The notes under the pieces: model-generated
What the model saw: only the letters and a program-made list of their open reading frames with translations
What the model was told of the DNA's origin: nothing
Database searches by the model: none
Assembly: GCA_045805065.1 (NCBI GenBank)
Contig: JBJMMA010000051.1
Location: forward strand, 1 to 28,462
Length of the DNA stretch: 28,462 bases
Direction of reading: 5' to 3'
Source: Bdellovibrionia bacterium
Lineage (GTDB): Bacteria; Bdellovibrionota; UBA1018
Translations under genes and position numbers: made by a program
In this document: positions 1-28,462 of the stretch, one piece after another
How positions within the stretch are numbered: the stretch's first letter is position 1
How the letters are laid out: the number at the start of each line of letters is the position of its first letter

Positions 1-101
1 AATTGTTAGAGCGCAGTGGATTCACAAAGACCGGTGAAGCCGAAGAGCGTCTCAAGGATGGGACAATGGAGCAGCAGTTCGTTTATGAGCTATCGTTGTA
101 A
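1..101 (+). CDS. 3' end of a probable GNAT (RimJ/RimL-like) acetyltransferase, partial
   Basis: Frame from nt 3 reads LLERSGFTKTGEAEERLKDGTMEQQFVYELSL*, with TAA at 99-101. LLE..GF...G is the typical C-terminal GNAT motif. Confidence 0.55.
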   Translation, partial: LLERSGFTKTGEAEERLKDGTMEQQFVYELSL

Positions 102-129
102 AAAATAGCCCGTTTAGCCTTCAATACAG

Positions 130-167
130 AAAGGCCGAGAAGCTCCAGTGGAGCTTCCGGCACCTTT
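130..167. terminator. Hairpin between convergent genes, probable intrinsic terminator
   Basis: GAAGCTCC-agt-GGAGCTTC (139-157), extended by GCCG/CGGC and AAAGG/CCTTT. Confidence 0.5.
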
Positions 168-1912
168 TATTTCAGGCTTTCGAGATACTCTTCGAGAGCG
201 CTGCGATCATCGTCGCTTAGCTTTTCTCTGCCGAGAGGCATGCGCTTCTCGATCGGAAATTGAGGTGAGATCCGCTCGCGAATTCGATCGATCAAAGGCT
301 TTCCGGAATCATTTTTCACCCAGAGCGCCTGACGAAGTTTGCTTGGGTCAGAATACGGAATGGGTGGTCCAATCTTGAATGGCCCCGAAGGATCGTGGCA
401 CGAAATACATCCCGCTTTGTTCAGGATGGCTGTGCCTCTCTCTGCAATATGATTTTGGAGTGTGGACTGCAGGGTTTTAACTTCAGCGCGGGTTTGTGGA
501 GCCAGCGGAGCATGGGAGGTAGTTGAGTCACAGTCGCTAGCCGAAGCGAGAGCACTAGCGACTGCTGACATCTCTTGAACCGCGAGTTTTAAAAGTGGTT
601 TGCAAATATCTTTCCGTTTTTCATCGCCTACCTCAAGATGGAATGCGTAGACGATTCCCGTCTTCTCAAGGTAGTTCGCCAATTCCGGCACATTGAAGAA
701 GTTTTTGAAAGGTACAGTGTTGTCTGGGCCTACAACATCAAGTCGAGCGACTTTAAACGCGACATCGTCCCGAGCTTTGATCAGCTCTTGCTGCACTTGT
801 CCTGAAGGCTTCAGCTCAAGTGCCTTGGCTACGAGTTGCTGAAAAAACAGATCCTTGGTCGTTTGGAATATCCCCGATTCATTGACAATATGTTCCGTAT
901 TATTCGGGATTTCGAGTGTCAGATCGTCTTTTCTCAGGCCCAATGCAGTGCGAATCTCGCTTGGAAAGAATGCAGCGGCTCTCTCCTTGTCACCAGGAAT
1001 GGGATGAAAAAATGTCGGCTCCTCACTGTAATTCCCTTCATCATCCGAGTAGTCGGATTTTGCGCGGGATTGATTAGGAGCGCTGCCCTGGGATTTCATT
1101 ACTTTGTAAAAGGCACTGGCCGTGTCGTCGGGAAGAAAGCAGAACTGAGTCGCTGCCACGGTAAACGGGTACCGCTTGAAGAGGGAACTCTCCGCAGCTC
1201 GATCTGCTTGTTGCTTGGCGAGATTGACACTCATGAGTACCGAGAAACGCGAGTTGGGGAGAGCGGATAACTTTGGCTCAGTGTCTTCGCCGACAAAGGG
1301 CGAGTACTCGTTCTTCGGATCCCAGGCGAGATGACCGTAACGAGGGTGAGTGAGCGCGGTTTTTTTGAAGCTCAGAAACGGGTCTCGATCCGGCGAGTCT
1401 TTCTTCATTTCGGAGACCGCTGGACCGTAGGCACCCTGCACTGAATTGTAGCTGCCCCAAAGTGGCTTGATCGGGTCGCCGTGACATTGCTGGCATTTCT
1501 TCGCATCGTTCGAATCTGAAAAATGAGGACGAGCTCCATTGCCAGCAAATTGGATTTCATGGACGACGAAGTGAGGATGGGACGAAGACTCATCGAGCTC
1601 CAGGATCTCAATGTTTTTTCCGCCCCTCATGGAATCGTTTCCAGTGAAGCTGAGAACTAGTTTCCCGGTATTGCCAAAGAGAATCGCCCGCGGGTTTTCT
1701 GGCGTCGCCGCTTGGACGCTTCCGCTGTGGCGCATGAGAACGAAGTTGTCTCGAAGCTCTTTAGGCAAAGCGGGAAGGAGAGCTTCAATGGAGCGGATGT
1801 CTTTTGACTCAATCAGTTTTTGAAGCTCCGCCATTCCAAAGGGAGTCGTGTCAGCAGCTAATGCTGCGGTCGCAAACAGCCCTAAGTAGGGTAGTAGTGG
1901 GCGAAGCTTCAT
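167..1912 (-). CDS. Exported di-heme c-type cytochrome domain protein (581 aa)
   Basis: Sec signal (MKLRPLLPYLGLFATAALA-ADT). Two CxxCH motifs (CQQCH, CISCH). The C-terminal cytochrome c domain has an RMP candidate Met ligand. Confidence 0.75.
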   Translation of the reverse strand: MKLRPLLPYLGLFATAALAADTTPFGMAELQKLIESKDIRSIEALLPALPKELRDNFVLMRHSGSVQAATPENPRAILFGNTGKLVLSFTGNDSMRGGKNIEILELDESSSHPHFVVHEIQFAGNGARPHFSDSNDAKKCQQCHGDPIKPLWGSYNSVQGAYGPAVSEMKKDSPDRDPFLSFKKTALTHPRYGHLAWDPKNEYSPFVGEDTEPKLSALPNSRFSVLMSVNLAKQQADRAAESSLFKRYPFTVAATQFCFLPDDTASAFYKVMKSQGSAPNQSRAKSDYSDDEGNYSEEPTFFHPIPGDKERAAAFFPSEIRTALGLRKDDLTLEIPNNTEHIVNESGIFQTTKDLFFQQLVAKALELKPSGQVQQELIKARDDVAFKVARLDVVGPDNTVPFKNFFNVPELANYLEKTGIVYAFHLEVGDEKRKDICKPLLKLAVQEMSAVASALASASDCDSTTSHAPLAPQTRAEVKTLQSTLQNHIAERGTAILNKAGCISCHDPSGPFKIGPPIPYSDPSKLRQALWVKNDSGKPLIDRIRERISPQFPIEKRMPLGREKLSDDDRSALEEYLESLK

Positions 1913-1915
1913 ATT

Positions 1916-2521
1916 TTACGAGTCGCGGGAGCGCATCAGGGCAGGAATGCCGGTTTCGCGCCAGCGAGTCATGTTCTCCGGGATATGCCTTACCAAGAGG
2001 TCAGCGAGATAGGCTGAGTCGTTCTCGTGATAAGCGTCGATCGTGTCTTGCATGAGCGAGAGGAGATCGACCTGAAGAACGTGCAAGCCTTCGATATGGC
2101 CTGGCTTGATCACTTGCTTGGAGCTTTCGACGGCGTCACTGAAGGTTTGCATTCCGTCAAAGAACTTAGCGAGTTCAAATGAAGGGTGTTCGCCCTTTTT
2201 GAAGAGCTCGCCGGCTTCGATCGCAAGACGTGCTAAGTGATCCGTGAAAACCATCAGACTATCCAAGGTATCTTCAGCAAGCTCTCTTGGATGAGTGGTC
2301 GTGATTTCGATCTTTTGAAGATCAGTAAGAGGGAGAAGAGCGTAGGCCGCTTCTTCGCGCTCTGAGATCTCCTGATCGTCAATTCGGATCGCTGAGATGC
2401 AGCATGACTCCGAGCTGTACTGGTTACGGAGGACTTCGAGCAGATCGCCTAGCGACCTCTCAGCGTCGATGGGTGTTTCTTTCTGGATGCCGTTTACACT
2501 GAGTAGAAGTTCAGCTTTCAT
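1916..2521 (-). CDS. Hypothetical protein (201 aa) in the flagellar-associated operon
   Basis: Clean ORF with GAAAGGAAA RBS, tightly packed with its neighbours. Small N-terminal alpha/beta part plus helical C-terminus. Confidence 0.7.
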   Translation of the reverse strand: MKAELLLSVNGIQKETPIDAERSLGDLLEVLRNQYSSESCCISAIRIDDQEISEREEAAYALLPLTDLQKIEITTTHPRELAEDTLDSLMVFTDHLARLAIEAGELFKKGEHPSFELAKFFDGMQTFSDAVESSKQVIKPGHIEGLHVLQVDLLSLMQDTIDAYHENDSAYLADLLVRHIPENMTRWRETGIPALMRSRDS

Positions 2522-2554
2522 GATCGATTTCCTTTCAACACCTGAGCTTGCCTA

Positions 2555-4402
2555 TTAATTCAGTGGCGGAACTGGAGGTGAGACTAAAGCCAATGGCTCG
2601 GAACGAAGGGCTACTGGACGTGCCAGGTTGATGGTGAACTTGATCCATTCACGAAGGATCCCGACACCCTCAAGCAGTTGGCGGTAACATTCAGCCGTCT
2701 CGCGACCGAGGTCGGAGATCTGCTCGCCCATCAGGTTGTGCATCAGCACTTTGGACATTTGGGAGAACGCGGCCAGTGAAGGCTGCGTTTGACCCAGTCT
2801 TTCAATCAGCGAATCCAGCTCCTGAAGCTTTTGCGACATCTCCTGGATCTGCTCACGATCACGGATACGCATGATCTTCTGCGATTTGAGCTTGGATGAA
2901 TGGCGATTGAGATGAATTGCCGTACGAGTCGCCTCATCACAGATCTTGGAGAGAACTTCGGCTGCTTCTTGAAGCTGTCTCAGGCTTTGAATGAGCTGAG
3001 GCGTGATCGCATTGCGAGTCAATTCCTGGCCCAGAGGAGGGACCCAGCCGCAATACCAGGCGCGAGCAATATGCCCCATGACCATGGAAGTCCAGTCATT
3101 GAGCTTGAGTGCATGCGGGCTGATAGCTTCATACACAACGCCACCGCCATCGCTTCCGCCACGGATGCGAGAGCGGAAAGCGCGGACATCGCGTGAGCGA
3201 GCCCCAAGTCCCTGCTTTTGCATATGTTGCTCGAACGTGAGCTGGCGACGAAAAACGGAGTCCTGAATCGCATAGCTCCAGGTTGCGTACACCAAGTCTG
3301 GCGTCAGCTGAGACTTGCACACATGCTTTGCCGCGGAGTTCGGAACTTCGCAGGCTTCACATGGCAGATTTGAGGCTACGACGTAGTGACCGTTTCCGTA
3401 AGGACCGGTCTCGTTCCAGCGAACGCCACCGAAAGAGAGATTCAATACGCGAGTGCCCAAAACGCTCGCCAGGTGAACTGCGGCAGTGTCTGCTGCAATC
3501 AACCATTGTGAGCGGCTTACGGCCGAAGCCCAGAGATCAAAGTCACTGCGACCTACGAGTGACAGAATCGATCCTGCGTGAGCTCCCTGGCGTTGCAGAG
3601 TGAGGATCAGGCGGTTCGCGCGCTCCTGATCTTCTGTCCCGCCCAGGAGAAAGACTCCGTATTCAGGATGATTTTTAATGATGTTTGAAATGAGGTAAGC
3701 CCAGTTTTCAGGCTCCCAGGTCTTTTCTTCTTTTCCCGCGCCCAGCTGGATCGCGATCCATTTCTTGGAGCGATCGCGCCAGCGATTTCCAAGATCCTGA
3801 TCGACTTTCACAGAGGCGGAGAGATTAAAGAAACTCTTCGAAGTCACGGGAGCATCGCCGTTATCTGCTGGCTCGCCCGCGTGGATCTGAAGAGCGGTCA
3901 AAAGCTGGGTCGTCAAAACGTCCGTCAGATGAATGTTTTGATGAATCCCGCCCTGAACCACAGCTTGAATGTAGTGACTCCAACCGTCCCGGTTGGAAAG
4001 ACCCACGTCAGTGCCCCGGGTGTAACCGAGCTTCACGCGAGCCGGGATCAGTCCTGTCAGATAGCTGCTTGCTTCAGAGTAAGACCAGTTCAGAACGAGA
4101 TCCCAGGGTTCCTGAACCAGGGGACGAACCCATCCTGCGATCTTTTGAAGCGCTTCTTTCTCGGATCCATTTCCATTCAGGACGGGCGTGAGAATCTCGT
4201 CTGAAGGGAAGGTCACGACGCTTTTCAGCCAAGGAACGCGTTTTGCGGCCTCGGCGAAACGCTCGCGAACCACAAAGTGGATCTCAAGCTGCGGATAAAG
4301 CTGCTGAGCCGCCCGCAGAGCCATCAGGCTTTGCAGCGTATCACCAAGCCGGGTGAGCTGAATGATTAAACAACGAATCGGCTTGGCAGGTGTTTTGTTC
4401 AC
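2555..4402 (-). CDS. Glycosyltransferase family 9 (heptosyltransferase-like) protein with C-terminal helical extension (615 aa)
   Basis: LIIQLTRLGD N-terminal motif, IQLGAG..K.W, and DTAAVHLASVLG...L.FG...ETGPYG are GT9 signatures. AAGGAG RBS before the GTG start. Confidence 0.85.
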   Translation of the reverse strand: MNKTPAKPIRCLIIQLTRLGDTLQSLMALRAAQQLYPQLEIHFVVRERFAEAAKRVPWLKSVVTFPSDEILTPVLNGNGSEKEALQKIAGWVRPLVQEPWDLVLNWSYSEASSYLTGLIPARVKLGYTRGTDVGLSNRDGWSHYIQAVVQGGIHQNIHLTDVLTTQLLTALQIHAGEPADNGDAPVTSKSFFNLSASVKVDQDLGNRWRDRSKKWIAIQLGAGKEEKTWEPENWAYLISNIIKNHPEYGVFLLGGTEDQERANRLILTLQRQGAHAGSILSLVGRSDFDLWASAVSRSQWLIAADTAAVHLASVLGTRVLNLSFGGVRWNETGPYGNGHYVVASNLPCEACEVPNSAAKHVCKSQLTPDLVYATWSYAIQDSVFRRQLTFEQHMQKQGLGARSRDVRAFRSRIRGGSDGGGVVYEAISPHALKLNDWTSMVMGHIARAWYCGWVPPLGQELTRNAITPQLIQSLRQLQEAAEVLSKICDEATRTAIHLNRHSSKLKSQKIMRIRDREQIQEMSQKLQELDSLIERLGQTQPSLAAFSQMSKVLMHNLMGEQISDLGRETAECYRQLLEGVGILREWIKFTINLARPVALRSEPLALVSPPVPPLN

Positions 4403-4626
4403 ACGGACTCCTTAACTAATGGAGAACGAAGTTGCAGAAAGGATGGGATTTCGTTTCCAGTCGCGGGAAGGGGAATAGGCGCTGGAGCTGGCTTTTGCTC
4501 GTCGAGAAGGGCGCGCAAGAAGCCCACGACCAGTCTTTCCACAGCGCCGTCGGCATCGTCCTGAAGCGCAGGCACGCGTGGATTTTCTTCGATCACTCCC
4601 TGAAGTCTGTTCATATCTGTAGCCAT
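4399..4626 (-). CDS. Small hypothetical protein (75 aa, MATDMNRLQG...)
   Basis: AGGAGG RBS (4631-4636) just before ATG at 4626. Stop overlaps the next start (GTGA), implying translational coupling. Preferred over the 4665 start in the ORF track. Confidence 0.65.
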   Translation of the reverse strand: MATDMNRLQGVIEENPRVPALQDDADGAVERLVVGFLRALLDEQKPAPAPIPLPATGNEIPSFLQLRSPLVKESV

Positions 4627-4661
4627 CGATCCTCCTGATTTCTGGCTGTTGCGGCATCTCT

Positions 4662-5972
4662 TCATGCTGGGTCCTGATGGAATCCTTCCTCAAGTCTTCG
4701 CAGAAGTTCCCGAGCGCCGTTGTGCTCGGGATTGAGCTGTTGAATGCGGAGGCAGGTCTGGCGCGCGTCCGATGCACGTCCAAGATGAAACTGCAGTCCC
4801 GCAAGGCTGTAGAGCAGGTGAATATTGATCGGGGCGACCTGGATGTAATCTTCCAGGAGCTTGGCCGCGACTCCGTAGTTCTTGATCTCATAGGCGCACT
4901 TCACAAGATGGAAGATCGCGGTTGGATTCTTGATCTCGATCTGAAGAGCGCGTGCAAACCACGCGTGAGCGGCAAACTTGTTCCCTTCGGCAAGGGCACA
5001 GGAGCCCAGCCCGCAAAGTGCCTGATGACTCTTTGGATTTGAAGCCAGGGCATCGTTGAAGTGGCGCTCTGCTTCTGGAATGCGATTGTCCTGAAGATAG
5101 AGAGCGCCTAAATTCGTGCAAATCTCATCCGCATGAGGCTGTACTTCAAGCGCTTTGCGATAATGGCGCTCGGCTTCTTTGAGATTACCCAGGCGTCCCC
5201 AGCAGTTTCCTGCCGTTTTATGGAACTCATAACGAGTTGCCGTATCGAGCTGGCGATGATGAAGCGCACGCTCGATGACTTCTGCAGCCTGTTGATCTTT
5301 CTTCTGACGAATCAAAAGAGAGGTGAGGGCTTTATAAGCATCCGGCGTTGGATGATAAGCAATGGATTCTTCGAAATTGATCCGCGCTTCTTCGAGCTTT
5401 CCTTCAGCTTCATAGCAGCGGGCGAGACCGAAGAGAGCCACAGAGGTTTTGTCTCCTGAGGATCCGATGGCCTTGTAAATATTACGAGCCAGCGCGTAAT
5501 CGCCCGAAGAGTAAAGGACGTCGGCGGATTGAAGAAGAAAAGGGAGATTGAGCTTTCCATCCGAAAGATAAATCCCATCAGCCACTGCCGGAGCCTTTTG
5601 CGCAGGCTGGGCTTTAGTGATGACCGGCTCATCGAATGTCGTAGCGCTGGCGGGCTGAACTTGGATGGAAGGTTCAAAGCCGGCATCAGCAAAAAAATCA
5701 GCAGCGGTTTCTTTCTTTGAGGCAGGGCGACTTGTGCGAGGTTTGACCTGAACAAAATACCCCATGACCGGGTTGCCGGCCGAATCGTCCAGAGCGTCGG
5801 TGTTTGGGTCGAAGTCGTTGAGAGCTTCTTCCAGAGTGCGCAGACGGACCATGCGATCGCCATGCATCGGAATCGGCACGACATCGACGATATCAAAGTC
5901 ATCATCAGCAACAGTGTCTGTTTTGTTGATAAGGGTCTTCTTCAGAAAGTCTGTTGGATTGGAATTCTTCAT
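4662..5972 (-). CDS. Tetratricopeptide repeat protein (436 aa)
   Basis: Multiple TPR-like repeats (ALFGLARCYEAEGKLEEA, NLGALYLQDNRIPEAERHFNDAL) after an acidic, low-complexity N-terminus. Confidence 0.85.
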   Translation of the reverse strand: MKNSNPTDFLKKTLINKTDTVADDDFDIVDVVPIPMHGDRMVRLRTLEEALNDFDPNTDALDDSAGNPVMGYFVQVKPRTSRPASKKETAADFFADAGFEPSIQVQPASATTFDEPVITKAQPAQKAPAVADGIYLSDGKLNLPFLLQSADVLYSSGDYALARNIYKAIGSSGDKTSVALFGLARCYEAEGKLEEARINFEESIAYHPTPDAYKALTSLLIRQKKDQQAAEVIERALHHRQLDTATRYEFHKTAGNCWGRLGNLKEAERHYRKALEVQPHADEICTNLGALYLQDNRIPEAERHFNDALASNPKSHQALCGLGSCALAEGNKFAAHAWFARALQIEIKNPTAIFHLVKCAYEIKNYGVAAKLLEDYIQVAPINIHLLYSLAGLQFHLGRASDARQTCLRIQQLNPEHNGARELLRRLEEGFHQDPA

Positions 5973-6421
5973 AAAGTCGTATCGAATCCTTCTCCGGGTT
6001 CACTCACCCAAGTGCTTTTGAACTTGCCAGCCAGTTCGTGGCTCTTGCGAGAGGCGATCAAATCCTCCTGGAGCTTTCTCTTGCGATCTTCGATGCGCTG
6101 AGTGAGCTCGTTATCCTTGAGGATGATCGATTGGATCAGACGATCTTTTTCGTTCAAGACCGCCTGTACGTTGGAAATCAGCTCAGGCGTCCGTCCCGAA
6201 AGTGGGAGAGCGCGGATGACTTCGGTGACTTTGCGATCATAGAGATCGAGGACTTTAAGAATCGCGTCGCGCTCGCGGATGAAAGAGTCGAGCTCGGCGT
6301 GAAAGTTCTCAGGAGATTGCTCCGAGCTTTCCTTCGCGAGGAAAACGTTCGATAGCTCGAGAAGTTTCTCGAGGCATCGATTCTTGCTTTGGAGCACTTT
6401 GATCACGTCCATGTGAGACAT
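5969..6421 (-). CDS. Helical flagellar chaperone-like protein (FlgN/FliT-like, 150 aa)
   Basis: All-helical coiled-coil sequence, coupled directly downstream of fliS (TAATG overlap) at the usual fliT position. Confidence 0.55.
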   Translation of the reverse strand: MSHMDVIKVLQSKNRCLEKLLELSNVFLAKESSEQSPENFHAELDSFIRERDAILKVLDLYDRKVTEVIRALPLSGRTPELISNVQAVLNEKDRLIQSIILKDNELTQRIEDRKRKLQEDLIASRKSHELAGKFKSTWVSEPGEGFDTTL

Positions 6422-6813
6422 TATCCTTTAGAGTGACTCGACTGATTCACCTGTTTGACCGCTTCCTTCCATCCTGAAAGGAGCGTCTCCATCAGCTTCT
6501 GCACGGTCTCGAGATGTTGCTTGTTATTCTCAAGGTTGGCCTTCACCAACGTCTCCGTCATAAAATTATAGAGCCGTTCTAAGTTCTGAGCAATATCGCC
6601 GCCCACTTCAAAATCTAAAGTGTTGGCGAGCTCGTTGATAATGTCATGAGCCTTGCCAATCGCCATTCCTTTGGCGGGAATATCCTTGCGATCGATCGCG
6701 TCCGCCGCTTTTTTGACGTTCGTGATCGCAGCCTCGTACAGCATAATGAGGATTTGGCCGCGGTTAGCGGTTTTGACTGCCATTTGCTTGTATTGATTTG
6801 CGCCGTAGTTCAT
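6421..6813 (-). CDS. fliS: Flagellar export chaperone FliS
   Basis: YKQMAVKTA...LIMLYEAAI...KAHDIINELANTLDFEVGGDIAQNLERLYNFM...GWKEA is the classic FliS pattern. Follows fliD. Confidence 0.95.
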   Translation of the reverse strand: MNYGANQYKQMAVKTANRGQILIMLYEAAITNVKKAADAIDRKDIPAKGMAIGKAHDIINELANTLDFEVGGDIAQNLERLYNFMTETLVKANLENNKQHLETVQKLMETLLSGWKEAVKQVNQSSHSKG

Positions 6814-6841
6814 GACTTAAGGTCCCTTGCTGGTTAGTCTG

Positions 6842-8248
6842 TTATCCGCCTAATAACGATTGAACGAGATTACCGCCACCGCCCCCACCCGGGAGGGTTG
6901 CGCTCAAGTATTGTTGCTGTCTTTGCATGGCACCCAGCGAAGCCTCAAGACGTGAGAACTGCTCGGTCAGCGATTGCTGACGACGCTCCAGGTTTCGCTG
7001 TTTCATATCGATCTGGTCATCAATGCCCTTGATGCGAGACTTGAGAGAGTTCTCGCGTTGAGCAAGCATTCCGTTCCCGCTTTGCGTGTAGCCGGCGAGA
7101 AGGGATTTCATCTGATAGCCCAGGCCGAAAGAACCTGTGAAAATCTCGGAAAGGCCTTCAAAGTCCTTTTCCATGAACTTCTGGAACTTATCTTCCTTGA
7201 AGGTGAGGGCGCCTGATTTGTCGAACTCAATGCCAAGGTCGTGCATGAAGTAGATCTTGAAGTTCTCGTCGTCTGGCTTACCAACGGCGAAGCCTTCATG
7301 CATCAAGTTGCGAAGACGATATTCGATCGTCTGAAGCCCGCTATCACCTGCGAAAGTGGTGCTGGTATCCGAGTCCTTATCGATCTTGTTCTGATCGTTG
7401 ATGAACTTCAAAATCACGTTCACCTGTTCGACGAAGTTCTTCACCTTGCCGGAGATCTTTTGGAAGTCCTCGGTGATCGTCATGGTGAAGGGCTGATCAG
7501 GCTTGGCTTGCTTGAGATGCAGGTTCACGCCGGGCAGAAAGTCCTGAATGTCGTTGCTGTCCTGCTCGATCGGAAATCCATCCACTTTCAATGAAGCGTT
7601 TTTCGCGTCACGCGTGTCGTCCAGGAAGAAATCTTCTTCCCCATCCAGAAAGTAAAAGTCAGGGAACTTGACGTTATTAGCCTGGCCTTCCTTTTTGGCA
7701 GTCATGATGAGTTTCCAGGGCTTGTCTTCGTTGGAGGCGTCCTTTACCACGGCCGCGCGAACAGGGAAGTCCGCTTGCTCATTGATGATGCGCGCGATGC
7801 CACGAAGGCTGGATGCATCTTCCTCGACGTATACTTCTTTTGTATCGCCATCCGGCATGTCGAGAGTGATGAAACCCATTCCCATGATGGGCTTGTCTGG
7901 ATTTTCAAATGCGTTGGAAATGACCGAAGTCCGGGCAGCAAGTTCATTGACGCTGATTTCGTAGGTACCTGGGCTTGCGCGGTCTTTATCGACCGTAACG
8001 TCCACTTGCGGAGCCCCGTCACCGAGATTGACTTTAAGTTCACGCAAGCGCTTGAAAGCGGAGATCTCATCGACGGCTTTTTCAAGGCCACCGAACTTGG
8101 AGCGGAATTCATTGAAGAGTTTTAGGCGCGTGTTCTCCTTGCCCTTGCGAGCTTCGAGCTTTTTGATTGGCTCGCCTTCGGCCTCGACGATTGTCTTGAC
8201 CGCCTGTTTGAACATGCCCCCGCCAACGGGGTCAAAACGCAGACCCAA
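6842..8248 (-). CDS. fliD: Flagellar filament capping protein FliD (468 aa)
   Basis: FliD N-terminus (IVEAEGEPIKKLE, PGTYEISVNELA), NASLKVDG..I...SN.I.D.LPGV.L.L, and C-terminal LTEQFSRLEASLGAMQRQQQYL. AGGAGG RBS, TTG start. Confidence 0.92.
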   Translation of the reverse strand: MGLRFDPVGGGMFKQAVKTIVEAEGEPIKKLEARKGKENTRLKLFNEFRSKFGGLEKAVDEISAFKRLRELKVNLGDGAPQVDVTVDKDRASPGTYEISVNELAARTSVISNAFENPDKPIMGMGFITLDMPDGDTKEVYVEEDASSLRGIARIINEQADFPVRAAVVKDASNEDKPWKLIMTAKKEGQANNVKFPDFYFLDGEEDFFLDDTRDAKNASLKVDGFPIEQDSNDIQDFLPGVNLHLKQAKPDQPFTMTITEDFQKISGKVKNFVEQVNVILKFINDQNKIDKDSDTSTTFAGDSGLQTIEYRLRNLMHEGFAVGKPDDENFKIYFMHDLGIEFDKSGALTFKEDKFQKFMEKDFEGLSEIFTGSFGLGYQMKSLLAGYTQSGNGMLAQRENSLKSRIKGIDDQIDMKQRNLERRQQSLTEQFSRLEASLGAMQRQQQYLSATLPGGGGGGNLVQSLLGG

Positions 8249-8360
8249 GCTTCAATCCTCCTGATACTTCTCCTGAACTTCCTGCTCAGGGTGGACACCG
8301 GTCCTTTCACTAGTATGATGGTGGCGCCGGGACTTGCCAATCGGCAGTACTTGCCTAACC

Positions 8361-8504
8361 AATCACAGTCATTGAAATGAAATTGAACAGGGCATGTTAA
8401 AAGCCGAGTCGTTCCCAGGCAGGATGCCGAATGGGAATGCGACAGGAAGTCGCAACGAGGTCTTTTAACATGCCCTGTTCAATTTCATTTCAATGAATGT
8501 GATT
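8361..8504 (+). repeat. Palindromic repeat element, copy 1
   Basis: 43-bp inverted arms (8361-8403 and 8462-8504, 1 mismatch) around core 8404-8460, CCGAGTCGTTCCCAGGCAGGATGCCGAATGGGAATGCGACAGGAAGTCGCAACGAGG. Confidence 0.92.
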
Positions 8505-8563
8505 TGCTCAACAGTCTTAAGACGGTTTTCAGTTTCGCCGGGTTTTTGACGGTTTCTTTGGCT

Positions 8564-8593
8564 TTGACGGCGGGCGATGGAGGATTCCATAAT
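8564..8593 (+). promoter_or_regulatory. Putative sigma70 promoter for the 8642 gene
   Basis: TTGACG-N18-CATAAT about 50 nt upstream of the start. Confidence 0.45.
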
Positions 8594-8641
8594 CTAAGGA
8601 ATATTGGTGTGCGCTCCACAACCTATCTTTAGGGAAGTCGA

Positions 8642-10240
8642 TTGCGAACTTTAAGATGCCTCAGGCAAGTTTTCTTATGCACGGTGCTTTTACCGCTCCT
8701 GCTTTTACTCGCCTCTGCTGGCGCTGATTGCGCGCCAGTAAAAAATGCGACTTACGAAGAGTTTCAAAGTCTGGTTCGCGAGAGCGTCGCTAAAGTTCCA
8801 GATCTGAATCTTCTCTGGCGGTGGCAAGTGAAGGGCGATGAGCCGGTCTACTTTGGAGGAGGAGGGCTCAGGGGCCTTTTGAGGTGGCTGGAGTATCAAC
8901 TCAGAAATAAAAGTGTCGCTCAGGTGAGAGCGCTCCGGGTTCCAAACGTGGATCAGCTGATCTCGGTTTGGGCTGATAAAGATATCTATCATGATCGAGT
9001 GGACGCGAACTGGTTTAAGTCCAATTTTCCGGCGTATGGGGATTGGGATGTCCTGACTCGCACATTTTATGATGCGAGCATTGAGGCAGGAGGCCCAGGG
9101 ATTGAGAAAATTCGAGTGAGTCCGACTCATATTGACGATCCCCTGGGAGGGCTTGCCGCTTTTTATCAGGGGAAACTCAACTTCGTAGATGCGCCTGAAG
9201 AGGTTTTCCAGAAGTTCAGAGGCGCCAGCGCGATCCAGCTTAAAGATAATTATAAATCTGCCCTGGTTTTGCGGGCATTGAGATTTTCCAGGGATCTGCC
9301 TTCCGTCACCTTAGATGATGAAACCTTGAGAGCAATGAAGGCCGCAGTGAAGTCCGAAGAGAATCTGATTAAAGCGAATAATTATTGGCTCCAAAAGTCC
9401 CTTTATAAGCTGTACTTGTCGACAGGCGAAAATAGAAAAAAAACGATCCAGGCGCTGGACTCCGTGGGTCTCACCAAAACGCTTGCAAGGAATGGCTATT
9501 ATCTGAATCGGCCAAACGCTGACGGATGGAGACACTATTTATTTCTCGAGCCACGAGTAAAGGGTTTGACCATTGATGATCTCACAAGGTTCAAGTTAAG
9601 CGTTAATTCCATTGCTGAGATTGCTGCAGCGATGGAGAAGATGCTCCGGGGAGCAAAGGCCGAGGACGTGGATGCCATTTTGGATCCAGTTGTAAGAAGT
9701 CCTACTCCCGAGTATTTGTTAAATATCGCATTTATACGAAAGTCTAAGACTTCTGCGTTGAAGCGCTCTAAAGTTGCTGGCTGCATCATCGATGCCCTGG
9801 CTAAAGACGTGATTATTGACGGACGATACAGCGCCCGCAACTTGACAATCGTCGCAGCTGGAGCCGGCTGGTACCTCTATGAGAAGGCTATTCAAGGTCT
9901 GAACAGTTGCACGTCGAATACGAAGGTATTGGATTTAGATACCTTGGACCTGAACGGAAAGAGTCCTGAGCTTTGTGTGTATTATCTCACCACGTCTTGC
10001 CTTTTGTATAATCAGCGTCGGGCAGAGTCGTTTTGCAATAAGATCAACAACTACTATCCAATGAAGGCGCTTCAATTGCTGCATGCCAGAGGGGTTCCGA
10101 TCGATGCTTCTTCGGTAGAATTCGCCCAGAGAATTGACACCGACGCTCAGATCGAGTGCGTAAAGAACTTGAAGAATGAGCAACTGACTTCTGCGGCATT
10201 CAAGACAGGCGCAGCCGAGCTGTGTCGGGCGCATAATTAA
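8642..10240 (+). CDS. Exported protein with an N-terminal CCA-adding/poly(A) polymerase-like nucleotidyltransferase domain (532 aa)
   Basis: Hydrophobic signal peptide. YFGGGGLRG, DKD (DxD), IDDPLGGL and LVLRALRF occur in the order and spacing of the class II NTase motifs GGxVRD, DxD, DPxGG and LRxxRF. Cys-rich C-terminal part is unassigned. Confidence 0.65.
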   Translation: MRTLRCLRQVFLCTVLLPLLLLLASAGADCAPVKNATYEEFQSLVRESVAKVPDLNLLWRWQVKGDEPVYFGGGGLRGLLRWLEYQLRNKSVAQVRALRVPNVDQLISVWADKDIYHDRVDANWFKSNFPAYGDWDVLTRTFYDASIEAGGPGIEKIRVSPTHIDDPLGGLAAFYQGKLNFVDAPEEVFQKFRGASAIQLKDNYKSALVLRALRFSRDLPSVTLDDETLRAMKAAVKSEENLIKANNYWLQKSLYKLYLSTGENRKKTIQALDSVGLTKTLARNGYYLNRPNADGWRHYLFLEPRVKGLTIDDLTRFKLSVNSIAEIAAAMEKMLRGAKAEDVDAILDPVVRSPTPEYLLNIAFIRKSKTSALKRSKVAGCIIDALAKDVIIDGRYSARNLTIVAAGAGWYLYEKAIQGLNSCTSNTKVLDLDTLDLNGKSPELCVYYLTTSCLLYNQRRAESFCNKINNYYPMKALQLLHARGVPIDASSVEFAQRIDTDAQIECVKNLKNEQLTSAAFKTGAAELCRAHN

Positions 10241-10267
10241 AGGTGCTTCTTGAAAGGTCATAAAGAT

Positions 10268-10407
10268 AAATCACAGAGAGCTAAAAACTCTTTTTATCAA
10301 AGAAGCCTCGTTGCGACTTCCTGTCGCATGCCTGATGGCTCATCCTGAGCCGGCACGACTCGGTTTTTAATATGTCCTGTTTATTTTCATTTCAATGACT
10401 GTGATTT
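10268..10407 (-). repeat. Palindromic repeat element, copy 2 (inverted core, mismatched arms)
   Basis: Core 10306-10363 reads CCGAGTCGTGCCGGCTCAGGATGAGCCATCAGGCATGCGACAGGAAGTCGCAACGAGG on the minus strand. Arm 10364-10407 resembles the copy 1 arm. Only the terminal AAATCACAG/CTGTGATTT still pairs. Confidence 0.9.
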
Positions 10408-10501
10408 GTTCGAAAGGTTTGGTCGTGTAGGGAGCGTTAGGGTTTTGACGATTGGGGCGAGATCGATTTGAACTTAGGCGCGAGAAATTCGCTGTGTCAT
10501 A

Positions 10502-10831
10502 ATGAGAAAGATGCTCAAAGTGATTCGAAGGAAAAAGCCTCTGTGTTGGGTCCTGCCTTGCCTCTTTACTCTTTGGATGGCGATGTCCTGGAGTCTGCTC
10601 TCGGGTTTGGGTGGTTTGTTACCAGTTTGGGTGACTAATCTTCTATCGGTTGCGATGATTCCCTCGCTCATCGTTACACCGATTTTGAAGTCTCTGGGTT
10701 TTGCTTTGAGCAATGCCGCTTACTCGGGGCCGACGGACTTTGGAATTGTGATCGCCACCCTGATTTTTGATGTGGCCTTATATGGGCTCGGTTTTGCTCT
10801 CGATCGAATGCAAGACCTTAAAAAAAGGTAA
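10502..10831 (+). CDS. Small hypothetical membrane protein (109 aa)
   Basis: Basic N-terminus plus about three hydrophobic segments. Fills the space between repeat copies 2 and 3. Confidence 0.6.
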   Translation: MRKMLKVIRRKKPLCWVLPCLFTLWMAMSWSLLSGLGGLLPVWVTNLLSVAMIPSLIVTPILKSLGFALSNAAYSGPTDFGIVIATLIFDVALYGLGFALDRMQDLKKR

Positions 10832-10837
10832 AACCGG

Positions 10838-10973
10838 AAGCAATCAGAGACTCTAAAAATACAAAAAGCTCAAAGCCCGAGTCGTTCCGGCCCAGGATGG
10901 GCCAAAAGGAATGCGACAGGAAGTCGCAACGAGGGTTTTGAGCTTTTTGTATTTTTCGACTCTCTGAATGCTT
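10838..10973 (+). repeat. Palindromic repeat element, copy 3
   Basis: 39-bp inverted arms (10838-10876 and 10935-10973, 4 mismatches) around core 10877-10934, CCGAGTCGTTCCGGCCCAGGATGGGCCAAAAGGAATGCGACAGGAAGTCGCAACGAGG. Confidence 0.92.
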
Positions 10974-13050
10974 ACTTGGTTTCTTCGATGATCTGCCCGC
11001 CTTGAACGGACAAAACCCGAAGATTGCGAACCAGCTGCCCGTCTTTGAACGAGATGTTTCCGGTCACGCCTTTGATGTTCTTGGTGTCGCGGATCTTATC
11101 GAGAAGATCTGCGCGAGAGTAGTTGGAACCAGCGGATTCCATTGCTCTGAGGACAACCAAGCCTGCGTCATAAGCCATCGCGTCCATTCCGTTTGGATCG
11201 CTTCCAAACTGGGTCTTGAACTGATCCATGAACTTGCGGACGCGCTCGGACTGGCTTCCTGGAAAGAAAGCATCCACAAAGAGAGCGCCTTCAGCGTTCT
11301 TTTCCGCGCGCGAAGCGAGCTCAGGTGAGTTCCAAGTCGAAGTGCCGAGGAACTGGACATGCTCAACGTCGCGATAAGCAAACGTTGGAAGGATCTGACC
11401 GCTGATCTTGGCGTCGTCTGCGATAAAGACCGCATCATAGTCGACGATCGGTGGCAGGCTGAAATACTGCTCGGTTTTGCGGTTTCTCTTTTTGATCTGA
11501 TTGACCTGACGCTGACGAGCAAGCTCATCAAGCTCGTTCTGGCGAGCCTCGGTGTAGTAGAGACCGGAGAGCTTGTCGACGACTTCGCGGAAATCGGTTT
11601 CAGTCGGAGAATAGCTCTCAATGCCTACGATCTGACCACCCAGGCTCTCCACCGCATCCCAGAAATACTGAGCGCTTTCATCGCCCACTTGTCCTTTAGG
11701 GGAGAGAATCGCAAAGCGGCGAAGCCCGCGATTTTGAATCGCATAGCGCGCGATCTCATAGGTCTGCATCTGAAGAGTGATGCCGGCTTGGACAACGTAG
11801 TTGTCAGCCACGCCTTCGTGACGGGAGAGAGAAATCAGAGGAACACCGAGTTCTGCAGCACGACGCGTGACCTGATCAATGCCCTTGCTGAGAAGGGGGC
11901 CAATGACTGCTGCCACATGGTGCTTGGAGACCAGACGGTTCAAAGCTTTGATGGTTTGAGCGGGCTCATCGCCGCTGTCTTCAACCGCAAGCTGAATTCC
12001 CGTATCTGGGGACTCAAGATCAAAGATCCCGAAAGCCTGTTCGATGGCTTGAAGGTTGCGTTGGCCAAAGCGCGCGAACTTTCCTTTGAGCGGCAGGAGC
12101 ACGCCGATCGTCTTGCGATCGAGTGCCGTATCGACGTTGCTTTTCAGAAGCTCACGAGCTTCGTTGGCATAAGGACTGTTTGGAAATCTTGCGACCAGAA
12201 GGCGAAGATGACCCTCGGCCTTTCCGTCAAGTCCCAGATGCTTTTCCTTGGAGCCCAGGCGGAACAAAAGGCCATCCGCAAGAGGAGAGGCCTCATTCTC
12301 ACGATAAAGGTCGGCAAGCTGCTGCGTTCCGACGATCTCTTTCAGGGAATTGTCGAGCGAGGTCTCGATAACTTTTCTGAGCTCAGGCGTGAGTGGGTTG
12401 ACTTCGCGGCTGATGCTCAGGATCTCGCGTGCGGCTTCGTAGTCAAACTTGCGCTTGCTGTAGATGCCTGCTTTCAGAAAGCGGAACTTGAGCTTGTTGT
12501 CGTTATCGAGCTTCGCAAAATCCACCTGGTTTGCCGATTGTTCGGAGGCATCAATCTGGCCTGCATCAAACTGAGCCTTGGCAAGATTGTAGGTGAGATA
12601 AGGCGTAAAGCCCGGATTGGAAGTGTTGAGACGAATCGCTCTTTGAAACTGCTCAATCGCCTGATCCGGACGGTGAGTGAGGAGCAGGCAAAGTCCGCGC
12701 ATATTGGCGACTTGCGAGAGCAGATAGCTCTTTGGAAAGCGGCTCTCAAAGCCTTCAAGACGCGTGAGCGCTGCATTGAAGGCTTGATTGGAATAAAGTT
12801 TATGAACCTCATTGTACTCACGCAGATCAGGAGAGGTTTCGGCGCTGCTGGCGTTCAGCGGCGCGCTCTCTGGATTTGCCGCAGCTGAGATCAGGGTGCG
12901 CTTGCTGACGATCGCAGGCGCCGCTTTCTCCACAGGCTGTTCAGGACGTTGCTGAACAGAGTCCGTGGCACAAGCGGTGGTGAGCGCAAAAAGAGTCCCG
13001 ATCCCCGTTTGAACGAGGCGATTGGAAATGCGTGAGGTCATGGGGTTCAT
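10972..13050 (-). CDS. LpoA/LppC-like lipoprotein (penicillin-binding protein activator family; TPR plus periplasmic-binding fold, 692 aa)
   Basis: Lipobox-like LTTAC, N-terminal TPRs, then IGVLLPLKG, VIGPLLS, DAMAYDA and GVTGNISF of the type I periplasmic-binding/LppC domain. Confidence 0.8.
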   Translation of the reverse strand: MNPMTSRISNRLVQTGIGTLFALTTACATDSVQQRPEQPVEKAAPAIVSKRTLISAAANPESAPLNASSAETSPDLREYNEVHKLYSNQAFNAALTRLEGFESRFPKSYLLSQVANMRGLCLLLTHRPDQAIEQFQRAIRLNTSNPGFTPYLTYNLAKAQFDAGQIDASEQSANQVDFAKLDNDNKLKFRFLKAGIYSKRKFDYEAAREILSISREVNPLTPELRKVIETSLDNSLKEIVGTQQLADLYRENEASPLADGLLFRLGSKEKHLGLDGKAEGHLRLLVARFPNSPYANEARELLKSNVDTALDRKTIGVLLPLKGKFARFGQRNLQAIEQAFGIFDLESPDTGIQLAVEDSGDEPAQTIKALNRLVSKHHVAAVIGPLLSKGIDQVTRRAAELGVPLISLSRHEGVADNYVVQAGITLQMQTYEIARYAIQNRGLRRFAILSPKGQVGDESAQYFWDAVESLGGQIVGIESYSPTETDFREVVDKLSGLYYTEARQNELDELARQRQVNQIKKRNRKTEQYFSLPPIVDYDAVFIADDAKISGQILPTFAYRDVEHVQFLGTSTWNSPELASRAEKNAEGALFVDAFFPGSQSERVRKFMDQFKTQFGSDPNGMDAMAYDAGLVVLRAMESAGSNYSRADLLDKIRDTKNIKGVTGNISFKDGQLVRNLRVLSVQGGQIIEETK

Positions 13051-13066
13051 TTTAGACGGAACGCGC

Positions 13067-14227
13067 TTAGTCGAAAAGGTTTTTCACCTTTTCAAAGAAG
13101 CTATGATGCATCGGATGGGCGCCATCGGCTCCGCTGTCCTCAAACTGCTTTAAAAGGTCCTTCTGTGCGCTGTTGAGTTTGGTAGGAACCTCAACAATTA
13201 CGCGGACAAGCTGGTCGCCGCGGCCGTAAGAACCGAGCTTCGACAGGCCCTTGTTCTTAAGACGGAAGGACTTATGAGACTGGGTTCCGGCAGGAACTTT
13301 GAGCTTCACCTTGCCTTCGATCGTTGGAACTTCGATTTCGGCACCCAACGCGGCCTGAGTGAAGGTGATCGGCACTTCGCAGATCACGTCAAATTCATCC
13401 CGGGTAAAGAACTCGTGAGGAAGGATATTGATGACGACGTAGAGATCGCCAGGCATTGCGCCACGCTCGCCCGCTTCGCCTTCACCGGTCAGCTTCAATC
13501 GTTGACCCGTATCCACCCCAGCAGGGATCTTTACGGCAATCTGACTGCGCTTTTGGATCTGTCCCGAGCCCCGGCAATCCGAGCATGGGTTTGGAATCGT
13601 TTGTCCTGCGCCATTACATGCAGGGCATGGGCGCGAGATCGCAAAGAAGCCTTGTTGGTATTGGACTTCGCCGCGGCCACCGCATTGGCGGCAACTTTCT
13701 GGCTGCGTGCCAGGCTTTGCGCCTGAGCCTTCGCAGGTTTCGCAAGCGACATGGCGGGGAACAGTGATGACTTTCTCCGTACCAAAAGCCGCTTCTTCAA
13801 AAGTAATATCGATGTTGGTTCTCAGGTCAGCGCCCGGGCGTCCTCCGCGACGGCGACCGCCGCGTCCACGAGCTCCTGCAGCACCCCCGGCCGCGCCAAA
13901 GAGGTCACCAAAGATATCACCGAAGATATCGTTGATGTTGGCGCCGCCAAATCCTTGTTCAAATCCACCGAAACCGCCAAATCCGCCACCCGCTCCGCCT
14001 GCGTTTGCGGCGTGTCCGAACTGGTCGTACATTTGGCGCTTTTGAGCGTCTGAGAGAACTTCGTAAGCTTCTGAGACCTCTTTGAACTTTTCCTCAGCTA
14101 CTTTATCGCCCGGGTTTTTGTCCGGATGAAACTGCACAGCAAGCTTACGGTAAGCCTTCTTGATCTCTTCGGTTTGGGCGCCGCGGGCCACGCCTAGAAC
14201 TTCGTAGTAATCTCTCTTAGTCGCCAT
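13067..14227 (-). CDS. dnaJ: Chaperone DnaJ
   Basis: J domain with HPD, G/F-rich linker, four CxxCxGxG repeats. Confidence 0.98.
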
Positions 14228-14275
14228 GGATTCTCTTTTTCGTAAACTTAGGCCTCTTCGAGGCCAGGCACTTTA

Positions 14276-14330
14276 GATCGCAACAAGCCCCTCAGCGCTG
14301 GTTAGAGCAGTGAGGGGCTTGTTAACGATC
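14276..14330. terminator. Stem-loop between dnaK and dnaJ (terminator/attenuator or mRNA stabiliser)
   Basis: AACAAGCCCCTCA (14282-14294) pairs perfectly with TGAGGGGCTTGTT (14311-14323). Confidence 0.7.
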
Positions 14331-14354
14331 GATCAATCTTAGAATGGGAAGAGA

Positions 14355-16298
14355 TTAGACTTCTTTGAAGTCCGCATCAATCACATCATCAGATTTTTTA
14401 TCGCCGCCGGCTTGTGCGCCTTGAGCACCAGCGGTGTGGGCTTCAGGACCGCCGTTTCCAGTACCAGGTTGAGCGCCTGCAGCGCCGGCGCCTGCCGTGC
14501 GGTACATTTGCTCAGCCATCTTGTTCGAAGCAGCCGTGAGTTGCTCGGTTGCCTTCTGGAGTTCAGCCACGTCTTTGCTTTCGAGATGCTTGCGAGCTTC
14601 AACGAGAGCTTCTTCGACGTTCTTCTTGGTGTCGGCTTCGATCTTCTCGCCGTTTTCCTTGAGGGTCTTTTCGATCGTGTAGATCAAGCCGTCCAGGGTG
14701 TTGCGAGCATTGACGAGCTCTTTGCGCTTTTCGTCTTCTTCGCGATGAGCTTCGGCTTCCTTCTGCATGCGCTTGATCTCTTCTTCGGAGAGACCGCTCG
14801 ATGCCGTGATGCGGATCGATTGTTCTTTTCCGGTTCCGAGGTCCTTAGCGCCGACGTGAACGATGCCGTTTGCGTCGATGTCAAAGGTGACTTCGACTTG
14901 AGGCACGCCGCGTGGAGCAGGTGGGATGCCGACGAGGTCAAAGCGTCCGAGAGACTTGTTGTACTCAGCGAACTCGCGCTCGCCTTGGAGTACGTGAATC
15001 GTCACAGCGCTTTGGTTGTCAGCAGCCGTCGAGAAGGTTTGTGATTTCTTGGTAGGAATCGTGGTGTTCTTCTCGATGAGCTTGGTGAACACGCCGCCCA
15101 GGGTTTCGATACCGAGAGAGAGTGGGGTGACGTCGAGGAGCAACACGTCCTTCACGTCGCCCTTGAGGACGCCGCCTTGGATTGCTGCACCGACTGCGAC
15201 CACTTCGTCTGGGTTCACGCCGCGGTGTGGTTCTTTACCGAAGATTTCCTTCACCTTCTGCTGAACGCGAGGCATACGGGTCATACCGCCGACGAGAATG
15301 ACCTCGTCGATCTTGTCACGGGTGACGCCAGCGTCCTTCATGCAGGTTTCAGATGGGCCGACCATCTTTTCGATGAGGTCAGCAACCAGAGCTTCAAGTT
15401 TTGCGCGGGAAAGCTTGAGGTTCAAGTGCTTAGGACCCGAAGCGTCTGCCGTGATGAACGGAAGATTGATGTCGGTTTCCATGGAGCTCGAGAGCTCATG
15501 CTTTGCTTTTTCAGCGGCTTCTTTCAAGCGTTGGAGAGCCATCTTGTCCTTGCGGAGGTCGATGCTGCTTTCCTTTTTGAACTCATCAGCGATCCAGTCG
15601 ATGATGCGTTGGTCGAAGTTACCGCCGCCCAGGAAAGTGTCGCCGTTGGTTGCCTTCACTTCGAAGACGCCATCGCCGAGCTCAAGGATCGAGATATCGA
15701 ACGTACCGCCGCCCAAGTCGAAGACTGCAACCGTGTGGTTCTTGCCTTGCTTGTCGAGGCCGTAAGCGAGGGCTGCAGACGTTGGTTCGTTGATGATGCG
15801 CTTGACTTCGAGACCTGCGATGCGGCCAGCGTCTTTCGTTGCTTGGCGTTGAGCATCGTTGAAGTAAGCGGGAACCGTCACGACAGCTTCGGTGACAGGT
15901 TCGCCCAGATAGTCTTCAGCGGTCTTCTTCATCTTCTGAAGAACGAGCGCGGAGATTTCTTGTGGAGAATATTCGCGGTCATCGACCTTCACCCAAGCAT
16001 CACCGTTCTTAGCTTCGATGATCTTGAATGGGGCGACCTTGATGAATTCTTGAACTTCGCGGGAGTTGAACTTGCGTCCAATCAAACGCTTGGCTTCGTG
16101 AATCGTCTTTTCTGGATTGGTGATGGCTTGGCGCTTTGCAGCTTGGCCAACCAGCTTTTCTCCAGATGGGCTGAAGCCCACGACCGAAGGAGTCGTATTC
16201 GCGCCTTCAGCATTTGGGATTACCTTCGGCTCGCCGCCTTCAAGAACGGAGACGCAGGAGTTCGTTGTGCCCAAGTCAATTCCAATGATTTTACCCAT
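14355..16298 (-). CDS. dnaK: Chaperone DnaK (Hsp70)
   Basis: [25 protein letters not shown] and the C-terminal DADFKEV. Confidence 0.99.
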
Positions 16299-16350
16299 AT
16301 AGTTGCCTTTCTTTACTTAAAAATTGGTCTGAAAATCGTTTTGTCAAATA

Positions 16351-16935
16351 TCAGCTAGCAGAAATTCCGCTGCTCACCATCACGCGCGCAGGACGCAAGA
16401 GGCGGCCATGAATCGTGTAACCTTTAAGCTGCTCCGAAGTCACGGTTCCAGCAGGCTGGTTCGATGGCTCTTGTCCCATACCTTCCATGAGGTTCGGGTC
16501 GAAAGCTTTTCCAACCGTTGGAACTTCTTCAACGCCGTTGCGTTGCAAGGTTTGCTTGAATTGTTGAATGACCATCTGAAGGCCGATCACGAGATTCTTG
16601 TCGGTGCCTTCAGGAGTGTGGGCCATGGCGCGCTCCAAGTTGTCGAGAACTTGAAGAAGATCGCGGCCGACGTTTTCCCAGCCAAATTTGCGTGCATCTT
16701 GAAGCTCTTTGAACGAACGCTTTTTGTAATTTTCAAACTCAGCGTAGAGATAAAGATACTTTGCGTCTTTCTCTTTTACCTGAGCTTCAAGCTCTTGGGT
16801 GCGCTGGTCAGCCTGGCTGTTACTATGACCGTTTGTGCCACCGTTGGCTTGGTTTTGTTGGGAGCCGCCGTTTTCAAATGGTTCGGCCGCGCGTTCGGCG
16901 GATCGCTCCGCAGATTCATGTTCGTTGGGTTCCAT
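16351..16935 (-). CDS. grpE: Nucleotide exchange factor GrpE
   Basis: AEFENYKKR, LDNLERA, FDPN and KGYTIHGRLLRPARVMV. Lies upstream of dnaK. Confidence 0.97.
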   Translation of the reverse strand: MEPNEHESAERSAERAAEPFENGGSQQNQANGGTNGHSNSQADQRTQELEAQVKEKDAKYLYLYAEFENYKKRSFKELQDARKFGWENVGRDLLQVLDNLERAMAHTPEGTDKNLVIGLQMVIQQFKQTLQRNGVEEVPTVGKAFDPNLMEGMGQEPSNQPAGTVTSEQLKGYTIHGRLLRPARVMVSSGISAS

Positions 16936-17053
16936 TAAAAAAATCCTTTCGATGCTTAAAAGTGCTCACCAAAATCTTCAAAAATATCCTTGAGAAGATC
17001 CTGCAACGCTCGCGCTTGCGAGGGCATAGGCCAATCTGAGTGAGCCGCAACTT

Positions 17054-17082
17054 AATATGGTTACGAAACGGCTAGAGTCAAA
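17054..17082 (-). promoter_or_regulatory. Candidate promoter for grpE-dnaK-dnaJ (sigma32/sigma70-like)
   Basis: Minus strand reads TTTGACTCTAGCCGTTTCGTAACCATATT: a TTGAC -35 and a CCATAT -10. Confidence 0.35.
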
Positions 17083-17096
17083 TCGGATCGGTAAAA

Positions 17097-18203
17097 TTAA
17101 GCAAGGGATGTAACGACTTGATCTGAAAGGGAAAAGCCGCGGGCTGTAAGCCTGAAGTAATTCACTTTATTTGGATGGATTTCTAATAGGCCTGCTGCTT
17201 CGAGAGCCCGAGCCTTGGCCTTACGCGTCGGGGTGTTCAGCCAATCCGCTGGAAAACCATCGGATAGCCTAAGCGCCAGCATCCAGGATTCGAGATGCTT
17301 TTGCTCTTCGGTGAGTTCTTCGGTCCATTCTACTACGCTCTCGTTTTGCGCCAGGCTACGGGCGTACTTATGAAGAGAAGAGAAGTTCTTCCAACGTTTG
17401 CTCGTTTGAGAGTTAAAAGAGTGAGCCGATGGTCCCAAGCCCAGGTAGGAATCACCCTTCCAATAGCGAAGATTATGCTGCGCCTGAAATCCAGGCTTTG
17501 CGAAATTGGAGATCTCGTAATGCTCAAAGCCCTTCTCCTGCATGAAACGATCGATGAAAAGAAGATGCTCCAGCTGCGTGTCTTCGTTCGGTAGATCCTT
17601 GTACATCGGATGATGCGGGGGGAGGGTCAGCAAGTAACAGCTCAGATGCTTGATCGGAAAAGAGGTGAGCTGGTTCATGGCTTCTTCGATATCTTTCAAG
17701 CCTTGATTGGGAACGCCGCAGAGAAGATCGACAGACACATTCTCAAATCCTGCGCCAAACACCGCATCCAGTGCGCGCAAGACCGCATCGCGCGAGTGAA
17801 CGCGCCCGAGGTTTTTCAGCAGATCCTCGCGCATCGCTTGAACGCCCATGCTCACGCGATTGAGTCCAAACTCGCGGTACTCTTTCATCTTCTCGCGCTC
17901 GATGGAGGAAGGATTGGCTTCCATCGTCCATTCGGTTTTCTCGGTGATGCGAGTATGTTTCCAGAGTGGCTCAAGCGCGCGCTTCATTGAATCAGGCGGC
18001 GTCATGCTGGGTGTTCCGCCACCAAAGAAAATGGTTTCAAGCTCGGGCGAAAGCAGAGGTCCCATCTGCTCGCATTCTGCTTTCAGTGCTTTTTCAAAAG
18101 CGTCGGCATCGCCTGCTTTGGTTTTTTCACGACCCAGCGAATAGAAATCGCAGTAATGGCACTTGGCTTCGCAGAATGGAAAATGGACGTAGAGCGATTT
18201 CAT
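17097..18203 (-). CDS. hemW: Radical SAM heme chaperone HemW (HemN-like)
   Basis: SLYVHFPFCEAKCHYCDF (CxxxCxxC), GGGTPS, EANP, YEISNF, HNLRYW, YLGLGPSAHS. Typical position next to grpE. Confidence 0.92.
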   Translation of the reverse strand: MKSLYVHFPFCEAKCHYCDFYSLGREKTKAGDADAFEKALKAECEQMGPLLSPELETIFFGGGTPSMTPPDSMKRALEPLWKHTRITEKTEWTMEANPSSIEREKMKEYREFGLNRVSMGVQAMREDLLKNLGRVHSRDAVLRALDAVFGAGFENVSVDLLCGVPNQGLKDIEEAMNQLTSFPIKHLSCYLLTLPPHHPMYKDLPNEDTQLEHLLFIDRFMQEKGFEHYEISNFAKPGFQAQHNLRYWKGDSYLGLGPSAHSFNSQTSKRWKNFSSLHKYARSLAQNESVVEWTEELTEEQKHLESWMLALRLSDGFPADWLNTPTRKAKARALEAAGLLEIHPNKVNYFRLTARGFSLSDQVVTSLA

Positions 18204-18346
18204 CTGTAGCGACGATATACCGAGTCGGTTGGACCTTTGAAAGCCTAAAAGGCCACACCCGAAATACCAAGCTTATCGCTCGATATTCCGGGTGCAGCCT
18301 CAGTGCAATGAGGAGATGAGCGCCTGATCAGGCGGGCACCCGAGGG

Positions 18347-19114
18347 TTAGTAGCTGCCTCCTGAAGTGGTGGTTCCTGCAGTTCCAGCGCTCTGCTGGAC
18401 GTTTGTGCCGCCAGCTACTCCAGCTGCTGAGCTAGGAGATGTGGCCGGAGAAATTCCACCTGCTACGCCTCCTCCAATAACTCCTCCTCCAATGATTCCT
18501 CCGCCTCCGATACCAGCTGATTGTGTCGGAGTTGCCGTTGGCGTAGCCGCGGTTCCAGCAGAGCTACCCACTTGCAGCGCGCCTGACATGCTGGCTGCTC
18601 CGTGAATTGCGCAGTGGTAGGCGATGATTCCCGAGACGCTTCCATCGAAGGTTCTGGTGTAGCTTTGTCCAGGCTGCAACGTGCCCGAGTCAAAGCTGCC
18701 ATCATCTGCGGTCACCGTATGTGGAGCGTTATCATTATTCACCCAGGTGACGGTCGTTCCCGCAGGAATGACAAGCGGGTTAACTCCGTAAGCGGCTGGG
18801 CCCATTCCAATAGAACCTTGTGGGATCGCTACCGTCACGCATTGTGGAACGGTTCCAGGTGATGCCGTGGACGTTGGTGTAGCTCCAGGTGAAGCGGTTG
18901 CTTCAGGCGACGCTGTTGCGCCAGGTGAGGCCGTCGCACCCGGAGACGCGGTTGCGCCAGGCGAACTCGACGTTAATGGGCAGGGATAAAGGACGCCAGG
19001 ACTTGCTGAAGCCCCTGGATTAGATGTGCCACCATTTTGTCCGTAAACTGCAATTGCGCCAAAGACGCTTAAGCTTGCGACTCCGGCTGCAAACAGCCCG
19101 AAAGCTTTTTTCAT
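18347..19114 (-). CDS. Exported cupredoxin (plastocyanin/azurin-like) protein with Ser/Thr/Pro/Gly-rich flanks, paralog A
   Basis: Signal peptide. GTTVTWVNNDNAPHTVT...FDSG.L.PG...YHCAIHGAASMSG supplies His, Cys, His and Met type-1 copper ligands. ATASPG repeats. Confidence 0.88.
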   Translation of the reverse strand: MKKAFGLFAAGVASLSVFGAIAVYGQNGGTSNPGASASPGVLYPCPLTSSSPGATASPGATASPGATASPEATASPGATPTSTASPGTVPQCVTVAIPQGSIGMGPAAYGVNPLVIPAGTTVTWVNNDNAPHTVTADDGSFDSGTLQPGQSYTRTFDGSVSGIIAYHCAIHGAASMSGALQVGSSAGTAATPTATPTQSAGIGGGGIIGGGVIGGGVAGGISPATSPSSAAGVAGGTNVQQSAGTAGTTTSGGSY

Positions 19115-19190
19115 GGGTTGTCTCCTTCTCGATTCTCAAGAGTAATGACCGGTTCGCCAGTCCAACTTTGTCGACGTTTTATGCTCGGAA

Positions 19191-19206
19191 TGCATCGAAG
19201 GTTCCA
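19191..19206 (-). promoter_or_regulatory. Putative sigma54 (-24/-12) promoter of cupredoxin A
   Basis: TGGAACCTTCGATGCA (GG-N10-GC) on the minus strand, conserved at the same distance upstream of the paralog. Confidence 0.7.
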
Positions 19207-19302
19207 TGGCTGGGTGAGGCAAATCGGTAGGCTTTAAGATTTACGATGCGGTCCGGTTCTTCTGGTTCTATTGAAAGGGCGGCGTCTTGCGGAAAATGAA
19301 AA

Positions 19303-19355
19303 GGCCCGCTCATTTGCTCCTGTCACTACCACTGAGTGAAGCGAATGAACGGGCC
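19303..19355 (-). terminator. Stem-loop downstream of cupredoxin B
   Basis: GGCCCGCTCATTTGCT ... AGCGAATGAACGGGCC imperfect inverted repeat, followed by TTTTCATTTT on the minus strand. Confidence 0.6.
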
Positions 19356-19378
19356 GTACTTTTAAGACTTAAGCCGCA

Positions 19379-19999
19379 TTACCGGGTGTTGCTGGTGGTA
19401 TAACTATAAACTCCTCCACCCGTGCTTACTGGCACGGTACCACCGGCGATTCCTGCAGATTGAGAAGGTGAGGCCGAAGGCGAAGCACTCACTCCGGGCG
19501 ATGCTCCAGCGGCACCACCGACTTGCAGCGCGCCTGACATGCTGGCTGCTCCATGGATTGTGCAATGGTAAGGGATATTTCCTGAGACGCTTCCATCGAA
19601 AGTTCTCGTGTAGCTTTGTCCCGGCTGGAGCGTGCCTGAGTCAAAGCTTCCGTCATCTGCGGTCACCGTATGTGGAGCGTTGTCATTGTTCACCCAGGTG
19701 ACGGTCGTTCCCGCAGGAATGACAAGCGGGTTAACTCCGTAAGCAGCTGGGCCCATCCCAATTGCGCCTTGTGGGATCGCAACAGTCACGCATTGTGGTG
19801 TAGTGCCCGGAGATGCAGTCGCTCCGGGTGAAGCGGTCGCACCAGGCGAGCTTGTTGTGGCTGGGCAGGGATAAAGGACACCAGGACTTGCTGAAGCCCC
19901 AGGGTTAGATGAGCCTCCTCCTTGTCCGTAAACTGCGATTGCCCCGAAAATACTAAGACTTGTGACTCCGGCTGCGAACAGCCCGAAAGCTTTTTTCAT
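19379..19999 (-). CDS. Exported cupredoxin protein, paralog B (206 aa)
   Basis: Near-identical core to paralog A (YHCTIHGAASMSG). Start placed at ATG 19999 (MKKAFGLF) from the GGAGA RBS and alignment with the paralog. Confidence 0.88.
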   Translation of the reverse strand: MKKAFGLFAAGVTSLSIFGAIAVYGQGGGSSNPGASASPGVLYPCPATTSSPGATASPGATASPGTTPQCVTVAIPQGAIGMGPAAYGVNPLVIPAGTTVTWVNNDNAPHTVTADDGSFDSGTLQPGQSYTRTFDGSVSGNIPYHCTIHGAASMSGALQVGGAAGASPGVSASPSASPSQSAGIAGGTVPVSTGGGVYSYTTSNTR

Positions 20000-20075
20000 G
20001 GGTTCTCTCCTTCTCCATTGTGAAGAGTCAGAATTGGCTCGCTTGTACAAAGAAATCGACGATTTGAATGGGGGA

Positions 20076-20091
20076 TGCATCGAGGATTCCA
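20076..20091 (-). promoter_or_regulatory. Putative sigma54 promoter of cupredoxin B
   Basis: TGGAATCCTCGATGCA (GG-N10-GC), 77 nt from the ATG, the same as in paralog A. Confidence 0.7.
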
Positions 20092-20161
20092 TGGCGGGAA
20101 GAGTTAAGCTGACTTTTCGAAGCCGCTTCTTTTAAAAGTGATTCAGGAAGCTTAATTTCAG

Positions 20162-22438
20162 CTACCGAAGAAGCGTCTTTAATCTGGCTATGAGAGATGG
20201 AGCGCAATTGGCGCGGAGAGGAGATTGCAGTTTCATTCGTTCTTCGCGGACGATGTTGACCAAATTATTTACGAGCTTGTTAAACTGCTTTTCCTCTTTG
20301 ATTTTTTCAAGCCTGTCTTTGGCAGGTTTCATATCCTCCGGATCGGATAATACCATCGCAAGCAGCGCATCGCCCATTAGGAACGCAAGCTGGCTTTGGA
20401 ACATAAGTTGAGGCTCATTCCGAGTGACGAGAGCCACTGTTCCATGCAACGCGACCATGGCTAGCCGTGCACGAAGCGTTTTAAGTCGGAGCGCAATCTG
20501 TTCTTTGGTTAAGGCGGGGTCATTCATTACTTTCGATAAAAATGGTTCGATGGATTGGACTCGATCGGAACCTAAGTGAAGGAGACCTTCGGCGATATTC
20601 TTTAAGGCGAGTTCGCGCTGATGCTCAGAAAGAAGCTTGAGCGGTTGCACTGCGTCCGCGAATCTTTTCTGAAACGCAGTGACCTCAGCACGGTCCGGTT
20701 TTGGAGCTTCCGAAAGCAATTGAAGATCAATCATTAAAGAGTACAACTTCTCCTTCAATCCATCAGGAATGTAATGCGCATCTTTAAATGAATTTTCGAG
20801 TACGGAAAAAGGGATAAAATTATCAATGGTTGGGACATTGTTCCAAATTTCTCGAATTTCTTCTGGCGCGGAAACATTGAGTCGTACAGCTTGATTGAGC
20901 TGCTTCAGATCCTCAAACGTGGCTGCTTTTCTTGCGAGAGTAATGAGCTCGTTTAACGGGATCAGGTTTCGAGTGTGGCCTTTGGGATTAGATAAAACGG
21001 CGCTGTTTTTGACGACGTAAGCATGGGATACATAAGGGTAACATAGAATATCAGCATCAAAAGCATGAGCGAATTCCGAGTAGGGATCCTTGCCTGTTTC
21101 AAGCTTTTCGTAAAAACCTTTGAGTTGATGATTACTGCGACTTAGAAACTCTTTAAAAACGCGCGCCCCTTCTCCGCGGGTAACGTCGATGACTTTTGCC
21201 GTTGGTTTGACTTCAAACTCAACGACCCGGTCCACTGTTCCAGCAGATCTGATGGCAAGTGCCAAATTGTCGCGCCTGACTGAGTAAAGTCCTGAGCCTG
21301 CCGATCCAGCTTCTGACGGGAAAACTCCGCTGAATAGATTCGATCTGAAAAACTCTTCTGTTCTTGTCCCGTGATAGAGTTTTCCATCGGGAAATTCTTG
21401 CGAAGTGGGAGAATAAAGTTTTTCAGGATCGGTTTGATAATGCTTCATGTTCTCCGCGACAGTGGCAGGATCGCGATAGGTCGCAAAGAGGTATTGATTG
21501 ATGGGCGCGGCATCTTCGTATCGGTTAAGCACATTGTTCATGTCAAAGTGCTTGTACAGAAGGTAAGTGGCCGTGGGATTGATGTAGGAACGAAAACTTT
21601 TCGCTACAGTATCGTTAAAGTATTTCTTGAATTGTGGGTTGGCAAAATAAGGAGCTAGCTCATCCTTAGCCTGCGCGATGATCTTCTTCGCAGCCGTTTC
21701 GGACTCATGATCGAATGTGAAAGCATTTTTTGGATCAGGTCGATTCTGGCCGTAGCTGTTGTAATAATCGATTGAGAGAGTTCTTAAATATCTCAGCGCC
21801 AGCAGAATTTGATGATTTGCTTTTTGTTTTGCGTAATGGGTCGTTTCGAATACTTCTTTCGGAGTTACATGCAACGTGGGGCGACCATGAAAGATTTCGT
21901 CCATTCCGTCACCGAATGTCCTGTTTTGAATGATACCCTTTGATCCAATCCGAATTTTTTCAACGGGCAGGTAACCTTGATCGATCTCGCTCTTGCCCAT
22001 CGCGCTGGATGGATTAAATCGCTCGCTTTTGATGTAGTCAATCTTGGTTAGACCATAGATGTCTTTGTTGAGTGCAAGCTCTCGGTCACTCACGATGTCC
22101 ACATCCGAGTCCATGCTCAGAAATTCTTTCGGCTGAATGATCGCTCGGGAACGAAGCTCTTCGATCTTTTTCTTGGCCTGCTCGGGCGTATCGACGCCGA
22201 TGAACTGACGTTTTACCCAGTAGATGAAGTCGCGCGATGTGCCACCAAAGAATTCGGCCTGAGGATTTTCTTTCCAAGCGTCTTTGAAGAGAGACACCTT
22301 TTGACTCAGCTCGCCTGTCAAGGCGGAGAACTCCTCCTTCGACATGAGCTTGTCGGGAGATTGAGCAAAGGCGGATAGGGTAGTGAAAAGCCAAAGAAGA
22401 AGGGCTGATGCTCTAACTGTTCGTGCAATTTTCAGCAT
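20162..22438 (-). CDS. Exported protein: class II nucleotidyltransferase-like domain plus ADP-ribosyltransferase-like domain (758 aa)
   Basis: Sec signal (...TTLSAFA-QS) and GGAGGA RBS. EFFGGTSRD, DSDVDI and LLALRYLR are NTase-like. KLYHGT, AGSGLY, VVEFEV and AYVVKN resemble the PARP/ART core. Confidence 0.65.
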   Translation of the reverse strand: MLKIARTVRASALLLWLFTTLSAFAQSPDKLMSKEEFSALTGELSQKVSLFKDAWKENPQAEFFGGTSRDFIYWVKRQFIGVDTPEQAKKKIEELRSRAIIQPKEFLSMDSDVDIVSDRELALNKDIYGLTKIDYIKSERFNPSSAMGKSEIDQGYLPVEKIRIGSKGIIQNRTFGDGMDEIFHGRPTLHVTPKEVFETTHYAKQKANHQILLALRYLRTLSIDYYNSYGQNRPDPKNAFTFDHESETAAKKIIAQAKDELAPYFANPQFKKYFNDTVAKSFRSYINPTATYLLYKHFDMNNVLNRYEDAAPINQYLFATYRDPATVAENMKHYQTDPEKLYSPTSQEFPDGKLYHGTRTEEFFRSNLFSGVFPSEAGSAGSGLYSVRRDNLALAIRSAGTVDRVVEFEVKPTAKVIDVTRGEGARVFKEFLSRSNHQLKGFYEKLETGKDPYSEFAHAFDADILCYPYVSHAYVVKNSAVLSNPKGHTRNLIPLNELITLARKAATFEDLKQLNQAVRLNVSAPEEIREIWNNVPTIDNFIPFSVLENSFKDAHYIPDGLKEKLYSLMIDLQLLSEAPKPDRAEVTAFQKRFADAVQPLKLLSEHQRELALKNIAEGLLHLGSDRVQSIEPFLSKVMNDPALTKEQIALRLKTLRARLAMVALHGTVALVTRNEPQLMFQSQLAFLMGDALLAMVLSDPEDMKPAKDRLEKIKEEKQFNKLVNNLVNIVREERMKLQSPLRANCAPSLIARLKTLLR

Positions 22439-22469
22439 CGGACTTCCTCCGGCGGAAATGGCTTATGAG

Positions 22470-25400
22470 CTAGAATAACGACTCTTCGATATGGCGCTTA
22501 ATGCACTTGAGTTCCATTCTTGGATGAGCTGTGCCTTCCTTCACTTTGGACACCACGGCTGATTTGATTTCATCAAGCTCAGCGGTCGCGGCAGGATTGC
22601 CTTTGGCGCGAGTCATCGACTCGTCAAACGTTCTTGCAAGAAGACCGCTGGAGAGTTTCTTGGCTTGCTCAAAGTGAGGAGTGCCTTTCAATGCATCGAG
22701 CTCTTTTGCGATGGAGGCAGAGAGAGTTTCCATAAAGAGGCCATCTTTGCCTTTGTAGCCAAACTTATCGTAGTCGACCTTCTTGATCAAGGCGTCGAGG
22801 TCTTCCTTGGTCAGATAACGGTCCTTCATGACCTTATTGAAGACAGGCTCGAACTCTTTGGACTCGATGCCTTTATGGATCACTTCATCAGCCATGCTAT
22901 CCACGACTTTATCGATGATCTCGCTCGCGATCGCTTTCTCTTGAGCAGAGCTTCCTTCTCTCACGCCTGGGAACAGGCCGTTATTGATGAGCATGTTCTT
23001 CAATTTTTCAATTTTGCCTAAATCATCGGCTGCTTCTTTGCCTGCACCGCGAGCGCTACCGTCATTGCCACCGCCCGTGGCGTAGCTTCCGTGGTAGAAG
23101 ACTGCGCGATGGCCTGCGGAGAGCTCAACCATTCGCTTAAGAACACTCGAAAGGTTTTGCACATCGGCCACTTCTTGCGCCTTAGGACGGACATATCCTA
23201 AGTAACCTGGGCCTGGGATCAGGCTCACAAAGTCCGCGCCGTTCTGGCGATTGAGCATCGCATTGGTCATCCAGTGTCCGTAGACCTCGTGGACCGCGAC
23301 TTCATGCAGAAGCTCGGGCGTATACTTCATCTTCTCAACGGACTTGAGGTCATGAACGGAAGGAGTGCGGTTGATGCCATCCGCTGATGCATGCTTTTTG
23401 AATTCCCAGGTGCGTTTCTCGCCACCGCCGGGAAGTTTCTTGCCTTCAAGGATGACTTCCTCGCCATCGACGAACCATTGAGGATGCTCGCCATCCGGGA
23501 TCTTCATCTCAATCTTTTGGATGCGATGGCCCTTGATGCGTTGAATATCCGCCATCATGGTTTTAAGCGGGCGGAACATCATGGCATTGAAGCCCTCATC
23601 CACCTCGCGCATTCCAAGCTTCACCGTACTCAGGCGATTAACAACGGACTCCGTGGCGTTTTCTGGGATGATGATTTCAAGATTTGGATTGTTAGCAGCT
23701 TTTCTGATCTCATCGATGGCTTTCTTGATCTTGATGCCGCCAACTCCCAGCGATACTTCGCGAGGCTGTGGGCCCATGACATAGATGTGACCCAAGCGCG
23801 CAATCTTTGGAGCATCAAGACCTTGTCTTTCAAGGTTCTGGACGATTTCAGAGCGAGTGAGTTTTTCGCGAATCTTCTTCACCAAAGATTCAGTTTCTGG
23901 ATTGTCATCCAGCCCTGAGAACATCTCTTGAAGACTGTTGCCGGTGATGCCCACGACAAAGCCGCGAGCATCCTCGTATTTTCCGTTAATCTTGAGTTTC
24001 TGCTCGTCCAAGAGCTCATAGAGCTCTTGAAGGACAGCGATTTTTCCGCCTTTTTGGCCTTCGACTGACGTGCCTGAGCTCTTACCGATTTCAGACATCA
24101 ATTCGTCAAAGAGAATGATCCCGCCTCCAGCGGACTTGCGGCTCTTGAACCAGCGCTCAAAGTCGGTTTCTTTGTTTGATCCGGAGATACCCGTTGGAGG
24201 GCGAAGATAGTCACTCAAATCCCATGGATGATCGACGCCAGTGATTTTGAACATGGCCTTCTCGTCACCATAGAGAACTTTTGCCATGGCTTTGAAGGTT
24301 TCAGTTTTCCCGTTGCCGGAAGTGCCTAAGAGAGTGAAGACTGCTTTGTCGTTCCAATCGACGGATTTGCTCTTCAGCACGCTTGCCATATCGGCCAACA
24401 CGTCCTGGTTACCTTTGACATGTTTGCTCATCTCTTCCTGGAAATTATCAATCCGCTTCATCGTTACAGGATTGCTGCCCCAAGGATTCTTCTCTTCGTT
24501 GATCAGCGCACCCAGTGCGAATTTCTCAGATTTTCCGTCTGAGCTGTCCACGATCAGATTTTGAGCGGGAAGTTGACGGCCATCATACTCAATATGTGTA
24601 TCTTCGATATGCGCTTTAAACGTTTTTCCGCGATCACCAAAGTAAGGGGTGAGCTTGCTGAAGATCTTTTCCTGGAGCTGTTCTTCAGCGTAGCTGTAGC
24701 CTTTTTCAAACTGGTAGTGATCAATGTTCAGTGCTTTGTTCACTGCCTCGGGCGAGATTTCAAAATTCACGCCGTAGTCGAGCTTGGCATCTTTGATGAA
24801 CTTCTTAGCTTTGCGTTGAGCGGCTTCCATGACTTCCTCTTTGTTCGGAGGAAGGATGTAAATGCCTTTGTAACGCCGTTTTTGCTTATTGGCTTCTTGA
24901 GCAATGGAGCTTGTGTCGCCGCCTGGATTGCTCTTTTCTACGATCTCGCCAACATAGCGATCAAAGAGAGCCGACATTTGATCAGGCTTGACGCGCTCGA
25001 CAGGCTTGCCATCGATCAGTATTGTTTCAGTGAGATTAGCTCGGCGAGTATTGTATTGCTCCCAAGTCATCTTGTTGGCAGCGTTGGTCGGGATCATCAA
25101 ATCTTGGCCGATATTGGTATTCTGCCAAATGACAAACTTACTCGCATCGTATTCTTTGCCAAGACCATCGGTAAACTTCTTGTCCGTGATCATATTGGTC
25201 AAAAGCTGGACCACATCGTGATGAAGGTAGTCAGCCTCCTCGATTTTGATCACGCCGCCTGCCGGGTGCTCTTGGATGAATTTCGTAAGAATGGATCTTT
25301 GTTGCTCAGAGCCTACGGTTCCGACAGGGGAACCAATCAGTTTATTGAGCTCAAGACCGCCGTTCTTAAATTCGGCGCCGTTGATGGTCAGCATCGCGTT

Positions 25401-27254
25401 GTTAAAGAAATGCTTAGCCACCGACTCGGCCCCATAGCTCTTACCGCCCCCTGGAGGGCCGAAGGCCACAACGGCTGTCATCTTGCCCTTATGAGATGAG
25501 CCGAAGTGATCTTTTAAGATCTGCTTCATCTCAGTCATTGCTCCGTCGTTTCCGCCGTAGTCTTCGCGGAAGTCGGTCCACTGCTTATTGAAGTTATCGT
25601 TAAACTTTGGATCGCCTGGGATCAGGGGAGTCTTGAGCTTAGACGCGATATATTCGCGGACATCATCCGCAGTGAGATTGAAGTCGCCCTTTCTTCCCTG
25701 AGTAGCAAGCGCGTTCAGTTTGCGAGAAAGCGCGCCCTCAAGGAGTTCCTTGGTTCCGGTTGGATTTCCGGCGTGAGGCTGCTCAGAAGCTGCAAAGCGG
25801 TAAGCATAGTCAAAGGCGTCATCATCAATGCTCGAGAAACTGGCGCCATTCTTTTTATGGGCTTTCTGCCAAAGCGGAACGTTGCTTTGCTTGATGAGCT
25901 TGATCGTATCGTCACGGCCAAACTCTGGAACGTGAATTTCAGAGAAGCGGCGGCTGAACGCGCTGTCTTTGAAGAAGTCACGCGCTTCGGCTGACGTGGT
26001 TGAAAAGATCATATTGACCTTAGGGTCATCTCCCAATCCATGTTGCATCTCAGTGAGATAGCCCTTCAAGGCATTGCGGGTCATCGCAGTGGAAATGTGA
26101 GCTTCGTCGACATAGAGAATCACACGACGGTCCAAGGCTTTGGAAAGTGCCTTCGCATTGGCAACGACGTTTTTTGGCGCACTTGGGTCCGAAGGATTGG
26201 TCACTGTCGTGATAGGAAGCTCGAGGATGATAGGAGGCTTCTCGTCATGAATCCCTTGCGTTCCTTGAACAAACTTATCCGATAGTAGTTTTAAGATAGT
26301 AGTTTTACCGACGCCAGCTTTCCCGGTTAAAAGAACGTGGCCTTTTTCGACGCGCGTGAGGGCATCGATCATTTCTTGGGATTCGACCTCGCGGCCAAAG
26401 TATTTGATGAAGCTCTTATTTGGATCGTTATGAGTAGTGACGGATTTGTCGTAATGATTGCTTTCAGCGGAGTTGACGAACTTCATCAAATCATTAGCGT
26501 CGTCGCCGCTGACTTTTCCGGCTTTCACCTGCTCATCCAAAAGCTCGCGAACGGTCTTGTGCTTTTCGGCTGCAATCTGTCCGGTCGCGGTCAGCGCAGG
26601 GGGCCTTGCCGTGAAGGCCGGGCCGGCTGGAGCGCGCAATGTATCAGTAGCAACAGCCGATTTGAGGCTGTCATCGATCAAGTTAAACTGGGGAGGAAAG
26701 CCCACCTTGGTTTTTGTGCTTGGATCAGTGTGGTCGTACTTTTGAACAAACTCAGCAAACTGCTGCTTGCCTTGAGTGTCCAGGAGTCCGCGGTTAAGAA
26801 TCTCGCGGATCTCATATAGGCCCGTATCGCCGGTGCGATTGGCGAGATACCAACCGGTGCCGTCTCCGCGATTCGTTGCTCCACGACCTTTGTAAAGAAG
26901 CTCGAGCGCCGTAAGAACGGTAAGTCTTGCTTCCTCGGGTCGGTTGAAGGCTTTGCCCTGGGCTGAGTGAAGAATTGTTTCGAGACGATCGATCGCGGAG
27001 GTGACTTCGTGTGGATGCTGGATTTTGGGTAGCGCGACCCCGAAGCTGTTTTGGGGGAGTGTCGCTCTCAACTCATCTGTGATCTTTTTGATCGCGTCGA
27101 CGAGCTTTTGATTCTCGGCATCCTCAGTCGCGCTGACCGGATTCATCGCTCTGGCTGGCGTGATCCACAGCGGATTGAGACCGAGTCCCAACGAACTAAT
27201 GATAAGTGCGAGTACTACACCTTGCTTCACCTGTTTTGCGACACGGACGCTCAT
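22470..27254 (-). CDS. Large signal-peptide-bearing protein with three Clp-like AAA+ modules and a C-terminal M41/FtsH-like peptidase domain (1594 aa)
   Basis: Walker A/B pairs GKAGVGKT/LYVDEAH, GPPGGGKS/IKIEEAD and GTSGNGKT/ILFDEL. C-terminal VAVHEVYGH...VSLIP...LGYV...LSAGHRA...TGGGND parallels the FtsH protease domain. N-terminal hydrophobic stretch ends PARA-MNP. Confidence 0.75.
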   Translation of the reverse strand: MSVRVAKQVKQGVVLALIISSLGLGLNPLWITPARAMNPVSATEDAENQKLVDAIKKITDELRATLPQNSFGVALPKIQHPHEVTSAIDRLETILHSAQGKAFNRPEEARLTVLTALELLYKGRGATNRGDGTGWYLANRTGDTGLYEIREILNRGLLDTQGKQQFAEFVQKYDHTDPSTKTKVGFPPQFNLIDDSLKSAVATDTLRAPAGPAFTARPPALTATGQIAAEKHKTVRELLDEQVKAGKVSGDDANDLMKFVNSAESNHYDKSVTTHNDPNKSFIKYFGREVESQEMIDALTRVEKGHVLLTGKAGVGKTTILKLLSDKFVQGTQGIHDEKPPIILELPITTVTNPSDPSAPKNVVANAKALSKALDRRVILYVDEAHISTAMTRNALKGYLTEMQHGLGDDPKVNMIFSTTSAEARDFFKDSAFSRRFSEIHVPEFGRDDTIKLIKQSNVPLWQKAHKKNGASFSSIDDDAFDYAYRFAASEQPHAGNPTGTKELLEGALSRKLNALATQGRKGDFNLTADDVREYIASKLKTPLIPGDPKFNDNFNKQWTDFREDYGGNDGAMTEMKQILKDHFGSSHKGKMTAVVAFGPPGGGKSYGAESVAKHFFNNAMLTINGAEFKNGGLELNKLIGSPVGTVGSEQQRSILTKFIQEHPAGGVIKIEEADYLHHDVVQLLTNMITDKKFTDGLGKEYDASKFVIWQNTNIGQDLMIPTNAANKMTWEQYNTRRANLTETILIDGKPVERVKPDQMSALFDRYVGEIVEKSNPGGDTSSIAQEANKQKRRYKGIYILPPNKEEVMEAAQRKAKKFIKDAKLDYGVNFEISPEAVNKALNIDHYQFEKGYSYAEEQLQEKIFSKLTPYFGDRGKTFKAHIEDTHIEYDGRQLPAQNLIVDSSDGKSEKFALGALINEEKNPWGSNPVTMKRIDNFQEEMSKHVKGNQDVLADMASVLKSKSVDWNDKAVFTLLGTSGNGKTETFKAMAKVLYGDEKAMFKITGVDHPWDLSDYLRPPTGISGSNKETDFERWFKSRKSAGGGIILFDELMSEIGKSSGTSVEGQKGGKIAVLQELYELLDEQKLKINGKYEDARGFVVGITGNSLQEMFSGLDDNPETESLVKKIREKLTRSEIVQNLERQGLDAPKIARLGHIYVMGPQPREVSLGVGGIKIKKAIDEIRKAANNPNLEIIIPENATESVVNRLSTVKLGMREVDEGFNAMMFRPLKTMMADIQRIKGHRIQKIEMKIPDGEHPQWFVDGEEVILEGKKLPGGGEKRTWEFKKHASADGINRTPSVHDLKSVEKMKYTPELLHEVAVHEVYGHWMTNAMLNRQNGADFVSLIPGPGYLGYVRPKAQEVADVQNLSSVLKRMVELSAGHRAVFYHGSYATGGGNDGSARGAGKEAADDLGKIEKLKNMLINNGLFPGVREGSSAQEKAIASEIIDKVVDSMADEVIHKGIESKEFEPVFNKVMKDRYLTKEDLDALIKKVDYDKFGYKGKDGLFMETLSASIAKELDALKGTPHFEQAKKLSSGLLARTFDESMTRAKGNPAATAELDEIKSAVVSKVKEGTAHPRMELKCIKRHIEESLF

Positions 27255-27261
27255 GCAATAA

Positions 27262-27289
27262 CTATCGGAATTTTATATAAGATTCTTTA
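27262..27289 (-). promoter_or_regulatory. Putative sigma28 (FliA)-type promoter
   Basis: TAAA-N16-TCCGATAG on the minus strand, versus consensus TAAA-N15-GCCGATAA, ending 7 nt before the ATG. Confidence 0.5.
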
Positions 27290-27396
27290 GATCAACTAAA
27301 AAACGGTTAGGATTCTGCTGACTTAAATAATTAGGGTTCCCTCAATCGTTTAAACAGGCGATGCTGATAAGGGTCCACTAGGAAAGGATAGGGTGA

Positions 27397-28236
27397 GTGC
27401 GCGTGCCAATGTGCCGTCTTCTATTTGGAATTGCTCTGGTTTTGGCAGGCGGAATGGTCCAATCCGCTTTGGCCGCGGATCCGTGCGTTAAGGACTCGCT
27501 TCGTGCTCGGTTCAGTTCTTTCTTTTCCAAGCCTGCCGCTGAGTCGCATGCCCAACCCGCTGTTCAGAAGGAAGCTCTCAAGCCTATGATGACCCATGCT
27601 GCTGTTGCTTCTGCGGAAAAGCTGACGATCGATAGTGAAGTCAAAGCCGCAGGAATGATGCCGCGAGGATCCGCGGTGATGACGAGCGCTGGGTTGCTTG
27701 AAGCGCAGGGCATTCGCAATATCATCCATGCTGCAAGCGGAAGCATGACGAAGTCAGGACCAAAGTTTGGGCCTAACCTCGATGGCGTCGTCAACTCGGT
27801 TCACAATTCGCTTGAGCTGGCTCGTCGCAATGGACATCAACGCGTTGCTGTCCCTTTCATTGGTGGCAAGATTTTTATCGATAGCATTGGAATCCCGGCT
27901 CAAGAACTCGCTAATCAGATTGTCGATGCGGCCTTGAAGTCTCGTGGAAACCTTGAGCTACGCTTTGTCACTTTTGGAGCTGAGGATACGACGCTTTTTC
28001 AAAATGCGCTGAAGCGCCATGCAAGCGAAGTGTCGCCTCAGCTTGCTCAGGTTACTCCTGGATCGATTACTGATTTTAATGTCCATGGCGCGAGCGCAAT
28101 CATCAATGCTGCCAATATGGAAATTCAGTTTGGCGGTGGCTTGTCAGGTGCAATTGGGCGAGCAACAGGTCGCGCGGATCAGATCAACGGAGAAGCGCAA
28201 AAAGCGATTCGCGAGTTTTATCAAACTCATCAGTAA
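27397..28236 (+). CDS. Exported, circularly permuted macrodomain protein (279 aa)
   Basis: Signal peptide (...VQSALA-ADP). Macro motifs GSAVMTSAGLL, IIHAA, VAVPFIGG, RFVTF, GSITD and AIINAANMEIQFGGGLSGAI. Confidence 0.85.
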   Translation: MRVPMCRLLFGIALVLAGGMVQSALAADPCVKDSLRARFSSFFSKPAAESHAQPAVQKEALKPMMTHAAVASAEKLTIDSEVKAAGMMPRGSAVMTSAGLLEAQGIRNIIHAASGSMTKSGPKFGPNLDGVVNSVHNSLELARRNGHQRVAVPFIGGKIFIDSIGIPAQELANQIVDAALKSRGNLELRFVTFGAEDTTLFQNALKRHASEVSPQLAQVTPGSITDFNVHGASAIINAANMEIQFGGGLSGAIGRATGRADQINGEAQKAIREFYQTHQ

Positions 28237-28271
28237 ATCCCGGCGTTTGTGCCTGTTTGAGCTTTAAAAGC

Positions 28272-28308
28272 AAAAGGCCCGCGCAGGACAACCCGCGCGG
28301 GCCTTTTT
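28272..28308. terminator. Bidirectional intrinsic terminator
   Basis: AAAAGGCCCGCGC-loop-GCGCGGGCCTTTTT between convergent genes. Confidence 0.85.
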
Positions 28309-28336
28309 AATTAACTAAACCAGACACGGCTCCGGC

Positions 28337-28462
28337 TCACCACTCGTCACCGTCGCCGCCTCCGCGACGACCACGGTCACGATCTTTGCCGCGGTTATGG
28401 TCTCTGCCGCGTCCGCGATCACCGCGTCCGCCGCCTTCGCCGCCACCACCGAAACCGCCACC
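28337..28462 (-). CDS. Gly/Arg-rich C-terminus of a gene entering from the right (likely RNA-binding protein or helicase), partial
   Basis: Minus frame reads GGGFGGGGEGGGRGDRGRGRDHNRGKDRDRGRRGGGDGDEW*, with the stop just before the terminator. Confidence 0.65.
   Translation of the reverse strand, partial: GGGFGGGGEGGGRGDRGRGRDHNRGKDRDRGRRGGGDGDEW

What the first reader, a model, noticed from the sequence alone, without database searches (positions are those of the whole stretch)
20162..22438. Secreted CCA/poly(A)-polymerase-like domain fused to an ART-like domain
Seen: GGTSRD (~22240), DSDVD (~22100) and LALRYLR (~21790), followed by LYHGT (~21375), GSGLY and AYVVKN. Established: GGxxRD..DxD..LRxxR marks class II nucleotidyltransferases, and HGT..GxGxY..EYVV marks PARP-like ARTs. 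The RRDFT nucleotide-selection motif is not recognisable, and the ART catalytic Glu position appears to be Ala (HAYVV). Inference: a two-headed nucleotide-transfer effector with altered specificity (RNA/tRNA tailing or protein NMPylation), whose ART module may be a mono-ART, an NADase or binding-only.
Basis: partly seen in the sequence, partly recalled or inferred. Interest (0 to 1): 0.75.

Follow-up and report, generated by a model that had tools for sequence, protein, structure and literature searches.

The report
Secreted nucleotidyltransferase fused to ADP-ribosyltransferase-like domain
A predatory-type bacterium encodes an exported protein that joins a tRNA-tailing-type enzyme domain to a diphtheria-toxin/PARP-type NAD-binding domain, a combination found in no curated family, which probably modifies molecules outside the cell's own cytoplasm.

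Summary
No Pfam, NCBIfam, PHROGs or PDB sequence match exists. It belongs to a family of 224 cluster representatives, found so far in Bdellovibrionota-type MAGs, patchy and multi-copy.

AlphaFold2 models are confident (pLDDT 94 and 92). Residues ~35-322 match the head and neck of class II CCA-adding/poly(A) polymerases (Z 10.7). Residues ~326-493 match the ART fold, nearest to a phage ejection protein, diphtheria toxin, RES toxins and PARPs (Z 8.0-6).

The NTase carboxylates and the ART His and Tyr are almost invariant (counts in the full report). The CCA motifs RRD and EDxxR are not recognisable, and the ART catalytic Glu position is Ala (138/141).

A variable helical C-terminus ends in a conserved Cys tag. 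A secreted, circularly permuted macro domain lies 5 kb away and co-occurs with the family across genomes.

Best reading: an exported two-headed nucleotide/ADP-ribose transfer enzyme. The substrates are unknown. It is a new variant of known kinds.

The parts
20162..22438 (-). Whole gene, 758 aa (P0001): signal peptide, NTase-like module, ART-like module, variable helical region, C-terminal Cys tag
   Evidence: SD GGAGGA upstream; family of 224 cluster representatives
22364..22438 (-). Sec-type signal peptide, residues 1-25 (K3/R6/R9, hydrophobic core, AFA|Q)
   Evidence: read from the sequence; crude test positive in 107/153 family proteins; no predictor run
21473..22336 (-). Class II nucleotidyltransferase-like head and neck, residues ~35-322: GG[TS]xRD 65-70, S-D-x-D 111-114, D134, QG..EK 154-161, NHP..LLALRYLR 208-219, FRSYxNPTA 282-290
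   Evidence: AF2 pLDDT 94.1; VIA Z 10.7 / rmsd 3.6 / 187 aligned to 3h37_A, model 9-279; Foldseek prob 1.00 to 5hc9_A; conservation
20960..21463 (-). ART-fold domain, residues ~326-493: H356 (YHGT, strand 1), S375, GxxGxGxY385 (strand 2), D418, D463, Y467, A473 at the catalytic-Glu position, K477-N478
   Evidence: AF2 pLDDT 92.3; VIA Z 8.0-7.2 to 9k3a_B, diphtheria toxin, NatT, MbcT; BFVD Foldseek E 1.5e-6, 20 hits <=1e-3; conservation
20219..20959 (-). Poorly conserved, Leu/Ala/Glu/Lys-rich helical C-terminal region, residues 494-740; its length varies across the family (total protein length 211-1850 aa)
   Evidence: alignment; lengths; composition; weak HEAT hits in 2 of 30 long homologues; not modelled
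20165..20218 (-). C-terminal Cys tag, residues 741-758 (C745, 14 residues from the end: ...NCAPSLIARLKTLLR)
   Evidence: a Cys 5-22 residues from the end in 125/153 family proteins, and in 120/131 of those >=700 aa, against an overall Cys frequency of 0.29%; also in P0002 and P0156
22470..27254 (-). Upstream gene 31 nt away on the same strand (P0002, 1594 aa): N-terminal hydrophobic segment, three AAA+ ATPase modules (ClpV/ClpB-like), C-terminal HExxH region, same C-terminal Cys tag. Probable operon partner
   Evidence: a homologue with Peptidase_M41 lies next to a family gene in L012; C-terminal region found in 2/121 sampled genomes, the same two as the family
27397..28236 (+). Divergently transcribed secreted macro-domain protein (P0155, 279 aa), circularly permuted. 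Candidate ADP-ribose eraser or reader linked to the family
   Evidence: Pfam Macro 9e-10; only macro match in the genome; permuted order of profile segments in the G027 homologue; co-occurrence

Best explanation
The gene encodes an exported, two-module nucleotide-transfer enzyme of a family not described in any library or paper searched here, found so far in Bdellovibrionota-type genomes.

Shown:
- Module 1 is a divergent class II (CCA-adding/poly(A) polymerase-type) nucleotidyltransferase head and neck. It keeps the G-G-[ST] loop and the carboxylate triad (D112, D114, D134). It has lost the ribose-reading RRD motif and the base-templating EDxxR motif, where an invariant N208-H209 now sits. 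It lacks the tRNA-binding body and tail.
- Module 2 takes the place of the body and tail. It is an ART-fold domain of the diphtheria-toxin/PARP/phage-polyvalent type. It keeps the NAD-site His (strand 1) and Tyr (strand 2) but has Ala where the catalytic Glu/Asp/Gln sits. That makes it an H-Y-hydrophobic site, as in the mono-ART PARPs and, for the last position, as in Tpt1.

Inferred:
- After Sec export the protein acts outside the producer's cytoplasm, most likely on prey or competitor molecules.
- The NTase transfers an NMP from an NTP of altered base preference to an RNA 3' end or another hydroxyl.
- The ART module binds NAD+ and either mono-ADP-ribosylates an acidic or phosphate acceptor (ester-type, macro-reversible chemistry that needs no catalytic Glu) or positions a nucleotide or substrate for the NTase.
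- The variable helical C-terminus and the C-terminal Cys tag would give targeting or anchoring.
- The co-occurring secreted macro protein, fused to an alpha/beta hydrolase in three homologous proteins, would remove or read the ADP-ribose mark.
For: Architecture:
- AF2 model of residues 27-505: pLDDT 94.1, pTM 0.89.
- VIA-align rows 1-7 are class II NTases: Z 10.7-8.4, rmsd 3.6-5.0 A, 186-225 aligned. The top five matches end at about chain residues 246-296, i.e. in the head and neck. Foldseek prob 0.99-1.00.
- The isolated ART model gives ART-fold matches almost exclusively.

Likely activity:
- Near-invariance of D112/D114/D134 and of H356/Y385 over about 145 sequences that are only 30-50% identical to the query.
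- The same two-module unit, with the same motifs, recurs in a remote paralogue: hhalign prob 96%, E 4e-9, 412 columns.

Export: signal peptide.

Conflict-type evolution:
- Full-length members in 2 of 121 sampled genomes of the phylum, at 2 and 7 copies. At least nine loci fall in one MAG.
- C-termini are hypervariable.

ADP-ribose link:
- The genome's only macro-domain gene lies 5 kb away.
- Its homologues occur in 9 of 11 family-bearing genomes and in 0 of 119 sampled genomes without the full-length family.
- In three genomes this macro domain is fused to an alpha/beta hydrolase. That hydrolase is 44-51% identical to the gene that overlaps the end of a family gene in L012.

Literature, passages read:
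- ARTs with H-Y-I/L/Y sites are listed as mono-ARTs, and the H-H-h clade has a hydrophobic third residue (PMC7955679).
- Polyvalent-protein ARTs are H-Y-D effectors injected into hosts (PMC5512222).
Against: - No activity, substrate or localisation is shown.
- The catalytic Glu/Asp/Gln of the clade is absent: Ala 138/141, and the preceding position is variable. The ART module may therefore be non-catalytic.
- The Glu mapping rests on alignment ranges and motif likeness, not on a residue-level superposition.
- Z 8 for the ART domain lies in the range the tool calls common for models without a clear match. The case rests on the near-exclusive ART content of the list plus the motifs.
- The sequence-profile link to CCA enzymes is not significant on its own: hhalign E 0.018, prob 2.6%.
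- Gene neighbourhood is not conserved in 28 related loci, 80 neighbour ORFs. The macro gene is adjacent only in this window.
- G000 and G027 share other accessory families too: the P0002 C-terminal region in 2/121, and a control 'dark' family in 8/121. Co-occurrence may therefore reflect a shared repertoire rather than a specific partnership.
- A Sec-exported enzyme needs NTP and NAD+ where it acts, which requires access to prey cytoplasm or leaked contents.
Confidence: 0.5

Rival explanations
1. Only the nucleotidyltransferase is catalytic. The ART-like module is a pseudo-enzyme that replaces the tRNA-binding body and tail of CCA enzymes and serves as a nucleotide-, NAD- or substrate-binding module.
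For: The clade-defining acidic residue is missing: Ala 138/141 in this family, His or Leu in three remote relatives. The module sits where the body domain follows the neck in class II enzymes, because the top five matches to them stop at the neck. The high pTM of 0.89 suggests the two modules pack as one unit. Pseudo-PARP domains are among the matches: TASOR and PARP13.
Against: His and Tyr of the NAD site are invariant (147/147 and 145/145). The link to a macro domain points to real ADP-ribose chemistry. H-Y-hydrophobic PARPs are listed as active mono-ARTs (PMC7955679, passage read).
Confidence: 0.25
2. The two modules form one composite active site. The ART-like pocket holds NAD+ or ADP-ribose as donor or acceptor for the NTase, giving for example AMP transfer from NAD+ or a nucleotidylated ADP-ribose product or signal.
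For: The base-templating motif of the NTase is replaced by an invariant N-H. The two modules are never found apart in the full-length family and are predicted to pack together. A precedent of principle exists: NAD+-dependent ligases gained NAD+ use by fusing an NAD+-binding domain to a nucleotidyltransferase module (PMC9503650, passage read).
Against: The distance between the two pockets could not be measured because no coordinates were available. ART-only relatives exist, such as a 285-aa ORF in G041. No such pol-beta NTase reaction is known to me (recalled).
Confidence: 0.1
3. It is not a weapon. It is a periplasmic or surface housekeeping enzyme of the producer, for example in nucleotide salvage or modification of its own envelope components.
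For: No immunity-like small gene is conserved next to it, and its neighbours are housekeeping genes. It has a Sec signal rather than a recognised effector-delivery domain.
Against: The family is found in only 2 of 121 sampled genomes of the phylum. It is multi-copy with hypervariable C-termini, a pattern typical of conflict proteins. The periplasm lacks NTP and NAD+ (established knowledge).
Confidence: 0.1

Closest known systems
Class II nucleotidyltransferases: bacterial/eukaryotic CCA-adding and A-adding enzymes, poly(A) polymerase I (Pfam PolyA_pol PF01743; PDB 3h37, 4wby, 1miv, 3aql)
   Same: Predicted head and neck fold (Z 10.7-9.2). A GGxxRD loop and a DxD plus third carboxylate. An LRxLR-like helix in the neck. 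A collinear though weak profile alignment.
   Different: - No PF01743 hit at E<=1.
- About 41 residues, including a helix, inserted between GGxxRD and DxD.
- RRD and EDxxR not recognisable, with N208-H209 in place of E-D.
- No body or tail domains.
- Signal peptide.
- The genome has its own ordinary PolyA_pol-family (PF01743) gene elsewhere.
H-Y-[EDQ] clade ADP-ribosyltransferases: diphtheria toxin catalytic domain, PARP catalytic domains, phage polyvalent-protein ARTs (ART-PolyVal PF18760; cyanophage A4 pre-ejectosome protein 9k3a_B)
   Same: ART fold: Z 8.0 to 9k3a_B with 22% identity over 135 residues, 7.9-7.4 to diphtheria-type toxins, 6.6-5.0 to PARPs. BFVD matches down to E 1.5e-6, including proteins named ART-PolyVal and MuF fusions. 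YHGT on strand 1 and GxGxY on strand 2.
   Different: The third catalytic position is Ala instead of Glu, Asp or Gln. ART-PolyVal is H-Y-D according to PMC5512222 (passage read). No Pfam ART model matches. The fusion to a class II NTase did not turn up in the passages retrieved by term search from PMC5512222 and PMC9503650, nor in full-text searches; neither paper was read in full.
RES-domain and related NAD+-targeting toxins (MbcT, NatT, Xre-RES) and ParT
   Same: Fold-level matches of nearly the same strength (Z 7.3-6.2).
   Different: Those are small cytoplasmic toxins paired with antitoxins. This protein is a large exported protein without a conserved partner gene. The R-E-S type motifs were not looked for residue by residue.
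tRNA 2'-phosphotransferase Tpt1/KptA (H-H-h clade)
   Same: HGT on strand 1 and a hydrophobic third position. The RNA-end context is suggested by the fused tRNA-NTase-type module.
   Different: Weaker structural match (Z 4.6-3.8). Tyr rather than His on strand 2. No N-terminal RNA-binding lobe was identified.

Membership tests
Class II nucleotidyltransferase (CCA-adding enzyme / poly(A) polymerase, PF01743) | Pol-beta-type head domain plus helical neck | tested here: met
   AF2 model pLDDT 94.1. VIA Z 10.7, rmsd 3.6 A, 187 aligned to 3h37_A; rows 1-7 are all class II enzymes. Foldseek prob 0.99-1.00, though E is only 2.6e-3.
Class II nucleotidyltransferase (CCA-adding enzyme / poly(A) polymerase, PF01743) | Motif A: GGxVRD followed closely by DxD, plus a third carboxylate | tested here: met
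   GG[TS]xRD 65-70, D112-x-D114 and D134 are near-invariant. The spacing is about 41 residues instead of about a dozen (the latter recalled). Assignment of D134 as the third carboxylate is inferred from its strand position.
Class II nucleotidyltransferase (CCA-adding enzyme / poly(A) polymerase, PF01743) | Motif B (RRD) and motif D (EDxxR) that read the ribose and template the base | tested here: not met
   The local hhalign against 25 PolyA_pol (PF01743)-family enzymes of the phylum (open frames of the loci) leaves RRDFTINA unmatched. The LRxLR helix aligns, and the family has N-H-P-x-L before it where the ED motif is expected. That alignment is weak (E 0.018).
Class II nucleotidyltransferase (CCA-adding enzyme / poly(A) polymerase, PF01743) | Match to the family HMM | tested here: not met
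   No PF01743 hit at E<=1. No NCBIfam hit. None among 30 long homologues at E<=1e-3.
Class II nucleotidyltransferase (CCA-adding enzyme / poly(A) polymerase, PF01743) | Body and tail domains that bind tRNA | tested here: inconclusive
   The top five class II rows end at chain residues ~246-296; two further rows run on to chain ~303-378 over stretches of the ART module. The ART-like domain follows the neck. The C-terminal 260 residues were not modelled.
ADP-ribosyltransferase superfamily, H-Y-[EDQ] clade | Split beta-sheet ART fold | tested here: met
   Isolated-domain model pLDDT 92.3. 71 of 48,161 chains reach Z>=2, and by title 32 of the 50 listed rows are PARP, DT-type, exotoxin-A-type, ParT, RES or Tpt1 entries. 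20 BFVD hits at E<=1e-3. The top Z of 8.0 is only at the tool's caution line.
ADP-ribosyltransferase superfamily, H-Y-[EDQ] clade | His on strand 1 and Tyr on strand 2 of the NAD+ site | tested here: met
   H356 147/147 lies at the end of the first strand. Y385 145/145 lies in the second strand.
ADP-ribosyltransferase superfamily, H-Y-[EDQ] clade | Glu, Asp or Gln at the start of strand 5 | tested here: not met
   Counting back from the C-terminal ends of the VIA ranges for PARP1, PARP2, PARP3, PARP10, tankyrase, DT, exotoxin A and cholix puts the catalytic position at residue 472/473 (the catalytic residue numbers of those proteins are recalled). Position 473 is Ala 138/141. Position 472 is variable: E 31, D 21, R 16, K 15, H 10 of 131. 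No residue-level superposition was done.
ADP-ribosyltransferase superfamily, H-Y-[EDQ] clade | NAD+ binding and ADP-ribose transfer | not testable with these tools
   Needs biochemistry.
Macro domain (neighbour P0155) | Match to PF01661 above its cut-off, and the glycine-rich ADP-ribose loops | tested here: met
   39 bits against a cut-off of 22, covering profile positions 34-107 only. The NAAN..GGG segment lies at the C-terminus of the protein. The permuted order is seen directly in the G027 homologue.

The most novel reading that the evidence does not exclude
The family is the writer of a previously unknown extracytoplasmic nucleotide/ADP-ribose modification system of predatory bacteria. Its enzyme would have NTase and Glu-less ART pockets that work together, for example ADP-ribosylating or NAD-linking an RNA or protein end that the NTase has tailed, or nucleotidylating ADP-ribose. 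A dedicated secreted, circularly permuted macro/alpha-beta-hydrolase would be the eraser, a giant AAA+/metalloprotease would be a partner, and a shared C-terminal Cys tag would mark a new export or anchoring route for dozens of large 'dark' proteins.
Probability: 0.12. Interest if true: 0.85.

Novelty: new variant of a known kind. Interest (0 to 1): 0.62.

Why it matters
Both halves belong to enzyme superfamilies that bacteria and phages use as weapons: NTase toxins that tail tRNA, and ART toxins that modify proteins, DNA or RNA. I found their fusion in one exported protein in no curated family and in none of the papers I searched.

The altered nucleotide-selection pocket and the Glu-less ART site predict a chemistry that differs from both CCA addition and classical ADP-ribosylation. 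If the link to the secreted macro domain is real, it gives a writer-eraser pair acting outside the cytoplasm of a predatory bacterium, and a handle on how such predators disable prey.

The family also exposes a conserved C-terminal Cys tag shared by many large uncharacterised secreted proteins of the same genome.

Tried and rejected
- **Sequence libraries.**
  - Pfam gave only PF13562 at E 0.18, 12.3 bits against a cut-off of 27, in the C-terminal region; I treated this as noise.
  - NCBIfam gave 0 hits.
  - PHROGs gave 0 hits for the whole protein and one hit at E 0.16 for the ART part.
  - PDB by phmmer gave 0 hits at E<=10.
  - PDB by family profile gave 5 hits with E>=0.14, all in the low-complexity helical C-terminus.
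- **Profile comparison with CCA-family enzymes.** The comparison with 25 PolyA_pol (PF01743)-family enzymes of the phylum was collinear but not significant (E 0.018, prob 2.6%). I use it only to place motifs.
- **Conserved neighbourhood or immunity gene.**
  - tblastn of the window's neighbours against the 35 loci held at that point, L001-L035.
  - Pfam scan of 80 neighbour ORFs from 28 loci.
  - Nothing recurred except an AAA+/M41 protein and an alpha/beta hydrolase in L012. The toxin-antitoxin reading was dropped.
- **D463 as the catalytic acid.** D463 is 141/143 D, with one E and one Q. This would make the site H-Y-D, like ART-PolyVal.
  - I judged it less likely because the ends of the VIA ranges put the catalytic position at 472/473.
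  - D463 lies at the far end of the preceding strand of the hairpin.
  - It cannot be excluded without coordinates.
  - D463 and N478 are conserved in all three remote branches and remain unexplained.
- **Phage origin.** The scan of viral contigs found 55 pattern matches but no relative.
- **ESM Atlas.** The nearest named clusters are ART-PolyVal (0.91, with the family on 20% of members), AcrIF11, RES and PARP. These are leads only.
- **Earlier findings of this scan.** Nothing was shown.
- **Literature.**
  - Full-text searches for Bdellovibrio + ADP-ribosyltransferase + secreted, for nucleotidyltransferase + ADP-ribosyltransferase + fused + Bdellovibrionota and for 'ART-PolyVal' gave no paper describing this fusion.
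  - A search for a Bdellovibrio C-terminal cysteine sorting signal gave nothing relevant by title and abstract.
- **Not modelled.** The C-terminal 260 residues, P0002 and P0155.
Full report
**1. The observation**

Window 20162-22438 (-) is a single 758-aa ORF. A GGAGGA ribosome-binding site lies about 7 nt before its ATG.
- GGTSRD, residues 65-70
- DSDVD, 110-114
- LALRYLR, 213-219
- LYHGT, 354-358
- GSGLY, 381-385
- AYVVKN, 473-478

The N-terminus (MLKIARTVRASALLLWLFTTLSAFA|QS) reads as a Sec signal peptide. This is my reading of the sequence, as no predictor was available.

**2. No curated family, but a real protein family**

- Pfam gave only a sub-threshold PF13562 hit in the C-terminal region (E 0.18).
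- NCBIfam gave nothing.
- PHROGs gave nothing for the whole protein; the isolated ART part gave a single hit at E 0.16.
- A phmmer search of PDB sequences found nothing at E<=10.
- A family profile against PDB hit only helical low-complexity stretches at E>=0.14.

Homologues are nevertheless plentiful. There are 39 besides the query in the 90%-clustered collection, and the few that carry source names are called hypothetical proteins of Bdellovibrionota or 'Deltaproteobacteria' MAGs. There are 224 representatives at E<=1e-3, 166 of them at <=1e-30, in the exhaustive search.

The matched part is nearly always query residues ~10-535. Total lengths run from 211 to 1850 aa. The family therefore has a conserved N-terminal unit of about 500 residues and a hypervariable C-terminus. 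Thirty long homologues have no Pfam domain apart from weak HEAT hits in two and a sub-threshold DUF885 hit in one.

**3. Conservation**

Counts from 149 aligned sequences that are 29-50% identical to the query:

| Residue | Count |
|---|---|
| G66 | 142/143 |
| R69 | 142/143 |
| D70 | 141/142 |
| S111 | 142/145 |
| D112 | 145/145 |
| D114 | 143/145 |
| D134 (D or E) | 142/144 |
| Q154 | 144/145 |
| E160 | 144/145 |
| K161 | 141/145 |
| N208 | 146/148 |
| H209 | 148/148 |
| R216 | 148/148 |
| R219 | 148/149 |
| H356 | 147/147 |
| S375 | 145/147 |
| G383 | 145/145 |
| Y385 | 145/145 |
| D418 | 141/145 |
| D463 | 141/143 |
| A473 | 138/141 |
| K477 | 133/142 |
| N478 | 138/142 |

Position 472 is variable: E 31, D 21, R 16, K 15, H 10 of 131. 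Both putative sites are therefore under strong constraint.

**4. Structure**

An AlphaFold2 model of residues 27-505, built on 88 sequences, has mean pLDDT 94.1 and pTM 0.89.

*Whole-model searches.*
- Foldseek against the PDB gave no hit at E<=1e-3. It did rank class II CCA-adding enzymes at prob 0.99-1.00 (E 2.6e-3 to 1e-2), followed by PARP catalytic domains and MbcT.
- The Foldseek-independent VIA-align search put seven class II nucleotidyltransferases on top: 3h37_A at Z 10.7, rmsd 3.6 A, 187 aligned; then 4wby, 1miv, 3aql, 3wfo, 1ou5 and 9kma, down to Z 8.4. The first five cover model residues ~5-296 and stop in the targets at about residue 246-296, i.e. head and neck only; 1ou5_A and 9kma_A run on over stretches of the second module (model to 465/454, chain to 303/378).
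- From rank 8 the list is ART-fold proteins over model residues ~276-467.

*Isolated second domain (residues 302-500).* The model has pLDDT 92.3 and pTM 0.88.
- Only 71 of 48,161 chains reach Z>=2.
- The top matches are a cyanophage A4 pre-ejectosome protein (Z 8.0, 22% identity over 135 residues), diphtheria toxin and its homologues (7.9-7.4), NatT (7.3), MbcT (7.2), AcrIF11 (6.9), PARP2/3/4/1 (6.6-5.6), ParT, RhsP2, exotoxin A/cholix and Tpt1 (4.6).
- By title, 32 of the 50 listed rows are PARPs, DT-type or exotoxin-A-type toxins, ParT, RES or Tpt1. From my own knowledge most of the rest are ART-fold toxins too.
- Foldseek against the PDB gave 9k3a_B at E 4.4e-4.
- Foldseek against BFVD gave 20 hits at E<=1e-3, the best at 1.5e-6. 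Among them are proteins named 'ART-PolyVal-like', 'PolyVal ADP-ribosyltransferase', 'PARP catalytic domain' and a MuF-like fusion.
- The ESM Atlas look-alikes point the same way, as leads only.

The tool warns that Z around 8 can be a common arrangement. What carries the ART assignment is the near-exclusive ART content of the list together with YHGT and GxGxY sitting on the first and second strands.

**5. Active sites**

*NTase.* The G-G-[ST]-x-R-D loop, D112-x-D114 on a strand and D134 on the next long strand make the usual pol-beta set. The role of D134 is inferred. About 41 residues, including a helix, are inserted between the loop and DxD.

A local hhalign against 25 PolyA_pol-family (CCA/PAP-type) enzymes of the same phylum (open frames of the loci) is collinear. 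It aligns GGTSRD with GGxVRD, GDGxxEI with GGxxDL, LRYLR with LRxLRA, and the FRSYTNPTAA helix. But it is weak (E 0.018), and it leaves the RRDFTINA motif unmatched.

Where class II enzymes carry E-D-x-x-R (recalled), this family has invariant N-H-P-x-L. The ribose- and base-reading elements are therefore not those of CCA or poly(A) enzymes.

*ART.* H356 ends strand 1 and Y385 lies in strand 2. To find the catalytic-acid position I counted back from the C-terminal ends of the VIA ranges. Using recalled catalytic residue numbers, the count for PARP1, PARP2, PARP3, PARP10, tankyrase, diphtheria toxin, exotoxin A and cholix always lands on model residue 171-172 of the isolated domain, which is protein residue 472/473. 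The local pattern x-A-[YF]-V-V-K-N mirrors the x-E-Y-I-x-x-x of those enzymes (recalled).

The position is Ala in 138/141 members. It is His in the remote paralogue P0156 and in a 993-aa protein of G090, and Leu in a 285-aa ART-only ORF of G041.

According to passages I read:
- The ART superfamily has three clades: H-H-h, H-Y-[EDQ] and R-S-E.
- Human PARPs with H-Y-I/L/Y sites are listed as mono-ARTs (PMC7955679).
- The ARTs of phage polyvalent proteins are H-Y-D (PMC5512222).

This family is H-Y-hydrophobic. D463 and N478, which are conserved in all remote branches, remain unexplained.

**6. A wider superfamily**

The window's genome has three relevant genes:
- This gene.
- A second full-length paralogue on contig C60. 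It is 838 aa, lacks the Cys tag, and is followed by NIF-phosphatase-like and transglutaminase-elicitor-like genes.
- A remote 1465-aa relative on C38 (P0156).

P0156 aligns to the family profile over both modules (hhalign prob 96%, E 4e-9, 412 columns). It carries GGVVRT, SDFD, HHGT and GRGVY, followed by long internal repeats.

**7. Distribution**

- In an even sample of 121 genomes of the phylum, full-length members occur in 2: the window's genome with 2 copies and G027 with 7. G027 is related to the window's genome only at phylum level. Two more genomes have weak ART-only matches.
- The species-level genome collection gave 32 loci, up to nine or more per MAG, labelled Bdellovibrionota, Bacteriovoracaceae, Pseudobdellovibrionaceae, Oligoflexia or 'Deltaproteobacteria'.
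- One locus is labelled Sulfitobacter but has 39% GC, so I doubt the label.
- No relative was found on viral contigs.

**8. Context**

*In the window.* The upstream gene ends 31 nt before this one, on the same strand. It encodes a 1594-aa protein with an N-terminal hydrophobic segment, three AAA+ modules (the best NCBIfam similarity is ClpV/ClpB-like, far below cut-offs) and a C-terminal HExxH region.

Divergent from that pair lies a 279-aa signal-peptide protein with a macro domain (PF01661, 39 bits). It is the only macro match in the genome. Its NAAN..GGG segment lies at the C-terminus. In the tandem homologue of G027 the profile segments run 36-107, then 1-23, then 25-107, then 1-32. That order shows a circular permutation.

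*Related loci.* Neighbourhood is not conserved. tblastn of five window neighbours against the 35 loci held at that point (L001-L035) found only an AAA+ relative in L012. The Pfam scan of 80 neighbour ORFs from 28 loci showed mostly housekeeping genes.

*Phyletic pattern.*
- P0155 homologues occur in 2 of the same 121 sampled genomes, and they are the same two that have the family.
- They occur in 8 of 10 genomes reached through family loci. One of these, G121, has the same coordinates as G027. They were not found in G127 or G129.
- In total, 9 of 11 family-bearing genomes have the homologue, against 0 of 119 sampled genomes without the full-length family.
- In three genomes the permuted macro domain is the C-terminal part of a protein with an alpha/beta-hydrolase domain. 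That hydrolase is 44-51% identical (E 3e-80 to 3e-92) to the gene that overlaps the 3' end of the family gene in L012.

*Caveats.*
- The C-terminal region of P0002 has the same 2/121 pattern, and is found in 3 of 5 further family genomes.
- A control 'dark' secreted family is present in 8/121 genomes, again including both.
- These genomes therefore share an accessory repertoire. Related genomes are not independent, and the co-occurrence does not prove a specific partnership.

**9. The C-terminal Cys tag**

- 125 of 153 family proteins, and 120 of 131 of those >=700 aa, have a Cys 5-22 residues from the end. Cys makes up only 0.29% of their residues.
- P0002 (...MELKCIKRHIEESLF) and P0156 (...ADHCVIMYMKRLFGKQ) have it too.
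- A loose pattern (C, hydrophobic, x, x, x, hydrophobic; 9-17 residues from the end) marks 56 of 3249 ORFs in the genome. Of these, 25 are >=600 aa, and 22 of those 25 have a signal-peptide-like N-terminus. Two of the 25 look like membrane transporters, so the pattern is not clean.
- Twelve of these proteins, plus P0156, gave no hit in Pfam at E<=1e-3, and in NCBIfam only two chance-level hits far below the cut-offs (16-18 bits against 180 and 282).
- The tail is amphipathic rather than a transmembrane helix.

I record it as a possible sorting or anchoring signal. I did not find it described, on one full-text search judged by titles and abstracts.

**10. Reading**

*Shown:*
- an exported protein
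- a class II NTase-like head and neck with an intact carboxylate set but changed substrate-reading motifs
- an ART-fold domain with the His/Tyr NAD site but no acidic catalytic residue
- a lineage-patchy, multi-copy, C-terminally hypervariable family

*Inferred:*
- It acts outside the producer's cytoplasm on prey or competitor molecules.
- The NTase is active with an altered nucleotide or acceptor.
- The ART module binds NAD+ and either carries out Glu-independent mono-ADP-ribosylation, on carboxylate or phosphate acceptors that macro domains can reverse, or serves the NTase as a binding module.

I hold the two-domain architecture at about 0.9, and the specific 'two active heads, macro-reversible' mechanism at about 0.3-0.5.

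The rivals are a pseudo-ART module, a composite active site that uses NAD+, and a housekeeping role. They are listed with their tests in the rival explanations.

**11. Comparison and novelty**

The protein works like a class II NTase joined to an H-Y-type ART, but it is a member of neither curated family. Three features of the CCA/PAP family were tested and not met: the family HMM, RRD and EDxxR. Presence of a tRNA-binding body and tail remains inconclusive, because the C-terminal 260 residues were not modelled. The third catalytic residue of the H-Y-[EDQ] clade is also not met.

I found no description of this fusion in:
- the passages retrieved by term search from PMC5512222 and PMC9503650 (neither paper was read in full)
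- full-text searches

I did not see supplementary files of any paper. I class it as a new variant of known kinds.

Noticed in passing
window 20165-20218 (-); also the ends of 22470-27254 (-) and of G000:C38:643-5040: A conserved C-terminal Cys followed by a ~10-15-residue amphipathic tail. It is present in 120/131 long family members, and in about 25 large, mostly signal-peptide-bearing proteins of this genome that have no real Pfam or NCBIfam match. It may be a new sorting or anchoring tag.
   Followed up: partly
window 27397-28236 (+): A secreted macro-domain protein that is circularly permuted, with the NAAN..GGG segment at the C-terminus. Homologues are tandemly duplicated in G027 and fused to an alpha/beta hydrolase in three other genomes. 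They co-occur with the NTase-ART family (9/11 against 0/119 genomes).
   Followed up: partly
window 22470-27254 (-): A 1594-aa protein with an N-terminal hydrophobic segment, three AAA+ modules (Walker A at ~308, ~597, ~975), a C-terminal HEVYGH (HExxH) region and the same Cys tag. A relative with a Peptidase_M41 hit lies next to a family gene in L012. An exported or membrane-anchored Clp/FtsH-like hybrid of this size is unusual.
   Followed up: partly
window 18347-19114 (-) and 19379-20092 (-): Two tandem paralogous secreted cupredoxin (plastocyanin/azurin-type) proteins with Ala/Ser/Pro/Gly/Thr-rich repeats before and after the copper domain.
   Followed up: no
G000:C38:643-5040 (L037): A remote 1465-aa paralogue (P0156) with the same NTase-ART unit, followed by at least four long near-identical internal repeats (...FLDGDKE.YF.EGTGLGARLIPLIE...).
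   Followed up: partly
G000:C60:28177-33300 (L036 10178-15301): The second full-length paralogue (838 aa, no Cys tag) is followed on the same strand by a NIF-like phosphatase gene and a transglutaminase-elicitor-like gene. These may be another set of exported enzymes.
   Followed up: no
G000:C247, C7, C62, C172, C213 (L064-L067, L072): A large 'dark' family of 800-1000-aa secreted proteins with at least 7 copies in this genome and 7 in G027, found in 8/121 sampled genomes of the phylum. Members end in ...F.RGE(S/T)...C....L..L.
   Followed up: partly
L005 (record JBLHVN010000002.1): A family member lies on a 1.27-Mb contig labelled Sulfitobacter sp., but the 17-kb locus has 39% GC. The label or the binning looks doubtful.
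   Followed up: no
window 6421-8248 (-), 13067-16935 (-), 17097-18203 (-): Ordinary housekeeping genes: fliS and fliD, the grpE-dnaK-dnaJ cluster, and a HemN/HemW-like radical SAM gene.
   Followed up: no

Follow-up and report, generated by a model that had tools for sequence, protein, structure and literature searches.

The gene P0001 encodes, in one polypeptide, an export-type N-terminus, three AAA+ modules and an FtsH-like zinc protease region. It lies in the window, i.e., the whole 28,462-nucleotide stretch of contig JBJMMA010000051.1 that was analysed. The source organism belongs to the Bdellovibrionota, a phylum of bacteria with bacterial prey, and is probably a predator itself. According to the textbooks, AAA+ proteases are machines of the cytoplasm. 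Clp/Hsp100 proteins form one or two rings, have to our knowledge at most two nucleotide-binding domains (NBDs) and use a separate peptidase; FtsH has a single AAA domain, and thus a single ring, and is held in the membrane by two transmembrane (TM) helices, facing the ATP pool. P0001 breaks four rules at once: its putative rings number three, its M41-type peptidase is fused, its zinc motif is lengthened and its sequence has the features of an exported protein. The last of these is a puzzle, since ATP is normally out of reach of exported bacterial proteins. We give about an even chance to the reading that P0001 is a Sec-exported, self-contained ATP-dependent metalloprotease, specific to Bdellovibrionota, that works where it can draw on prey ATP. 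On the model of Hsp100 and FtsH, six chains would form a pile of three ATPase rings above a protease chamber, into which the rings would feed polypeptide; the enzyme would work in the prey cytoplasm or in a permeabilised prey cell, breaking down folded prey protein. If P0001 is exported and active, it shows a predator running an ATP-driven unfoldase in a compartment where the victim supplies the fuel, and prey digestion or effector delivery would then follow a new principle.

The features of P0001 are summarized in Table 1. The Walker A motifs and HEVYGH had been placed by an earlier note on this DNA, and the computed positions agree with it to within 1–3 nt. Its proposed order of NBD1, NBD2 and a second NBD2 was recovered by domain parsing, which gives NBD1-like, NBD2-like and NBD2-like modules. 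A Pfam scan of P0001 identified three AAA stretches but no Clp_N domain, and PF01434 was absent from the 25 best of the 33 Pfam families at E ≤ 1. For the comparisons below, we used a family set of 31 sequences (P0001 and thirty relatives of 1306–1869 aa, at 32–52% identity), 27 members of a sister group (P0032 and P0127–P0152, to which the ORF at 9305–12796 of locus L019 also belongs), 53 Clp proteins and 39 FtsH proteins.

Table 1. Features of P0001 and of the gene downstream of it, with positions in the window.
Feature	Residues	Positions	Strand	Remarks
Whole gene, P0001	1594 aa	22470..27254	-	single ORF; full-length relatives exist
Signal-peptide-like N-terminus	1-36	27147..27254	-	K/R-rich n-region, ~15-residue hydrophobic core, ARA then M37
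All-helical N-domain	37-280	26415..27146	-	family-specific; GRG..DGTGW and GFPP motifs
AAA+ module D1 (ClpA/ClpB NBD1-like)	285-520	25695..26402	-	aligns to ClpA 189-360, E 2e-10
D1 Walker A GKAGVGKT	311-318	26301-26324	-	
D1 Walker B VDEAH	382-386			
D1 Arg pair SRRF	434-437			
AAA+ module D2 (ClpB NBD2-like)	568-800	24855..25553	-	AAA_2 594-725; aligns to ClpB 600-725, CLPB
D2 Walker A GPPGGGKS	599-606	25437-25460	-	
D2 pore loop GTVG	645-648			
D2 Walker B IEEAD	671-675			
D2 KRRY	792-795			
AAA+ module D3 (second NBD2-like)	945-1165	23760..24422	-	PF00004 975-1105; aligns to CLPB, ClpC1 NBD2
D3 Walker A GTSGNGKT	977-984	24303-24326	-	
D3 pore loop GISG	1022-1025			
D3 Walker B FDELM	1049-1053			
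D3 ARLG	1152-1155			
M41-like metallopeptidase domain	1300-1575	22530..23357	-	HEVYGH, AGHRA, DDLGK motifs; profile + fold
HEVYGH	1322-1327	23274-23291	-	
AGHRA	1380-1384			
DDLGK	1410-1414			
C-terminal Cys tag CIKRHIEESLF	1584-1594	22473..22505	-	conserved Cys near C-terminus
Downstream gene, P0126	758 aa	20162..22438	-	starts 31 nt after P0001 stop; SP-like N-terminus, C-terminal Cys

The earlier note had taken the C-terminal region to be M41-like, and both profile and fold bear this out. The C-terminus matched no NCBIfam model, and its last 365 aa matched no Pfam family at E ≤ 10, the gathering score of PF01434 not being reached. A family profile (A2) matched four PDB chains of FtsH (E = 3.9e-5 to 0.004); the alignment sets HEvyGH on HEa-GH and needs a one-residue gap in FtsH. 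The AlphaFold (AF2) model of the domain, with a pLDDT of 79.9, has the M41 fold. All eight Foldseek matches in the PDB at E ≤ 0.001 were FtsH, AFG3L2, YME1 or FtsHi, Ycf2-FtsHi motor complexes included, with ~200 aligned columns and TM scores of 0.32–0.40 normalised by query length. P0001 therefore resembles FtsH/M41 proteins (AFG3L2, YME1) in its C-terminal fold and at the profile level, and also in uniting AAA+ and peptidase in one chain. Its motif order (H-E..H, L.aG.RA, TGg, D.lg) parallels HEAGH, LGGRAAE and TGA.ND of FtsH. It differs from FtsH in having HExxGH rather than HExxH, no Pfam M41 match, three Clp-type AAA+ modules rather than one classic-clade AAA, and one N-terminal hydrophobic segment rather than two TM helices flanking a periplasmic domain.

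The one-residue-longer variant of HEAGH that the earlier note had pointed out is thus real, with H-E-x-x-G-H replacing the zinc-binding pentapeptide HEXXH. Its H, E, G and H occur in 30 of the 31 sequences, the remaining row being a truncated sequence. The aspartate pair DD1410-1411 is kept in 29/31 and lies at the start of helix 182-195 of the model, where an insert of ~10–15 low-confidence residues, a further difference from FtsH, precedes the DDLGK helix. In FtsH the third zinc ligand is Asp D495, which opens the helix that follows the TGA loop, and we infer that H1322, H1327 and D1411 could bind zinc in P0001. Modelling the M41-like domain (residues 60-350 of A2) as a complex of two copies gave a score of 0.00, which speaks neither for nor against self-association. 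The family is a natural test of HExxGH replacing HExxH in the M41 fold. Excerpts of two papers on DPP III (M49) give its zinc motif as HEXXGH and that of some orthologues as HEXXH (PMC5805324, PMC9820243), so that either length is plausible for zinc binding; this analogy suggests that either can serve as a zinc-binding motif. DPP III is of an unrelated fold and family, and is a precedent for the longer zinc spacing only.

The strongest of the alternatives, although unlikely, is a protease-dead pulling or translocation motor, in which the M41-like domain serves for oligomerisation alone, the chloroplast FtsHi/Ycf2 import motor being the model. Here, the triple ring, once exported, would unfold proteins or move them across a membrane, e.g., Cys-tagged effectors such as P0126 into prey. 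No canonical M41 has the HExxxH spacing, and the structural matches to Ycf2-FtsHi complexes point the same way. So does the occurrence of HSP101 among the sequence matches of P0001; HSP101 acts in the Plasmodium PTEX export machine, which this motor would resemble. The gene context adds to this, in that the gene of a signal-bearing, Cys-tagged protein family lies directly downstream in the window and in loci L011 and L017, and nearby in L016, L001 and L004. The H, E, G, H and DD residues, however, are kept in 29–30 of the 31 sequences at 30–50% identity, which catalysis explains better than scaffolding; the sister group retains a canonical HEAGH in 26 of its 27 members (one has HEMGH); and, in the same excerpts, M49 peptidases use HEXXGH.

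The Cys tag itself is a family trait. C1584 is the sole cysteine of P0001, and a cysteine occurs within the last 25 aa in 29/31 of the family and 26/27 of the sister group, as against 6/53 Clp and 2/39 FtsH proteins. The tag, which the P0001 family has in common with the neighbouring secreted proteins, may represent a signal for sorting or tethering that has not been described before. No terminator-like site was found in the 31-nt gap between P0001 and P0126; P0126 is probably co-transcribed with P0001 and is a possible functional partner. Between P0126 and protein family A3, single-sequence hhalign gave a probability of 1–2%, the signal coming from profile versus profile only. P0126 is NTase/ART-like. 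When seven window neighbours were searched against the 23 loci (tblastn, 1e-5), there were no matches. Rather improbable, more so than the dead motor, is the specific picture of an exported ~1-MDa triple-ring machine running on prey ATP, either as a prey-protein protease or as a PTEX-/Ycf2-like motor that reads the Cys tag common to co-encoded effectors such as P0126 and carries them across a prey membrane. If true, either version would be the first bacterial ATP-dependent unfoldase working outside the cytoplasm of its producer.

The N-terminus reads MSVRVAKQVKQ-GVVLALIISSLGLGL-NPLWITPARA followed by MNP, i.e., a charged n-region, a hydrophobic stretch of ~15 residues and an A-x-A. Signal-peptide calls were made with our own heuristic (n-region, h-region, A-x-A pattern) and not with SignalP. 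It accepted 25/31 of the family, 22/27 of the sister group, 5/53 Clp and 24/39 FtsH proteins; because the latter pass via their first TM helix, it cannot separate anchors from signals. A second hydrophobic segment was present in 0/31 of the family and 39/39 FtsH controls, and the body was Cys-free in 25/31 of the family as against 4/53 Clp and 0/39 FtsH. The signal-peptide-like N-terminus of the earlier note accordingly holds up, being conserved, Sec-signal-like and unaccompanied by a second membrane helix. These features of the N-terminus, the missing helix and the near Cys-free body point to export, and P0001 would be Sec-exported and cleaved. We rejected a start further in, at M37, by which the signal would be lost, because 25/31 retain the hydrophobic N-terminus; no obvious Shine-Dalgarno sequence precedes either start.

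The same segment could be an uncleaved anchor. P0001 would then be a single-helix counterpart of FtsH, a quality-control protease anchored in the membrane and facing the cytoplasm. Such an enzyme would have ATP available in the predator cytoplasm, its protease domain is homologous to that of FtsH, and the FtsH controls that pass the heuristic fit it as well. We nevertheless consider it improbable, below the readings above. K/R residues precede the hydrophobic core and acidic residues follow it, and by the positive-inside rule the body should therefore lie outside. Furthermore, the core is only ~15 residues long, most relatives have small-x-small sites after it, the Cys-free body is unlike that of the cytoplasmic Clp and FtsH controls, and no second helix returns the chain inside. 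For the exported metalloprotease that we prefer, a Sec signal alone would deliver only to the predator's own periplasm, and we know of no route into prey for such a protein. The periplasm and the medium hold no ATP; this and the strong selection on the ATPase motifs make it most likely that the enzyme works where prey ATP is available.

That selection is seen in all three modules. ClpA 188-608 aligns to residues 285-716 of P0001 (E 3e-19) as an NBD1 + NBD2 tandem with intact nucleotide motifs, and D2 and D3 match each other at E 4e-4 (blastp). P0001 is like the class I Clp/Hsp100 proteins (ClpA, ClpB, ClpC, Hsp104, HSP101) in that D1 corresponds to NBD1 and D2 and D3 to NBD2, with Walker motifs and Arg fingers. 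It differs in its third module, signal-peptide-like N-terminus, missing Clp_N, non-conserved pore-loop Tyr and fused peptidase instead of a separate ClpP. Conservation of the Walker A, Walker B and Arg residues extends across the 31 sequences at 30–51% identity, with the Walker A Lys kept in 29/31 (module 1), 31/31 (module 2) and 31/31 (module 3). In the second Walker B, EE stands in place of DE, as noticed earlier, and the first residue is E in 29/31. The D1 Walker A, Walker B and Arg residues are lost in P0030 and P0031, and not all three rings are therefore always needed. Housekeeping in the predator's own periplasm without ATP, with the AAA+ modules as passive binding or scaffolding domains, would suit a Sec signal with no further nameable targeting signal and the degenerate D1, but is very unlikely because in D2 and D3 the Lys of Walker A, the acidic pair of Walker B and the Arg residues persist in all or nearly all of the 31 sequences, from which nucleotide hydrolysis and not a passive role is expected.

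The pore loops are less conventional. The tyrosines of KYRG in NBD1 and GYVG in NBD2 are absent from P0001. D1 has no aromatic residue at the position of the ClpA KYRGDFE loop; the pore-1 position is T in D2 (family: T16, Y10, H4, L1, i.e., Y in 10/31) and I in D3 (family: I13, F8, V5, Y4, i.e., F/Y in 12/31). Such non-aromatic loops argue against canonical Tyr-driven threading, and the family is a natural test of translocation driven without aromatic residues. The earlier description of a self-contained unfoldase-protease stands insofar as AAA modules and M41-like region share one chain; with no aromatic in any of its three pore-1 loops, P0001 fits the label "unfoldase" less well. Ahead of the modules, the N-domain had no Pfam match; its AF2 model (pLDDT 83.2) has ten helices, and Foldseek against the PDB gave 0 matches at E ≤ 0.001 (best 0.17). 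This new helical domain probably recognises a substrate or partner.

Other identities were examined. Scores against the NCBIfam equivalogs fell far below the cut-offs for ClpB (93.8 versus 1232), ClpA (92.2 versus 993) and TssH (117.6 bits versus 884.95). The T6SS ATPase TssH/ClpV was rejected on this score, and there was no T6SS family among 19 neighbouring ORFs. An origin in a defence system or phage was likewise rejected, PADLOC and PHROGs giving generic AAA matches only. Excerpts of one study describe phytoplasma FtsH paralogues as AAA+ zinc proteases predicted to face the ATP-containing cytoplasm of the host (PMC6981957). These bacteria live inside another cell, the outward exposure of ATPase and protease is a computational prediction only, and the proteins are single-AAA, of debated TM topology, without Clp module, three rings or HExxGH (PMC6981957).

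The architecture is unusual, as had been claimed, although not unique to P0001: it defines a small family with a sister group that also lies in Bdellovibrionota. We did not find it described in the literature, nor by term searches within the available text of PMC11656739 and PMC12546842; supplementary protein tables of Bdellovibrio proteomes and genomes could still hold relatives. Of the 23 loci, 19 carry the HExxGH family proper, all in Bdellovibrionota-type MAGs, one of them under the bare label "Deltaproteobacteria bacterium". MAGs or metagenomes are the source of all relatives, and we saw no named cultured predator among them. The tree places the HExxGH clade (30 rows, SH-aLRT 100) as sister to the HEAGH group (SH-aLRT 95). 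Members of that separate clade, at ~23% identity to P0001, share its signal-peptide-like N-terminus, Clp-type AAA+ modules (two or three), C-terminal peptidase, Cys-poor body and C-terminal Cys tag. In contrast to P0001, they carry PF01434 in precomputed annotations, P0032 lying above the cut-off at 54.8 bits. They are labelled "ClpA", "ClpC", "AAA family ATPase" or not at all. Fusions of Clp-type AAA with M41 occur unannotated in databases.

The 1594-aa protein P0001 is encoded by a single ORF, and all motifs that an earlier note on this DNA had listed were found in it, to within 1–3 nt of where the note had placed them; the second Walker B motif does carry EE rather than DE. Pfam matched three AAA stretches, with M41 absent from the best 25 of 33 families at E ≤ 1, and the NCBIfam matches, to ClpV, ClpB, and ClpA, were all partial and far under the cut-offs. 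The proposed ClpA/B-like order of NBD1, NBD2, and a second NBD2 was borne out, as the first AAA+ module (D1) aligned with ClpA NBD1 (residues 189–360), D2 with ClpB NBD2 (residues 600–725) and human CLPB, and D3 with CLPB and ClpC1 NBD2. The similarity between D2 and D3 is weak (25% over 104 aa, E = 4e-4), so their duplication is old.

Positions of the features described in the text (L-numbers, loci found in GTDB species genomes; A3, a family of neighbor proteins)
Feature	Sequence	Nucleotides	Strand	Residues or length
P0001	window	22470..27254	-	1594 aa
D1	P0001			285–520
D1 Walker A, GKAGVGKT	window	26301–26324	-	311–318
D2	P0001			~568–800
D2 Walker A, GPPGGGKS	window	25437–25460	-	599–606
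D2 Walker B, IEEAD	P0001			671–675
D3	P0001			~945–1165
D3 Walker A, GTSGNGKT	window	24303–24326	-	977–984
Zinc-type motif, HEVYGH	window	23274–23291	-	1322–1327
C-terminal Cys tag	window	22473–22505	-	
P0126	window	20162–22438	-	758 aa
Macro-domain protein	window	27397–28236	+	
ORF, no family match	window	8642–10240	+	532 aa
Cupredoxin-like protein	window	18347–19114	-	
Cupredoxin-like protein	window	19379–20092	-	
Arg/Ser-rich ORF	window	4412–4891	-	159 aa
TPR-protein gene	window	4662–5972	-	
A3 member	L011	14704–16026	+	
A3 member	L017	2163–5393	+	
A3 member	L016	294–5267	-	
A3 member	L001	860–3199	-	
A3 member	L004	3–1538	+	
A3 member	L011	8504–9532	-	
Large ORF	L001	3199–8712	-	1838 aa
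Two-ring protein	L019	9305–12796	+	1163 aa

Motif conservation was counted in an alignment of 31 full-length sequences (30–51% identity), namely P0001 and its relatives P0002–P0031, here called the HExxGH family. The Walker A Lys was conserved in 29/31 sequences for D1 and in 31/31 for both D2 and D3; the Walker B acidic pairs (EE in D2 of 29/31) and the Arg motifs SRRF, KRRY, and ARLG were also conserved. The pore-1 loops of P0001 are non-canonical: D1 is aromatic-free at the position of ClpA KYRGDFE, D2 has GTVG (family residue T in 16, Y in 10, H in 4, and L in 1), and D3 has GISG (I in 13, F in 8, V in 5, and Y in 4). D1 is degenerate in two members, P0030 (probably the protein encoded in L010) and P0031. 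Their Walker A (AKLGVDKES, AKTGVDTRG), Walker B, and Arg pair are gone, whereas D2, D3, and HExxGH are intact, and the first ring can therefore turn into a pseudo-ATPase.

Residues 1230–1594 of P0001 had no match in Pfam or NCBIfam. A profile built from 14 such C-terminal domains of the window and related loci (A2) matched FtsH in four PDB chains (E = 3.9e-5, 6.3e-5, 0.0039, and 0.004) and AFG3L2 at E = 0.15. An AlphaFold2 model from A2 (pLDDT 79.9, pTM 0.70) was searched against the PDB with Foldseek, and all eight matches at E ≤ 0.001 were FtsH, AFG3L2, YME1, or the Ycf2–FtsHi complex, in agreement with the M41-like C-terminus claimed earlier. HEvyGH stood opposite HEa-GH with a one-residue gap, as expected if HEVYGH is the one-residue-longer variant of HEAGH that the note had described; its H, E, G, and H were conserved in 30/31 sequences, the remaining row being truncated. 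Beyond the motifs in this alignment, FtsH has GGRAAE and TGA.ND, and D495 as its third zinc ligand; in the P0001 family, AGHRA followed by DDLGK runs in parallel order. Based on the profile matches, the fold matches, and the motif order, the domain is homologous to M41.

A word-indexed search yielded 30 full-length relatives, 1306–1869 aa long. In a profile search of 1.84 billion representatives, 100 proteins matched at E ≤ 1e-3; the 42 at E ≤ 1e-30 were the long HExxGH family and its fragments, and the weak tail had FtsH-like lengths. In GTDB species genomes, 23 loci were matched; the 19 with the HExxGH family are from MAGs labeled Bacteriovoracaceae, Bacteriovorax, Bacteriovoracia, Bacteriovoracales, Bdellovibrionales, Pseudobdellovibrionaceae, Oligoflexales and, in one case, “Deltaproteobacteria”; the nearest match (67–79% identity) was in a Bacteriovoracaceae MAG. 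A second Bdellovibrionota group (P0032, P0127–P0152, and the L019 ORF) shares the layout of P0001 but has a canonical zinc motif: its members start with a signal-like N-terminus, contain two or three modules of Clp type, carry PF01434 with HEAGH (26/27), and have a C-terminal Cys. Its L019 member, from a Bdellovibrionales MAG, is the two-ring form of the superfamily: a signal peptide precedes two NBD2-like modules, of which one has the pore loop GYIG, the M41 motifs are canonical (HEAGHA), and the chain ends in ..PNIPCSKILTEKAS. A quick ML tree covering 96 M41 regions resolved three clades: FtsH (39 rows, SH-aLRT 95), this group (27 rows, SH-aLRT 99), and the HExxGH sequences (30 rows, SH-aLRT 100). 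The last two were sisters (SH-aLRT 95), and this implies that the zinc-motif insertion arose once; the deep joins are unsure because the stems are long. As leads only, the ESM Atlas contains clusters from other phyla and from phages in which M41 is joined to AAA, AAA_2, or ClpB_D2-small; it also contains a Bdellovibrionota cluster of 1292 aa.

P0001 begins with a K/R-rich start and a hydrophobic stretch of ~15 residues, with ARA directly before M37. By our own heuristics, with 53 Clp and 39 FtsH matches as controls, a signal-peptide-like N-terminus occurred in 25/31 HExxGH-family and 22/27 sister-group proteins versus 5/53 Clp and 24/39 FtsH (there, TM1). A second hydrophobic segment was found in 0/31 and 0/27 versus 39/39 FtsH, and a Cys-free body in 25/31 and 16/27 versus 4/53 Clp and 0/39 FtsH. 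The sole cysteine of P0001 is C1584. A Cys 4–20 residues before the C-terminus, mostly as C-x-x-hydrophobic-hydrophobic, occurred in 29/31 and 26/27 versus 6/53 Clp and 2/39 FtsH. The tag of P0001 and those of P0002–P0032 and P0127–P0152 lie in the last ~20 residues of proteins that are Cys-free elsewhere. No sorting signal known to us fits this conserved tag, which may act in tethering, disulfide formation, or recognition. The N-domain (residues 37–280) gave an all-helical model (pLDDT 83.2) whose fold had no PDB match at E ≤ 0.001.

Judging from the sequence, P0001, cleaved or anchored, would place three apparently functional ATPase rings where there is no bacterial ATP. We see an even chance that it would be a Sec-exported, self-contained ATP-dependent metalloprotease that acts on prey material in places with prey ATP. 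A protease-dead translocation motor is rather unlikely; the C-terminal domain falls below the Pfam cut-off and lacks the HEXXH pentapeptide, two formal marks of M41, but a longer spacing need not abolish zinc binding, because M49 peptidases use HEXXGH and some orthologues HEXXH, according to excerpts of PMC5805324 and PMC9820243. An anchored protease facing the cytoplasm is improbable: charge is positive N-terminal and negative C-terminal to the hydrophobic core, which by the positive-inside rule places the body outside. A periplasmic role independent of ATP is very improbable beside the conserved Walker motifs. For the exported protease, the nearest published idea, as far as an excerpt of PMC6981957 goes, is the outward-facing FtsH predicted for phytoplasmas in host cytoplasm. 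We found no description of the P0001 architecture in the main texts of publications; each part is known singly, unlike their combination, the longer zinc motif, the export features, and the confinement to predators.

The window is ordinary chromosome; besides fliD-fliS and grpE-dnaK-dnaJ, it has a gene for a radical SAM protein and two for cupredoxin-like proteins. The gene for P0126 lies 31 nt downstream of that for P0001, with no terminator-like site in the gap. P0126 has a signal-peptide-like N-terminus, only two Cys, of which one is C-terminal, the motifs FFGGTSRD and YHGTR...GSGLYS, and the C-terminus ..NCAPSLIARLKTLLR; it matched nothing by sequence in Pfam, NCBIfam, or the PDB, and Atlas leads (scores all <0.85) were a Gad2/PolyA_pol-type nucleotidyltransferase and PARP/ART folds. 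Its family (A5) comprises six relatives, and both of the two with a source name are Bdellovibrionota MAGs. A5 matched the A3 profile with 78% probability (E = 1.7e-5, 315 columns). A3 proteins are signal-bearing (343–1658 aa), one with C-terminal ankyrin repeats and several with a Cys near the C-terminus; their conserved part has no Pfam domain. In L011 and L017, the A3 gene comes immediately after the AAA-M41 gene; in L016 it precedes it divergently, and in L001 and L004 it lies within ~6 kb; the linkage is thus recurrent, not universal (five of ~12 genomes with usable flanks). Between the two genes in L001 is a large ORF with a signal-like N-terminus and only two Cys, one near the C-terminus (..ILAKCAQKLELL..).

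Divergent from P0001 is a macro-domain protein of ADP-ribose-binding or hydrolase type (PF01661; partial PRK00431 in NCBIfam), whose N-terminus resembles a signal peptide. The proximity of a secreted macro domain to P0126, possibly a secreted ART-like protein, is suggestive, although related loci do not conserve this pairing. The 532-aa ORF, with a signal-like N-terminus, the C-terminus ..AAELCRAHN, and no Pfam or NCBIfam match, weakly resembles P0126 (blastp E = 0.01, ~200 aa). The 159-aa ORF matches no family, overlaps the beginning of the TPR-protein gene, and is probably not a gene. The cupredoxin-like proteins (plastocyanin/azurin family) are tandem paralogs that have signal-like N-termini and end in tails rich in Ser, Gly, and Ala.
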